From: an uncultured Candidatus Poseidoniales archaeon
Lineage (GTDB): Archaea > Thermoplasmatota > Poseidoniia > Poseidoniales > Thalassarchaeaceae
NCBI GenBank assembly: GCA_964386765.1
Contig: CAYLUC010000001.1
Location: forward strand, 4,972 to 68,971
DNA length: 64,000 nt
Direction: 5' to 3'
A program made the position numbers and the translations under genes. A model generated the notes under the pieces. It saw only the letters and a list, made by a program, of their open reading frames with translations. It was not told where the DNA came from and did not search any database. Shown here piece by piece: positions 1-64,000 of the stretch. The first letter of the stretch is position 1, and the number at the start of each line of letters is the position of its first letter.

Positions 1-142
1 CTCCTCCCACTACGAGGCCAATCCTATCATCCATTGAAACCCTATCTCTGATAACTGAAACAAGCGCCTCTATCCATGCGTGACGCTCCTCAATTTCTGG
101 CCTTAGGAGACTACCTCCTACGGCTGCAACAACTGTCGCCAT
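1..142 (-). CDS. pyrH: Uridylate kinase, archaeal type (5' part only, runs off window edge)
   Basis: Not in ORF track. Manual translation from ATG at 142 gives MATVVAAVGGSLLRPEIEERHAWIEALVSVIRDRVSMDDRIGLVVGG, matching the amino-acid-kinase-family GGS and VVGG motifs. Divergent from aRF1. Confidence 0.75.
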   Translation of the reverse strand, partial: MATVVAAVGGSLLRPEIEERHAWIEALVSVIRDRVSMDDRIGLVVGG

Positions 143-239
143 CGACTAATGGGCTGGGACGCCCCCTTTCAATGCCTATGCCCGACCACCGTCTAAGGGT
201 TGAAATGCTGCCCCTCCGGCCTTCTGCAGGAGGAATGAC

Positions 240-1487
240 ATGTCTGACGAGCTTGAGCTTCAGCAGCGCAGGCTCCGCCTAAAGAAGGCAGTAGAAAACT
301 TGTCTTCAATGAAGGGCATGGGCACGGAGCTAGTTTCAGTTGTCATACCTCCTGACAGAATGATTAGTGACGTTCGTCACCAATTAGCCAATGAGGCGGG
401 GCAAGCTGCAAATATCAAATCCAAATCAACTAGGAAGCACGTATCTGACGCCATTGAGTCTGCAATTGCATCTCTGAACAAGTACAAGACCCCTGGAGAG
501 AGGGGATTAGCTCTATTCGTTGGGCACGTCATTGTCGGAAATAACAAGACAAGGCTGGTGAGCGTTGTCATAGACGATCCCCCAGAGCCCTTCGGGTCAT
601 ACAGGTACAGGTGTGGGTCCACATTCGAGATCAGTCAACTCGAGGAGATGCTGATAGATAGGACAGCATACGGGCTATTCGTAATAGATCGTTCAGAGGC
701 AGCTTATGGTCTCGCCAGTGGAAAGAGACTGCATTGTCAGGAACATGTAACCTCATTGGTTCCATCAAAACACGGACGAGGCGGCCAATCAGCTCAGAGA
801 TTCGAGAGGCTAATCGAGGAAGCCGCCGACAAATTCTTCAAGAAATCTGCAGAGAGGGCTTGCGCCTATTGGCTTCCAATGATTGAAGACTTACAGGGCA
901 TCATCATTGGGGGGCCTGGGGCGACCAAGGACTACGTGGTAAAGAACGACTACTTTCACCATGAGATAAAGAAACTAATCAGGGAACCATTCTTCGATGT
1001 CGGTTACTCCAATGAGAGTGGCCTGAGGGAACTTATTCAACGTGCTGGAGGACTAATGGACCAAATTGAATTAGACGCTGAGAGGAAACTTGTGGACACA
1101 TTCCTCAGGGAGGTCATGCAGGCCCATCCCAAGGCAACATATGGAGAAGTCATGATTAGAAGCGCTCTGGAGCAGGGTGCCGTAGACAGGCTACTACTGT
1201 CCGAGAATGTATCAAAGAGAAGGGTTGTTTGGCGTTGTAAGAATTGCGGCAATGAATGGGAGGCCACTCAGGATAGGCGTTCCGAAGCTACTGCTTGCAA
1301 CTCATGTTCATCGGAGCAAGTTAGAGAAGATGAGGAGAAGTCAATGGATCTTATCGACGAATTATCACTAATCGCCGGACATACGTCAGCATCCGTGACA
1401 TTGATCTCCATGGACACAGAAGAGGGTGCGACCTTGTACGAGGCTTTCGGTGGAGTAGCCGCTTTACTGCGGTACCCAATTTCTTGA
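240..1487 (+). CDS. prf1: Peptide chain release factor aRF1
   Basis: GTELVS, NIKS, YRC and GGQS motifs; C-terminal FGGVAALLRY; CxxC...CxxC insert in domain 3. Confidence 0.97.
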   Translation: MSDELELQQRRLRLKKAVENLSSMKGMGTELVSVVIPPDRMISDVRHQLANEAGQAANIKSKSTRKHVSDAIESAIASLNKYKTPGERGLALFVGHVIVGNNKTRLVSVVIDDPPEPFGSYRYRCGSTFEISQLEEMLIDRTAYGLFVIDRSEAAYGLASGKRLHCQEHVTSLVPSKHGRGGQSAQRFERLIEEAADKFFKKSAERACAYWLPMIEDLQGIIIGGPGATKDYVVKNDYFHHEIKKLIREPFFDVGYSNESGLRELIQRAGGLMDQIELDAERKLVDTFLREVMQAHPKATYGEVMIRSALEQGAVDRLLLSENVSKRRVVWRCKNCGNEWEATQDRRSEATACNSCSSEQVREDEEKSMDLIDELSLIAGHTSASVTLISMDTEEGATLYEAFGGVAALLRYPIS

Positions 1488-1496
1488 GGTGAATGA

Positions 1497-3239
1497 ATGA
1501 GGGACCTAGTTAGTGAGGCAATCACCAAAATGTCTGCCCCCATTCAATCCATGGGAATTCAGGAAGGATCCTGGGAGGAACTTGTCGGACCATCAACAGT
1601 AGGGGGAGGAATGGCTGATGTGGCCATGCCATGCCATTCCCTTTCCCCTGTATTGAAGAAGAGCCCTTCAGAAATAGCGGACAATATTGCTTCCGCAGTT
1701 TCCAAGTCCCTGGAAGGAATCGCCGCCGTCTCTTCCCTAAACGGATTCGTAAATCTTTCAGCCACTGACTCATGGCTTTCTTCTAAAGCAGAGTCCCTGA
1801 TTACTGACCCAAGGATGGGTGTCGAATTAGAGGATCCTAGGACTATCGCTGTAGACTACTCCGCGCCAAATGTGGCTAAAGAAATGCATGTTGGGCACCT
1901 CAGGTCGACCGTGATTGGGGATGCCATAGTTAGGATGTTAGAATTCAAAGGCCATGTGGTGATAAAGGAGAATCATGTTGGAGATTGGGGAACTCCTTTT
2001 GGAATGCTAATTGAGCACCTCCTTGATTTGGGTGAGAGCGAAGTTGCAGAAGAAAAGGGAATCTCAGATTTCGATTCTTTCTACAAGGAGGCCAGAAAGA
2101 AATTCGATGAGGACTCCGTATTCGCCGAGAGATCAAGATCGAGAGTCGTGAAATTGCAGGGCGAGGACGATGAGACTCTACGGCTATGGAAAATCCTCGT
2201 GGATATCTCAACTAGGTACTTCAATGAGGTGTACTCAATGCTGGGAGTGCTTCTGACCGATGACGATCTGATGGGCGAGTCCGCGTATAGGCACATATTG
2301 CCAGACGTCGTTGAGAGGCTCTCTGAAAGTGGAATGCTTGAGAATAGCGACGGAGCTGAGGTTGTATTTCTCGGCGGTAAGTGGGTGAACCGTGAGGGCG
2401 ACCCATTCCCTGTTATGATCAGGAAGGCGGATGGGGGCTACAACTACTCTACATCTGATCTTGCCTGTATTATCGACAGAGTTGAGAGGTTGGGGTGTGA
2501 TGACTTGCTATATGTAGTCGGAACTCCCCAGAAACAGCATTTCGAAATGGTATTTGAAGTTGCCAATAATGCTGGTTTTATTGATCAGGGGAATCGTACA
2601 GTACACGTAAACTTTGGTTCCGTGCTAGATTCGGATGGACAGATGTTGAAGAGTAGGAAGGGCCAGAATGTGAAACTTGTAGACCTTCTAAGGGAGGCAA
2701 TAGTAAGGGCTGACTCTTCAATTTCCGAGAAAAACCCAAATCTCACGGGCAGAGATAGGGAGGAAGCCGCCAAGATGATAGGAATAGGGGCTGTGAAATA
2801 CTCGGACCTTTCTTCTGATAGGACTAAGGATTACATCTTTGATTGGGATAGGATGTTGTCATTTGAGGGAAATACAGCACCGTATCTGCAGTATTCACAC
2901 GCAAGAATTAGTAGTATTTTCTCACGTTCGGGAGTAACTAGAGATTCTCTAAAGGACTCCAGAATAATTCTTTCTACATCTGAGGAAAGGGCATTAGCCA
3001 GGGCATTACTGGGATTCTCCGAGGCGGTGGACTATTCAATCGAAGGATTGTACCCTCACAGACTGTGCACCCATTTGCATTCAGTATCGTCTTCCTTCGC
3101 TTCATTCTATGAGGTATGTCACGTGCTAGATGGCGATGATGACGTGAAGTCAAGCCGCCTGGCACTATGTGACATGACTGCTAGATCCCTTTCCCTAGGC
3201 CTCGGGCTTCTCGGAATAGAAACACCAGAAAGAATGTGA
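1497..3239 (+). CDS. argS: Arginine--tRNA ligase (bacterial-like)
   Basis: DYSAPNVAKEMHVGHLRST HIGH region, GDWGTPFGML, FEGNTAPYLQY, C-terminal ERM. Confidence 0.96.
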   Translation: MRDLVSEAITKMSAPIQSMGIQEGSWEELVGPSTVGGGMADVAMPCHSLSPVLKKSPSEIADNIASAVSKSLEGIAAVSSLNGFVNLSATDSWLSSKAESLITDPRMGVELEDPRTIAVDYSAPNVAKEMHVGHLRSTVIGDAIVRMLEFKGHVVIKENHVGDWGTPFGMLIEHLLDLGESEVAEEKGISDFDSFYKEARKKFDEDSVFAERSRSRVVKLQGEDDETLRLWKILVDISTRYFNEVYSMLGVLLTDDDLMGESAYRHILPDVVERLSESGMLENSDGAEVVFLGGKWVNREGDPFPVMIRKADGGYNYSTSDLACIIDRVERLGCDDLLYVVGTPQKQHFEMVFEVANNAGFIDQGNRTVHVNFGSVLDSDGQMLKSRKGQNVKLVDLLREAIVRADSSISEKNPNLTGRDREEAAKMIGIGAVKYSDLSSDRTKDYIFDWDRMLSFEGNTAPYLQYSHARISSIFSRSGVTRDSLKDSRIILSTSEERALARALLGFSEAVDYSIEGLYPHRLCTHLHSVSSSFASFYEVCHVLDGDDDVKSSRLALCDMTARSLSLGLGLLGIETPERM

Positions 3240-3243
3240 AACC

Positions 3244-5010
3244 CTATGATTCTCCATAGGATAGGTATCTGACTAGGGAACCGAAGATTACACCGGATAC
3301 TACCAGGCTCTCTTCGTTGAATCTGTCCATCCCGTCGAGGAAAGTGTGGTATTCTGACGAACCGGAACCATAGCAAACTATCGCATCCCCATATTCCATC
3401 CCATCCTCAGGGACTTCATCGATTTCATAAACGAAAGGAGCATGGTCTGAGTTGTACGGCATGCCACTGGACTCTATGTCCCTGATTTCCACTTCATATC
3501 TTGATGACAATTCTGGATAGGTATCAGAGAAAGTTTTGTGAATCCCCCTGAGCGACTCCACATCCTTCTTACTATTGCCGAACATTGTGAGGCCCGAGTT
3601 CCTCTCGGCATCGACATGATTCATATCGAGATTAACGTAGAGTCTGAGATTTTCACCGAGCATAGTCCTATACTTATCGACCCATTCCTTGGAACCCCAA
3701 AGCCCCTCTTCTTCACCCCCCCATGTACAGAAGTATAGTGTGTGCAGAGGTTGTCCTAACTGGGACTCCAGAATTCCAAATTGTCTGGCAATTTCTTGAA
3801 GTGTCGCTACGCCGGATGTATCGTCAACTGCACCCGGCCCATTGTATACTGTGTCGTGGTGCGCCCCCAACACTATGACAGAATCGGATTTTCCTTGGAT
3901 GACCCCACATGGGACATGAATAGTAGCTACTCCTTGATTGTCCACATCGGTATACATTCCAAGCCTCCCGTCACCGTTGATGATCATGTCAACTATAGTC
4001 TCCCCAACGCTTTTCGATACCATGATGAATCCAAAACTATCGGGAATGAAATCGAATTGATTCCTGTCGACCGATTTGAAGTAGGGTATGCAATCGTTAC
4101 TGATCAAATCATCACAGTTCTGCCGAGCATTAATTGTAATCATGCTATACACGTCATTTTCTATCGCGCGCTGCAGGAGTGCCGTGTTGCCATCTGTGCC
4201 ATCCTCCAGCCAAACCATTGCTACTTTACTAGCAGCAGAACTCCAATCGGAGTCTATGCTGCCATTACCAAGGTCAATTATATCCATATCTTCAACATAG
4301 CCGATTGAGGCAGAACCACTGTAGCCCTGGATTACGAACTCTTCTCTATGTGTAAATTCTGTAATTTCCCTATTCACGTCAGCCGATGAGCAGGGCGTTG
4401 GGCCCCCTATCAGATTCCCTATGTCTCCAGAGACACAAATCGATAGTGAAGGCTCGTTACCAATAACGAACATGGGGACCTCGAAATCATCCATCGTCGT
4501 TGGTATCCCCGACGAGGTAAAGTTGTTTTTTATTGATTCAGCAGCATTCTGCTCCTCCACCGTGCCCGACATTCTGCCTTCCCAGTCTGGGTGTCCAAGA
4601 TTAACGAGGGACTGCGCATAGTCCCTAACTTGTTCCTGTTCGAAATCAATTAGTTTGTATTCCGGCTCACCCTGAATCCAATCCAAAATGTCATCTCCAT
4701 AGAGAAACGCACCACCCGCTCCGCCAATCATGAGTATTGCTGTTACCGCAAGAACCGATACGGGTAACTCCTTGATCCTCCCAATTCTATTTCGGACATT
4801 CGTGGGGGAATTGTAGTAGAGAATCTTCTCAAACATCCCGGCTTCTGGGAGTTCATCACTAACATCAACAACTTCTGCTTCAAGTACCCCGAGCCCAGAC
4901 AGCCTCTCGACAAGCTCTTTCTTGTTGCCAGAAACAGGCAAATCTCTTGATTTCAGCTCCTCCTTGAGTTCCGAAACGGTCAACTTCGACCATTTGGGAA
5001 TATCATCCAT
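3244..5010 (-). CDS. SAP-domain, membrane-anchored M28 family peptidase
   Basis: N-terminal SAP motif (KLTVSELKEELKSRDLPVSGNKKELVERL), one TM helix, then M28 motifs GAHHD, GAVDD, GEEEG, NLDM, SDH, YHT. Start moved to ATG 5010 (GAGGAG upstream). Confidence 0.85.
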   Translation of the reverse strand: MDDIPKWSKLTVSELKEELKSRDLPVSGNKKELVERLSGLGVLEAEVVDVSDELPEAGMFEKILYYNSPTNVRNRIGRIKELPVSVLAVTAILMIGGAGGAFLYGDDILDWIQGEPEYKLIDFEQEQVRDYAQSLVNLGHPDWEGRMSGTVEEQNAAESIKNNFTSSGIPTTMDDFEVPMFVIGNEPSLSICVSGDIGNLIGGPTPCSSADVNREITEFTHREEFVIQGYSGSASIGYVEDMDIIDLGNGSIDSDWSSAASKVAMVWLEDGTDGNTALLQRAIENDVYSMITINARQNCDDLISNDCIPYFKSVDRNQFDFIPDSFGFIMVSKSVGETIVDMIINGDGRLGMYTDVDNQGVATIHVPCGVIQGKSDSVIVLGAHHDTVYNGPGAVDDTSGVATLQEIARQFGILESQLGQPLHTLYFCTWGGEEEGLWGSKEWVDKYRTMLGENLRLYVNLDMNHVDAERNSGLTMFGNSKKDVESLRGIHKTFSDTYPELSSRYEVEIRDIESSGMPYNSDHAPFVYEIDEVPEDGMEYGDAIVCYGSGSSEYHTFLDGMDRFNEESLVVSGVIFGSLVRYLSYGES

Positions 5011-5072
5011 CGTGATATTACGACTCCTCTTGACTATTGAACCCATTTGGGAAACCCTCACAAATGAGTCAA

Positions 5073-5651
5073 TTAGTCTCGCTGAACTTCCTCACCGGTC
5101 CACCTTTTTCCAAGCCCATGATCGACTTCTAGCTGATCGAGAATTCTTGCCACAACAAAATCAACTAATTCCTCAATAGATGTGGGCGAGTGATAAAATC
5201 CGGGATTTGCAGGTAGGATTACAACCCCCCATGATGACATCTTTGCCATCGCTTCTAGGTGAGGGGTGGACATCGGCGTCTCCCTTGGAACAAGGACGAG
5301 CTTTCTGCGTTCCTTAATTGCTACAAGTGCACTTCTAGTGGCCAAGTTATCTGAGATTCCAGATGCAATTTTCCCTATGGTAGTTCCACTGGCTGGACAG
5401 ACGACGTAAGCATCGTACTTCGCCGAACCCGAGGCGGGCCTAGCAGCAAGGTTCGAGTTACTGTGTATGGAAACTCCATCTATGCCCGCCAAGTCACTGG
5501 ATTTCATATTGCATTCCAATTCGAGATTAATTTCTCCCGCACCTGTCACAATCAAGTCAACAGACCACCCAGCATTGCTAAGTTGTTCAACCAGCCTCAC
5601 TCCGTATCTGGCTCCTGAGGCACCAGTAATCGCCACTACGGCTTCCGGCAT
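5073..5651 (-). CDS. ubiX: Flavin prenyltransferase UbiX
   Basis: ITGASG, ASGS, LVPRETP, PGFY motifs. Confidence 0.93.
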   Translation of the reverse strand: MPEAVVAITGASGARYGVRLVEQLSNAGWSVDLIVTGAGEINLELECNMKSSDLAGIDGVSIHSNSNLAARPASGSAKYDAYVVCPASGTTIGKIASGISDNLATRSALVAIKERRKLVLVPRETPMSTPHLEAMAKMSSWGVVILPANPGFYHSPTSIEELVDFVVARILDQLEVDHGLGKRWTGEEVQRD

Positions 5652-5688
5652 GTATGGCGGGTCGCACTCAGTGGATTTGAATGGTTTC

Positions 5689-6882
5689 CTACTCGCTAAG
5701 AATTCTTTTCAATGACTCTCCGAGGTAAATGTACTCATCTTCATGGTTGTATAGCTGAGCTGAAATCCTGATATATTTCGTCCCATGATGGGTCCAAGCC
5801 ATCACTGGAACTTGAATTCTGAATTCATCATACAGGAGATTGTGAATGGGGTCACCATCCATCCCGGGGGCAGTTACCTCCCCTTCCCAAGGAAACTCCA
5901 CAGCTGCCAAAGAGGAAATCATCGACTCGGGCGTTGGAGGGGTTGTCTTGAGTGCATCACAGAGGATTTCCCTGCCCCTTATGGCCAAGCTCCTGTTCCT
6001 ATCCATTATTTCCGGCCATCCCCCTTCGACCAAACCTCCTAGATATTCTAAAGCAAATGGTATGCATAGCCAGGGCGTTGGATCTTGGGTTCCCGGCCAA
6101 TCGAATTCGAATCTGAATTTCTCTTGAACGGTTCCATCACTAGAGTATCCATGACTAATGTTTAGTGGTTTGATCAACTCCTTCTTGTCTTCTCTGATAT
6201 GGAGGAATGCAGAGCCCTTGGGGGTGCAAATCCATTTGTGACAGTTCCCCGTAATGTAGGCCGGTTGAAGATTTGAAACGTCTATTGGCACAATACCGGG
6301 ACCATGCGCGGCATCCAGTAGGACGTCAACATCCATTTGCTGGAGTTGCTTTACCAGTTTTTCGAATGGCATCCTTAGTCCTGTTGGACTGGTTACCGTG
6401 TCAATTAATGCCAGAACGGTATTTTCAGTGACTGCATCAAGAATCAGACTCACTATTTCTTGTTCACTTTCTACTCTGAAAGGAATGTTGACAACCACCG
6501 TTTTGGCTCCTGATCTGGAAGTAACGTAGTCAATGGCATTCCGACATGCCTGGTATGCATGATTCGGCACAATTATCTCATCACCCTCGTTCAGGACAAG
6601 TGACCTCAATACGGTATTCACACCAGCGGTCGCGTTAGTGACAAAGGTCATCCCATCCGGATCGGCATTAATGAAATCAGAGATTGCGACAATTGACTCC
6701 CACCAAAGCTCCCTACTAATTCTCTCTACGAAAAGAACCGGGTCATTCTCTAATTGGTCTCGCAGTCTCTGCTGCTCCTCCAGAACGGCAATGGGAGTGG
6801 CGCCGAAGGAACCATGATTGAGAAAGATAGTATTCTCATCTAGGCTCCAATGCTCTGACAAATCGCTTCTCCTGGGAATCAT
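5689..6882 (-). CDS. Class V PLP-dependent enzyme (isopenicillin N epimerase / cysteine-lyase-like)
   Basis: FLNHGSFGA, DAAHGPG, NCHKW (PLP lysine), RISAQLYN. ATG at 6882 overlaps the lipB stop (ATGA). Confidence 0.88.
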   Translation of the reverse strand: MIPRRSDLSEHWSLDENTIFLNHGSFGATPIAVLEEQQRLRDQLENDPVLFVERISRELWWESIVAISDFINADPDGMTFVTNATAGVNTVLRSLVLNEGDEIIVPNHAYQACRNAIDYVTSRSGAKTVVVNIPFRVESEQEIVSLILDAVTENTVLALIDTVTSPTGLRMPFEKLVKQLQQMDVDVLLDAAHGPGIVPIDVSNLQPAYITGNCHKWICTPKGSAFLHIREDKKELIKPLNISHGYSSDGTVQEKFRFEFDWPGTQDPTPWLCIPFALEYLGGLVEGGWPEIMDRNRSLAIRGREILCDALKTTPPTPESMISSLAAVEFPWEGEVTAPGMDGDPIHNLLYDEFRIQVPVMAWTHHGTKYIRISAQLYNHEDEYIYLGESLKRILSE

Positions 6883-7553
6883 GCCAATACTTCCGGGGCC
6901 CAACTTTCTGGATTTGCGGGCGTCCTGTTCAGAACCCCCTCACAGGTCTCCAGCAATGCCTCCTCAAATCTCTGGATATCTATTAGCTTGCCATCTCTAT
7001 CGTAGCAATGCCCAAGTTGGTGTAGACTTGTGTGGGTGCCCCTGACCATTCCGCAACCCTCTAGGTCCTCGACCCTGGTTCCCGGGGTGTTGATGTTGAT
7101 TGACATCCCATGTCGACTCACCCAATGTAAGAATGAAAGGCCAATTGAGCATATCTTGTGACCATCCACCCAAGCCCCCTGCATTGAGGCATCTTTGTAT
7201 GAAACTATGCCACAGTTTTCTAACGAAGCTATAGCCCAGTCTTCCAGTAATCCGATAATCCCCCTGACACTCTGCTCCTCTAATTCCCACTTGATGATTG
7301 GGTAAACTACCAATTGCCCCGGGCCATGCCACGTTATTCCCCCGCCTCTGTCAGTTTCAGATGTGGGATATCCGTCTACAGATACTCCATCTCTTCTGGC
7401 TTTGGGTCCTATTGTGACAACTTCCGGGTGCTCAACAATGATGAGTGTGTCTGGGATGAGTCCTTCGATGCGTTCTTTCTGGAGCCTTTTCATTTCCTTG
7501 GATATAACCGAGTGTTCGACCATCCCAGCTCTGAGGACCCTTATCGCCCTCAT
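6879..7553 (-). CDS. lipB: Lipoyl(octanoyl) transferase
   Basis: EHPEVVTIG, RGGGITWHGPGQLVVYP, KICSIG, HG motifs. Confidence 0.93.
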   Translation of the reverse strand: MRAIRVLRAGMVEHSVISKEMKRLQKERIEGLIPDTLIIVEHPEVVTIGPKARRDGVSVDGYPTSETDRGGGITWHGPGQLVVYPIIKWELEEQSVRGIIGLLEDWAIASLENCGIVSYKDASMQGAWVDGHKICSIGLSFLHWVSRHGMSININTPGTRVEDLEGCGMVRGTHTSLHQLGHCYDRDGKLIDIQRFEEALLETCEGVLNRTPANPESWAPEVLA

Positions 7554-7562
7554 TCCACTACC

Positions 7563-8999
7563 TCAGGCTGAATGTATTGCATGACCAAGAGTCTTCAGAA
7601 CGCCCTCATGGAAAGCCTCGGCCATAGTCGGATGGGCATGAACTGTTTCTGAGATGTCTTCCAACAAAGCACCCATCTCCAGAGCTAGAATGAATTCTCC
7701 ATGGAGCTCAGCAACGTGGCTACCAACTGCCTGAATTCCCAATATGACATGATCAGACTCCCTCGCCACTACTCTGACGAAACCACCTGTCTTCTCGGCT
7801 TCAAGAGTTAGTGCCCGACCGTTCGCCGCTAGGGGGAATTTGCCGACAATCACTGACTCGCCTCTTTCTTCCGCCTCATGTGGGAGCATGCCGACAGAAA
7901 TCACTTCTGGTTCAGTGAAGACTATTGCAGGAATTGAAACCTTGTCGAACTCCCTATTAAGTCCCGAAATTATCTCGGCGACCATCTCACCTTGTGCGCT
8001 CGCTTTGTGGGCAAGCATCGGCTCTCCAGAAACATCCCCTATCGCAAAAACACCCGGAATGTTCGTCCTGCATTGTCTGTCTATCCTGATGAAACGGCCA
8101 GAGGCATCCATCCTTACGCCGGTTTTCTCCAATCCCCAGCCTTTCGTGTTAGGGACTCTTCCAACAGTCACCAAGACCTTGTCGACCTTCAGAGTATGTT
8201 CCTCTCCCTCCTTTTCGAATTTCAACTCGACCTTTCTGGATGCCCCCTTGCCCTTTACCTCAGCACCTCTGGCAAGAGAGTTGGTGTGTACGGTGACGCC
8301 ATGTTTTTTCAGCCAGATTTCGAGAGGCCTCCTCAATTCCCTGTCGAAGATTCCTAGAATGCTATCCATGCCTTCAACTACGGTAACTTTAGACCCTAGT
8401 TTCGCTAAAGCACACCCCAATTCCAAACCAATGTACCCCCCTCCAACAATTGCTACCTTTTTCGGCAATTTCTGAAGGTCCAATGCACCAGTTGAAGAAA
8501 GAATGAACTCTTCATCACATGGCATGAAAGGAAGATCGATATGACTCGAACCGGTTGCCAATATGACATTCTCAGCCTCTATTTCTACAGTTCCTTCAGA
8601 AGTCTCCACCAAGCACTTCTTTGGAGATGTGAATGTTGCCCACCCCTTTACCAAATCAACCCCTGCTCCTTTCAATAGCGCCTCAACTCCCTTGTTGAGC
8701 CTCTCAACTATGTCGTCTTTCCATGAAACCAGTGCCGACATGTCGAGCTCCGGTTCTCCGGATACAGATATTCCCATATGCCCATCAGACGATGCATGCC
8801 GGCCGAGTGATTCGAACCTCTCAGCAGCATGAATAATCGCCTTACTTGGAATGCACCCGCGAATTAGGCAAGTACCTCCAGCTTTGTCCCCCTCGACTAC
8901 GATGGTGTCCAACCCCAATTGTCCCGATCTTATGCCTGCAACATAACCTCCCGGACCAGCGCCGACGACCAACACCTGGCATTTTCTTGATTCAACCAT
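7563..8999 (-). CDS. lpdA: Dihydrolipoyl dehydrogenase (E3)
   Basis: GAGPGG, GGTCLIRGCIPSK redox disulfide, HAHPTMAE. Confidence 0.97.
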   Translation of the reverse strand: MVESRKCQVLVVGAGPGGYVAGIRSGQLGLDTIVVEGDKAGGTCLIRGCIPSKAIIHAAERFESLGRHASSDGHMGISVSGEPELDMSALVSWKDDIVERLNKGVEALLKGAGVDLVKGWATFTSPKKCLVETSEGTVEIEAENVILATGSSHIDLPFMPCDEEFILSSTGALDLQKLPKKVAIVGGGYIGLELGCALAKLGSKVTVVEGMDSILGIFDRELRRPLEIWLKKHGVTVHTNSLARGAEVKGKGASRKVELKFEKEGEEHTLKVDKVLVTVGRVPNTKGWGLEKTGVRMDASGRFIRIDRQCRTNIPGVFAIGDVSGEPMLAHKASAQGEMVAEIISGLNREFDKVSIPAIVFTEPEVISVGMLPHEAEERGESVIVGKFPLAANGRALTLEAEKTGGFVRVVARESDHVILGIQAVGSHVAELHGEFILALEMGALLEDISETVHAHPTMAEAFHEGVLKTLGHAIHSA

Positions 9000-9008
9000 T
9001 GGGAATCC

Positions 9009-10286
9009 TCACATGAAGATCAAGGCAGGGTGCTCTAGCATCCTCTTTAGATGTTGAATAAGCCTCGCGCCATCAGCACCATCAACTACTCTATGGTCAA
9101 ATGAACTCGACAAATTCATAATTCTACGAACAATAATCTGGCCGTTCCTAGCCACCGGCATTTCTCTGGCCTTGTGCACTCCCAGTATGGACATCTCTGG
9201 ATGATTAATTATCGGTGTGGCCCCCAGTCCCCCATCCCTCCCGAGGCTCGTAATGGTGAATGTAGAGCCAGTCAGATCATCCAGACTTGCAGTGCCGTCC
9301 CTAGCTGCTCCCGAGACTCTTATCAGTTCACTTGCAGCATTCCATATGTCTAGGGACTCGACATGCTTGACAACAGGCACGTAGAGCCCTCTTTCCGTCT
9401 GAGTTGCAATTCCGAGATTTACGGCCGAGTGTCTATGGACTACTCCTGAATCATCATAGAAGTGCCCATTACATTCAGGATGTTCGGGCATAATCTTGGA
9501 GAGGGCCAGCATAATGAATGGCAGGTAAGTCAACTTTGGCTGTTCAGGGGTTCTGCTCGAATTAAGCATCTGCCTCAAATCTTCAAGTTCAGTGACATCA
9601 ACCTCCTCGAAGTATGAGAAATGGGGAATTGAGAAGGCACTCTTAACCATCTGTTCGGAAATCTTCCTCCTCAAGCCAACAACCTTGACTTCGGTAACTT
9701 CTGTCCTTTTGGTCGAATAGGCAGATGGGGCAGCTCCCAATACAGAACCCCCTCCCGCTAGGAATGCATCTATGTCGGCGTGCCTAACTCTTCCTGCTGG
9801 GCCGCTACCATTTAGATTAGCTAAGTCAACTCCAGATTCACGTGCTCTTCTCCGCACTGCGGGACTTGCTAATATCGAGCCACCCGACTTCCCTGCATTG
9901 GGCGCTATAGCTGGAGCAGGGGGGGATGGTGGCGGGGCAGATTTCTTCTCGACCACTTCTGGCGATGGTTTTGGTTCGGGTGCTGACTCCTTTTCTGGAG
10001 GGGACTTTTCCTCTTCAGTGGGGGCCTGAGAAATTTCTGCGGCGCCATCTGTATCGAACTCGACCAAGGCAGTCCCAACAGCGATCATGTCACCAATGTC
10101 CCCGCTAAGGGAAGTTACCACTCCGTCAGTGGGAGATGGTATGGTCACTGTCGCCTTGTCAGTCATCACATCGACAATTGGGTCGTCTTCGGAGACCCTG
10201 TCGCCGACAGAAACATGCCAAGTAACAACCTCTCCCTCGACAACCCCCTCGCCAATATCAGGGAGCTTGAATACGTATTTTCCCAA
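9009..10286 (-). CDS. bkdB: 2-oxo acid dehydrogenase E2, dihydrolipoamide acyltransferase (branched-chain type)
   Basis: Lipoyl domain MTDKA, peripheral subunit-binding ASPAVRR, catalytic DHRVVDG. Confidence 0.92.
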   Translation of the reverse strand: MGKYVFKLPDIGEGVVEGEVVTWHVSVGDRVSEDDPIVDVMTDKATVTIPSPTDGVVTSLSGDIGDMIAVGTALVEFDTDGAAEISQAPTEEEKSPPEKESAPEPKPSPEVVEKKSAPPPSPPAPAIAPNAGKSGGSILASPAVRRRARESGVDLANLNGSGPAGRVRHADIDAFLAGGGSVLGAAPSAYSTKRTEVTEVKVVGLRRKISEQMVKSAFSIPHFSYFEEVDVTELEDLRQMLNSSRTPEQPKLTYLPFIMLALSKIMPEHPECNGHFYDDSGVVHRHSAVNLGIATQTERGLYVPVVKHVESLDIWNAASELIRVSGAARDGTASLDDLTGSTFTITSLGRDGGLGATPIINHPEMSILGVHKAREMPVARNGQIIVRRIMNLSSSFDHRVVDGADGARLIQHLKRMLEHPALIFM

Positions 10287-10288
10287 GC

Positions 10289-11299
10289 TTATTCCTCCTG
10301 TGTCCTCGCAATCGCCGCGGCTATCCTAGTGGGTCCGGGCATGTAATCCCATTCAGTAGTATGGGGGAAAGGGGTGTCCCATCCCGTAACTCTCTCGATT
10401 GGCGACTCAAGGCTCCAGAAACACCTTTCCTGAATGGAGGCAGCCATTTCAGCTCCAAATCCACTGGTTTTTGGCGCCTCGTGCACAATCACACAACGAC
10501 CCGTCTTGGCAATAGACTTCTCAATTGCGGATTTATCCCAAGGGACAAGAGTTTGGAGATCAATAAGGTCACACGACACACCGCTATCTTTGATCGCCTG
10601 TTCACTAACGTGTACCATGGCACCCCAGGCAATGACCGTGCAAGCATCCCCTTCCATAGCTATGCGAGCTTCACCAAGTGGTATCGAATAGTGGGACTCG
10701 GGAACCTCAGCTTCTGGGTGCCCACCCCATGTTGGCACATTGTGAGGGTCGCCGTAGAACGGCCCTCTGTAGCACCTCTTGGGTTCGAAGAAAATTACTG
10801 GGTCATTGTCTTCAATAGAGCTGATTAGTAGTCCCTTTGCATTGTAGGGTGTGGAGCAATACACAACCTTCAGGCCGGGAGTATGTGTGAATTGAGATTC
10901 TGGAGATTGCGAATGATGATGTCCGCCTCTAATCCCCCCTCCTGCAGGTGTTCTTATTGTCAAGGGGCACCAAAACTCCCCTCCCGATCTGTGCCTCACC
11001 TTAGCGATTTCATTGACAATCTGGTCATAAGCCGGGAAAATGTAGTCTGCAAACTGTATTTCGACAACCGGTCGTAGACCATTTATCCCCATTCCAAATG
11101 CAGTAGCGGCAATTCCCCCCTCAGAGAGGGGGGTGTCAAATACACGGTGTTTTCCGAATTCCTCTTGGAGCCCGTCAGAAGTTCTGAAGACTCCTCCAAA
11201 ATATCCCACATCCTCTCCAAAAATAACTACATTATCGTCATTGGACAGCATTGTCTTAAGTGCATTATTGACAGATTCCACCATGTTCATGTTGGGCAT
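10289..11299 (-). CDS. bkdA2: 2-oxoisovalerate dehydrogenase E1 beta subunit
   Basis: GEDVGYFGGVFR, EIQFADY, GGHHHSQSPE. Confidence 0.92.
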   Translation of the reverse strand: MPNMNMVESVNNALKTMLSNDDNVVIFGEDVGYFGGVFRTSDGLQEEFGKHRVFDTPLSEGGIAATAFGMGINGLRPVVEIQFADYIFPAYDQIVNEIAKVRHRSGGEFWCPLTIRTPAGGGIRGGHHHSQSPESQFTHTPGLKVVYCSTPYNAKGLLISSIEDNDPVIFFEPKRCYRGPFYGDPHNVPTWGGHPEAEVPESHYSIPLGEARIAMEGDACTVIAWGAMVHVSEQAIKDSGVSCDLIDLQTLVPWDKSAIEKSIAKTGRCVIVHEAPKTSGFGAEMAASIQERCFWSLESPIERVTGWDTPFPHTTEWDYMPGPTRIAAAIARTQEE

Positions 11300-12585
11300 T
11301 ATTCATCCCTCCACTTTTTCATTTCATCCCATTGTTCCATTAGGTGCCAAGGCGGGGTTTCGTAGACTTCTGTGAATATGGCATCAGAAGAGGGGTACGG
11401 GCCATTCGCAAGGTCGCCGAATTTCACTGCCTCTTTGTAAGCACTCATGACTTCAGAGTCCAATCTCTCTGATAGATTATTGTGATCTTCCTCTGACCAC
11501 TCCCCAATGCTAATCAGGTGATTTTTCAGCCTCTCGATGGGGTCTCCCCCGGGCCAATGCTCGTTAGCGTCTGCTGGCCTATATCTGGTGGGGTCGTCAC
11601 TGCTGCTGTGGGCACCAGCCCGGTATGTCAGCACTTCTATGTGAGTGGCACCTAGTCCCTTCGAAGCTCTTTCTCTAGCCCACTTAGTTACTGAGAATAA
11701 TGCCAGAAAATCGTTCCCGTCCACTCTGATGCTTGGAATTCCATACGGGATTCCTCGGATGGCGAAATTTTGGAGGCCACTTGCAAAATTGCTATGCGTG
11801 GATATTGCCCATTGGTTATTCACTACATTAAGGATGACGGGGGCCTTGAAAACCCCTGCAAAGTTTAGCGCATAGTGGTAGTCTCCTTCCGCACTCGCCC
11901 CATCTCCTATCCATGTAATGGTAACTTCGTCAAGTTCCTTATACCTGGATGCCAAAGCGACTCCAATTGCTTGACTGAATTGCGTTCCAACCGGACTTGA
12001 AACTGAAATATACCGCCCTTCTTTGTATGTGTAGTGAACAGGCATTTGCCGCCCTTTCACATTGTCCTCCTCGTTTCCAATGCAGTGGCATATCATACTG
12101 ACCATGTCACGTCCCCTGACGAATTGGGCGCCCGGTTGCCGATAAGTCGGGAACAACCAGTCTTGACTCTCAAGGGCCATTGTTTGGGCAATAGCTATCG
12201 CCTCCTCTCCAAAGGACCTCATGTAGAATGATAGCTTACCAGTACGTTGCATTTTCATCATCCGATCATCAAAAATACGTAGTCTGAGCATATGTTCTAG
12301 GCCAAGCCTCATTTCATCTGCAGACAGATTCGGATTCCATTTCCCTGAGGCGCTGTTATCACCGTCCAAGACCCTGACTAAGCCATTCGCATGTTCAGAT
12401 GTTTCCTCTGCGGAGCAATCGACGTTAAGCTTGCCGAGATCTCCCGGTTTCCAAGGCCAATCAGCAAATTCTGCATCGTCTCCAGGCCTGTGTGGGGCAT
12501 CAGGGATGTGCAAGGGGATGTCAGAACCGTCTCCCGCCATGCTACCATCACCCACTACATGCTCATATTGTTTGGCCTTGGTCAA
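11299..12585 (-). CDS. bkdA1: 2-oxoisovalerate dehydrogenase E1 alpha subunit
   Basis: KGRQMPVHY, TPP motif GDGA...NNQWAIS, HSSSDDPTRYR. Confidence 0.92.
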   Translation of the reverse strand: MTKAKQYEHVVGDGSMAGDGSDIPLHIPDAPHRPGDDAEFADWPWKPGDLGKLNVDCSAEETSEHANGLVRVLDGDNSASGKWNPNLSADEMRLGLEHMLRLRIFDDRMMKMQRTGKLSFYMRSFGEEAIAIAQTMALESQDWLFPTYRQPGAQFVRGRDMVSMICHCIGNEEDNVKGRQMPVHYTYKEGRYISVSSPVGTQFSQAIGVALASRYKELDEVTITWIGDGASAEGDYHYALNFAGVFKAPVILNVVNNQWAISTHSNFASGLQNFAIRGIPYGIPSIRVDGNDFLALFSVTKWARERASKGLGATHIEVLTYRAGAHSSSDDPTRYRPADANEHWPGGDPIERLKNHLISIGEWSEEDHNNLSERLDSEVMSAYKEAVKFGDLANGPYPSSDAIFTEVYETPPWHLMEQWDEMKKWRDE

Positions 12586-13621
12586 TCAGCCCCGTTGTAA
12601 GGAAACTCACGGCTGAACCAGTCGACTCCCTAGTTACGACCGGCTCCCCGCCCCTGGCTTCTTCCCAGAGCATTCCCGCTCTGTAACTCGATCTCACTAA
12701 CGGGCCACTGGCCACAGCACTGAAGCCAATTTCCCTGGCTTCCCTGTCCCATTCCGCGAATGAGGATGGTTCTGGAAACCTATCTACTGCGAGGTGCCGA
12801 TCTCCCGGTTGAAGGTATTGGCCCAGTGTAATCATGTCCACTCCAGCAGAATGCAATTTCCTCATGGCATCCGATACCTCATCATCAGTTTCTCCAAGTC
12901 CTACCATGATACTGCTCTTTGTCAGTATGTCTGGCCTAAGCCTCTTGGCCTCAGTTAGAATTGAAATTGACTGCTCAAATGAAGCCCGTGGGTCTCTGAC
13001 TATGGGGTCTAGTCGGGGAACGCACTCCACATTGTGGGCGAAGACATTCAGTGGAAGCCCCTCCAAGAGTAGGGATAGTGACTCCTTGTCTCCATCAAGA
13101 TCAGAACAAAGCAATTCCAAGCCAACATCTGGCGACTTCTCATGTATGGCTTTGATACAGTCCCTGTAATGATTGGCACCCCCGTCAGGAAGGTCATCAC
13201 GATTTACGACTGTGATGACCGCGTGGCTTAGCCCCATCCTACTCACTGCATCAGCCAACGACTCTGGCTCAGTGGGATTCAGAGGGGGCGGTCTCTTTGA
13301 TGTGTCAATGGCACAGAATCTACAGCCTCTGGTACAAACCTCCCCTGCAATCATGAATGTAGCAGTGCCTCTGCCCCAGCAATCGTGAACATTAGGGCAT
13401 CTGGCCTCCTCGCAGACAGTATTCAGGCCATTCTCATTCACACGTGATTTCGTCTCGTTGTACCTGACCTGAGACTCTCCGACTGGCAATGAAGTTTTGA
13501 ACCACTTGGGGAGCCTCTTCCTCTCCCTTATGTTCCTGGACTTTCCCTCTCCAGGAGGGTTCACACCACATCCACATCCGCCATCACGAGCACTCTCGAT
13601 GATTGGAAGGCGAGTCGCCAT
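12563..13621 (-). CDS. lipA: Lipoyl synthase
   Basis: CEEARCPNVHDC (CX4CX5C), CTRGCRFC radical-SAM motif, RSSY. Confidence 0.96.
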   Translation of the reverse strand: MATRLPIIESARDGGCGCGVNPPGEGKSRNIRERKRLPKWFKTSLPVGESQVRYNETKSRVNENGLNTVCEEARCPNVHDCWGRGTATFMIAGEVCTRGCRFCAIDTSKRPPPLNPTEPESLADAVSRMGLSHAVITVVNRDDLPDGGANHYRDCIKAIHEKSPDVGLELLCSDLDGDKESLSLLLEGLPLNVFAHNVECVPRLDPIVRDPRASFEQSISILTEAKRLRPDILTKSSIMVGLGETDDEVSDAMRKLHSAGVDMITLGQYLQPGDRHLAVDRFPEPSSFAEWDREAREIGFSAVASGPLVRSSYRAGMLWEEARGGEPVVTRESTGSAVSFLTTGLIDQGQTI

Positions 13622-13721
13622 CGGTTCTTTCGGATGGAGGTACGAAATTAACCATTCTCATGGGTCTCCCGTGAGTCAACTAAGTACAACCCGTAATAGA
13701 GGGGTGATTCGTCGCGCGTCC

Positions 13722-14483
13722 ATGGCAGGCGGGACAGTAGTTGTCACAGGAGCAGCCACTAGGATAGGTAGAGAGATATCCCTTGCATTGTCTAAGTGCG
13801 GTTTCTCTCTAGCAGTGCACTATTTTTCATCTGAAAATGAGGCCGATAAACTCGTCTCAATAATTCGATCCTCGGGAGGGAAGGCTTCGAGTATCCAATG
13901 CGACCTTTCCAATGCCGAGGCGGTTTCCGGCATCATTTCCAAAGCAGAGTCGTCGTTAGGTCCAGTTATTGGCCTAGTGAACAACGCATCTGTATTCTCC
14001 CATGATGATATTTCCAATGTTTCGGAGACTTCTTGGAATGCGCATATGGATGTTAATGTATTATCTCCAGTGCTCCTAATTTCAGAGCTCGCCAGAAGGA
14101 TCCCGGATGATCAAACCGGCTGCATCGTGAATATTCTAGATCAGAAGATCGCACAGCCAAACCCCGATCATTTGTCATACACTGCCTCCCGATTCGCCAT
14201 GTTGGGAATTACCGAGGCACTGGCTAGGGGTTTGGCCCCTCGAATTAGAGTCAACGCCGTAGCCCCCGGTCACACACTGAAGAGCCGAGAGCAGACTCAA
14301 TCCGGCTTCAATAGGGCTCAATCTGAATCTCCCCTTGGATTCGGTCCAGAACCAATTGATGTTGCCGAGGCGGTCGTTTTCTTGATGCAGGCTAGATCCA
14401 TCACCGGTCAGACTATTTTTGTTGATTCAGGAGAGAGGTTTCTCGCGAGACAAAGAGATGTTTATTTTGAAACGGAGGGATGA
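13722..14483 (+). CDS. SDR oxidoreductase, pteridine reductase/FolM-like
   Basis: VTGAATRIG, LVNNAS, YTASR, RVNAVAPG; start moved to ATG 13722; directly upstream of folB. Confidence 0.85.
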   Translation: MAGGTVVVTGAATRIGREISLALSKCGFSLAVHYFSSENEADKLVSIIRSSGGKASSIQCDLSNAEAVSGIISKAESSLGPVIGLVNNASVFSHDDISNVSETSWNAHMDVNVLSPVLLISELARRIPDDQTGCIVNILDQKIAQPNPDHLSYTASRFAMLGITEALARGLAPRIRVNAVAPGHTLKSREQTQSGFNRAQSESPLGFGPEPIDVAEAVVFLMQARSITGQTIFVDSGERFLARQRDVYFETEG

Positions 14484-14484
14484 A

Positions 14485-14889
14485 ATGAAGTCACACATTG
14501 ATGTCCTAACCGAACTGGTCCGATTGGGGACCAGGGAGTTCACAACCCTATTCTTGGAGAACTCAGTTAGAGAGGTCGATATCGGGGTGCATGAGCACGA
14601 GATTGGAGATCCACAGAGAATATGTTTTGATGTCCATGTTGTGATTGATGGGGCTTCCAAACCAGAGGAAGATGAGATAGACATGGTACTCGATTATGAG
14701 TATCTTTCTTCTTCGATAGACAGGACCATTTCAGCCCGAAGAAGTGCATTGATGGAGACACTCGCATCTGAATTGTTGGACGAGATCATGGCCCCGGGCG
14801 AAATTATTGCTGCCACTGTGTCACTGAAGAAGTTGGATGTTGAGGGAATTGATGGACAACTCGGGTGCTCAATGACCAGAATAAGGTGA
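14485..14889 (+). CDS. folB: Dihydroneopterin aldolase
   Basis: IGVHEHE...PQRI, LDY, LMETLA, terminal K motif; start ATG 14485 after GGAGG. Confidence 0.8.
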   Translation: MKSHIDVLTELVRLGTREFTTLFLENSVREVDIGVHEHEIGDPQRICFDVHVVIDGASKPEEDEIDMVLDYEYLSSSIDRTISARRSALMETLASELLDEIMAPGEIIAATVSLKKLDVEGIDGQLGCSMTRIR

Positions 14890-14890
14890 T

Positions 14891-14976
14891 TGGTGCAGAG
14901 GGCAGGATTTGAACCTGCGAAGCACTATGCACCGGAGCTTAAGTCCGGCCCCTTTGACCAACTCGGGTACCTCTGC
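14891..14976 (-). tRNA. tRNA-Leu(TAA), CCA encoded, no intron
   Basis: Reverse complement GCAGAGG...CCGGA-CTTAAGC-TCCGG...GTTCAAATC...CCTCTGCACCA with long variable arm. Confidence 0.95.
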
Positions 14977-15042
14977 GCCCCTTGAGGGCGGGTTCCCCTC
15001 CTTGAATCGAGCGCTTTGACACCCCCAAGAACTGATACATCA

Positions 15043-15069
15043 CGTGCCCTTAGGGCACGAACGCTTTAA
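15043..15069 (+). promoter_or_regulatory. Palindrome plus BRE/TATA-like element upstream of the 977-aa surface protein
   Basis: CGTGCCCT-T-AGGGCACG (15043-15059) abuts GAACGCTTTAA, about 25 nt upstream of GTG 15094; GAACGCTTTA recurs at 60440. Confidence 0.5.
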
Positions 15070-15093
15070 CGCCACTCCTGTGGGCGACAAGAC

Positions 15094-18027
15094 GTGCATG
15101 AGAGCAGCATAGCGAATGCCCCGTCCCGCAAGTTTCGGCTCGCCCTGATGCTATCATTGCTAATGTTGACTCCCCTGGGAATGGTTCCAGACCACCAGAA
15201 AGAACTCCCAAGTGAAACAATAATGGGGGCTAGCTCAGATGTCCAGCTAAACCTCTACACGATGTATTTCGCTTCCCAGAATTCTTCAGCCGGCGGCGAT
15301 GGATACATTACGACACAAGTCCCGGAATCGGGCGGTCAAGAGTCAATGAGCGCCCTGGATAACAGCATAGAATTCCGAACAAGTCCAATGCTCTCATCAT
15401 TGAGCGTGGCAGGCAGACCAAATCACGGCTCAGGCTCCGGCTCATACTACCTCCCTCTCGGACTCTTCATGAGGGCAACCGGACCAGACACATCTTCCGT
15501 TGAATGGACAATCACCCTCAAGTCCTCTGGAAGCCAGGTGGGATCGGTATCATGGAGCACAGATGCCTGCAATCCGGGATTGACCCAGAGCTGCAGTTTC
15601 GATCATGAGACATTTGAGATAGACCTAGGAAACGATCAATTTTTCTCCATTGAGAAAGATGAGCGTCTCGAGCTGATTATTGACGCAGACATGTCCGGAT
15701 GCGATAGCGGGGGAAGCCCATTCGGCTCCAGCTGCGAGGCGGAAGTGGCATGGAATGAGATTGATGGGGATGATAGATTCAGCACACTCGAGATTGAGGC
15801 CAACGCAATTTCGAACAGTCTAGTACTCCTCCAAAGGGAGGGGGCCGAGCTATCAGAAGGGCCGGAGTTGGAATGGTTCCCAAATGACATCTTGTCTGAG
15901 AGGGTAATGCAGTTCTCATTCGATGTAAAAAGTAGCTTCGGCAGATATGACGTTGACTCGGTCAGACTACTGATGAGGGACCCAGATGGAGTCTACAGAA
16001 TAGATCATGTCATCGATGAAGACGACGAGGAAATAGAAGACACCAGTCAAGGGATATTCGGGGAGTACTTGTGGTCATATCCGAGTGGTATTCCCGCTGG
16101 CGAATACTCCGTAGAGCTGGAGGTTTCAGACATCCAGGGAAACAGCGTCATCATTGAGCACGAGCCAGTGACCATGGAGCAGTGGGGGGTCGCACTCAAC
16201 CACAGATTAGATCGAACCACCGAGTACATAGCACCCGGACAAACAACTCCCGTTCCACTGCAACTTGTCCACAGGGGGGACTCAACAAAATCGATGGATG
16301 TGGAATTGGAGGTTCTCACAAACTTCCCAAGCTCATGGCTACTTGAATTCGACTCACCGGGAGGATACACACTGAATGCGGGAGGGGACATACTGAATCC
16401 GATTCTTACCCTGACTGCACCCGAGGATCTAACTGGTGCCCCTGGTTCAATTGACATTAGGGCGGTTGCCGAGGCAGAGGTCGATGGAGTACTCACCGTG
16501 GTTCACCAAGATACACTGCAGATAGACTTGGAGAAGATCGATGTATATCAGCCTCCACAGGTATCCATTTGGTCCGAAGATCATGACGTACCAATAGCTA
16601 ACTCGTCCCGGCCTGATGACATAGACTCGACAATCCCCAGATATGTGGACTATGATCAGTTCACCCCTTTCTTGCTGGAGATTTTCAATACTGGTTTCGA
16701 TGCAGACACGTTTAGAATCGACGTCCTACAAAGATCGAAGGCTATCATTCACGTCTATGACAACGATACGGGCCAACGAATCTTGGAGGATGAGGGGGAT
16801 GGCACATTCCATACTGCCCTACTCGACCGGCATGACACCCAGGTACTCAGACTCATGATCAAACCCTCAGCCGACAGGGAGGATCCCGACATAGGACCTG
16901 TCGAGATCGAGGTCGTAAGCTCTGGAAACGCTTCCCTCAGGTCAACAGTTCTATTCACCATCCAACGAACTTTTGGAATTAGGGCCGAGGTTTCTTACGA
17001 TTGTGACGGATCCCCGCTCGGCCACATCAGGGTAACGCTCTGTTCTCCCGGGGATGGGAACGCGGAAGTCACCCTAAGGGCCAAGATTACGAATACCATG
17101 ACATCAGGCGAGTCCGCAACTTGGTGGAGGATCCAGAATCCCGCTTCTCTAGAAGAAAACACCGATAGAGACAGTAAATACGGACAATGGCAATTCAGAA
17201 TCGAGGATGACTCTGGTAATGCCATTCCCCGTGTCTCTCTCGCACCGGGGGATGAGACGGAGGTTTTCGTAACCATAACTCTGACCAATCAAGTCGAGTT
17301 CGGAAACCATACCGTTTATCTCAGAATTATCGAAGACACCACCGACTCAGATGCCAAATATTTTGATTTGCCAATGGTATTCGAGATAGACCCCGATGAC
17401 CCCAACCTGGAAATCGTCCAGGTCACCCCAAACCGGCTTCTCGTCCCGGGTGAGTCGTATCCCATTCAGATGAAGGTCAAGAACCTTGGAAATAGCCCCC
17501 TTACCGTCCTCCTTGAGGCAGAGGTCGAAGGTACAGGATGGTCAGTTGATATCGATGGCCCTTCGGGTTCAGTTCTGATAGTTCTAGAGGCATTTGACGA
17601 GGTAACATTCGTTCTGGACGTAAATGTCCCCGAATCTGCCAACAACGGCGAGGAGGTGGATGTTGTGGTCACAGCAACTCCCTTCGACACGCAGCAGAGT
17701 TGGCCTGATGACGCCACCGCAGAAAAGACAGTGGTAATGAGGGTGGGGATTTCTTCACTGATCGACAGATTGGTGAACGAGATCACGCACCCTAGGATGT
17801 CGACATACATTGTCGGGCTAGTGGCAGCAATGCTCCTAATCGCAGGCATACAGGGCGCAATGAACAGGAGGAGGTGGAAGGCACACATGGCATATCTGGA
17901 TGCTATTTCCAGTGAATCAGATGAAGATTTTGAGGAAGAAGATGACGACGATTTGCCCGCACCTGTGGTGGCGATCGAAGAGGAAGAGCCGGACGTATAC
18001 GAGGACGACGACATTGAACTAGTCTGA
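15094..18027 (+). CDS. Large membrane-anchored surface protein with tandem Ig-like (NEW3/CARDB-like) domains
   Basis: Signal-like N-terminus, acidic beta-rich repeats (VxNxGN motifs), C-terminal TM followed by RRR and an acidic tail. Confidence 0.75.
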   Translation: MHESSIANAPSRKFRLALMLSLLMLTPLGMVPDHQKELPSETIMGASSDVQLNLYTMYFASQNSSAGGDGYITTQVPESGGQESMSALDNSIEFRTSPMLSSLSVAGRPNHGSGSGSYYLPLGLFMRATGPDTSSVEWTITLKSSGSQVGSVSWSTDACNPGLTQSCSFDHETFEIDLGNDQFFSIEKDERLELIIDADMSGCDSGGSPFGSSCEAEVAWNEIDGDDRFSTLEIEANAISNSLVLLQREGAELSEGPELEWFPNDILSERVMQFSFDVKSSFGRYDVDSVRLLMRDPDGVYRIDHVIDEDDEEIEDTSQGIFGEYLWSYPSGIPAGEYSVELEVSDIQGNSVIIEHEPVTMEQWGVALNHRLDRTTEYIAPGQTTPVPLQLVHRGDSTKSMDVELEVLTNFPSSWLLEFDSPGGYTLNAGGDILNPILTLTAPEDLTGAPGSIDIRAVAEAEVDGVLTVVHQDTLQIDLEKIDVYQPPQVSIWSEDHDVPIANSSRPDDIDSTIPRYVDYDQFTPFLLEIFNTGFDADTFRIDVLQRSKAIIHVYDNDTGQRILEDEGDGTFHTALLDRHDTQVLRLMIKPSADREDPDIGPVEIEVVSSGNASLRSTVLFTIQRTFGIRAEVSYDCDGSPLGHIRVTLCSPGDGNAEVTLRAKITNTMTSGESATWWRIQNPASLEENTDRDSKYGQWQFRIEDDSGNAIPRVSLAPGDETEVFVTITLTNQVEFGNHTVYLRIIEDTTDSDAKYFDLPMVFEIDPDDPNLEIVQVTPNRLLVPGESYPIQMKVKNLGNSPLTVLLEAEVEGTGWSVDIDGPSGSVLIVLEAFDEVTFVLDVNVPESANNGEEVDVVVTATPFDTQQSWPDDATAEKTVVMRVGISSLIDRLVNEITHPRMSTYIVGLVAAMLLIAGIQGAMNRRRWKAHMAYLDAISSESDEDFEEEDDDDLPAPVVAIEEEEPDVYEDDDIELV

Positions 18028-18109
18028 TAACTAGCGAGTCATTGTCCGAACGACGCTCCATTCCTCTTAAGTGCCCTACTTTGCGCCCAACTACAAGGGG
18101 TAGCGTAGC

Positions 18110-21100
18110 ATGAGCTCATTTAGTCAATCTACTGATGCCCGTCCGGATAGTCTCTCCAAGAGAAGGTCCGCCATACTTTTCTCTGTTCTAATGATGCTCT
18201 CATCCTACTCCGCACTGGAGTTTGCTTCGTGGGAAGCATTGGCTTCCACGGACCAGGACGGGGATGGACTGACGTACGGACTTGAGTTCTACATCAATAC
18301 ACAGCCACAGGACTGGGATACGGACAATGACGGCCTCCCAGACGGGTGGGAGTGGCAGTACGGACTGAATCCGCTTTCCCCCTCAGGGGACAATGGTTCG
18401 ACAGGAGATCCCGATGGCGACTCCCTCTCCAACCTGAATGAGTTCATGTTTGGAATGCCCTCCAACTGGGACTCCACAAATACGCCAAATGAGCTTGATA
18501 ATGGTGTATGGTGGAATGGAACGGTTCCAGTTAGCAATTGGGATGAGGAGAGCGCTATGCAACTTATCCAGGGTCTTGGTTCCGATGGTGCCGATGAAGA
18601 TCCATGGGGGAATATTTGCTTCAACACATTCGACGACGATAAGGATGGTATGGTGGACAATTTTGACAACGATGGTGATGGCGACTCTAACTGCACCAGC
18701 GACGACGATGACGGTGACGGGGCCATAGACGAGGACCCCAATGGATGGGACACAGATGGCGATGGAATGCCTGATGGGTGGGAGGTAGCGAATGGCCTGG
18801 ATCCAACATCACGCACAAATCAAGACGGAGCCTTTGGCGATCCCGATGGAGATGGACTAGTCAACTTGAAGGAGTTCGTAAATCCTGCATGGGGGACTAG
18901 GAATGGAACAACAACTCCTCCCACTCAGTATTTCCGCCCAGGCCCCCTGAGTATGACGGCCACTGAATCTCCTTGCAATCCCGTTCTGCAACTAGGACCT
19001 GGGGGGTGCCAAATTTTCACGGCAGAGGTAGATGGGATCACATCCACTGACCCACAGTCCAATGACACTGATGGAGATGGACTAAACGACTCCTACGAGG
19101 CACTCGTTCTACTGACGGATCCAACATCCCCTGACACGGATGGCGATGGAATCGGCGACGGAGTTGAGGTGAACGGCCAGTATGGGGACCCCCCTCTGGC
19201 AAGCGATCCACGTAACAACAATACTGATGGCGATCAGTTCGACGATGGTGAGGAAGACCTCAATGGAAATGGGGTCGTCGATGAGAATGAGACGGATCCG
19301 ACTAGAATCGAAGATGACGGTGACTTCGACGACGATGGAATTCCGAATTGGGAGGAAAATATGACATGCACCCTGTGGAACGTCGCCGACACCGATGGGG
19401 GTGGCATTAATGATGGCTCGGAACTTGATCCGTCCCATGCCACGAATCCATGCACATCAATGCAAACATTGAATCTGTCCATAGTCGACTTCGACGCAAC
19501 TAACATGATACTCACATTGAATGAAACTTCCTCACTCGATCCCACCCCGGAGGATTGGAGGCAGAATGGCGAGCCGATGGGGTTCTATGTGTCATCGACT
19601 AACGGCAGTCTCACTGGCTTCAGGTTCACCTCTATCAACGGAGACTCATTGAGGGGCGTCGATACTGACAAGCCCCCTGATGCAACAACGGTATTGTTCG
19701 TGAACTTCTCTTGGTGTTGGGACCAGTCTCTCGGACTTTCCAATGATCCAATATGCGATGACGACTATTTTGACACTGATGGCGATGGCCTAGCTGATTG
19801 GGAGGAATCAACGGGGAGCTTCGGATTCTTGTCCGACTGGAATATGTCTGATACTGACGGAGACGGTGTGAATGACTTGGATGAGATTCTCAACCAGACC
19901 GACCCTAGCAACCCATGTGACAACCTTCTGGATACTGACGGAGACGGGCTAAACAATTACTTCGAGAACACAACTGTCTGTCTGGTCGCCTTCGGGAGCC
20001 TCGGTGGAAATGGTACGACTGACACTTACTTCACACTGTGGAATGAATCCGACACCGACAACGGGGGTGTGACGGACTTCCAAGAGTATCTAGATGGCAC
20101 CAACCCCCAGAATAACCCCAATGATGACCTTAATCCAGTAGATACCGACGGAGACGGTATTCCCGATACTATTGAGAATGCCACGGGAACTGATTGGAGG
20201 GATCCGGACACTGATGGGGGAGGTATTCCAGACGGCCAAGAGTGCACATCAGAATTCTGGGACATGAATTGCCTCAATGCCGATGGAAACCCATGGGACC
20301 CTACTGATGACATTGACCCCAATATGATGTTCTTCGAGGCAATGAACACCTCAGTGGGCGTGGACCCCAACATAACTCACTACTGGAGGTGGCATACCTA
20401 TGACTTCTACACGGGAATATCATGGGGAGTAAACACCAGCCTCGTGGGGAACACGCAGATGTTTCCCGGATTCTCAACGACACAGGGAGTCGCCGATCAA
20501 CAGTTCTGGGACGGTTCGGAAGTACTGGGCTGGGAGATCTCACTGGAATCAGGCGCACTAATTTTCCCAGGAGAGGAGATAATAGCCCCTCATAATGCAG
20601 TCAACTACACTGGATGGACCGATGCCAATGCCGGCCTAAATTTCTCGAACTTCACGAGAGACGTAATAGTGGATGGTGCGACCATAGACACTTTGTTCAT
20701 TACCGCCCCACAAGTCCTGATTACGCAGGCAATCAGAGACAACACCACCGAGTTTTCCAATAGTACGTATGCCACAGACTTGCCAAGCGAATTCTTGGAT
20801 AAGGGGAACAAGGCAGCATTCGTCAACGCAATTACAACCACCATCATCAATGAATCGGGGGCGTTCTCTGCTTGGGATAGGGTCTCAGCAATACAAGACT
20901 TCATCATTAATGGCAACTCCACAACCACTTTCCTAAGAAATCACAATGGCACCGAAGTGGGCTTTGTTGACGATGAAGACGACCTGTCATTCTGGATGCT
21001 GAATAACTCTCTGGAGGGGGATTGTGATCAGTTCAGCTCTCTCTTTGCAGTGATGCTCAGATCCGCTGGAATCCCGGCTCGCAAGGTCACCGGTTTCTCA

Positions 21101-24100
21101 GGTGGGAAGTGGACGGGAACCTCATTTGAGGTATACGGCAAGGACTTCACATCGTGGGTCGAGGTTCATTTGCAGACCAACTCCAATTTGGGCGATGCCG
21201 ACTTGGGGTGGATACCCTTCGAGGCGTGCCCCGCCCTCTCAACTGTCGAGGTAGTGGATGAGAACTGGGGTCCCATTTGGTTCGATAGGGACCTGTCCTC
21301 GGGCAACTTGTCTATAGATGGGACGCTCAGGTTCACTGAGAACCAGTCAACGGTTGCCAACATCACTATCGACATGTATCTAGTAAAATCGAATCAGACG
21401 GGGAACGTTCCTGGTTCAGCAGCGATCGAAGAGCACTACATAGGCACTGCAGTCACCGATGAAAACGGGTCATTCAACATCAGCGGGCAGCCACAAGAAG
21501 TGATTAACCCCGGTTACGGATCCCTAGTTCTACGCACGTACCAGAATGGTTATGTTGGATCCCAGGGGATTTCATTTCCATGGAAGCTGAATGTAACTGA
21601 CAATGTGTCCATGTCCGTAAATGATCCCGAGCCCCCAGATGAGCCTAAGATTGGCATTGGGGTGAATACCACAATTACAGGCGAGATTTCCTTGTCCAGT
21701 GAACCGTTCAACGATATTACACAGCTGGACAGCCTACAGGTGGTTCTGAACTACACCACCTCTTTCGATGGCCCGGTAAGCCTCATCTCAAGCGTCGGCG
21801 CGGGTGGTTACTACGAATTCTCAGTCCCAATTGACGAATCCGAACAGGAGGGACTGATTTCTGCGACTCTGAATTTCCTTGGTTGGCATGAGGAGGACCT
21901 CAATAACGCAAGCACCCCACTGTACCACTTACGGCCCAATTCAGTCGGCTTCAACTTGAACTTGACTCCAGCCCCGAACTTGACGGTGACTCTGGAGGGT
22001 CAAGGAGAAAACAATACCATTCTGGAGGTCGATCAACCCATATTCCTCAACGGGACCGTTCTAAGCCGCTCTACTGTCCCCCTGGCACTCAATGGAACTC
22101 TGACACTGCAGATGCGAAGGTCCGCTGCAAACGGTCCATTCACCACCCTGACGTCTTGGTATCTGAATGACTCAGATTGGTCTGGGGCCTTGGGCCAATT
22201 CGCAGTTAATTGGTCATTCTCAGCTGCCGACGTCCCAATTCCTGCAGGCCTCGTAGAGATAAGGTACCAATTCGAGGCAGATGGGCTATTCGCAAAAGAT
22301 GAGTCAGTGGTTAGGGAAGAGCATGGGGTGAAGGGCTACGTTAATTTCAGCTACATCCTGAATCCTGCACCCGTCGGTTCCGATTCGGAGGTAGAGGTCA
22401 CTCTGTCTGACCACACCGGAACTTCAGTTGCGAGCTTCGTGGGAGACTACACCCTGGATTTCAATGGGGAGCTGGTATGGAACCAATCGGACCCAGAGCT
22501 ACCTAGGGTCATGGTCTTATGGAGGCCGACAATCGACGTCGAGGCAGGAGATTACCCATGGCATCTGAACTACAGCGGCTCTACATGGCTCCTGCCGAAT
22601 AGTGTCCTTGACTCGGTCAGGGTCCAAGGGAGGGCCGATGTAACCCACACACTGAGTTCAGAATGGACCCCTAGGGGACAATCGTCGTGGATCTCAGGAT
22701 TCGCTAGGGACATTAACCTGAACACCACAATTCTCGGAAATAACTCCTCAATAATCGTCAATATGGAAGTCCCCTCCGATCAACCCCCCACTCCAGACGG
22801 ACTACCTGCCCCCCCTGTGACCTACAGACTAGGGGAGCAGTGGATTGACAACACAACTGGAGAATACAACATAACATTCCAAATGCCAACCGGAGTGGGG
22901 GCAGGGGTTTACGACCTCAGGCTCATTTTAGATTTCGAGAAGAACCCTCCCTCGGGAGGGGCATACTACCTGGTTCCCGGAGCAGTGGTGCTCCAAGCAG
23001 GAATTCAGACCGAGTATGTGGTAGAGGCCGAACCTTTGCAGTCAATAGTTATCGCAGGACAGACCCTCGTTACTAATGCCACCATAACCGATGTCGAGAG
23101 CTCAAAAAGGCTGCAGAATACCACTGTCGATTTGTACTTCGATTGGGGGGGGCCTCTTCAGCAGGTTCTCAACAGCACAGTTTCGGGATCGGATGGAGTT
23201 GCCCGCTTCACTTCGACAATTCCTGCAGACGCGCCTCCTGGATACTATGACGTCCTCCTACACGCACCAGACGACATCACTGACAGTCTGACCACTCCCA
23301 ATGCAGGCAGGTGGCTAGGAAATGAGAGTACGGTCAACCTGACTGTACAAGTAGCAAGCAGCATCAGGATAGACAATGCCCCCCTTCCCGAAGTCACCGC
23401 CGGGCAATTCTTCCAACTACAAGGACAGGTCTTAGATGGGGTAGACCAGAATCGCTCAGTTTCTGGCCCCATGACCTTGGAGGTTTTCTTCCTCAATGAC
23501 CCCAGTGAGACTCTAATCACAGGGCACGTCACCGCAACGAACGGTTCGTTTTCTGTAATGGTGCCCACTGATCCATTGGGTGACGGAGTAACCAATGGAC
23601 TGAAGACCGTAGTGGTGAGTGTGGAGAACGGAAGTACCCCATTCTACCTTACAGGGACGGGCAGTGAGACTATCTTGGTTAGGGGGGTGACCCAACTGAC
23701 TGATAGAAACCCAATCTTAAACACAATAGTTGACAGGGGGACTTCAATCTCATTCGGTGCTAGGTTAGTCGAGTCAAGCGATGCAGACCGTCAGTTAGCA
23801 AACATGTCCGTCTCCGCACTATTCCACGAAACATGGCTTACCCCCGAGCAGTCAACAAACGGGCAAGGCACGGTCAACTTCACATTCACTGTCCCTCACT
23901 CTCACCCCTTGGGACTAATTCCAATAATCCTCATGTTCAATGGGTCGAATGGTTCTGACACACTACACGCATCTTCCACCATTATCAACACCATCACAGT
24001 AAGATCCCCGACCAACATATCGTTCGATCCAATTACCTCTAATCCGGCTGCCGGGGAGTTCCTAGACGTCAGTGGGACGTTGACATCCAGCAATGGTAGC

Positions 24101-27064
24101 GGCATTGTAGACAGATCAGGCAATGCCCTGAACCCCACACTAAACTTCGCCATCGACGGCGACACAAACTCCTTCTCAGTTACCGGCGGAACTGTCGATG
24201 CCAATGGGTCATGGTCGGCTAGGATATTCCTGGACCTGTCGTTCCCCCGGGGCACTCACAACATCACAGCTTCTTACACCCCCTCTGTCAACTATTACGG
24301 TGCCAGTTCGGAGGATGGGACATTCGATAGCAGGGGTTTCTCCATGCTTTCCATAATATCTCCTGCCGACTTGGATCCGGATGAGAGGGCAGTCAGGGGG
24401 GACAACATCACCTTGAACATGTCCTTGATTGACAACTCGGGTCAGTTCGTATCAGGAGGGCAGATAGATGTCTCGATAGACGGCACACCTTCTTGGTCTG
24501 GATTCACAGACGAGGATGGCATACTTACAACGTCAATTCAGATTGATGAAAACAGGGCACCAGGGCCGATGACCATTACCGCAACATTCGCCGGCTTCAA
24601 CGGCTCAACAGGATTGCTGGGCGACGAAACGTGGTCGAGAGTCGTGATACTGGCGCCTTCAGTACTAGAGGTGACTTCAGTCACGGGCTCGGCCATAGCA
24701 GGCGAGTCAGTAACATTCACTGGAACGCTACTGGATGAGCACGGTGCACCACTTGTAGAGGATGGCGAGGACAAGGGAGGGGTGGTCCACCTCTCCATAG
24801 ATGGCATAGACGTCGGTCCGTTATACACATCAATGTCCAATGCCTCGACGGGGATTTGGAGTATAACCTACGACCTTCCCCTGGATACCGACTACGGGGC
24901 CCACACATTCACTGTGGACTTCCTCGGAGGATTTACCTGGGTAGATCCAATGGGCCAAGGCGACTCCTTGAACCCCGAGTACTTCCTGCCTTCCACAGTA
25001 ACACAGCAGTTCAACGCCACACAGACCTCACAGGTAGTCCTAACCACTCCCCCTGGAGAGATAGACAGGAATGAACTCCTGCTCATTGAGGGGATGCTAA
25101 CTGATGGTGCTGGAAGGGTTCTTCCAGGCCGAGATTTGGATGTTTACATGAATGACCAATTCCTCACTTCACTGTCTGTCTCGGATAACGGAACATTCAG
25201 CCTGTTCTTCCCTGTCCCACCAGATATGCTACTAGGTCCTAGGAGCGTTAGAATCGAGTTCAGCGGAGAGGAGTTCGTAATTGGTTCAAACTCAACTACC
25301 ATCTTCACAGTTTTCGGTCCAGTCGAGGTCGAAATCGAACAACCTAATCCAGTTGCGGTCGACGATGTCCTGAAACTCAGTGGAACCGTCAAGGACAATT
25401 TACCAAATGGGTGGCTGGATAACCACTCCCTTCAGATATTCATTGATGGAATACTGATTGGGACAACTACAACAGACGAAAACGGCCAGTGGTCCTATTC
25501 ATGGATAGTTTCGGAATTCCTAGATGTTGGGCAGCATTCCCTAACTGTAATCGCTCCCGACCAAGGATACCACCGCCAGGGATCCGCTGAAGCGAACCTC
25601 ACAATAGCATATCACACCGGGATGACCCTTCAGGTGGAAAACAACGTGGTAACCAGGGGTGGGTCATGGAACCTCTCTGGCAGGCTTTTCGATGCAGACT
25701 CCGCAGGAAATCCTGGATTGGAGGGAAGGGAACTGTCCTTCCTACTTGATGGGGAGCTAATCTCCACCATCACTACCAGTATAGACGGGACATTCAGCAT
25801 AAGTCACGAACTTGGATACCTGATTTCAAGGGGCTCTCACGATGTCTCACTGGTTTTCTCGGGAGAGCAGCTGTACTTGGCAAATTCAGTGAACGCCACA
25901 GTATACACCAGGGCCGACATCAAAATTGAGATTCTGTTCCTAGAGGACGAGGTCGTCAGAAGCGATGGCAATAGGCCAATTAGGGTACTTGGCAGGATTA
26001 TTGAGATCGGAGGAGAAGGGAACACCATGGAGGAGATGGAAATTTCCCTGTACTGGGAGGACTCATTCCGGCCAAATACGAAAATCACGTGGGACGAAAC
26101 CACCGGGCAGTTCCTAGTCGAGTCCAACGCAATATCGACCATGCCCCCGGGAATTGCCAGCATGTCCTTGTTGGTCGATCCAGATTCCTCCAGATTCCTA
26201 AATGGAGGAGAGATAGATTTCGAGGTCGTAATTAAGGTGCCAGTCAACTTTGAGTTCTTGCCGGAAGAACTCTATCTCGAAGTCGGAGGTAGCTCCCTGT
26301 CCGGAAAGGTGAATGTAACAGCGACGGATCGCATACAGGTCATTGAGGGAGTCTCAATCACAGCTAGACTGGTAAACGAGACCGCCACTCACTTCACAGT
26401 GGTGGGAGTCACTGATCAGAATGGAATCTTCACCTACCAATTCGAGTCATTCCACGAGAACCACCCCCTGTGGGATAGGGATTTCTGGGGCGAACTATCT
26501 GTTGAGTTCAGCTCAGATTCCGATTTGATTGACCCAATAGACGCCGCAAGGCTCTCGCAGTTCGCCGTCGTAGACGTCGAGTACGAACCAGAGGAAGGGG
26601 CATCCCTGATGGGGCCCGCCATGACTGCTCTAGCTGCAATCGTATTGATTGGACTGGCCGTAGCAGGGGTGATGTTCGCAAGGAGAAGAAGGCAGGCTGC
26701 CATAGACGAGCTCGCAGGAGTGTTCAGCTACACTGCAGAACTGCTTGCCGCGGGAGACGAGGTCAGGGAAGCAATCTTCAACTGCTATGAGGGACTTTGC
26801 CAGGTCCTGATGAGCCGAGGATTCCTGAGGAGGGACTTCGAGACAGTCAGGGAGTTCGAGCTCGCAATAAGGAACGCTCTTCCGATTAGCGAGCAGGCAT
26901 TGCTCTCACTCGACAGGATTTTCGAAGAGGCTAGGTACTCTAGCCACGTATTGGGGGAGCCTCACAGGGAGAGCGCCCAGATGGCACTCAGCGCTGTTTT
27001 GCAGGAGATAGACCAGCTCGAAGAGGTCCCATCTAGAGAAACCTCGATAGTCCCTCAGGAATGA
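18110..27064 (+). CDS. Giant (2984 aa) transglutaminase-like surface protein: DxDxDG Ca-binding repeats, TGase-like core, Ig-like stalk, TM, DUF4129-like tail
   Basis: Many DTDGDG repeats; YWRW; GDC...MLRSAGIPARKVTGF...WVEV...GWIPFE; C-terminal TM-RRRR and ETVREF...FEEARYS. Confidence 0.85.
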   Translation: MSSFSQSTDARPDSLSKRRSAILFSVLMMLSSYSALEFASWEALASTDQDGDGLTYGLEFYINTQPQDWDTDNDGLPDGWEWQYGLNPLSPSGDNGSTGDPDGDSLSNLNEFMFGMPSNWDSTNTPNELDNGVWWNGTVPVSNWDEESAMQLIQGLGSDGADEDPWGNICFNTFDDDKDGMVDNFDNDGDGDSNCTSDDDDGDGAIDEDPNGWDTDGDGMPDGWEVANGLDPTSRTNQDGAFGDPDGDGLVNLKEFVNPAWGTRNGTTTPPTQYFRPGPLSMTATESPCNPVLQLGPGGCQIFTAEVDGITSTDPQSNDTDGDGLNDSYEALVLLTDPTSPDTDGDGIGDGVEVNGQYGDPPLASDPRNNNTDGDQFDDGEEDLNGNGVVDENETDPTRIEDDGDFDDDGIPNWEENMTCTLWNVADTDGGGINDGSELDPSHATNPCTSMQTLNLSIVDFDATNMILTLNETSSLDPTPEDWRQNGEPMGFYVSSTNGSLTGFRFTSINGDSLRGVDTDKPPDATTVLFVNFSWCWDQSLGLSNDPICDDDYFDTDGDGLADWEESTGSFGFLSDWNMSDTDGDGVNDLDEILNQTDPSNPCDNLLDTDGDGLNNYFENTTVCLVAFGSLGGNGTTDTYFTLWNESDTDNGGVTDFQEYLDGTNPQNNPNDDLNPVDTDGDGIPDTIENATGTDWRDPDTDGGGIPDGQECTSEFWDMNCLNADGNPWDPTDDIDPNMMFFEAMNTSVGVDPNITHYWRWHTYDFYTGISWGVNTSLVGNTQMFPGFSTTQGVADQQFWDGSEVLGWEISLESGALIFPGEEIIAPHNAVNYTGWTDANAGLNFSNFTRDVIVDGATIDTLFITAPQVLITQAIRDNTTEFSNSTYATDLPSEFLDKGNKAAFVNAITTTIINESGAFSAWDRVSAIQDFIINGNSTTTFLRNHNGTEVGFVDDEDDLSFWMLNNSLEGDCDQFSSLFAVMLRSAGIPARKVTGFSGGKWTGTSFEVYGKDFTSWVEVHLQTNSNLGDADLGWIPFEACPALSTVEVVDENWGPIWFDRDLSSGNLSIDGTLRFTENQSTVANITIDMYLVKSNQTGNVPGSAAIEEHYIGTAVTDENGSFNISGQPQEVINPGYGSLVLRTYQNGYVGSQGISFPWKLNVTDNVSMSVNDPEPPDEPKIGIGVNTTITGEISLSSEPFNDITQLDSLQVVLNYTTSFDGPVSLISSVGAGGYYEFSVPIDESEQEGLISATLNFLGWHEEDLNNASTPLYHLRPNSVGFNLNLTPAPNLTVTLEGQGENNTILEVDQPIFLNGTVLSRSTVPLALNGTLTLQMRRSAANGPFTTLTSWYLNDSDWSGALGQFAVNWSFSAADVPIPAGLVEIRYQFEADGLFAKDESVVREEHGVKGYVNFSYILNPAPVGSDSEVEVTLSDHTGTSVASFVGDYTLDFNGELVWNQSDPELPRVMVLWRPTIDVEAGDYPWHLNYSGSTWLLPNSVLDSVRVQGRADVTHTLSSEWTPRGQSSWISGFARDINLNTTILGNNSSIIVNMEVPSDQPPTPDGLPAPPVTYRLGEQWIDNTTGEYNITFQMPTGVGAGVYDLRLILDFEKNPPSGGAYYLVPGAVVLQAGIQTEYVVEAEPLQSIVIAGQTLVTNATITDVESSKRLQNTTVDLYFDWGGPLQQVLNSTVSGSDGVARFTSTIPADAPPGYYDVLLHAPDDITDSLTTPNAGRWLGNESTVNLTVQVASSIRIDNAPLPEVTAGQFFQLQGQVLDGVDQNRSVSGPMTLEVFFLNDPSETLITGHVTATNGSFSVMVPTDPLGDGVTNGLKTVVVSVENGSTPFYLTGTGSETILVRGVTQLTDRNPILNTIVDRGTSISFGARLVESSDADRQLANMSVSALFHETWLTPEQSTNGQGTVNFTFTVPHSHPLGLIPIILMFNGSNGSDTLHASSTIINTITVRSPTNISFDPITSNPAAGEFLDVSGTLTSSNGSGIVDRSGNALNPTLNFAIDGDTNSFSVTGGTVDANGSWSARIFLDLSFPRGTHNITASYTPSVNYYGASSEDGTFDSRGFSMLSIISPADLDPDERAVRGDNITLNMSLIDNSGQFVSGGQIDVSIDGTPSWSGFTDEDGILTTSIQIDENRAPGPMTITATFAGFNGSTGLLGDETWSRVVILAPSVLEVTSVTGSAIAGESVTFTGTLLDEHGAPLVEDGEDKGGVVHLSIDGIDVGPLYTSMSNASTGIWSITYDLPLDTDYGAHTFTVDFLGGFTWVDPMGQGDSLNPEYFLPSTVTQQFNATQTSQVVLTTPPGEIDRNELLLIEGMLTDGAGRVLPGRDLDVYMNDQFLTSLSVSDNGTFSLFFPVPPDMLLGPRSVRIEFSGEEFVIGSNSTTIFTVFGPVEVEIEQPNPVAVDDVLKLSGTVKDNLPNGWLDNHSLQIFIDGILIGTTTTDENGQWSYSWIVSEFLDVGQHSLTVIAPDQGYHRQGSAEANLTIAYHTGMTLQVENNVVTRGGSWNLSGRLFDADSAGNPGLEGRELSFLLDGELISTITTSIDGTFSISHELGYLISRGSHDVSLVFSGEQLYLANSVNATVYTRADIKIEILFLEDEVVRSDGNRPIRVLGRIIEIGGEGNTMEEMEISLYWEDSFRPNTKITWDETTGQFLVESNAISTMPPGIASMSLLVDPDSSRFLNGGEIDFEVVIKVPVNFEFLPEELYLEVGGSSLSGKVNVTATDRIQVIEGVSITARLVNETATHFTVVGVTDQNGIFTYQFESFHENHPLWDRDFWGELSVEFSSDSDLIDPIDAARLSQFAVVDVEYEPEEGASLMGPAMTALAAIVLIGLAVAGVMFARRRRQAAIDELAGVFSYTAELLAAGDEVREAIFNCYEGLCQVLMSRGFLRRDFETVREFELAIRNALPISEQALLSLDRIFEEARYSSHVLGEPHRESAQMALSAVLQEIDQLEEVPSRETSIVPQE

Positions 27065-27534
27065 TTGTCCAGGGATAGTCCCAATGTATGGCCACTCCAA
27101 GCCGCGCCCGAAATAACAGAGCCAGACGGAAGTCTGAAAGTTCTCAGTACTTCGCCGAAAGAGCCAGATGAGATTATTCTGGCCAAATTCCCAGACTCCC
27201 CCTCCAAGACTTCCAGAACCACATCTCTCCTATTTGCGGAAGGCATCGGTATTTCCATGAAGTCACCATTAATCGAACCACCGAGATCAGCAACTAGGTC
27301 GCCAATAGGAGGAACCCCGCTAGAATCCATCTTCGATGACTCGGGGATGCTCCCAACATGACTGAGGAAGTTCCTATGCTCCCTTGAGACCTCGGAGATG
27401 TGGGGCAGGTCGGAAAGAAACTGGGAATGTGACTCAGAGGCAGAAATATCGAGACCAAGGGATGAACTAGGATATTCTGATTCGTCCACCCCGCCCTCAT
27501 CGGGGATGTCTATTTCCACCCTCCTCCATGCCAT
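27055..27534 (-). CDS. Hypothetical protein (possible Hsp20-like beta-sandwich C-terminus)
   Basis: ATG start with GGAG upstream, in line with the helicase gene; RTFRLP...A.WSG..L.L pattern resembles alpha-crystallin-like folds (weak). Confidence 0.6.
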   Translation of the reverse strand: MAWRRVEIDIPDEGGVDESEYPSSSLGLDISASESHSQFLSDLPHISEVSREHRNFLSHVGSIPESSKMDSSGVPPIGDLVADLGGSINGDFMEIPMPSANRRDVVLEVLEGESGNLARIISSGSFGEVLRTFRLPSGSVISGAAWSGHTLGLSLDNHS

Positions 27535-27559
27535 GTTATCATCAACTCCACGAGACCGA

Positions 27560-29581
27560 CTAAGATGAACCCATTGATTGGGGTATTTTGAAGAAGCGCT
27601 CGACGTGCTTCCCGGTTCTACTTGGACTGGACGTCCTGAGGGAGTCCATCGATTTGGGCATACAGTCCCTGCTCCTGCCTTCCAAGAGCCTCTTCTCCAG
27701 AAGAATCACTATCGCTCTATCTTCAGATTTTCTTATGGGCCTTCCGAGTGCCTGTAGGACACTGTTGATGGCTGGCTGCAGACTGGCATACTTCCATGCC
27801 CTGGATCTCCCGAACCTGCTTGTATAGTATCCAAAGAGGGCATCCTGTTTGGCGCTAGGAGGAGGTAGGGGGAGGCCAATGCAGACCACGGCATCAAGGA
27901 TGTTATCGGAGTAATCTATTCCTTCTGAGAGCTTTCCACTCAGAACTCCAAAAATAACAGAATTCCTCTTCATTGATGTTTGCTCGTAAAGTCTGTTGAC
28001 CATTCCATCGACTTTGCGTTTCGACATACCCCTTTCCTCCTTCTGGATATCCCGTTGGAAGAAATATTGGATTCCCGAGACTATCCTTTCCATAAACAAG
28101 TAACTTGGAGCGAACACTGCAACATTTCCTGGGGTATTTTCCAATACCGATGAAATATGGTCGCATATTAAATCAAAGCTTGAGTCCCTTTCAGTATACT
28201 TGCTTGTTACATCACTTGCAATTAGAACGTGTCTATTTTCAGGAGGGAATCCAGATTTGTACTCTACCCCTTTGTACATATTTTCAGGAATTCCTAGGAT
28301 GTCGCAGTACATTTTGGGAGGAAAGAGTGTCCCTGACATCAGTATGGAACCCGCGCACTCTTCGAAAATTGGCCCACCAACGACACCAGGGTCAAGCAAA
28401 TGGCTAGTTATCCTAGGGTCTTCCAGAATGCTATCAAAGACTAATGATAGTACATCGCTGTCTCTGTATTGGATGCATATTTCTAACATTCTAGCCAATC
28501 TGAAACAGTCAGTTTCCTCGTCCTCGTCCTCTAATGACTCGTCAGTATCGACCTTGACTTCAAACAGTTGGTGAACCATCTGCCTAATCTGACTTATGTG
28601 GTCAAACTCTGAATCTACACCAGTTCCTTCCAAGGCTCCGCCAATTATGTCTAGGAACTCATTAGTTTCGATTTTCAGGTCGTCCCAATCCGAATTCTCA
28701 TTTTCATTAGCCTTCTCTTCAAACCATTTTCTCAGTGGATTCCTTAGCGACTCAATCTGTCCCTCAAGCCTAATTGCATCCGTCACATCAGTTCCTTCTC
28801 CCAAATCATGCTGAGAAGCAAATTTTTCCAGATTCCCCCTATGTTCCTGTATTTCGGACAATGCTCTTTGGAATACCTTGTTGGTAATCCTGGCTTCTAA
28901 TCCATTTCTGATCCTATCGGGAAGGTTGTGCGCTTCATCAACTATCAGAATTGAATTACTAAGTTGTATGCCCATTGAATCCATCGATAATGAGCTAATG
29001 CTTTCGATGAAGATGTGATTGTAATCACAGACTATGATATCGGAAACCTTTGCTGCACTTCTCGCGGCCTTCCATGAACAAATCTTCCTCTGTTTCCCAT
29101 ACTTCATACTCCATTCAACATGTCTAGTATCTGAAAGAATCAAATTCTTCATCTCCTCCCTTCTCCGACTCCTAGTATCTTTGTTGACATCCTGTTCACA
29201 GTTACAATTTCCAGTAGACTTGTCCACAGGTCCACACATAGACTCTCTTCCAATAATGTCGACTAGCTTTACTCTGGGAGTTCCCGGAGAGAGCCGTTTG
29301 TTGATCATCCTGACTGTTTCAACAACAATTCTATGCTGTGATTGCCTACCTGTCATGAATACTATCTTTGGTTTCAATCCATCTTGCGCCCTATCATTTG
29401 CAACATGTAACGCGGAAGCCAATGATGCCGCAGTCTTGCCGATCCCAGTCGGTGCGGCAGCCAGTAGTGATCCCTTAGATGAAAGCGCCTCAATTCCGTC
29501 CCTAATCATCTCAATTTGTGACTCTCTCATCTCCTCATGAGCCAAGTAAACTCCTATCTCCGGAGCATCGGAAGCAGTCAT
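27560..29581 (-). CDS. XPD/Rad3 (DinG-family) Fe-S DNA helicase
   Basis: APTGIGKT, Cys cluster, CDYN, VDEAHN, SGTL, EGID, QALGRPIR. Confidence 0.92.
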   Translation of the reverse strand: MTASDAPEIGVYLAHEEMRESQIEMIRDGIEALSSKGSLLAAAPTGIGKTAASLASALHVANDRAQDGLKPKIVFMTGRQSQHRIVVETVRMINKRLSPGTPRVKLVDIIGRESMCGPVDKSTGNCNCEQDVNKDTRSRRREEMKNLILSDTRHVEWSMKYGKQRKICSWKAARSAAKVSDIIVCDYNHIFIESISSLSMDSMGIQLSNSILIVDEAHNLPDRIRNGLEARITNKVFQRALSEIQEHRGNLEKFASQHDLGEGTDVTDAIRLEGQIESLRNPLRKWFEEKANENENSDWDDLKIETNEFLDIIGGALEGTGVDSEFDHISQIRQMVHQLFEVKVDTDESLEDEDEETDCFRLARMLEICIQYRDSDVLSLVFDSILEDPRITSHLLDPGVVGGPIFEECAGSILMSGTLFPPKMYCDILGIPENMYKGVEYKSGFPPENRHVLIASDVTSKYTERDSSFDLICDHISSVLENTPGNVAVFAPSYLFMERIVSGIQYFFQRDIQKEERGMSKRKVDGMVNRLYEQTSMKRNSVIFGVLSGKLSEGIDYSDNILDAVVCIGLPLPPPSAKQDALFGYYTSRFGRSRAWKYASLQPAINSVLQALGRPIRKSEDRAIVILLEKRLLEGRSRDCMPKSMDSLRTSSPSRTGKHVERFFKIPQSMGSS

Positions 29582-29646
29582 GGAAAACGTCCTGCCAGTA
29601 GAACGACCAAGAAGATTGGGTTCATAGTTGGTGGATGGGAGGCGTT

Positions 29647-29772
29647 CTAAGCCTCTGTCTTCATCGTAGAGTTGGCTTTTCTGGCTCTCGACAGAAGTCC
29701 TTCGAAATTGGGTGCGAGGGGGCGCGCAATGCGCCCCCCCGCGTTGGTTCTGTGCATCCCGTCCTCACACAT
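29647..29772 (-). CDS. Putative 41-aa small protein
   Basis: ATG 10 nt after the RHH stop with purine-rich GAGGCGAGGGAA upstream; fills the gap to the helicase. Confidence 0.35.
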   Translation of the reverse strand: MCEDGMHRTNAGGRIARPLAPNFEGLLSRARKANSTMKTEA

Positions 29773-29782
29773 TTCCCTCGCC

Positions 29783-30151
29783 TCATATAGCGTTTGAATC
29801 ATCGTCATGTCTTGCACGGAGGGCATCCATCCGCGCGGCAAGGAGATCCTCAACTGTGGCATCCTCTATTGCCACACGCCTGATGTGCTCTCTGGCTGCC
29901 TGCCTAAGGACAACATCCGGGTTCTCCCCGTGCAATTTACAGTAGTCACTAATCCTGGCACTCAGGTCAGGCCCCAGATCTACTTGGACCCTGTCGCCTG
30001 AAACTTGGTGCTCAGAGGAAAGATACTGCCTCACAGCGTACCGAATCACGTCGGACCTGTTTCTCATTCCATCAAGGCCCACTAGCCTATCCAATTCCAG
30101 CAGGTGGTCCTCTGGAATTCTTAGCGAAACCATGGGGCTGTGGCCGGCCAA
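29783..30151 (-). CDS. Ribbon-helix-helix (CopG/MetJ/Arc) regulator with apparent tandem RHH
   Basis: VSLRIPEDHLLELDRLV...NRSDVIRYAVRQYL, then VQVDLGPDLSARISDYCKLHG...VLRQAAREHI; TTG start at 30151 preceded by GGAGG. Confidence 0.85.
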   Translation of the reverse strand: MAGHSPMVSLRIPEDHLLELDRLVGLDGMRNRSDVIRYAVRQYLSSEHQVSGDRVQVDLGPDLSARISDYCKLHGENPDVVLRQAAREHIRRVAIEDATVEDLLAARMDALRARHDDDSNAI

Positions 30152-30193
30152 CTCGCTTCCTCCAAACCGCACAGAGGGGCAGGGGGTCTTAAT

Positions 30194-30224
30194 TGTATCT
30201 CAATTGAAATGCAAATGAAATACA
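30194..30224. promoter_or_regulatory. Putative RHH operator: three TGARATRCA units
   Basis: TGTATCTCA (reverse complement TGAGATACA) at 30194, TGAAATGCA at 30205, TGAAATACA at 30216; 11-bp spacing; adjacent to a TTAA element. Confidence 0.5.
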
Positions 30225-30326
30225 TTGAGTTGAACCCCACCTTCCATTGTACGCAATATGCCACCAGTCCCGGATGAGAGTGTGATTCAAGGGGAGGCAT
30301 AGCCTCGGAGGGTCGCAGGGAAGCGC

Positions 30327-31643
30327 ATGAAGACCATCAACGACGCAATCCATGGCCAGTTTAGGATAGACGGTGTCAGGAATGACTTGCTAAAGACCCC
30401 TGAGATGAATAAGCTGAGTCACATTAAGCAACTCGGCCTCGCACACTTGGTTTTCCCAGGGGCCCACCATACTCGTTTCGAGCATTCGCTGGGAGTATCC
30501 CACATCGCTGGAATGATGGCGGATTCAATGGGATTGGATGATTCTGAGACGGATTTGGTGCAGGTCGCTGCAATGTTGCATGATGTCGGGCACGGCCCAT
30601 ACTCTCACACACTGGAGCATATTCTACATGAGAGGGGTGGAAAGGATCACATGTCCATTACAGAGGGAATTATTACCGGGGACTATGATGTTCTCCGGGA
30701 AGGAGAGAGTAGCTCCATCAATAATAGGAAGTCGATCCCCGATATTCTCGAGGGATACGGAATCGATCCAAAGGAAGTTGCCAGCCTGATCAGGGGTCCG
30801 GATGCCCGAGGTTCAGAGAGGAACTTGATGACATGGTCGGAGGGACGTTCAGATTTCGTCGAGCAAGACAACACGCTCGCTCATCTAGTTCATGGGCCTG
30901 TTGATTGCGATCAGATAGACTACCTGCTAAGGGACTCCCACTTCACGGGGGTCAATCATGGGGTCATTGACTACCGGAGGCTAATCATGTGCCTCGAGAG
31001 GCATGGGGGCGACATCGCTGTAGAGGAGGGGGGACTCCCTGCCTTGGAGGGAATGCTGATGGCACGTGGCCTAATGTACAGTGCAGTATATTTCCACAGG
31101 GTTACGAGAGTCACAGAGATAATGCTGTCAAGGGCTGTCGAACGTAGTGAAGATCTGTTGCCCGACTCAGTTGATTTGCAGAGGCGAGTCGATGCAGAGA
31201 TATGGCAGGCCCTATATGGTGCCGGGGACTATGCTAGGGATATGATTAGGAGACTAAAGTACAGACAACTGCTCAAGGTATGCTCAAGCCGAAGGAGGCA
31301 GGAATTGAGTGATGAGCAAGTTGAACTCTTGGCTGGACTTGCCTCTGATTCCGAGAAGAGGAGGTCATTCGAGGATGAGATGGCACAGAGGTCAGGATTG
31401 GAGCCGGGATATGTCGCCGTCGATGTCCCCAACATCAAACTCCTTCTCGCTGAACCTAGGATGTCGCAAGTGGACATCAGAATAATCGGAGACGATGGGA
31501 AGACTAGGTGGTTCAAGGAACACACTCCTATCGCTGACGCTTTGAAGAATCGACAGGTTAGTCAAGCCGCAGTTTACATCATGACTCTCCCAGGTTATGA
31601 GAAAAGGGTCTCAGAAGTGGCCGACAGGATGATTTTCACATAA
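30327..31643 (+). CDS. HD-domain phosphohydrolase (SAMHD1/dNTPase-like)
   Basis: IKQLG, HTRFEHSLG, LHDVGHGPYSH, DxDxxDYLLRD, VYFH. Confidence 0.92.
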   Translation: MKTINDAIHGQFRIDGVRNDLLKTPEMNKLSHIKQLGLAHLVFPGAHHTRFEHSLGVSHIAGMMADSMGLDDSETDLVQVAAMLHDVGHGPYSHTLEHILHERGGKDHMSITEGIITGDYDVLREGESSSINNRKSIPDILEGYGIDPKEVASLIRGPDARGSERNLMTWSEGRSDFVEQDNTLAHLVHGPVDCDQIDYLLRDSHFTGVNHGVIDYRRLIMCLERHGGDIAVEEGGLPALEGMLMARGLMYSAVYFHRVTRVTEIMLSRAVERSEDLLPDSVDLQRRVDAEIWQALYGAGDYARDMIRRLKYRQLLKVCSSRRRQELSDEQVELLAGLASDSEKRRSFEDEMAQRSGLEPGYVAVDVPNIKLLLAEPRMSQVDIRIIGDDGKTRWFKEHTPIADALKNRQVSQAAVYIMTLPGYEKRVSEVADRMIFT

Positions 31644-31758
31644 TCCAATTCCCTCTAGATAGGAGCACTATCGGACATCTCGTAGGGATACCATTCAAAA
31701 GGGCGATTCGGGTCGCCAAAGCGCCCGGTACCTGTAAAAGGAATCGTTCAATCAACCG

Positions 31759-33123
31759 GTGAGTGCTATGGACAGCCAAATGAAAACAATTTACGACGGC
31801 GTAATCGCAAGAGATCCGAACCAACCTGAGTTTCATCAGGCCGTTGAGGAGGTCCTGGATTGCCTAGGGCCCGTAATCGATGCACACCCCGAGTTCCTTC
31901 CTGTCGTTGAGTCGATGGTAGAGGCCGAGAGAATCATTCAGTTTCGAGTTCCATGGTATGATGACAGTGGGAATTTACAAGTCAACAGGGGATTTAGAAT
32001 TCAGATGAACAGCGCCATCGGCCCTTACAAGGGCGGACTAAGATTCCACCCATCGGTGAATCAGTCGATACTCAAGTTCCTTGCATTCGAGCAGGTGTTC
32101 AAGAACAGTCTCACGGGCCTCCCGATGGGAGGTGGAAAGGGAGGTTCAGACTTCAATCCCAAGGGGAAGTCAGACTCCGAGGTGTTGAGGTTCTGTCAAT
32201 CTTTCATGATGGAGCTATGGAGGCATATTGGAGCAGATCTGGATGTACCAGCTGGAGATATTGGAGTAGGTGGAAGGGAGGTTGGCTACCTCTTCGGAAT
32301 GTACAAGAAGCTCGCAAATGAGTTCACGGGCGTTCTTACTGGCAAGGGCAGGTCATACGGGGGCTCTCTGATACGCCCCGAGGCAACCGGGTATGGTTTG
32401 GTTTACTTTGCCAGAGAGATGCTGGCAACCAAGGGGAAGTCATTCGAAGGCGCAACTGTCTCCATCAGTGGCTCGGGAAATGTGGCCCAATTCGCCTGTG
32501 AGAAGGTGCTAGACTTGGGAGGCAAACCAGTCACGATGTCTGATTCAGGAGGATGGATTCATGACCCCTCAGGAATTGACAGGGAGAAGCTCGCATGGAT
32601 TATGGATCTCAAAAACAACAAGAGAGGGAGAATTAGCGAGTACGCGAAAAACTTCGATGGAGTGAGCTATTCAAAGTCTGAACCAGAGCCTGCTTTGAGT
32701 GGCATCTGGGGGGCCGACGTCGACGTCGCACTCCCCTGTGCTACCCAGAATGAGATAAATGCCCAAGAAGCCGAGATGCTGGTCAAGAATGGCACAATAG
32801 CTGTAGCTGAGGGGGCCAATATGCCATGCACCCCTGAAGCCGTGGAAATTTTCCTGAATAATGGGGTGTTATTCGCCCCAGGAAAGGCGAGTAATGCGGG
32901 CGGAGTCGCCACATCCGGTCTAGAAATGAGTCAGAATAGCTTGAGACTCTCGTGGACAAGAGAGGAAGTAGACCAAAGATTGGAGTCAATCATGGTCGAG
33001 ATACACAAGTCCGCCTCTGAAACAGCAGCGGAATACGGCATGCCTGGGAACTACGTGGCCGGGGCAAACATTGCCGGATTCCTAAAGGTGGCAGAAGCGA
33101 TGACTGCCCAAGGAATGATCTAG
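31759..33123 (+). CDS. gdhA: NADP-specific glutamate dehydrogenase
   Basis: [37 protein letters not shown]. Confidence 0.96.
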
Positions 33124-33863
33124 TTCTCCTCGTTGATAGACGATAGGAACCTCTTGAGGCGATCCGTTTTTGGGTTATCGATAATTGACGAGGGGCCCGT
33201 TTCTGCCACCACTCCCTGATCCATGTAAATCACCCGATCAGCTACATCTCTTGCGAAACTTATCTCATGAGTGACGACAACCATTGTCATCCCTTCGTCA
33301 GCAAGGCCTCGAATGGTCTTCAGCACGGACCCAATGAGCTCAGGGTCCAGGGCACTGGTCGGTTCATCGAAAAGCAATACCTCGGGCTTCATCGCAAGGG
33401 CTCTGGCAATGGCGACTCGTTGCTTTTGTCCGCCAGAGAGATTTCCCGGGTAAGCATCAATCCTGTCAAGCATATCGACTCTCCCCAGAACTGCCAAAGC
33501 CCGCTCTTCCGCCTCCTTCTTGCTCATTTTTCTCACCTGCCTTAGTCCTAATGTGATGTTATCCAATACCTTCAGATGGGCGAACAACTCGAACGACTGG
33601 AACACCATCCCTATCCTCGATCTCAGATTGTTAATGTCGGTATGCGGCGTGTTGACTTGCTCGCCTTTCAGGAGAACCTTCCCCCCCGTCGGCTCAATTA
33701 GTCGGTTGATACATCGAAGAACGGTGGATTTTCCGCTCCCAGAAGAGCCAATTATCGCAATAGACTCACCCTCATTGACGTCGAAAGAAATACCTCTAAC
33801 TGCATGAACTCCACCAGCGTAAATCATGTTTAGATCAACGATTTCCAGTACTTTCTCAGGCAT
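33120..33863 (-). CDS. Polar amino-acid ABC transporter ATP-binding protein (GlnQ-like)
   Basis: [39 protein letters not shown]. Confidence 0.95.
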
Positions 33864-35999
33864 TCAGTTACCCCCTGTCATACCTAGGCCCGGAATCCTA
33901 GTCTTTTCTTCCATCCACCTGAGGAAAAGTGCGAGAGTCCAGGTCACTACGAAGTAGGATATCAGCACCATCCCCCAAGCGTATGCATATTGGAACGTAC
34001 TTGCAACAATCAACTTCCCCTGACGGGTGAGCTCTGCATATCCAATAATCATAGCAAGTGATGAGTTGAGTACTAAGTTGACCATCTCATTCCCCATTGG
34101 GGGTATGCAGATCCTAATTGCTTGAGGCATTATCACTCGGCGCATGGTTTGTAGGTAGGTCAGACCAATGCTTCTTCCCGCTTCCATCTGGGCAGAAGGA
34201 ATTGCCTGAATCGCGCCCCTAATGGTTTCACACTGGTAAGCACCGGAATTGAAGCCAAGGGCGCAAATCGCGCTGATGAAAGCCGAATCATACAGCATCC
34301 CTCCCACTAGTGTTCCATAATTTGACTCAGAATAGTCATACCTAGCGAAAATGTCCGTCAGGAAATTGTGATTCTCCTCCAAATTTTCGAAGCTAAAGAC
34401 CTCCAGGCCAGGTCCTTGAATAAGTGCTCCCAGACGAACTCCGAAGTGAATAAACAAGAATTGAACAATCAAGGGAGTATTTCGGAAGAAGTCGGTATAC
34501 ACAGTCGCTATAGTGTTTAGAGGCCTCACTCTCCAAGGATTCAATGCTATATTCTTAATTCTGATTTTTGCAAATTCACCATTGTTGCTCAGGAATAGCA
34601 AACCTACGAATGTCAGAGCAATCCCAAGTAGAATCCTTAGGAAAGATTCTGGTGCACCGACGGGTAGGAAAATGTACTCAATGCCCTGTAATCCAAGATC
34701 AGTAGTTCCGGGAATCGCCGAGTATATCTGAAAAATCCCAGCTCCCAGAATGGGAACTCCCGCCATTCTGACATATCGAGGTTCGTACCGCTCCACAATA
34801 TACTTCAGAGATGTCGGGGAGGTTTTGCACATAGCGAGAGTTATCCCTAGGAAGAAACCGAGAACAATACCAAATGCGACTATCTTCAATGTTGCAATGA
34901 ATCCAGATAGGAACATTTCCTTCGTCTCATCTACGAAGACTCCGAAGTTCCCATATTCGGGAATTACGAAACCAATCTGGTCATCCTCGCCCGCATCCTC
35001 AGTCCATAGGATGGACCCTCCGTCCCCAATGGCTATTCCAGTAAATCCATTCAACATTAAAATGCCATTGAAATCGGTTTCGTTGCCAAGTGGATTGATC
35101 TGCTGCGAAACAATGGTCCCACCATTAATGCTCATTGAGAGATATCCCCCGGCTCCAGTCATCAGTAGCTTCGAGGTTGAAACAACTTCTAGCGAGGTCA
35201 ACTCGACATCCAGTGTCTCGGGACCCAGGATGTATTCGTTGGTCCCAGGGGGGTAGTGTCTTTCGAAATCTATGAGCGTCCAGACATAACCTACATCAGT
35301 ACCAGTCACTACATTGCTCATCGACATCAGAATCCTACCGTCATTTGTGATGGCATATATCCGAGTGGGGCTGTAGAATTCGACCGAGACAATTTCCGAA
35401 CCTCCCGCTCCCTCGGGAGCTTCCCTATATTCCCAGTTCTCACCTCCATCTTCGGAGAATAGTATGGTGCCATCGGAACCAACTACAATGCCTAGATCCT
35501 CATCAAGAAATGAGACGTCCAGTAGATCGCTTTCGATAGATAGACTAATCTCATTCCATCCCCCACCTTCCAGTTCCCAAATCGTCCCTTGATTACCTAC
35601 GGCTATGGCGCTCTGACTCCCTGTTAGGGATATCCCATTTACTTGCGAACCACTGGGAAGGGAAATGTCCATCCATTCGTTATCAACACTGTCTTTCAGA
35701 AGCACTAATCCTGAATCCCCTGAAATTATTAGAGATCCAAAATCAGAGTCTGAATGGTGAATGTCAGACGTCGTGGGCGAGTCCGAGGACTCCCAGGAAA
35801 CCCCGTCGTCGATGCTTTGGAGAATTACGCCTCCCGTACCGAATGCCCATACTTGTCCGTCATAGTATGCAGCTGTCAGAAGATCATCCGAGGTTCCGCT
35901 TTCAACGACTTCCCAACTGCTCGTGAAATCACTTGCTTGTCCCGGAGTTGAGCCTGCCAAAAGAAGAATCACCGCAGCCATAGTGACAATTCTGGCCAT
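33864..35999 (-). CDS. Amino-acid ABC permease with N-terminal Asp-box/YCF48-like beta-propeller
   Basis: Signal peptide, SxDxGxxW repeats, then FRNTPLIVQ and Q.EAGRSIGL...PQA permease motifs; start ATG 35999 after GGAGG. Confidence 0.88.
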   Translation of the reverse strand: MARIVTMAAVILLLAGSTPGQASDFTSSWEVVESGTSDDLLTAAYYDGQVWAFGTGGVILQSIDDGVSWESSDSPTTSDIHHSDSDFGSLIISGDSGLVLLKDSVDNEWMDISLPSGSQVNGISLTGSQSAIAVGNQGTIWELEGGGWNEISLSIESDLLDVSFLDEDLGIVVGSDGTILFSEDGGENWEYREAPEGAGGSEIVSVEFYSPTRIYAITNDGRILMSMSNVVTGTDVGYVWTLIDFERHYPPGTNEYILGPETLDVELTSLEVVSTSKLLMTGAGGYLSMSINGGTIVSQQINPLGNETDFNGILMLNGFTGIAIGDGGSILWTEDAGEDDQIGFVIPEYGNFGVFVDETKEMFLSGFIATLKIVAFGIVLGFFLGITLAMCKTSPTSLKYIVERYEPRYVRMAGVPILGAGIFQIYSAIPGTTDLGLQGIEYIFLPVGAPESFLRILLGIALTFVGLLFLSNNGEFAKIRIKNIALNPWRVRPLNTIATVYTDFFRNTPLIVQFLFIHFGVRLGALIQGPGLEVFSFENLEENHNFLTDIFARYDYSESNYGTLVGGMLYDSAFISAICALGFNSGAYQCETIRGAIQAIPSAQMEAGRSIGLTYLQTMRRVIMPQAIRICIPPMGNEMVNLVLNSSLAMIIGYAELTRQGKLIVASTFQYAYAWGMVLISYFVVTWTLALFLRWMEEKTRIPGLGMTGGN

Positions 36000-36132
36000 T
36001 CCAACCCTCCCTCCTGCCGGGAGGAGTCGAGATTCCGCTTCGTACATGGCGAGCCCTGATGTCTGGCATTCTTCCTTGGATATAGTCTAGGCGGACCGCC
36101 AATTCTAAGTCAAAACGCTCTTTGATGCAGTC

Positions 36133-37110
36133 ATGAAGGGGATTGCCGCCGTTCTAATCGTCCCGATTCTGCTGTCCTCTTCATGGGTTCTTGCGTCAGG
36201 AGAGTCAGTGTATTCAATAGGCACTATTGCAGGCGAGGAATCTTCACATTTCATAGCGCAGAACTCCGAACTCCAAGAGGTTGAGTTCGAGAACGTCCCC
36301 TTCGCCATGAGGGCTCTAAGGGACGGGGATGTTGACTATGTGATTGGCCCCCATCACTTACTCACTGATTCTGAGATGATTACGCAGTGGTCCACAATTT
36401 CAGTACATGACATGTTCGATATTTCGGATTATTTCGTGGCCATGATTAGATCCGACAGTTCTCAGGAAACTGGCAACGATGAGCTTAGGTACGCGGTCAA
36501 CTCCGCTTTAGCAGACATATTCCAAAGGGGCACTGCCTTCTCGACTCACCAACTATGGTTCGCAGACCTTCCTCAGTTACAATTCTCAAATTATGAGATG
36601 TATGAGGATGCTTGGCCCACACCAACAGAGGGCGGCACACTCCATAGGATTCTGTATGAGGATACCGACATGGGGGTATGCATGTTGGACCAAGACTCCT
36701 CGATGACCAAGATTGGCAATAATGGGGGACTAGTGGGGTTCGAGGTCGACATGGCCGAGATGATAACAAACAGTATAGCAAGCAACTATGAAGTCGAGCT
36801 GACTCTGTATAGGCACAACAGCGGAGTGTTCGAAAACGTGCTCGGTGATCTGACCGATTCCGATCTTTGTGACATTGCAATGGCTTCGATAACAACAGAT
36901 CAGATGCCCGAGGGCTTCATTTCATCATCCCCCTACCATGTTGGTGGATCAGTGTTACTCTCATCTTCTGAGTCACCCGAAATTTCCGATGTCGCAGATC
37001 TATTCAGCCCCCACAGTCCCCAAGGGGAAGGTTCCAATTTCGATTTGAGAATAATCGCGATATTCCTCCTTACGGTTTTCATAGTTAGAGAAGCAGTCAG
37101 GAAAGACTGA
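36133..37110 (+). CDS. Family-3 substrate-binding-protein-like, apparently circularly permuted, C-terminal TM anchor
   Basis: ALRDGDVD, ELRYAVNSAL...WF precede GTLHRIL, LVGFEVDM, DIAMASIT, SSPY; divergent from the permease. Confidence 0.75.
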   Translation: MKGIAAVLIVPILLSSSWVLASGESVYSIGTIAGEESSHFIAQNSELQEVEFENVPFAMRALRDGDVDYVIGPHHLLTDSEMITQWSTISVHDMFDISDYFVAMIRSDSSQETGNDELRYAVNSALADIFQRGTAFSTHQLWFADLPQLQFSNYEMYEDAWPTPTEGGTLHRILYEDTDMGVCMLDQDSSMTKIGNNGGLVGFEVDMAEMITNSIASNYEVELTLYRHNSGVFENVLGDLTDSDLCDIAMASITTDQMPEGFISSSPYHVGGSVLLSSSESPEISDVADLFSPHSPQGEGSNFDLRIIAIFLLTVFIVREAVRKD

Positions 37111-37156
37111 CGAGACATCAGTAATGTTCATCGGCGTACTACTGCCGAAGGGTTCC

Positions 37157-38068
37157 ATGGCAGAGATGATGTATCAGGGGAAGGTGAAGCAGGTTTGGAG
37201 TACCGATGACCCAGAAGTGATTGAGTTCAGGTATACAGATCAGATTAGCGTATTCGATCAGATAATCCCTAGTCTTGTACCAAGAAAGGGAGAGAGCCTG
37301 AACAGAACTACATGTCATTGGTTCAATTTAGTCGAGCAAGAGGGAATTTGTGAGACTCATCTAATTGAGATGAATGCCCCAGATAGGTGCCTCGCTAGGA
37401 AATTCGAAGTAATCAAAGAGCCGGGAGCAATTCCGAGAGACATGGAGAACGTCTTCGTTCCATTAGAGGTAATATGCAGACATCACCTTGCTGGCTCCGG
37501 TTGGAGGAGGTATGAGAGGGGGGACGTCGGTCCGGAAGAATTTGGCTTTGAGCCGGGGCAATCCCTTGTAATGGGGGTGAAACTCCCCCGACCTTATTTG
37601 GAGGTTTCAACAAAATTTGAGAAGTTCGACAGGTTACTTGACAGACAGGAGGCACTAGAAATTTCTAACTTGACCGAAGAGGAGTTTGATGCAATATTGG
37701 ACTGCGTCTTGGCAATTGACGAGATTATTGAGAGGGAGGCCTCTGCTAGGGGCCTAATACATGTGGATGGGAAGAAGGAGTTTGCGTTGGGCGTCGGTAG
37801 GAAACCAGTCCTGGTAGACTCATTTGGGACGCTCGACGAGGACCGTTGGTGGGATGCAGAGACCTACGAGAAGGGACAGATTGTTTCTCTATCAAAGGAA
37901 TTTGTTCGTGAGTATTACCTTGGGACCGGACATCACACGGAACTCTATCGGGCTAGGAAATCTGGGACGCCCGAACCACCCATACCGCCGCTTCCAGAGG
38001 AAATAATTTCCAGAACAGCAAATTTGTATTCTGAGATGTTTGAGAGGCTTACTGGAACTCCGTTTTAG
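37157..38068 (+). CDS. purC: Phosphoribosylaminoimidazole-succinocarboxamide synthase
   Basis: YQGKVK, DQISVFD, PLEVICR, STK, VDGKKEF, SLSKEFVR. Confidence 0.93.
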   Translation: MAEMMYQGKVKQVWSTDDPEVIEFRYTDQISVFDQIIPSLVPRKGESLNRTTCHWFNLVEQEGICETHLIEMNAPDRCLARKFEVIKEPGAIPRDMENVFVPLEVICRHHLAGSGWRRYERGDVGPEEFGFEPGQSLVMGVKLPRPYLEVSTKFEKFDRLLDRQEALEISNLTEEEFDAILDCVLAIDEIIEREASARGLIHVDGKKEFALGVGRKPVLVDSFGTLDEDRWWDAETYEKGQIVSLSKEFVREYYLGTGHHTELYRARKSGTPEPPIPPLPEEIISRTANLYSEMFERLTGTPF

Positions 38069-38695
38069 TTAGGCATGCATCCTCATTAGAATCCCGCACC
38101 CCCTCTTCTCTGCAGACCTAAGTATTGAAAGAAGGTGCCTGAAACCATAGTCAACACCCCCGTCTAATGGCTCATCGGCCAATGCAGTCCATCTCCCGGA
38201 TCTTATCGAGGTTCTCAATTCCCTGACCTCGGAGCTATTGATCCACCCGAGTAGCTTCATCCCTCCAAATCCATCTCTAAATCCCGGCTCACCCAAGTTC
38301 TCTTCGGACAGCCCATCACAAAGTTTGGCTAGGAGTTCGTGCAATGCTGTCATGTCACCCTTCTGCCTAGTGTATGATAAGAGGTACGAAACTACATTGC
38401 CGTCATCACTCGGGAACCTCCCAAGCTTCTCCTTTGTCGCCATGGAATCGAGAGGCATTGATGTCGTCCCATCCTCCTCCCAGTCACCACTTGCGAGATA
38501 AAGCATGGTGGCTGGATCAAATTGGGCTTCTTGCCCCTGGCGAAGATTCTGGATGTCTTTGGAATGAGGGCACATGGGAATCAAATCAGTATGATCCCCT
38601 CCGATGGAAGCTTGAATCAGGGGTATCAAGTCGATCAAGTCATTCGTAATGGGGTCAAATGTGTAGAACGCGGGAGTCGGAGGTGCCCTAGACAT
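38069..38695 (-). CDS. Hypothetical protein
   Basis: 208-aa ORF with GGGGGAG upstream, co-directional with the 1912-aa gene; no motif recognised. Confidence 0.7.
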   Translation of the reverse strand: MSRAPPTPAFYTFDPITNDLIDLIPLIQASIGGDHTDLIPMCPHSKDIQNLRQGQEAQFDPATMLYLASGDWEEDGTTSMPLDSMATKEKLGRFPSDDGNVVSYLLSYTRQKGDMTALHELLAKLCDGLSEENLGEPGFRDGFGGMKLLGWINSSEVRELRTSIRSGRWTALADEPLDGGVDYGFRHLLSILRSAEKRGCGILMRMHA

Positions 38696-38709
38696 TGAGA
38701 CTCCCCCGT

Positions 38710-41700
38710 TTACCTGTCGCCCGTGAGTCTGTTTAGACGACTCTCGAAAGAGTCGTCATCAGGCTGTTCAGGAACCTCGATATTATCTGGGGGGGTATCA
38801 TCATCTTCTCTCGGTTTGGCATCGGATGCCCCATCTCGCAATTCGCTCTCCAATTTTTCTGATGAGGAAACTGGAGAGCCCCCCTTGCTCTCCGCTATGG
38901 ATGCCCTCTTCTCAATCGCTTTCTTCTCAACTGCTAGGCGGGTTTTCTCCATCATTTCCCGGCCTTCCCTGTAATTGCTAATCATCCATGATATCGCTAT
39001 AGAGGCTCCAATTACTATGGCCGCTGCTGCAATCGCCGTACTTGAATCACTTATTCCAATTTCAGCGTCCTCCCCTCCCGAGAGAACTATTCTAGCTTCA
39101 TCGTCAGAAGAATCCGCATCTTGGTCCCAGGGGAAGTCACAACTAATGGTGGCCACAAGCTCCACTGTATCTTCAACATCCGGCCTGTCAATGGATGGTT
39201 TGGGAGCCAGTGCATTTGCTGTCGTCATGTCCACAAGGTGAGTGGAAGAGTACTCTCCAGCCACAATAGAGATGAAACACTGGGTGCCCACAGGGAGCAA
39301 CTCGTGATTATCCCTTTTTGTGGAAATTTCAATTTTTTGGCTCGCACCTTGTCCATCTAACTCGAGTTGTACCAAACCAACATTCCAATCACTCCTGCGG
39401 ACTTCAAAGGTCTGATAATTTGAGGTTACTAGAATCCCCCTTGAGTCCAATAACCTAATCGAGATTTCCCTATTCCCCGGAGAAGGTGACCACTCATTAG
39501 AACTCATGTTGACCACTCCTGTAGAATTAGCCCCAACCGTGCCAGATTGCGACTCCATCATGTTGCCCATGTCATCAATGAGCAATACGGTGTAATCGAA
39601 AGATGACGTTCCATTGCCTATGGAGCAACTAGCCGAGAGTTCACCGACCGTTCCGTCGATTGCACAATTTGCATTTCTGGTAGGCGGGATAACTACAATC
39701 GATTTGTATTGCAGATATCCAGTATTGGCGTCTGAGGAAACTGAAATCTCTCCACTCCCGCTCGAAGTAGCAGGCCATGACCACCCGCCCAACTCGTTCC
39801 AGTTCAGAAGTCCCGAACTGGAGTCGGATACCGTCGAGTCGGAGTTTGAATTATGGATACCGAGCAGAGCGTGATCGCCACTGGTTGAGATAATCACTGG
39901 AGATGTGGCCCAAGAAAACCCTCCCTGTTCGGTGTCAAGGTTAATTTCACGTTGGTTCCCCTCTGAATCCTCAGCCAATATTCTGATTGTCTTCACACTG
40001 CCATCCCAGTTATCATTAGGAATCAACTCCAGTGGGACTCCAACAACCTCCCCGACGCCCAGAATCACTTCCTCTCTGCCGGAGACTGACCAATCCAGTG
40101 GGAGGCTCAGGACTTGTAGTGAGATGGTAGTGGGGGCATTGCCGAGATTCTCGAGCATCGCTAGTGGGTGTCCCCCAGAGTTGCTAACCAACCAACTCCC
40201 CTCTCCAGATAGTGAGAAATCATGTGTGACTGCAACTCTGAGTGGGAAAACAATCTCGGAAATAACGCTGGAGTCGCCCTCTCTTAGACGAAGATGTAGT
40301 TCCACTGCTCTGCCGTAGACGGCATTCTGAGGGGGGGTGATATTGAGGATGAGGGGGGCTGTCTCACCTGGGGAAAGGATAGGGAGGTCCTCCGGGTCAT
40401 CGACATCCCAGCCCGATTCACCAGTGATGAACATCGATGCATACGCTCTCGTTGGGGCATTGCCTTCCTGTACAACAGTAAGTTGAATTTCCGAACCGAG
40501 AGGGTCGATTTCTAGATTCGCTTGATCGGCCATAGCATTCCAGGATGGAACATGACCGGATTCTATTGTGAATGTGAAATTGGAAACTTCGTCACCCTGG
40601 GAAGTAGCGGTTACGGTTACAGACATTGATGAGCCACTCCAAGATTCGCTATCACTACTTGAGACAATCCTCATTTGGACCGTCTGATTAACGGCTACTC
40701 CCTCGGCAGAGTCCCCAGTAGAACTCCAATCTGTGGATGAGTCTCCATCTACCAGGTCTAGTGAAGTTGTGACGTCCAGGCTAATTTCATCTACAAGATT
40801 GCCTACGTTCTTTGCATCCACGTCGATGAATAGTGAACTACCGGGAAGAATTACGAAAACCGCTCCTTCCGGTCCTTCATAGTAATCAACTATCTGGCCA
40901 GAGTCAGATGTGGTAAGGTTCCACCTGTGGTCCTGCTTAGCCTCTAGGGACACAACATCCGATGAGGAAACATCAGGATCTCCCAACGACATGACGGTGA
41001 ATTCAATTCTAACTGGAACTCCAGCTGGGGTACTTTCGGGAAGAGTCACCGTTACAGGTACCGTTGTTAGGCTGCCCGAGGTCAACTCCACTTCATCAAT
41101 AGAGAAATCCACTGTGACTCCCGGGTCGCTGGTAATGTTTGAATCCAACAAGACTGAGTAATCTAAAGTGTATGAATCATCGCCATTGCCAGGATTTTCA
41201 AGTCTTAGAACCACTAATGACTCTTCATCCACCTCTGTCAAATATGGCTGTTCTTGCGGCGAAATCACGCTGACTGTAGATCTATAAATTTGCAATACCT
41301 CTAGTGTAATTATCAGGTAATGATCAGAAGACTCTGTACTGGTCTCTGAGAAATAATGGAATGCAGGGGACGCGTCCTCTGGTAGGTTCACTATTATCGA
41401 GCCAGAAGCCATATTCCCGGCTGAACCAGACATTACCACGGAGTCCCCTGTAACCGAAATATCACCTGTTCCTGACCACGACCACCCTGGAAGGGCCATT
41501 CCCATTTCCGAGAGTGACCAAGTTAGAGTTCCATCATCCGGGGGCATTTCAGCAATCACCGTCCACTCCAATCCATTCGCAGGGACGCTTCTGATATGCA
41601 TCCCAGTGACTACACTTGATGAGTGAAATGTTAGTTGGATTGTTTGGCATGTCTCTTCTTCGGTTCCTGTTCCCACACACATTGTTAGGGGGGTGCTAAC

Positions 41701-44394
41701 AGAGTCTCCTATGGCAGCTTCAGCTGGAACGGGGAGAGTTGCACCTAGGACCAATTCTTCCCCCGGTGCCAGAATTAGCGCAGACCTCTCAGAGCCCTCC
41801 ATATCGTATAGGCGAAGGTCGGATCCCCAGGAGGTGCTGTCCCAGGAAAGAAGAATTTGGTCTTCTTCTGCGTTTCCAAGATTCTGAACCATCAGCCATG
41901 ACTCTGCATTTTGCCCAGGAATCCCGTATCCGCTGCTTTGAGCAGTGCCATCAGGACCTCTCAGTGAGAGCCCCCTAGTTCTATTCGCTTCTATTGGCAG
42001 ATTCGCTGAAACTGACACATTGGAGTCTTCGTCAAGTGTTAGAGTCAGGGTTAGGTAACCTGAGTCCGAACCAAGGGCCTCAGGGGGCGCTTCAATCAAA
42101 AAGTCGGGGGACCAAGTCTCTCCTACTCCGATTTCGATATTGCTTATTCCCCCTGGGGTGGAATCCGACCACGACCACCCACTAGGCATTGCCGAATCAT
42201 CCACATCGAGAGTCCAGACGCCTGCCAATCTCCCAGTAGATCTCACTATGGGGCTGGCAGATTCGCTGCTTCCGGGGGACACTCTCAATGGATCGGTGGG
42301 AATCTCGAATGTTGCATTGAATGTCGGTACAATCGAAACTATCTTACTAGAAATGTCGTTATCCAATCTCGTCTGAGTAAGATTCCCGTAACTATCTAAC
42401 TCTAGGACAAACTCATGGTCTCCAAGGGGGCCAGACCATTCCACACTGAATGTGTCAAAAGAACCGGAGCCAGACGGCTCAACCGGATCTAAAGAGGTGA
42501 AAGTCCTCCGTCCAATCTCAACTCCATCCGCAAAGAGTACGGCATCAAATTCCGAGTCTATGGGCGCAGTTCCTGAGTTCTCAATGAAAGCGGTTACCAT
42601 GACATCTTCCCCTGGACTCGGAGCAGTAGGGTCCAACTCTATTCCCCCTCCGTCAAGAAGAGGCCTAACGTCGGCCCTCTCAAGTGAAACAACAGTGCTG
42701 CCAATGACGATGTCAAGAGTCATATCACCATCAATATCGGCCATAGCTGGGGCTGACCACGTCCTGTGATTCAATTCGAGCTCATTTGTCCATTCCGTAT
42801 TTATTGCCGATCCTGTACCCTCTGTACCATCAAACGCCCACAAGGATCTACCGTAGGCGACTAGGAGCTCAGGTTCGCCACTTCCATCAATGTCCATCCA
42901 TATCGGAGGGGACACCGCAATCTCGTCATTGGGCGCGCCGCTGCTTTGTTCCAGATCTCGATGCCAAGCTTCTTCGGGACTTGTGCCATCAACGTCATGG
43001 CAACCTGCAACTCCGTGTCTGGCAGTAGCAGTCTGCCACCATGTGACCCAGCATACCCTATTTATCGTCCCGTCATCATCTGTGTCAATGACAATCGGAG
43101 GAGCATCAGCATAACCATTTTCAGCTTCGAAGGACCATATTTCTTCACCGGTTCCTATTTCCAGACCTCTATATTCGGCACCATCTACACTTCCAGAACC
43201 ATCCGCATCCGTCGGTATCGTCACGACGATTTCCGGAGATGAGTCGGAATCTAGGTTGGCTACTACGGGTCCTGGTAGTCTGATATGGGGTGCATCAGAG
43301 TCCCCATCGATATTATTCAAACTGAGGCCATCCCAGCCAGAGTCTCCTGTGACCGAGTCAAGTCTCCAAACCCACATCCCTCCGTTACTGTATTCTGTAG
43401 TGGTCAAGACTACGTATCCTGTATTGTCATCAGTCTGTGCAAATGCAGGGTCAGAGGGATGGCTACCCTTGTCCAGAGTCTTCTCCCACATGGTCGTGGG
43501 TGTCCCAGTGGGGGGGAGGTTGAGGGCAATAATGACTGGGTCGCCACTATTTTCATTTACAGCAGCAATCACTATTTCCGCATCCCCATCGAGGTCTAAG
43601 TCAGCAAGTAAGGGTTGCGCTGTAGGTTTGTGCCCCCCAAAGAACTCACTAACATATGCCCCCACATCGCTACTGATCATCAGATCGTCGTCTTCCCATG
43701 TCCAGACCGGTTGTTGGGAGCTCCCGGCCCCGGCATTCCACCCCGTAACAGAACAATAGAGCCGAGGGGACCAGGCATCAACATGAAGAGTGCCTCCTTG
43801 GTCGTATGCCACAATGACCTCGGGCCTTCCGTCGTCATCCAAATCAACCACGACAGGTGACGCCTTAACTTTCTCAGTAGCTCCTAGGTTTACTTCCCAA
43901 GCCAACTCCGAGTCTTCACCCTCGACAATCTTCAGGAAACTCTCATCTGATGTTGTGTCAGTCTGAATTAGGATAGTGTATAGGGAATCCCCTCCGCACC
44001 TTTCCTCAGAAGACGAGTCGCTAGTCAGTGAAGAAGAGAAATCAGCGATAGGCGTTCCTAGTGAATCAGTTCCAATTGGGTCAGAGCCAAAATCCCAATT
44101 TATCACTGGGTCGACGATTGATAGTAGCCCTCCTGTGGCAGAATCAGTGGAATGGACATGGTGGGGCGGAACTGATGACCTATCGGGCGTTCTGCCCGGT
44201 TGCGGCCATGGCTGATCCCCATCAGACCAAGGTTCATCTCCAGAAGTCATCATTCCTTCTGAGCCCCTATTCAGTGCGACTCCATCCGCCATCATGATGA
44301 GTATGGGGGATAAAGACATGACTAGCATTATCGATACGGCCAAGGCCGCACCAATCTTATCGGAGAGGGGTTTGGGGCCAGCATCCACTGTCAT
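38710..44394 (-). CDS. Giant surface protein: FG-GAP/VCBS beta-propeller, CARDB and NEW3-like Ig domains, C-terminal TM
   Basis: Repeated P.VxDLDxDGxxE motifs, FIENSG and VQNLGN Ig motifs, TM followed by charged tail; start uncertain (44394 or 44448). Confidence 0.82.
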   Translation of the reverse strand: MTVDAGPKPLSDKIGAALAVSIMLVMSLSPILIMMADGVALNRGSEGMMTSGDEPWSDGDQPWPQPGRTPDRSSVPPHHVHSTDSATGGLLSIVDPVINWDFGSDPIGTDSLGTPIADFSSSLTSDSSSEERCGGDSLYTILIQTDTTSDESFLKIVEGEDSELAWEVNLGATEKVKASPVVVDLDDDGRPEVIVAYDQGGTLHVDAWSPRLYCSVTGWNAGAGSSQQPVWTWEDDDLMISSDVGAYVSEFFGGHKPTAQPLLADLDLDGDAEIVIAAVNENSGDPVIIALNLPPTGTPTTMWEKTLDKGSHPSDPAFAQTDDNTGYVVLTTTEYSNGGMWVWRLDSVTGDSGWDGLSLNNIDGDSDAPHIRLPGPVVANLDSDSSPEIVVTIPTDADGSGSVDGAEYRGLEIGTGEEIWSFEAENGYADAPPIVIDTDDDGTINRVCWVTWWQTATARHGVAGCHDVDGTSPEEAWHRDLEQSSGAPNDEIAVSPPIWMDIDGSGEPELLVAYGRSLWAFDGTEGTGSAINTEWTNELELNHRTWSAPAMADIDGDMTLDIVIGSTVVSLERADVRPLLDGGGIELDPTAPSPGEDVMVTAFIENSGTAPIDSEFDAVLFADGVEIGRRTFTSLDPVEPSGSGSFDTFSVEWSGPLGDHEFVLELDSYGNLTQTRLDNDISSKIVSIVPTFNATFEIPTDPLRVSPGSSESASPIVRSTGRLAGVWTLDVDDSAMPSGWSWSDSTPGGISNIEIGVGETWSPDFLIEAPPEALGSDSGYLTLTLTLDEDSNVSVSANLPIEANRTRGLSLRGPDGTAQSSGYGIPGQNAESWLMVQNLGNAEEDQILLSWDSTSWGSDLRLYDMEGSERSALILAPGEELVLGATLPVPAEAAIGDSVSTPLTMCVGTGTEEETCQTIQLTFHSSSVVTGMHIRSVPANGLEWTVIAEMPPDDGTLTWSLSEMGMALPGWSWSGTGDISVTGDSVVMSGSAGNMASGSIIVNLPEDASPAFHYFSETSTESSDHYLIITLEVLQIYRSTVSVISPQEQPYLTEVDEESLVVLRLENPGNGDDSYTLDYSVLLDSNITSDPGVTVDFSIDEVELTSGSLTTVPVTVTLPESTPAGVPVRIEFTVMSLGDPDVSSSDVVSLEAKQDHRWNLTTSDSGQIVDYYEGPEGAVFVILPGSSLFIDVDAKNVGNLVDEISLDVTTSLDLVDGDSSTDWSSTGDSAEGVAVNQTVQMRIVSSSDSESWSGSSMSVTVTATSQGDEVSNFTFTIESGHVPSWNAMADQANLEIDPLGSEIQLTVVQEGNAPTRAYASMFITGESGWDVDDPEDLPILSPGETAPLILNITPPQNAVYGRAVELHLRLREGDSSVISEIVFPLRVAVTHDFSLSGEGSWLVSNSGGHPLAMLENLGNAPTTISLQVLSLPLDWSVSGREEVILGVGEVVGVPLELIPNDNWDGSVKTIRILAEDSEGNQREINLDTEQGGFSWATSPVIISTSGDHALLGIHNSNSDSTVSDSSSGLLNWNELGGWSWPATSSGSGEISVSSDANTGYLQYKSIVVIPPTRNANCAIDGTVGELSASCSIGNGTSSFDYTVLLIDDMGNMMESQSGTVGANSTGVVNMSSNEWSPSPGNREISIRLLDSRGILVTSNYQTFEVRRSDWNVGLVQLELDGQGASQKIEISTKRDNHELLPVGTQCFISIVAGEYSSTHLVDMTTANALAPKPSIDRPDVEDTVELVATISCDFPWDQDADSSDDEARIVLSGGEDAEIGISDSSTAIAAAAIVIGASIAISWMISNYREGREMMEKTRLAVEKKAIEKRASIAESKGGSPVSSSEKLESELRDGASDAKPREDDDTPPDNIEVPEQPDDDSFESRLNRLTGDR

Positions 44395-44535
44395 CAGAGT
44401 CCAATTTGGTTTTCGTAACCCACTTGAACGTTCGCCCCATATTCTCACTCAGACCTACGGTCTGAGCCAATATGAGGTCCCGCCAGCAATTTTTGCTCGT
44501 CCGTTGTGCTTATACAGGGGTGGCAGGTCGCCGGG

Positions 44536-44619
44536 TCGCACGGACTTCTCCTCCAGAGGCTTAGCCGATGATGGACGGGAGGGAAACCCCCCGTCCTGGC
44601 TGCCGGAGCGGTCCGTCGA
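44536..44619 (+). ncRNA. Candidate structured 5' leader RNA of the rpoE1 operon
   Basis: Nested pairings ACGGAC/GTCCGT, CTCC/GGAG, AGCC/GGCT, GGACGG/CCGTCC capped by GG-GAAA-CC; TTATAC at 44510. Confidence 0.45.
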
Positions 44620-44632
44620 TTGAGGCAGGAAA

Positions 44633-45181
44633 ATGTACAGCATAATTGAGCGAGAGGACACTATCCGTATCCCAGCTGAGTATATCAGAGAGGGCCACAG
44701 TTTGGAAGACCACATTGACAGTCTGGCAAATGACGCTTTCGAGGGAAGGTTTGACTCAGATGAGAATTACACCGTTCTTACCTTTGACCACAAGCCCGTG
44801 GGTCGTGGAAGAATAATCCATGGTGACGGTGCAATATATCAGGCCGTGAAGTTCAAGGCTCTGCTATTCAACATGGAGAACAACGAGGTCGTAGATGGAT
44901 ATGTCTCCGATGTTTCCGAGTATGGGGCCTTCGTTAGGATAGGGCCAGTGGAAGCGCTACTACACAAATCTCAGATTCTCGACGAGCCAATCCAAGTAAA
45001 TATGGGAGTCAGGAGAATCGAAGGATCACAGACTGGGAAGCACATCGAGGAAGGTTCCCACGTGCGCTCCAGAGTTGTCTCCAAGGCAATCAATCAGAAC
45101 GACCCGAGGGCCAGTAAGATAGGCCTCAATTGCAAAATGGACGGTCTAGGAGCAGCAGATTGGCTGAAGGAGACTGATTAG
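44633..45181 (+). CDS. rpoE1: DNA-directed RNA polymerase subunit E' (Rpo7)
   Basis: DTIRIP, GRIIHGDGA, GAFVRIGPVEALLHKSQI S1 domain, KIGL...GLG. Confidence 0.95.
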   Translation: MYSIIEREDTIRIPAEYIREGHSLEDHIDSLANDAFEGRFDSDENYTVLTFDHKPVGRGRIIHGDGAIYQAVKFKALLFNMENNEVVDGYVSDVSEYGAFVRIGPVEALLHKSQILDEPIQVNMGVRRIEGSQTGKHIEEGSHVRSRVVSKAINQNDPRASKIGLNCKMDGLGAADWLKETD

Positions 45182-45182
45182 A

Positions 45183-45386
45183 ATGGCAAAGCAGCCCTTT
45201 GCATGCGGAGATTGCAATGCAATACTCCCGGACGGAGAAGGACAGTGCCACTTTTGTCCCAATTCCCCTGTAACTACTGATTGGCAGGGTTTCGTAGTAA
45301 TCCTCAACCCAGAGAGATCCGAGGTCGCAAAGAGGCTAAACATCACTAGGCCTGGTAATTATGCGTTGAAGGTCAATATCAGGTAG
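45183..45386 (+). CDS. spt4: Transcription elongation factor Spt4 (RpoE'')
   Basis: ACGDC...CHFC zinc finger, WQGFVVILNPERSEVA, PGNYALKV. Confidence 0.95.
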   Translation: MAKQPFACGDCNAILPDGEGQCHFCPNSPVTTDWQGFVVILNPERSEVAKRLNITRPGNYALKVNIR

Positions 45387-45394
45387 GTGAAATA

Positions 45395-45751
45395 ATGCAA
45401 GTAATTGAAAGGAATGACAATCCATTGCTAAACAGGGTTGAGATACGGTTTGTTTGGGACCATCCAAACACTTCCACCCCTAAGTTGGAGGAAATGGTTT
45501 CTGCAGCAACAAAGATTGAGCCCGGCGCCAATTCAGATTTGGTTTTCGTCAAAGATGTCAGTACGAGATTCGGAATGCCTCGGACTACTGGACTGGCACT
45601 TATTTATGGCTCAGAGGAGGCCGCTTCTATAGAACCAAGCCACATTGTAGAGAGGCACAATCGGTTCAGACAAGGGGGCCAGGAAGACTCAACTGTAGAG
45701 GAAGGTGAAGGGGATGAAGACTCCACACAAGAGGAAGGGGGCGATGAGTAA
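45395..45751 (+). CDS. rps24e: 30S ribosomal protein S24e
   Basis: NPLLNRVE, TP, TRFG, IY, EP motifs; conserved operon position. Confidence 0.9.
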   Translation: MQVIERNDNPLLNRVEIRFVWDHPNTSTPKLEEMVSAATKIEPGANSDLVFVKDVSTRFGMPRTTGLALIYGSEEAASIEPSHIVERHNRFRQGGQEDSTVEEGEGDEDSTQEEGGDE

Positions 45752-45918
45752 TGCCACAGGGTTCTCCTAATCAGAATGCCAAGCACTCAAAGTACACCAT
45801 TGAAGGGGATCAGCTAGGTAGGGCCCCCCACTGTCCAAATTGTGGACCAGGGGTATTTCTGGCAGTCCATAGTGACCGCAAGTCATGCGGAAAATGCGGT
45901 CATTCCGAAAAGCAGTGA
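45751..45918 (+). CDS. rps27ae: 30S ribosomal protein S27ae
   Basis: Below the ORF-track cutoff. Translates as MPQGSPNQNAKHSKYTIEGDQLGRAPHCPNCGPGVFLAVHSDRKSCGKCGHSEKQ; TAATG coupling to rps24e. Confidence 0.93.
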   Translation: MPQGSPNQNAKHSKYTIEGDQLGRAPHCPNCGPGVFLAVHSDRKSCGKCGHSEKQ

Positions 45919-46808
45919 TTGCTCCATCTCCCACTATTGGTCAGGACTTTGCTTCCGACTATCGAGATTCCAATGTCGTCCCTATCTCGGATCTCGATTA
46001 CACCATTTTCCATCCTCCCATCATGTCTCCATCCTGTCCAAATCCAGTTTCCACCAATAGTTCCAACAGAATCCATAACGGGCCCGGGTAATTTAACAAT
46101 CTCGGGCTTAGAATCAAGGTTGCTCATCATTCCAGCATAACGCCCACTCATCAAAATCATCCATCCTGCTTCCTCATCATGTCTAATCCCGATAATCCTC
46201 TCGGGCAATCTAAGGGTTCTCGACATCAGAGTAGTTCCATCATCCACTGAAACCAATGAGATTCCCCCGGACTCAGACCAAATTACGATGCCATCGGGCG
46301 TGTAGATTAGTTCTACAATCGAATCAAACCTGTTGAACTCCTGCAAATCAGGCCATTGCGGGTAGGGGGCCCTCCAGATTTCCGTTGCCCCCCTGTCAAT
46401 CTTGTAAATCCCTGTATTTAGAATTGCGAAGAACACATCCCCCTCATTGCTAGATATCCCCATGGGCTCACCTTCTATGTCTCTGGACCATGTGTATGAG
46501 TCGGGCAGTATGTCGGAGGCATGAGTCTGGGAATTTCTAAGGAAATCACGACCTTTTCCATCAAATAACTCCCCCCTCAAAGAAGTCGAACCCATGCACG
46601 CCTTTCTGAGGTCCCTGTCAACCCATGTCCCAATCCAGGTTTCCGAACTCACAGTTCCAAATGTTGGCTGGGATGGAAAGGGGATTGAAATTCCACCCAA
46701 CTGGTTGCCCTTAGAATCAATCCGTAACAACTCCCCCAACGAGCCGATAATCACCGATGTAGGATGCCCTTTGTCAATCCGCACTGGATTGAAACCAATG
46801 TCCCTCAC
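45900..46808 (-). CDS. Hypothetical protein (Trp/Gly-rich, possibly beta-propeller-like)
   Basis: 302-aa ORF filling the gap; no confident motif. Confidence 0.65.
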   Translation of the reverse strand: MRDIGFNPVRIDKGHPTSVIIGSLGELLRIDSKGNQLGGISIPFPSQPTFGTVSSETWIGTWVDRDLRKACMGSTSLRGELFDGKGRDFLRNSQTHASDILPDSYTWSRDIEGEPMGISSNEGDVFFAILNTGIYKIDRGATEIWRAPYPQWPDLQEFNRFDSIVELIYTPDGIVIWSESGGISLVSVDDGTTLMSRTLRLPERIIGIRHDEEAGWMILMSGRYAGMMSNLDSKPEIVKLPGPVMDSVGTIGGNWIWTGWRHDGRMENGVIEIRDRDDIGISIVGSKVLTNSGRWSNHCFSE

Positions 46809-46880
46809 GCCCCCTCGTCACAACCATCTCGCTTCAAGGTGTGGCTGAAAGCATTGAAGTGTAATTCGCCTTGCCATGTC

Positions 46881-47828
46881 ATGGTCTCACTCATCCTCTG
46901 TTCGACTCTGGATGGGGCTTCAATGAACTTGGCACATTCATTGATCCAATCCACAGATTGGGGAGATGTAGAGGAGTTCGGTCACGGAAGAGTACGAAAA
47001 CACTCTAGAATGCCGGTCCAAATTCTGGAAATCGATCAGCTACACATTCATGCTGATGGGATAGATTCCACTCACATGGATGAGACGGGAGAAGAAATTG
47101 ATGAGGTCCTAGTTCTTTCCAGGCATGTTTCCTCAACTAACACCCCTGCAATTACGCTACATGCAATCGGCCTTCCGGGGGAAACACCTCTGGGGGAACC
47201 AGGCGTGGCAGGGGGCGTTAGGGGCTTTGTCGTTCCACCCTCTCCAAGATTCGCTAGCCTCTATAGGAAGATGCTAGTTTTAGCTCGTGACGAAGGCCTC
47301 CATGAGGAATTCGACTTGACAATGGAGGCCACTCACCATGGACCCAAACTACAATCCCCTTCACTGTATATCGAGATCGGTTCGACTGAATTTGAGTGGA
47401 ATAGGAAAGATGTCGCAAGTGTTTGGTCTAGCGTAATCTGCGATGTATTGGGACTCAATGATGGAGAACCACTCGGAACTTGGAATAGCAGTGGCTCGGT
47501 AATGGTCGGTTTCGGAGGTGGGCACTATGCACCACGACACAAGGCCGTAGTCGAGTCAGGAAACTTCTGGCTGGGTCATGTATTGGCTAATTACTCACTG
47601 ATATTTGAAGCGATGGAAGATGGTTCAGAAGAACCTGGGGGGAATTGGAAAGAATCGGTCTCGGCTTCTATAGATGCAACTCGCGTCGCATTTCCGGGCG
47701 GTGAAATCTTCGCACATCTAGACAGGAAGTCGTTCAGGGGCTGGCAGAGATCTTCATTAGTTTCATTTCTTGAGGAGATGGGTGTCCCGGTACTAAGGGG
47801 AAGAGATTTGAAACAAGAGCAATCGTGA
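46881..47828 (+). CDS. dtdA: D-aminoacyl-tRNA deacylase (archaeal DTD2/GEK1 type)
   Basis: SRH, TLH, EATHHGP, IEIGS, GFGGGHYAP, GH, DRKS; start moved to ATG 46881. Confidence 0.9.
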   Translation: MVSLILCSTLDGASMNLAHSLIQSTDWGDVEEFGHGRVRKHSRMPVQILEIDQLHIHADGIDSTHMDETGEEIDEVLVLSRHVSSTNTPAITLHAIGLPGETPLGEPGVAGGVRGFVVPPSPRFASLYRKMLVLARDEGLHEEFDLTMEATHHGPKLQSPSLYIEIGSTEFEWNRKDVASVWSSVICDVLGLNDGEPLGTWNSSGSVMVGFGGGHYAPRHKAVVESGNFWLGHVLANYSLIFEAMEDGSEEPGGNWKESVSASIDATRVAFPGGEIFAHLDRKSFRGWQRSSLVSFLEEMGVPVLRGRDLKQEQS

Positions 47829-47855
47829 AGGCTCTCCTGCATCCTCGGAGGTAAG

Positions 47856-48809
47856 ATGGCACTGTTCGGACGACTCATTGTGGCATCGATGCCGTTGGCC
47901 CCCAAGTTCATTGTTAAGCACGTAGCGAAGAGGTATGTGGCTGGCTCGGAGATGTCCGATGCCATCTCCACGATGCAGAATCTTTCTGAGGAGGGTGCCT
48001 GTTTTACAGTGGATGTTTTGGGCGAAGAAATCATATCAATGGAAGAGGCCAATTACTTTCTCGAGGAGTACACAAGGCTCCTAGACGCCATCGAGGAAAG
48101 GGGCATTAATGCGGATATTTCGATTAAGCCAACAGCCTTTGGCCTCCTAATTGATCGTGAATCAGCCTACTCCAACATCGAGTCAATCACTAGGAAAGCA
48201 AAGGAATATGGTTCCTATGTGAGGTTGGATATGGAGGACAGCAGGGTAACCCAGGACACAATTGATGTAATGCTAGCAATGCACTCCAAGGGCCTAACAA
48301 ATATTGGAGTTGTATTACAAGGAAGGCTGCATAGGACCGAATCCGACATAGATTCAATATGTAGCTCACTAGGATATGAGTCAGATTTCAGAATCTGTAA
48401 GGGAATTTACCTAGAGCCAGAGGACATAGCCTACACAAAATACTCGGAAATTGTCGATGCCACCAATAGAGCGATCACATCAATGCTGGACAAAGGGGCA
48501 TACACTGCAATAGCATCTCATGATTTACCGGTAATCGAACATGCCTTGGATGCCCTACGGGAGAGAGGTCTGTCTAACAACAACGTCGAAGGCGTACGCA
48601 GGAAAGGACCGGGGTATGAGTTCCAGTTCTTGTTGGGAGTGAGGGGGAACATCAGGAGGAAGCTGGCTTCCGAGGGCCACTTAACCAGAGTATACGTGCC
48701 ATATGGGACTAGGTGGTACGAGTATGGAATTAGGAGGCTCAGGGAAAATCCCGAGGTAGCAAGTCACGTTGTCAAGGCCCTCTTGATGCCATGGACTAAT
48801 CGTAGGTGA
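47856..48809 (+). CDS. Monofunctional proline dehydrogenase
   Basis: RYVAG, DVLGE, SIKPT, LDMED, RICKGIY, IASHD, EFQFLLG, RRLRENP. Confidence 0.92.
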   Translation: MALFGRLIVASMPLAPKFIVKHVAKRYVAGSEMSDAISTMQNLSEEGACFTVDVLGEEIISMEEANYFLEEYTRLLDAIEERGINADISIKPTAFGLLIDRESAYSNIESITRKAKEYGSYVRLDMEDSRVTQDTIDVMLAMHSKGLTNIGVVLQGRLHRTESDIDSICSSLGYESDFRICKGIYLEPEDIAYTKYSEIVDATNRAITSMLDKGAYTAIASHDLPVIEHALDALRERGLSNNNVEGVRRKGPGYEFQFLLGVRGNIRRKLASEGHLTRVYVPYGTRWYEYGIRRLRENPEVASHVVKALLMPWTNRR

Positions 48810-48812
48810 GAT

Positions 48813-49403
48813 CTAAATTGAATGCAAGTACATTCTCCTAATTTCTGCAGCTACTCTCTTTCCCCTCAGGGTTCTACCGACACCAGTGTGGATGGCCCTT
48901 ATTCTCCATTTCTTCCCATCTATTAGCATCACAGTGCCACAAGAGAAAACTTTCTCGGGATCACATTCCATGCTAGATGGTTTGCTGACTTCCCCTTCAG
49001 TCATAGTCAACTTAACTACGCAGGCGTCTTTCCTAATTGCCCACATCGACACTATCCTTCCGGCCTTTGAAGAATTCACAGACATTTTGTCCCCAACCTC
49101 GATTCTAGTGACCTGCCAATGGGCATCTTCAAACTGGAACAGATCTCCCTCTGAGATAACCTCATCACTGTCAGACTCAATCATTACAGAGGAACTGTCC
49201 GCCCCATCAGAAAGAGTCGTCCTTACTGAGGTCGAAGATGGCGGCCTGAGGCTAATACGATGTACGTTAGAACATCCGACGCACCTCACCAGGAGGTCCT
49301 CGCCTGCCCCCTTGTCAGCACGACTGAGAATCTCATGCTCAGTCAACTCCAAGCATTCGGGGCATTCCGCGACATCGGCAACCGAATCATCTGCCTCGCC
49401 CAT
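48813..49403 (-). CDS. Archaeal zinc-finger protein (HVO_0476-like)
   Basis: ECPEC...H...VRCVGC..VH followed by two repeated beta domains (VTRIE, IRAIH). Confidence 0.78.
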   Translation of the reverse strand: MGEADDSVADVAECPECLELTEHEILSRADKGAGEDLLVRCVGCSNVHRISLRPPSSTSVRTTLSDGADSSSVMIESDSDEVISEGDLFQFEDAHWQVTRIEVGDKMSVNSSKAGRIVSMWAIRKDACVVKLTMTEGEVSKPSSMECDPEKVFSCGTVMLIDGKKWRIRAIHTGVGRTLRGKRVAAEIRRMYLHSI

Positions 49404-49479
49404 GCCCTCTCGGCCACCCTGCCTCTCTTGAAGCCACCGAGCAGCCTATTTTGATTAGTGACAACCCCTACCGATACTC

Positions 49480-50274
49480 ATGGTGGGGTCCTCAAATGGC
49501 TTTGGACTCCCTCAGATGTCCGAAAGGGAAATGCTGGAGAAACTACTTTCCGAGGATACTGAGAGAGGCGATGTCGAGCCCCCAATAGCCTCCTCAATAG
49601 GCGAACAGATGCTTTTGATGGGACTCAGGACAATGCCCAGGTCAATGAGGGCAAGGATTCGAGATATCGTTTCAAGAGTTCCTTCAGGCGATGTATTGCT
49701 CGTGGGAGGGGGAATCGGACACCTTTCTGCATGGCTTCTCGATTTGTGGTGCGGAGGGGCATCCGAAGAAGACAGAGGGAATTCCCGCAAGCCCGATTCG
49801 TTCATCATAATAGAGGAAGGTGCAAGATTTGGGGTGATCATAGATCGCCTGATTAGGAGATACGAGGCTGAGGGATGGGCCAGAGTGGTCGGCAACCCTT
49901 GGTCAGAGGCGATCGCCGAAGCCATGACCTGGTCTGTCGCATCCGCCTCCCTACCCGAGTCAGCAAGGCCCTCGTCGATACCGACTGGGTTGGATTTGGT
50001 TATCATCGACCTCCCCGATCAAGAGAGGCCCGGCGCCGCAAAATCCGCCTTTGAGATTCTAGCACCGGGGGGGATGATGATAGTGCCCGAGCCAGAGGTG
50101 CCAACTGGTGATGTGGGAACCCCCTCTGCCGATGAGGAACCCACTGAAGCACAGAGAAAGGTCATTTCATTCAATGAGTGGATAGATTTCATCAAGTCGG
50201 TCAGTGATAATCACACACTAGCATTCGTCGAACTCACGGGGGGAACCCTCGCCGTGGTTCGACGTGCAACCTGA
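49480..50274 (+). CDS. Class I SAM-dependent methyltransferase-like protein
   Basis: VLLVGGGIG, LDLVIID, LAPGGMMIV motifs; divergent. Confidence 0.55.
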   Translation: MVGSSNGFGLPQMSEREMLEKLLSEDTERGDVEPPIASSIGEQMLLMGLRTMPRSMRARIRDIVSRVPSGDVLLVGGGIGHLSAWLLDLWCGGASEEDRGNSRKPDSFIIIEEGARFGVIIDRLIRRYEAEGWARVVGNPWSEAIAEAMTWSVASASLPESARPSSIPTGLDLVIIDLPDQERPGAAKSAFEILAPGGMMIVPEPEVPTGDVGTPSADEEPTEAQRKVISFNEWIDFIKSVSDNHTLAFVELTGGTLAVVRRAT

Positions 50275-51518
50275 CTCTTCTCTACCAGTAGTTTTTCCCA
50301 TGGCCCTGTAGGTCCTGTGTAACTCCCAATTTCGCCTTCAGAACTAGTGTTACCGAATGAGTCGACTAACGCATCAATATCTATGAGACCATATCCATAA
50401 TGGTCATCGTGACCACTCTGCCCATCTTTCATCTGTGAGTTTTCCATAATCCTATTCTTGACATCATCGATGGCACCCTCTCCACCTTGCAACCCACCCC
50501 TTTGTAATTCTGGATGTGCCTGGAGAAGAACCGCGATAGACCCCGAGACCCATGCCGTGGCAGCTGATGTGCCACTGGACCAGCCCCACCATGCCCCATT
50601 CCCTATTCCACTGGCCATCAGAACTGGCACCTCATGCCCAGGCGCCACAATCTCGGGTTTCCTGTCTGGGTCTTGACGAGGGAGTATGGGGTTTGGCCAG
50701 AGCCTTCCATTGTTGTCTCCCTGCGAACTTCCTGACCAGATGTCTCCCGTTCTGGTAATTCCGCCAACGCAGATGACTCCCTCGACAGATCCGGGGGATT
50801 CGACATCCCCATCATCGTCATCCCCATCGTTACCTGCAGCTGCAACAACGAAAACGCCCTCTTCAATCGCATCTTCCACGGCTTGCTCCAATGCGTCAGT
50901 GCTGAAGAGCCCGGAGCCGAACCCCTGATCACCACCTAGGCTGAGCGAGACTATCTCAGCTCCCTCTTCGACGCACCAGTCCACTGCCTCTGCAATCGCT
51001 GAATCGGTCCCCGAGCCGTCGGAGCCAATCGCCTTCGCAACAATTAGGGAAACGCCGGGAGACGTCCCAGTCAGGCTCCCATCAGCCGCAATGATCCCTG
51101 CCATGGCAGTGCCGTGACCCTCGTCATCGTAAGGCTCCTGTGTGTCAGAAATGAAGTCCTTCCACGAGATAACATCCGCATTTCTTAAGTCAGGGTGAGT
51201 GGTATCTATTCCAGTATCTACAATGCATAAATCGATGCCTGATCCGTCAAACTCGGTGACTTCATCGATCCCTGTCATTTCTCGATATTCGTCCTCCCAC
51301 ACCAGCAGGGACGAGGCTGGTCCGCCTAGGGAGACATCTTCAATCTGGGCCCATGCCCAGAGCCCGATAATTAGTATGCTGAGAAAAACGACCAATCCCG
51401 AAACTACGCCTATTACCCACGGCAAAGCATCCCGAAATGCATCAGCACCTTCTCGCTCAACAATCTCACTATCTTGTTCCGATGGAGCTTGACTAACCAA
51501 CTTATTCTCATGATCCAT
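50211..51518 (-). CDS. Membrane-anchored S8 (subtilisin-like) serine peptidase
   Basis: N-terminal TM; VDTG, HGT, AAGN, SGTS catalytic motifs; YGYGLID; start uncertain. Confidence 0.9.
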   Translation of the reverse strand: MDHENKLVSQAPSEQDSEIVEREGADAFRDALPWVIGVVSGLVVFLSILIIGLWAWAQIEDVSLGGPASSLLVWEDEYREMTGIDEVTEFDGSGIDLCIVDTGIDTTHPDLRNADVISWKDFISDTQEPYDDEGHGTAMAGIIAADGSLTGTSPGVSLIVAKAIGSDGSGTDSAIAEAVDWCVEEGAEIVSLSLGGDQGFGSGLFSTDALEQAVEDAIEEGVFVVAAAGNDGDDDDGDVESPGSVEGVICVGGITRTGDIWSGSSQGDNNGRLWPNPILPRQDPDRKPEIVAPGHEVPVLMASGIGNGAWWGWSSGTSAATAWVSGSIAVLLQAHPELQRGGLQGGEGAIDDVKNRIMENSQMKDGQSGHDDHYGYGLIDIDALVDSFGNTSSEGEIGSYTGPTGPWEKLLVEKSQVARRTTARVPPVSSTNASV

Positions 51519-51564
51519 GTTGTCATTCTCTTTATGCCACGAAATATGGACCACCTCTTGGCTT

Positions 51565-52725
51565 TCACCAAGCCTCAGACTTAGAGAAGTGGCTGACCAC
51601 GGTGGTGTTCGAGCTGCATGACGGGCAGACCACCCTCGAGGGCAGAATGGTCGCACACTTCACACATGCATCTCCAGATTTCCCCTGGCCTTTGCATTCA
51701 GGGTCAGAACAACGAACCTCGATCTTCCCCGAGGGCCTCTTCGTCACAGGGGTCTCGCCCCCGCATACAGGGCAACTTCCCTGAATGCTCTGCGCCACGG
51801 ACGACGAACTCTCTCCTGCGACCTCCCTCGCCCTGGATGACCAGATCTGATGCTCCCCCCCTCCCAGCATGAAGTGCGGGTACCATAGAACGTGTAGTAG
51901 GAAGAAGTACGAGGCTATCCCCGAGAGAACGAACAATGCAGAGTAACCCATTATTCCATCCAAGATGGGGGGCCTATCTGCAACAGCATGAGATCCAGAC
52001 CAAGACATGATGTTTATCAGGATGGCCCAGATAGCAAGGCTCGAACTCCAAGCGTGCAATCTATGATCTTCCCAAGCCTTCTCTACCACTCTCGGATCGG
52101 GATGAGCATGCCTTTCCTCCACATGGACGTCTCTGGTTTCCACCACTGCCCGATGAACAACAAACCAACAAATGAAGAGAAGAATTAGATTAGAGAAAAG
52201 CACCCCTCCCCAGTCAGAAATCTCGGAATTAAATGGAAAATCGGGTGAATTAGCATGCGAGAATATGAATCCAAGTTGAATGGCGAACATTCCTGTAATT
52301 AGGAAAACTAAGTTCTCCCTCATGATGGGGAATCTAATCCACAATAGGGCGATTGAGGCCGCCCATGCCATTATCGAGAGAAGGGCGAGCATTCTGGTCC
52401 ATTCGTCCAGATGGAGGAAACCGCTGTCTTCCCCAAAAATCCCGGACCTCCCCCAGTCCCCCCCACTAGCAAGCTCGCCGATTCCAAAATCCCATGATCC
52501 TAGGACGATTGATGCCGAAGCAAGAAGTAACACGGACGCCTCATTGGCCCCCCACAACCGCCTAGAGGTCCTAACATGAAACGACGCTTGTTGAAGCAGG
52601 GTGTCAATAATACCTAGAAATTCATACCTTTCGCCAAACCTGGTTGGTAGTTCAATATCGGACAATCTCACTATCGAAGTGGTCCGAACATCGGCTTCAG
52701 AAAATCCTGACCTCCCGTCCTCCAT
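51565..52725 (-). CDS. Multi-pass membrane protein with C-terminal double zinc ribbon
   Basis: About 6 hydrophobic helices; CPVC, CSDPEC, CVKC, CPSC. Confidence 0.75.
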   Translation of the reverse strand: MEDGRSGFSEADVRTTSIVRLSDIELPTRFGERYEFLGIIDTLLQQASFHVRTSRRLWGANEASVLLLASASIVLGSWDFGIGELASGGDWGRSGIFGEDSGFLHLDEWTRMLALLSIMAWAASIALLWIRFPIMRENLVFLITGMFAIQLGFIFSHANSPDFPFNSEISDWGGVLFSNLILLFICWFVVHRAVVETRDVHVEERHAHPDPRVVEKAWEDHRLHAWSSSLAIWAILINIMSWSGSHAVADRPPILDGIMGYSALFVLSGIASYFFLLHVLWYPHFMLGGGEHQIWSSRAREVAGESSSSVAQSIQGSCPVCGGETPVTKRPSGKIEVRCSDPECKGQGKSGDACVKCATILPSRVVCPSCSSNTTVVSHFSKSEAW

Positions 52726-52797
52726 GCTCTTTGCCAAACGTCCGATGAGATAAGGGGCGCGCAAACACGCACGCTCTTCCTAGGAATATTCCTGATG

Positions 52798-52883
52798 TGG
52801 CGCCGAGACGGAGATTTGAACTCCGGAGGGATGAACCCACATGATTTCCAGTCATGCGCAATACCAGGCTATGCGATCTCGGC
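52798..52883 (-). tRNA. tRNA-Ser(GGA), CCA encoded
   Basis: Reverse complement GCCGAGA...CATGA-CTGGAAA-TCATG...GTTCAAATC...TCTCGGCGCCA with long variable arm. Confidence 0.95.
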
Positions 52884-52975
52884 AGTAGCCTTCCGAAAAT
52901 ACACAAGGTCTTGAGTTAATCGCTTCAATTTCGTGGCGTAACAGCCAAAGAGGAAACCGTTCTCGCTGTCGATGC

Positions 52976-53050
52976 GCCACTGTGGCTTAGGGGTATAGCA
53001 TCCCATTGGTAATGGGAAGGTCGGGAGTTCAATTCTCCCCAGTGGCTCCA
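52976..53050 (+). tRNA. tRNA-Thr(GGT), CCA encoded
   Basis: GCCACTG...TCCCA-TTGGTAA-TGGGA...GTTCAATTC...CAGTGGCTCCA. Confidence 0.95.
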
Positions 53051-53158
53051 AATTGACTCTATAATATCGCCATTATTCAATACAAATATATCTCCTAATG
53101 GCACTAATCGCATTTTCGGACCAATTGATTCATAATAGTGACAAGTCAAGCGCATTGC

Positions 53159-56100
53159 ATGTCGACAGACCGCAGGAGGCTCGCTGGAGCCTTAGTCCTC
53201 CTGATGTTGCTTGCACCCCTAACGAACGCCGCCACCACAGCCTGGTCCGGGCCATCTACGGTAAACCCCGATGAGTCCGTGACAGTTTCAGGTTTCCAAG
53301 TGCCGGGAAATGCCACCATACAAGATGGATGGCTCCATGTAACTGACTCACAAATGGCTAGTGATACTGACTCTGGATTTACATGGGAGGCGACCGACCT
53401 GGACTCCGGAGTTTTCTACAATACAGAGTTCACAGCGGACGAAACTATAGTTCTCATGGATGATGGTTCCAGATCAAACATAGACTCCTTCGACTCCGGA
53501 AATATAACTGTGTCAATGAACGACAGATTCACCTACACTCCAGGCTGGGAGAGGGTATACTCAATTTCCGAGGGCACGAATCTGACTTCCTGCAGTGGGG
53601 GTAATGGCACTTATCTTAGCCACGGCCCGGACAACGACTTCGACTCTTCACTGGACTCCAGTGAGATTACCGATGTGATATACTATTGCAGTGCAAACGC
53701 ACTTTCTGATGTCGTGACAGGACTAATTGTGTCGAATGCTGGATCCGGTTACTCGGCAGGAACCCTTTCCGCATCTGGCGGCGGCGGCTCCGGATTCTCT
53801 GGGAACTACTCAATCAGCTCAGGAATCGATAGCATCACAATACAAGCTGGAGGATCCAGCTTTTCTGCTAATGACAGCATAAACATCATCTGTCCGGGCG
53901 CCTGTGGCGGTTCCGGTGCAACAGCATATGTTGGTACCGTGAACAGTAACGGCGCAATAACATCAGTCGTCGTTTCCAATTCTGGCTCGGGTTACACACC
54001 TGACGACACAATCTACGTTATACCATCCGGGGGCAATGGTGCACAGTTGATTGCGGTCTTGGGAACTATTGGGCCAATTTACGATACAGAAATCATTTCA
54101 GGCGGATCGGGATACACTTCCGTACCTTCCATTTCAATTAGTGACACCTCCGGAACTGGTGGGTCAATAACCTCTGTCCTCGGTGGCTACTTTGACTACG
54201 AACTGACTGTAACCTCGGAGTCAGAGGGATCAAATTGCGGATATGGGGGATACAAGATAGATTCCGGACTCGACGTCGATGAAGACGGGACTCTGGGCAG
54301 TAACGAGATCTCCGACACTGAGTACATCTGCAATGGGCCCAGACTCTGGCAGGCAACCACACTATCTGGTATGAATGGGACCCTGTGGGGCGACCAAATC
54401 AACATGTCCTACGGAGTGATACCGGCGCAGGCGTCCGAGGGGCTCGTCGTGGCTGCAACACTTCCCGGCGAACCACTCCCAGCAGGTACTGACACTTTCT
54501 TCCTTACTGAAGCTGTAAGCGTCCCCGAATCCTCCCAGATGAACGCTTTCTACATGACCTTCGATCACTGGTACCACCTCGACAGCACATCATCAGGTGG
54601 CGGAGACGGTGCGTGGGTAGAGTACCGAATCAGGAATGGGCCAACCGCATGGGGGGACTGGACATGGATAGCTCCAGATGGAGGCTACCCAAGCACCATT
54701 TCCAGCGATGCCCCCTCCGTAAACGGGGCACCCACGGGAACTATGCCAGTATTCGCTTCAACGACACACAGCGGATGGGTATCGTCAAACATCTCCCTCC
54801 AGTCAATCAGCGGTATTACTTCGGCCACTCATATTCAGATGAAGTTCCACGTATGGACCGACCCGGATGCGTCTTACGAGAGGCCCGGCTGGTTCATCGA
54901 TAACATCCACTTCAACAACGACGGTGTTGACTACGGCGTCTGGCACCATGGCTGCTACACCACTACTGCCTCTTATTGCAACTATATGGGCAACGCGTAT
55001 GGGGCTCTACAGAGGACCATTGACCTTACTGGAACAAACAGCACTTCTGCAATTGAGATTGACATGGAGTGGGATCTTTGGGGGTACCTCAATGACAACG
55101 CCTGCGTTGAGCTATCCCTGAACAACAACACATGGACGGACATCTCCTCCTCCACCTCCTCCACAACAACCGTTTGTGAGGACAGGAGCGGCGCAATTCC
55201 CGGCTATGGGTACGCCGATGCATCGGGAACAACGTATGGCCAGCAGAGCAATGGAATCAGGACGATTTCACTCGACATCCCGTCTACGTTCAGGAACCAA
55301 GCTTCCGTTCACCTGAGGATAGTCGTTGATACAGATCAGTACACACACTACGGGGGCAGCTATCCTGGCGACCAGAAGGAAGGGGTGACTGTGGACGCCA
55401 TCAGAGTCGTAGACTACAACGACACTGTACTTTTCCAAGATCTGGTCGAGACTCCCTCATCCATGTCCCACTACGGCGTAAACCAAGGGATCGACCAATG
55501 GACTCACTATATCTGGACAAGAGGCGTTCAGAGCGTCCAAATGGGGTTCGAGGACAGCACCGCGAGTGACCCGGCAACCACGAACTCGGCCGGTTGGTCG
55601 AAGTCGGGCTCGACAGGAGCTTGCGGCTGGCAGTATGGACAACTCGGCTCAGCTTCAGGAGCTGGTACACAGGAGCCTTCGTTCCCATACCTCTATGGTA
55701 CGAATCTAAATGGAAATTACTGCAACAACGCAGATGCGTATGTTAAGTCACCAGTCTACTCCATCCCCTCGAACGGCTCAACCCAGTTGACATTCGATAA
55801 GTGGGTATGCACTGAGAACTACTGGGATGCGGTAGGACTTTACATCAAGGTAAACAACGGTGGCTGGCAATACTTCGACCCAGGAATTGCAGGGTGGTAC
55901 GACGGCTCAGTTGGATACTCAGGAAACGCGATGTACGGAAACAACGCTTGGATGAGTGGTGACTGCGCCAACGGCGGAGTTTTCGAGACCCTGGTCGCCC
56001 CGTTGGATTCCTATGCCGGTGACGACCTCAGGTTCAGGTTCAGAATAGACACGGATGCCTCCGTAAACGGGTATGGGGGCGGCTACATCGACAACTTCGG

Positions 56101-59100
56101 GATACTCCTTGCAAATTACGGAGAGGGTGGAGCATGGCTCAGCCCCTCATTCGACGCTTCAGAGATGGACGACTTCAATTTGGGGTGGGTAGACATTACC
56201 GCTAGCATTCCAAATGACACTTGGGTTCGTGGGACTCTCGTCGATCAGGCCTCAGGTGAGGACATACCCGGTTTCACTAATGTGTCCTTCCCGATATCCC
56301 TCGCAGGAGTAGATACGACCACATACCCTCAGATCAGACTGAAGGTGCTCATGGACACAAATGACGAGGAGTCCACACCACAACTGATGAAGGTACACGT
56401 TGGAGGAAAGAGGGTTCTCGCAGCATCTTCCTACAATGGCAACGGTTGGGATATGAGTACCGGCGTCGAGGTCGTAGACGGCGTCATCAATGCAACATCT
56501 ATTGCAGGAACGATAACATCCCAGTTTACACCATCTTCCAGGCCAATTAAGAGCGTAAACCTAGGTGGTAACTACTCAGGTGGAATAATGGTGACAATCC
56601 TCGACTCAAATGGCGGAACTCTGGGCCAGTCTACCCAAGGAGGAGTCGCTTTCACATACCCGCAACCCGGTTTCGGAGTCTCAGTCAGCCTCCCCACAAA
56701 CGGATGGATCGACAGGCTTGTGATAACCGCAGATTTCGCCGAGCCAGCCGAATCCCCCTCGATTGACGTCCTGAACGACGGGACAACAGAGTGGTCATTC
56801 CCCTTCGGTTCCGACTACGGGCACTATGGTTGGCAGTCCCTTATATCGGATGGACTGGATACGTTCACAACTAGCGAAACGATGTACCTTGATGGCTCCA
56901 CTGCGAGCACCGTAAACGTGAGGCTACCGGCAAACAGTGTTGTCAACAACGGAATCGTATCGGTCGCCCCTGACTCAAATGGTTTCGAATCTTCGGTCAG
57001 CGTCTCCGTCGCAGGCGCTTCCCAGAGCAGCACGTCATCCAGTAAGCCATTCCATTCAATTATGGACTCCAGCCAGATCATGGCTATCAACTCACTAACT
57101 GGTACGCACACCGATAGCGAAACTGGGAGGGTCTGGAAGGAAGTACCAATCAGTATTAGCTCCAATACCGCCCAGACCGTTTCATTGTCTAGAATTGGCT
57201 TCAGTTACCTGATATTCGAGAATGTTTCAGGACTCGGTAGCATGGTGTCGTCATATCACGATTCACAGACTCAGGATGACCCCCCTCCAAATGACGTCTC
57301 AATCCCGGTAACCATTTCTGCTGTCGCAGGCGCTGTATCGATCGATGGAGATCTGAAATTCGACTACATTCTGACCAACAGGGACTTCCAGGTGCCAAAC
57401 ACGTTGTACCCGGATGGCAACTCAGTCGAGATTGTCACCAAGCATCACCATCTAGATGACAACTCGATGATATCACACATCACCCTCAAGGGATCAGCCT
57501 CGGATGGGCAGATACTGATGTTCGAAGTAGAGAATAGCGCGGACGGCCTGTGGGGCCAGGGCTCAGAGGCAGTTTCTTTCTCGCAAACGTCAGGCAGCAG
57601 CGTAGCTCCTATGGACGGCTCATCTAATGTCGCCATAACTACCCATAATGACGGATTTGACGACGTCTCCGTTCACTGGATATTCGATGTGAACTGGAAC
57701 TGGGACGACGTAGACTCAATTCGTTGGGTCGCACAAGCTTACGACGACTACGGAGAGACCGTATGGCCTGCAGTTTCCCATAGCGGGCAGGGAGGGTCCA
57801 AGGCAGTTGAGAACGACTTACAGATAGACTCCTTCGAAGTCAGGGACGAATTTGGGAGGCTGCTTTCAAACCAGTACTCATCGTTCTATCCATTCCCTGC
57901 CAAGGAGGGCAACGACCTCAACATTACTGGATTAGTTAGGTTCCAAGACTCCCCCAGTGCGAGACCCGCCATGTCGGATTTCCAAGTGGGCCTGAACATG
58001 TCCGGTTCACTCTTCTCACTGACTGTCGGTGACGATGGCTACTTTGGTGGAATGGTGACTCCTGATCCCGGACTATCGCAAGTCACTGTCTCTCCGATGA
58101 TGCTGTCCGTTGGGCCCACAGGATATAGCGTGGGCGCTGAGGACGTCACTGGAGTGCCTCCGCAGATAACGGTGACCATGGACTCTAACCCCCCTGTTGC
58201 AGGACCCATGCAAGTTAACACCCCAACAGGACTTCAAGATGCTCACGCCAAGGTATGGGAGCCAACCGTCCCACTTTCGATATTCGTAACAATTGATGAG
58301 GGTGAAGCAAGGGGCGAATCCCTCACTATGAGGTATTGGAGGGGTAGCGTCGACGACGCAAACTCAGACGGAGTGGCAGATGAATCGGAGTACATGTCAC
58401 AGTCACAGCCCCTTTCCGCAGGAATGACAGGGCAGCAGCAGGTGAACTTCGTTTCAATCGATGTTTCCGCCCAGGAATTCAATAGTCCAGTACACCTCTA
58501 TCTGGAGGGGACTGACTGGGCCGGACTCTCATATCAGGAAGGAAACTCAGGAGGCGGCCCAGGGGCCGAGAATTCATGGGCCACTGTTATCGTAGCAACC
58601 GATGAACCAACATCCATTCTATCATCTGGCTACGATCTCGACTCAGAGATAGGGTATCTACTTGCAGGGGTGCAGCATACATTCACCATGCAGATTGACG
58701 AGGCAAATGGTATAGACACCTTGGACAACGTTACTGTGATGCTCTGTGGAGACGGACCGACCCAATTGGGCAAGATGTCCTATGATCCATCCAGAGGCAT
58801 ACTGTGGTCCGCCACTGACAGCCTGGTGACGCCTATTGGCGTGCAAACACAGCAGATTACATCGGCTGTAACCCAACTGTCAATACAGTTCGAACTGTCG
58901 TGGTACTTCCCTTGGAACCATGATGACCCCGAGACTGAAGAATTTGAAGGGCAATCGAGTTGCAAGCCCAGCGTCAGCATAATGGATGATCTAAACACTG
59001 TCGCATACCAGAACAACATAGGCGAACTGTCTTGGGACTTGGATAACAGATTCGTTGCCGTTCCAAGCGTCCTTTCGGACTTAACAATGCCTGTAATGGA

Positions 59101-60367
59101 GAACGACGGGGAATCCCTCTATCTGAGGCAGGGCGACGAATTCACCATCGATGGTTCCGTCCATTACGCTGGTTCAGGCGTAGTGGCATCTGATATTCCT
59201 GATGATCTAATGGTGGAGGCGATGGTTGTATATGGGACCCAAGAAGTCATTGTGACATCAGGGGTCGAGTCGGACGGCTCATTCTCAGTGTCTATGGTAC
59301 TTCCTGCAAGAGTTCCCTTGAATCCAACAATGCCCGTGCAGACCGATTTGCTGAACATGAGGGGGGAAGGAACGTCAGTTACGAACAGCGACGTATCGGT
59401 AACAGTGGACAGCAAGTCGCCGACTGCGCTGTTCGATCAAATGGCCTATCCCGACTCTTCTCTGACCATAATTGAGTCCGATCTCGTGGATGATGTCACA
59501 GTCACCATCACAATGAATGATGAGATTGGGATGGAAGATGGTCCCTTGCAGGTCGCTTGGTACTACTTGAGAGGTGGAATTCAAGTTGCAGGAACAGAGG
59601 ACACCGGTGAACTCCAACTCATTTCAGAGGGAGATGGAAGTGCGGTATACCAGTCACACATCGACTTCACACCCCTCAATAGCATGAAGATTGAGCAAGG
59701 CGACCAGATAGCATTCTACATCACGTCAACTGACAAGGCCGGAAATGAGGTATCAGGTCTGGGTAGTGAGCCAGCACCTAGAATCCCCACACTTAGGATC
59801 ATGGAATTCCTCGGTCAGTATTCGCGCTCGATAGTTAGTACCGGAACTCCGTTGATGGGCGAGACGGTCAAGATAGACACATTCTGGGAGAACCCAGGAA
59901 AGAGGGATGGAATGGTTACTGTCGGGCTATACGAACTCACCCTTGAGGAAGGCGCTGACGGGATGTTGGAGCAGAGGTGGCAGGCCTCTGTAACATCGCA
60001 GTCGGGAGATACAGAGATAGATCTGCCCGCTGAATCTACGAGCGTCAGGGCCACATTCATGTGGGAGGCGACATCACCTGGTCAGCCTGACCTGTACCTA
60101 GTTATCGATATCGACGGCGACGGGCAGCTCACAGAGATCGACTTCGCTGCTGCAAATACTCCAATTACTGGAATTAGTGTGGTTCCACCGCCTTCTTCGG
60201 AAGAAGGCTCTGACTCATCAATCATGATCATTGGGGTGGTAGTCATAGTCGCCATAGCCATGATAGGTTTCTTCATGTCCAGAGGCAGGGGCGATGATGA
60301 CTTCTACTATGACGATGAAGATGATGAGTATTACGAAGACGGAACATGGCAGTCAGAAGAAGATTAG
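53159..60367 (+). CDS. Giant (about 2400 aa) secreted, C-terminally anchored surface protein with GSGY repeats, jelly-roll-like repeats and Ig-like domains
   Basis: Signal peptide RRRLAGALVLLMLLAPL; Ser/Gly/Thr/Asp-rich; repeated DG..VE / GW.ID motifs; TM then RGRG and an acidic Tyr-rich tail. Confidence 0.82.
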   Translation: MSTDRRRLAGALVLLMLLAPLTNAATTAWSGPSTVNPDESVTVSGFQVPGNATIQDGWLHVTDSQMASDTDSGFTWEATDLDSGVFYNTEFTADETIVLMDDGSRSNIDSFDSGNITVSMNDRFTYTPGWERVYSISEGTNLTSCSGGNGTYLSHGPDNDFDSSLDSSEITDVIYYCSANALSDVVTGLIVSNAGSGYSAGTLSASGGGGSGFSGNYSISSGIDSITIQAGGSSFSANDSINIICPGACGGSGATAYVGTVNSNGAITSVVVSNSGSGYTPDDTIYVIPSGGNGAQLIAVLGTIGPIYDTEIISGGSGYTSVPSISISDTSGTGGSITSVLGGYFDYELTVTSESEGSNCGYGGYKIDSGLDVDEDGTLGSNEISDTEYICNGPRLWQATTLSGMNGTLWGDQINMSYGVIPAQASEGLVVAATLPGEPLPAGTDTFFLTEAVSVPESSQMNAFYMTFDHWYHLDSTSSGGGDGAWVEYRIRNGPTAWGDWTWIAPDGGYPSTISSDAPSVNGAPTGTMPVFASTTHSGWVSSNISLQSISGITSATHIQMKFHVWTDPDASYERPGWFIDNIHFNNDGVDYGVWHHGCYTTTASYCNYMGNAYGALQRTIDLTGTNSTSAIEIDMEWDLWGYLNDNACVELSLNNNTWTDISSSTSSTTTVCEDRSGAIPGYGYADASGTTYGQQSNGIRTISLDIPSTFRNQASVHLRIVVDTDQYTHYGGSYPGDQKEGVTVDAIRVVDYNDTVLFQDLVETPSSMSHYGVNQGIDQWTHYIWTRGVQSVQMGFEDSTASDPATTNSAGWSKSGSTGACGWQYGQLGSASGAGTQEPSFPYLYGTNLNGNYCNNADAYVKSPVYSIPSNGSTQLTFDKWVCTENYWDAVGLYIKVNNGGWQYFDPGIAGWYDGSVGYSGNAMYGNNAWMSGDCANGGVFETLVAPLDSYAGDDLRFRFRIDTDASVNGYGGGYIDNFGILLANYGEGGAWLSPSFDASEMDDFNLGWVDITASIPNDTWVRGTLVDQASGEDIPGFTNVSFPISLAGVDTTTYPQIRLKVLMDTNDEESTPQLMKVHVGGKRVLAASSYNGNGWDMSTGVEVVDGVINATSIAGTITSQFTPSSRPIKSVNLGGNYSGGIMVTILDSNGGTLGQSTQGGVAFTYPQPGFGVSVSLPTNGWIDRLVITADFAEPAESPSIDVLNDGTTEWSFPFGSDYGHYGWQSLISDGLDTFTTSETMYLDGSTASTVNVRLPANSVVNNGIVSVAPDSNGFESSVSVSVAGASQSSTSSSKPFHSIMDSSQIMAINSLTGTHTDSETGRVWKEVPISISSNTAQTVSLSRIGFSYLIFENVSGLGSMVSSYHDSQTQDDPPPNDVSIPVTISAVAGAVSIDGDLKFDYILTNRDFQVPNTLYPDGNSVEIVTKHHHLDDNSMISHITLKGSASDGQILMFEVENSADGLWGQGSEAVSFSQTSGSSVAPMDGSSNVAITTHNDGFDDVSVHWIFDVNWNWDDVDSIRWVAQAYDDYGETVWPAVSHSGQGGSKAVENDLQIDSFEVRDEFGRLLSNQYSSFYPFPAKEGNDLNITGLVRFQDSPSARPAMSDFQVGLNMSGSLFSLTVGDDGYFGGMVTPDPGLSQVTVSPMMLSVGPTGYSVGAEDVTGVPPQITVTMDSNPPVAGPMQVNTPTGLQDAHAKVWEPTVPLSIFVTIDEGEARGESLTMRYWRGSVDDANSDGVADESEYMSQSQPLSAGMTGQQQVNFVSIDVSAQEFNSPVHLYLEGTDWAGLSYQEGNSGGGPGAENSWATVIVATDEPTSILSSGYDLDSEIGYLLAGVQHTFTMQIDEANGIDTLDNVTVMLCGDGPTQLGKMSYDPSRGILWSATDSLVTPIGVQTQQITSAVTQLSIQFELSWYFPWNHDDPETEEFEGQSSCKPSVSIMDDLNTVAYQNNIGELSWDLDNRFVAVPSVLSDLTMPVMENDGESLYLRQGDEFTIDGSVHYAGSGVVASDIPDDLMVEAMVVYGTQEVIVTSGVESDGSFSVSMVLPARVPLNPTMPVQTDLLNMRGEGTSVTNSDVSVTVDSKSPTALFDQMAYPDSSLTIIESDLVDDVTVTITMNDEIGMEDGPLQVAWYYLRGGIQVAGTEDTGELQLISEGDGSAVYQSHIDFTPLNSMKIEQGDQIAFYITSTDKAGNEVSGLGSEPAPRIPTLRIMEFLGQYSRSIVSTGTPLMGETVKIDTFWENPGKRDGMVTVGLYELTLEEGADGMLEQRWQASVTSQSGDTEIDLPAESTSVRATFMWEATSPGQPDLYLVIDIDGDGQLTEIDFAAANTPITGISVVPPPSSEEGSDSSIMIIGVVVIVAIAMIGFFMSRGRGDDDFYYDDEDDEYYEDGTWQSEED

Positions 60368-60439
60368 CCGGATTAGCCCATTTCCTCACGGAAACGCCTC
60401 CGAGCGTCAGCTTGACCTTTGGTGTTTATAGGCCAATTT

Positions 60440-60450
60440 GAACGCTTTAT
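60440..60450 (+). promoter_or_regulatory. BRE/TATA-like element
   Basis: GAACGCTTTAT, matching GAACGCTTTAA at 15059; about 35 nt upstream of GTG 60485. Confidence 0.45.
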
Positions 60451-60484
60451 GCAACGAGGAAGGGATTCCTCGGGATGGGATTGC

Positions 60485-60655
60485 GTGACAGGGGACGGCG
60501 ATAGCTTAACGATTGACGAGATGAGAGAGGAGGTGGAGGAGCTGAGGAATCTTGTGAAAACCCTCCTTACGATAATAATGGAGGAGTCCGACGGGGTTCA
60601 AACGGGCGCAGCACCACCTATCCCCAACCAACCCAGACGTGGATACTGCATGTGA
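60485..60655 (+). CDS. Small coiled-coil hypothetical protein
   Basis: EMREEVEELRNLVKTLLTII heptad pattern; start chosen downstream of the promoter-like element. Confidence 0.55.
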   Translation: MTGDGDSLTIDEMREEVEELRNLVKTLLTIIMEESDGVQTGAAPPIPNQPRRGYCM

Positions 60656-60680
60656 AATACTACTTCCTTCTGGAGTGGCC

Positions 60681-61169
60681 GTGAATGCTGAGTCCGCGGC
60701 CCTTGGCATTGCGGGGGTTATGACGGCCGCCTTTCTTGTATTGCTCATGGTTCCTTCCGGGGACACTCCCGAGTTAGAGGAGTGGGAGATAACGAGTGTT
60801 TGCATAGATGAACACAATCCAAAACTAACCCACACTCATGCCAACCTGAGCATAGAGATAGACGGCGAGAAGTACCATGTGGGCCCGAATGTGGGCATTT
60901 CGGACTCGATGTGCGATGGAATGAGGGGAATCCACACTCACGATGACACAGGCACACTCCACATAGAGACCCCGAGTCCCATGGATGCACCTATAGGCGC
61001 ATTTTTCGAGATTTGGGGCAAAGAGTTCAGTGAGAGTCAAATTATCGACAGCATCGTTGACGAGAACAGTGAGATAGTCATGTACGTCAATGGAGAGTCT
61101 TCCGATCAATTCGCCAGTTACTCGATGCAAGATGGTGATGTCATAGAAATAGTGTATAGGGACAAGTGA
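60681..61169 (+). CDS. Membrane-anchored hypothetical protein with His motifs (HxH, HTHD...HIE)
   Basis: N-terminal TM; HTHANL, GIHTHDDTGTLHIE, FFEIWG, YVNG, DGDVIEI. Confidence 0.75.
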   Translation: MNAESAALGIAGVMTAAFLVLLMVPSGDTPELEEWEITSVCIDEHNPKLTHTHANLSIEIDGEKYHVGPNVGISDSMCDGMRGIHTHDDTGTLHIETPSPMDAPIGAFFEIWGKEFSESQIIDSIVDENSEIVMYVNGESSDQFASYSMQDGDVIEIVYRDK

Positions 61170-62642
61170 CTATCCCTTAATCACAGCAAACGGCCTCAAC
61201 CTAGCAACCGGCCTAGCTAGGCCCGCCTTAGCTGTCAGGCCGATGACGTCATCAACATCCTTGTATGCCTCGGGAGCCTCTTCTGAAAGGACGTTCGGAG
61301 TCTTTGCATGGACGTGAACTCCACTATCTTCGAGCCTCCTCAGTAGATCCGCTGAGTCAATTTGCTTCCTGGCAGCGGTTCTCGACATCCTCCTCCCAGC
61401 ACCATGGCACGAGGAAGAAAAGGCCGAGTTGGTACCGCTCCTCGGTCCAGCCAAGACCCAGGATGCAGTCCCCATGTCCCCGGGGACTAGTACTGGCTGG
61501 CCGATACCGGAGAAACGCGAGGCGAGCTCAGGATGATCTCCCCCCAAGGCCCTAGTGGCCCCCTTTCTGTGGACGCAGCAAGTGCATGATTTGCCATGCA
61601 CCGAATGATCCTCTATCTTCGCTATATTGTGACTAACGTCGTAGACCACGTCAAGATCGCCATCCCTCCCAAATTTCCCTCGTAATACTTCCCTGAGTTT
61701 ATGCGTAAGTGCCGACCTGTTTGCAAATGCAAAGTTCCCCGCAGCGCTCATCGCATCTAGGTATGCGGCTCCTTCCCGACTATGTATCGGCGCTGCTGCT
61801 AATTGTCTGTCGGGTAGGGAAATGCCCCATTCGCTAGAGTGCCAGCTGTTCCCTTGCTGTTTGTACTTCGACTCAATAATGGCAACATGCTCGGAACAAA
61901 CCTGATGCCCGAGTCCACGAGATCCCGTATGAATCATGGCAGTAACAAGCCCCTCGCGTAAGCCGAAGGCCGAGGCAGCCCTCTGATCGACTATCCTGTC
62001 GACAACCTGCAACTCAAGAAAATGATTCCCCGACCCCAGTGTTCCAAGTGACTTGGAACCCCTCTTCCGCGCCCTTCCCCCGACATCTCGCTCTTCGCTA
62101 TCAAGAACACCGTTGGATTCTATCGCCGCAAGATCTTCAGACTCACCTAGGCCCATTTCAACAGCAGCAGAGGCCCCTGAGCAAAGGATCGAATCCATTT
62201 CCCCTGGAGAAAGAATGACCCCTCCCTTGCTTGTGGCCCCCGATGGGACGCAAGCGGATAGTTCCGCGGCAAGTAACTTCGGCTCTATTTCTTGGAGGGT
62301 TAGGTCTGTCGAGCAAAGACGTACTCCACAGTTTATGTCAAAACCGACCCCTCCCGGGGAAATCGAACCACCATTTTCCCCGAAGTCAATATCTGTGGCG
62401 ACAACGCCGCCTATTGGGAAACCATATCCAAAATGCCAGTCGGCCATGGCCCAGGCTTCCCCAACAATCCCTGGCATCGAGGCGGTGTTGACGAGTTGCG
62501 AGGGCGATCTATCATCGACCCCCTCACCAATATCCGACTCGTCTGCCACCAATATAGCGTCCGTAAGCATACCCCCATGCTTCCGAATACGCATTCTTCC
62601 GGGGCCATCTTCCTCGATGTGCTCCCTCCAAGTGGAATCCAT
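61170..62642 (-). CDS. rtcB: RNA-splicing ligase RtcB
   Basis: DWHFGYGFPIG, GFDINCG, GNHFLE, HTGSRG, SHN, HRKGAT, HGAGR, EEAPEAYK. Confidence 0.96.
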   Translation of the reverse strand: MDSTWREHIEEDGPGRMRIRKHGGMLTDAILVADESDIGEGVDDRSPSQLVNTASMPGIVGEAWAMADWHFGYGFPIGGVVATDIDFGENGGSISPGGVGFDINCGVRLCSTDLTLQEIEPKLLAAELSACVPSGATSKGGVILSPGEMDSILCSGASAAVEMGLGESEDLAAIESNGVLDSEERDVGGRARKRGSKSLGTLGSGNHFLELQVVDRIVDQRAASAFGLREGLVTAMIHTGSRGLGHQVCSEHVAIIESKYKQQGNSWHSSEWGISLPDRQLAAAPIHSREGAAYLDAMSAAGNFAFANRSALTHKLREVLRGKFGRDGDLDVVYDVSHNIAKIEDHSVHGKSCTCCVHRKGATRALGGDHPELASRFSGIGQPVLVPGDMGTASWVLAGPRSGTNSAFSSSCHGAGRRMSRTAARKQIDSADLLRRLEDSGVHVHAKTPNVLSEEAPEAYKDVDDVIGLTAKAGLARPVARLRPFAVIKG

Positions 62643-62741
62643 GGCACCTCCTGACTATCTCCGGCTTTCAACGCGACGCACGTCTGACGACAATCGAATT
62701 CAAGTCGAACCCTACAATGCGGAAACGAGGAGCGACACACG

Positions 62742-64000
62742 GTGACCTTTGGAGATATCGAGATTCCCTTCTGGAAAGAGTCCGGTCACCTTCTGCGTAA
62801 ATGCAGAGTTTCCGGACTCAGGTTCTGGACCAGGGATGGGGAAAGGGAAACCTGCGGTGACACCTCGGATGACCCCTACACATTCATCGGAAATCCAATC
62901 ATCGAGGGTTTTGAGTCTAGGGGGAAGAGGCTCAAGGACGAGATGAGGGAGGTCTTCCTGTCTTTCTTCGAGAATAGAGAACACTCCAGAATTGACCCTT
63001 ATCCGGTAATCGCAAGGTGGAGGGACGACATTCACCTAACTATAGCAAGTATAGCCGATTTTCAACCCCATGTAACCAGTGGCCAAGTCCCGCCTCCTGA
63101 GAATCCACTAACAATCAGCCAGCCATGCATTAGACTAACTGATGTGGCTGCCGTAGGGCGTTCCGGAAGGCACCTCTCCACGTTTGAGATGATGGCTCAC
63201 CACGCATTCAACAGGCCAAAAGAGGGGGATGTGATATACTGGATAGATCAGTGTGTAAGATTCTGTGATGAATTATTGGTCGAGACACTCGGAATCGATC
63301 CAATTTCGATTACATATGTCGAGAACCCTTGGTCAGGAGGGGGTAATGCGGGTCCAGCCCTAGAAGTGATAGTTGGCGGTTTGGAGTTGGCGACTTTAGT
63401 TTTCATGAGTCTGGAGGAAGACGACTCCGGGGAAATCGAAATCAAAGGTCAGAGATATAGCGAAATGGATTTACAAATTATTGACACAGGCTATGGCCTT
63501 GAGAGATTCTGCTGGGCAGCCGCTGGAACGCCAACGATATATGAGGCAATATACCCAGAATCTGTAAATTGGTTGAAAAAACTATCCGGATTTGGGAATA
63601 TCCTATCATCTATGGAAATTGATGTCAACATGGACTCCTTGCTAGGGGAGCTATCGAGACTAGCCGGGATACTGAATATCGATGTGGGGACGGACGCAGA
63701 GGAATTGTACGTCAACCTCTCTAGTAGACTCTCAGAAAGCGGGATTACAGTAACCGTGGAGGAGCTGAAGGGGGTTACCGAGCCCCTCTCGTCGATATAT
63801 GCCATTCCTGATCACATGCATGCAATTTGCAATATGCTTGGAGATGGATTGGTGCCAAGTAACTCAAAGGCAGGTTACCTATCAAGAATGCTGGCCAGGA
63901 GGGTGTGCAGGATGAAGGACTCACTTTCAATCCAAGTCAGCCTGCCCGAACTCGCAGCGCACCACATGGACTGCAACATGGACATGTCTTCCTTCGCACA
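62742..64000 (+). CDS. alaS: Alanine--tRNA ligase, archaeal type (5' part, runs off window)
   Basis: Not in ORF track. GTG 62742 after GAGGAG gives ...RKCRVSGLRFWT...TCGD...PYTFIGNP, then RWRDDIHLTIASIADFQP, GRHLSTFEMMAHHAFN, WSGGGNAGP, DTGYGLER. Confidence 0.95.
   Translation, partial: MTFGDIEIPFWKESGHLLRKCRVSGLRFWTRDGERETCGDTSDDPYTFIGNPIIEGFESRGKRLKDEMREVFLSFFENREHSRIDPYPVIARWRDDIHLTIASIADFQPHVTSGQVPPPENPLTISQPCIRLTDVAAVGRSGRHLSTFEMMAHHAFNRPKEGDVIYWIDQCVRFCDELLVETLGIDPISITYVENPWSGGGNAGPALEVIVGGLELATLVFMSLEEDDSGEIEIKGQRYSEMDLQIIDTGYGLERFCWAAAGTPTIYEAIYPESVNWLKKLSGFGNILSSMEIDVNMDSLLGELSRLAGILNIDVGTDAEELYVNLSSRLSESGITVTVEELKGVTEPLSSIYAIPDHMHAICNMLGDGLVPSNSKAGYLSRMLARRVCRMKDSLSIQVSLPELAAHHMDCNMDMSSFA

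Follow-up and report, generated by a model that had tools for sequence, protein, structure and literature searches.

A putative natural circular permutant among the family-3 substrate-binding proteins of Poseidoniia archaea

Our analysis revealed that the gene at positions 36133..37110 (+ strand) of the window, that is, of the whole 64,000-nucleotide stretch of DNA from an uncultured Candidatus Poseidoniales archaeon that was analysed here (assembly GCA_964386765.1, contig CAYLUC010000001.1), encodes a substrate-binding protein (SBP) whose two halves stand in the reverse of their canonical order. It is very probable that this protein is a functional circular permutant of a type II/cluster F SBP, which forms one flytrap, is anchored and feeds an ABC importer. 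The open reading frame begins with ATG and codes for 325 aa, at exactly the coordinates of a preliminary description made from the letters of the DNA, in which the motifs of the canonical second half had been reported to precede those of the first; every motif listed there is present in the translation of 36133..37110, and in the same sequence.

The translation can be divided into five parts, all on the + strand. By hydropathy, a putative hydrophobic signal peptide occupies the N-terminus (residues 1-23, 36133..36201), and the C-terminal part is composed of a short stalk (292-302), a hydrophobic anchor (303-322) and a basic tail followed by the stop codon (37006..37110). Between them, the first segment (residues 28-147, 36214..36573) corresponds to the canonical second half, matching positions 109-223 of a canonical profile with 32.6 bits and an E of 4.6e-11; the second segment (195-291, 36715..37005), which ends in V-A-D-L, corresponds to the canonical first half and matches positions 17-106 with 27.7 bits and an E of 1.4e-9. 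The junction between the two profile matches (148-194, 36574..36714) is made of a linker and a poorly matching first strand: it includes a conserved W-P-T-P-T-E-G-G-T-L motif, in which W161 and P162 are conserved and P162 is invariant in 52/52 sequences of the family alignment A2, and residues 175-194, the first strand region, match the canonical profile poorly. With a mean KD of at least 1.6 over 15 aa as the criterion, residues 1-23 and 303-322 are the only hydrophobic stretches in the 325-aa protein, which is compatible with export by a signal peptide and anchoring at the C-terminus, and the ectodomain is strongly acidic (D+E = 47 vs K+R = 8). Following the textbook type II fold, we assign to the first segment the greater part of lobe II, together with the second hinge strand and the C-terminal helix belonging to lobe I; to the second segment we assign the N-terminal portion of lobe I and the first hinge strand, as well as the strand and turn with which lobe II starts.

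Four independent searches, with NCBIfam, phmmer, the canonical profile and the family profile A2, bear out the swapped order. The Pfam family SBP_bac_3 (PF00497) is matched with 35.7 bits vs a gathering score of 26.4, the best stretch being 189-291. Among the NCBIfam models, the 243-position ArtI profile covers residues 31-144 with its positions 131-242, and a 266-position cystine-SBP profile covers residues 194-304 with its positions 57-161. A phmmer search of the PDB aligns residues 196-290 with residues 28-115 of AncQR (4zv1), and residues 35-144 with its residues 129-232. The canonical profile mentioned above, which has 224 positions and was built from nine canonical-order domains from P0015, P0016, P0018, P0019, P0021 and P0024, gives two matches with the native protein, and no profile position is doubled or missing between them. 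By sequence the protein thus belongs to SBP_bac_3, and as its elements do not follow the canonical co-linear order, it is a topological variant and not a standard member.

Moreover, the family profile A2, made from 52 sequences, locates the swap point precisely. Its positions 173-288 align with residues 9-118 of the AncQR chain and its positions 30-139 with residues 119-232 (E 3.1e-39), so that the swap is exact at 118|119. Among the best 60 of the 177 PDB matches to A2 with E <= 1e-5, every matched stretch covers one half of A2 only, and no full-length co-linear match is found. When the halves are re-joined in silico in the canonical order (161-295 followed by 24-150), one match over profile positions 17-223 is obtained with 71.6 bits, compared with 32.6 and 27.7 bits for the two separate matches in native order; similarly, the doubled mature sequence contains a central full-length match of 64.1 bits to the canonical profile. 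Both half-domain matches in reverse order and a single match after re-joining had been named in the preliminary description as signs of a permutation, and the former appear with NCBIfam, with phmmer against the PDB, with the canonical profile and with A2 against AncQR. Its claim that the two new ends lie next to each other in the canonical protein agrees with our results as well, because the A2/AncQR swap is exact at 118|119. The idea of a circular permutation put forward there is therefore supported by the reversed half matches together with the single match after re-joining.

To see the two halves in three dimensions, the structure of a two-chain complex was predicted from residues 24-150 and residues 160-296, the corresponding columns of alignment A2 being supplied for each chain. 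The ipSAE of the pair is 0.83 (runs 0.87, 0.83 and 0.81) vs 0.00 for the best of three controls, a score which may be high since solved structures include canonical binding proteins in large numbers and which indicates likeness rather than proof; the ipSAE mark is attained by 116 of 157 solved complexes and by 2 of 215 mismatched pairs. The runs have at least 94% of their contacts in common, with a partner pLDDT of at least 83 and about 270 contacts. The most confident contacts join residues 121-126, which are the old C-terminal helix, to 210-215, which belong to the helix that follows the V-G-F-E-V-D strand; residues 101-105 to 249-250 and 262-269; and residues 69-70 to 276. According to the textbook type II fold, the former two sets presumably lie in lobe I and the last in lobe II. 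Each lobe is thus predicted to be built from both halves, like that of an ordinary flytrap, and a reading as two independent half-domains is rejected on the two-chain model, in which each lobe requires both halves. As this model is blind to the difference between an intramolecular fold and a domain-swapped dimer, the proposal of a single fold rests on sequence logic together with the two-chain model.

Under this proposal, the chain would begin in the middle of lobe II (canonical position ~109), build the remainder of that lobe, pass along the second hinge strand into lobe I and form its C-terminal helix. Through a linker of ~20-45 residues it would then reach the canonical N-terminus, supply what is left of lobe I, return over the first hinge strand and end after the strand and turn with which lobe II starts. 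Since each lobe would need both halves, the product would be one two-lobed Venus flytrap. The signal peptide would export the protein and the C-terminal hydrophobic anchor would hold it on the cell surface, with the anchor leaving from lobe II because of the permutation. A small solute would most likely be captured and passed to the neighbouring ABC importer, for which a dimer of the propeller-fused GlnP-type permease and a dimer of the GlnQ-type ATPase would be the components.

The genes for such an importer are found next to the SBP gene. Divergent from it lies a permease gene of 727 aa (33864..36047, - strand; BPD_transp_1 E 3.8e-18, PSII_BNR E 8.6e-15, NCBIfam GlnP E 4e-34), whose product has a signal or anchor, an N-terminal ectodomain that is a Ycf48/BNR-like beta-propeller, and a GlnP/HEQRo-type membrane domain. 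The permease gene is immediately followed by that of a GlnQ-like ABC ATPase of 247 aa (33120..33863, - strand; Pfam ABC_tran E 5.2e-39), and convergent with the latter is a glutamate dehydrogenase (31759..33123, + strand; Pfam ELFV_dehydrog E 5.9e-90), which is given for context only. By gene neighbourhood the permuted protein is partnered with a permease and an ATPase of the polar-amino-acid type. The order HD protein, glutamate dehydrogenase, ATPase, permease, permuted gene and SAICAR synthase is retained in 7/7 orthologous loci, one of which (L014) ends at a contig edge. The permease and the ATPase are divergent from the permuted gene in all seven of these loci and also in five of six distant ones (L016, L017, L018, L020 and L021), while the sixth, L019, is partial and looks truncated. 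In the six distant loci the binding proteins are 24-28% identical to the query, and the ATPase, where complete, is 67% identical. The membrane domain of the permease is 46-52% identical and the propeller 26-28% where they were aligned separately (L016, L018 and L020); in L017 and L021, one alignment extends over most of the permease with 30-31% identity. Hence the ATPase, the permease and the permuted gene constitute a conserved three-gene module, in which the binding protein is the fastest-evolving member.

The seven orthologues are 72-87% identical to the query and come from MAGs that carry the labels Poseidoniales, Euryarchaeota, Methanobacteriota or Thermoplasmatota. All eight genes, the query included, have 325 codons, with neither stops nor indels. 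By the Nei-Gojobori method, dN/dS over all pairs of these genes with finite dS is 0.04-0.12 and similarly low in both halves, and for the linker it is 0.03-0.17 over pairs with finite dS > 0.1. Purifying selection thus acts on the whole gene and on both of its halves.

With single-sequence searches few relatives can be detected (9 at E <= 1e-3, and 16), and a profile built from 12 co-linear relatives (A1) matches 472 proteins at E <= 1e-3 among 8000 scored candidates. The best 120 of these 472 all have E < 1e-100, are mostly 299-337 aa long, with P0025 (695 aa), P0022 (450 aa) and the truncated P0008 (222 aa) as exceptions, and come for the most part from metagenomes, with source names including Candidatus Poseidoniales, Poseidoniia and Thermoplasmatota archaeon. 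They are named 'transporter substrate-binding domain-containing protein' or 'ABC-type amino acid transport substrate-binding protein', and no name among these best 120 hints at a permutation. We classified 133 proteins by their cut point. As many as 120 are single units with the break at profile positions 106-109, referred to as type A, and these have a hydrophobic C-terminus in 120/120 cases and a hydrophobic N-terminus in 117/120. The other 13 are a tandem of two type A units (1/133, P0025), three proteins classed as type B (3/133, of which P0008 is merely a truncated gene call of type A), one type C (P0020), two canonical single domains, four canonical tandems, one protein with a single half above threshold (P0017) and one 52-aa fragment with no match. 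Tandem two-domain relatives had been suggested as something to look for, and P0025, with its 695 aa made up of two permuted units, is such a form.

Among 81 sampled genomes of the same order, nine carry full-length type A proteins and 25 have a match of any kind; the latter all belong to one family, comprising 24 of the 39 genomes of f1 and the window's own genome. No match of any kind is found in f2 (0/2) or f3 (0/39) in this sample. When 251 genomes of the phylum are considered, full-length type A proteins also occur in one further order of the class, namely in two genomes of f4, together with one partial case; elsewhere among the 251 there are only half-length matches typical of canonical proteins, with the exception of G176. 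MGIIb subclades have been reported to carry L-amino-acid and branched-chain ABC transporter binding proteins in the part of Tully 2019 that we draw on, which makes no comment on their topology (PMC6336850).

Besides type A, the chain has been cut at other points. In type B the break is at ~186-191, so that the last helix comes first (P0014 and P0023, and P0017 at a looser threshold); in type C it is at ~33-38 (P0020, and contig C6 of the window's own genome); and in type D it is at ~90-93, as seen in G176 from another family of the phylum, with an N-terminal anchor and an unrelated linker. The type C domain of the own genome lies towards the N-terminus of a 1062-aa protein, which bears a LivJ-like Peripla_BP_6 domain as well, and this protein is followed by a 1335-aa Liv-type permease and two ATPases. 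The type C pattern is present in 25/25 matching genomes of the same order, in frames of ~1000 aa. In P0015 and in contig C19 of G079 the domain stands in canonical order within large proteins, and the flanks in P0015 resemble those in P0020. The window's genome has in addition two distant family-3 proteins in canonical order, on C18 and C2. What links types A, B and C is the junction from the old C-terminus to the old N-terminus, which can be recognised as one and the same in type A of the main branch, in type B (P0023) and in type C (P0020 and the own C6): approximately W-F-x-G, a V-V-L-T-D-D-T-D-x-x-T-A-T stretch, and then Y-P-x-P-x-E-G-x-L. The canonical-order inserted domains have only the two outer ends of this junction, at their own termini.

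A tree of the domains returned to canonical order (LG+G4, ultrafast bootstrap) groups types A, B (P0014 and P0023) and C with the canonical-order inserted domains, with support of 87-100, and leaves outside this group the bacterial-looking canonical domains, the canonical proteins of the own genome, type D and P0017. Type C clusters with the inserted canonical domains in a clade of support 100, and the branching order of the cut types within the group is left unsettled by this tree of un-permuted domains, the internal supports being just 46-47. These results fit one ancestral junction that was re-cut later, with tandems such as P0025 as plausible intermediates. The permutation would most likely have arisen in a Poseidoniia ancestor via tandem duplication and trimming of the ends, with the junction re-cut elsewhere afterwards; the origin by trimming, which the preliminary description had also suggested, is consistent with P0025 and with the junction common to three cut types. 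More tentatively, and with the odds somewhat against all of its parts holding jointly, one may speak of a Poseidoniia 'permutation series', in which the junction was re-cut in at least three places, the cuts were selected for where they place the tether, and the pocket of the query clade came to serve something other than amino acids. In such a series, cuts at ~107 may have given stand-alone anchored receptors, cuts at ~188 others, and cuts at ~35 domains embedded in giant LivJ-type receptors, apparently with one return to the canonical order; the positions of the cuts may have been selected for the exit point of the tether or host protein relative to the propeller-bearing permease.

The ligand pocket merits separate attention. 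In main-branch type A, represented by 43 sequences of A2, G-T-T at 34-36, D73, R258, D185 and Y-P-P-F-E are conserved at 100%. In the query clade of seven sequences, the corresponding residues are E35, E/D/G36, P73, M/I/V258 and L185, and YPPFE is replaced by DSSMT; the replacements are themselves conserved, with E35, P73, H74 and H75 in 7/7. The phmmer alignments agree, as the Arg position of GlnBP is aligned with Met and the Asp position of AncQR with Pro. The query clade thus lacks the canonical contacts for an alpha-amino acid, namely the Arg of T-x-x-R, the Asp that follows the lobe II strand and G-T-T/S, whose roles in holding the alpha-carboxylate and alpha-ammonium groups we assume from the structures of GlnBP, HisJ and LAOBP. 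The canonical amino-acid pocket implied by the preliminary description is in this respect not borne out, since every aligned contact residue is replaced in the query clade, and because all the canonical contact positions are changed, amino-acid binding is unsupported for the query. For the main branch the ligand is probably a polar amino acid, as would be expected because its canonical contacts are fully conserved, and to judge from these alignments the ligand of the query clade is probably a different one. The glutamate dehydrogenase adjacent to the module would be in keeping with a polar amino acid as main-branch ligand.

Other explanations of these observations have to be weighed. The halves might be exchanged between two chains, so that a domain-swapped dimer with two flytraps results, and the two-chain model, which shows only the fit of half to half and not whether one chain or two are involved, would accommodate such an arrangement, as would the existence of tandem two-unit proteins like P0025. 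However, the ~47 residues of the junction (148-194), which are under purifying selection, are ample to join the old termini within one chain, and the junction is kept in three cut types, among them domains inside large single-chain proteins, in which swapping is less plausible; we thus regard the dimer as quite improbable and the single-chain flytrap as the preferred reading. Less credible still is the idea that a former tandem pair has left a decaying gene here, or that assembly or gene calling has produced an artefact, with no folded product in either case. This reading could account for the poor match of the first strand region 175-194 to the canonical profile and for the truncated look of the related locus L019, but it is contradicted by the data: 472 proteins match the profile, 120 of the 133 classified are of type A, and no residues are lost at the exact breakpoint. 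An assembly artefact or pseudogene in particular is ruled out by the 325-codon frame in eight independent assemblies and by the dN/dS of 0.04-0.12.

A more serious alternative accepts a real permuted flytrap but holds that in the query clade it is no amino-acid transport receptor, being instead a receptor for another solute, a ligand-free or accessory partner of the permease, or a sensor. The substitution of all positions contacting the alpha-amino and alpha-carboxylate groups, with new residues conserved in 7/7, points in this direction, and so does the identity of the SBP to the main branch, 24-28% vs 67% for the ATPase and 46-52% for the membrane domain of the permease where this was aligned separately. 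Against it, the three-gene arrangement is unaltered, purifying selection on both halves is strong, and the nearby genes give no hint of a signalling partner. We therefore rate this alternative as possible though on balance unlikely, and the permuted, anchored receptor of an ABC importer is retained as the preferred reading.

Compared with known systems, the protein resembles the canonical cluster F/type II SBPs (AncQR 4ZV1, GlnBP 1GGG/1WDN, ArtJ 2PVU, HisJ and LAOBP) in its homology over both halves, in its partners, a GlnP-like permease and a GlnQ-like ATPase, and, for the main family branch, in the G-T-T, Asp and Arg ligand contacts that are retained; it is unlike them in the chain order rotated at AncQR 118|119, in the C-terminal anchor and in the absence of canonical contacts from the query clade. 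In GlnPQ-type importers (PDB 6h30 and 4kqp, both among the PDB matches to A2), family-3 domains are likewise held at the membrane next to a GlnP-type permease, and tandems of domains occur. However, those domains keep the canonical order and form an N-terminal fusion with the permease, whereas the query is encoded by a separate gene, is permuted and has its own C-terminal anchor, and the N-terminus of its permease bears a beta-propeller.

In a search of open-access full texts and bioRxiv, no paper on a natural circular permutation of a family-3/type II amino-acid SBP was found. The closest published natural precedent that we found is TpMglB-2 (Tp0684) of Treponema pallidum, of 'Type Ic / Cluster Bc', which is presented in the portion of the report we cite as a natural and functional circularly permuted ABC binding protein (PMC4990184). 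Its homologues are mostly tethered according to that portion, where the authors tentatively raise tethering as a reason for the topology (PMC4990184). As described in the same text, TpMglB-2 is of Type I and binds sugar, is cut in the N-lobe with a fourth hinge crossing added, and represents one cut type (PMC4990184). The two cases are thus alike as natural permutations in an ABC binding protein, but the query is not homologous in sequence to TpMglB-2, all its significant matches being family-3/type II, and TpMglB-2 would accordingly serve as an analogue only. Among engineered proteins, a circularly permuted GltI in R-ncp-iGluSnFR1 still senses glutamate, as summarised in a passage of a review (PMC6335823). 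GltI is a family-3 SBP like the query, and going by that passage its response shows that the fold tolerates re-cutting; unlike the query, the GltI permutant is man-made, inserted in a fluorescent protein, and has no transporter part.

Type II SBPs are the textbook models of ligand-driven domain closure and the scaffolds of many biosensors, in which cut and insertion sites have been found by laborious screening. A large natural family that is kept under purifying selection and tolerates re-cutting within lobe II, close to the second hinge strand and within lobe I provides evidence for re-wirings that preserve function. It is also a rare record of natural circular permutation, in which a single clade shows tandem forms, a common junction and cuts at several points, and it includes one lineage, the query clade, whose pocket seems from its residues to have been remodelled, apparently toward another solute. 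Moreover, the uptake systems of the globally abundant MGII archaea may be under-annotated, because standard domain models score the permuted protein weakly and in pieces. As a minor observation from a protein atlas search, the clusters nearest by features to the 36133..37110 protein are SBP_bac_3 clusters of Thermoplasmatota.

The permuted architecture is found in several forms among the relatives of the query, and they differ in where the family-3 profile is cut. In the type A form, to which the query itself belongs, the 695-aa relative P0025 consists of two nearly identical units in tandem, which are separated by an acidic, cysteine-rich spacer of about 80 aa. The same spacer forms the N-terminal start of another relative, P0022 (450 aa), and this protein looks like the second unit of a P0025-like tandem that was cut by the contig end. 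A shortened form is seen at the distant locus L019, where a 246-aa frame (5896-6633, plus strand) covers no more of a type A protein than the end of its first segment and its second segment; the frame adjoins a partial ATPase match, and could represent a truncated copy or one in decay. As for type B, in which the last helix comes first, Ser/Thr-rich stalks are present in the relatives P0017 (303 aa) and P0014 (363 aa), and the hydrophobic tail of P0017 is GPI-like, which by eye gives it a eukaryote-like look.

The type C cut, at about position 35, occurs in the family-3 domain of a 1062-aa protein encoded in the window's own genome (G000:C6:51905-55147; locus L006 7963-11151), where it is combined with a LivJ-like Peripla_BP_6/ANF_receptor domain. 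Downstream come a Liv-type permease of 1335 aa and a pair of ATPases, and the same pattern is found in 25 of the 81 genomes sampled from the order. In another family of the phylum, a 287-aa frame at locus L022 (1035-1895, plus strand; on G176:C2) carries a fourth cut type, in which the chain is broken close to the first hinge, at about position 90-93. Since the anchor of this protein is N-terminal and its linker is short and unrelated, this type is probably an independent permutation.

The permuted proteins score only weakly with the SBP_bac_3 model used here (PF00497.25), reaching 23.1 bits in the genome scan, which is below the cut-off, and thus the family may be under-called by routine annotation. 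This model has only 132 positions, and long proteins are reported with it as compressed matches.

Beside the gene for the tethered binding protein, the window carries a GlnP-type permease (33864-36047, minus strand) that has a Ycf48/BNR-like beta-propeller fused at its N-terminus; this ectodomain is about 330 aa long (Pfam PSII_BNR, E 8.6e-15). Such a fusion is also present in the distant Poseidoniia loci L016-L018, L020 and L021, and in those with a separate propeller alignment (L016, L018 and L020) the propeller part is 26-28% identical. Elsewhere in the window there are three very long ORFs, of 2984 aa (18110-27064, plus strand), 2409 aa (53138-60367, plus strand) and 1912 aa (38710-44448, minus strand). 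The last of these translates into an acidic sequence that has a hydrophobic stretch close to its C-terminal end, and its predicted product resembles a giant surface protein.
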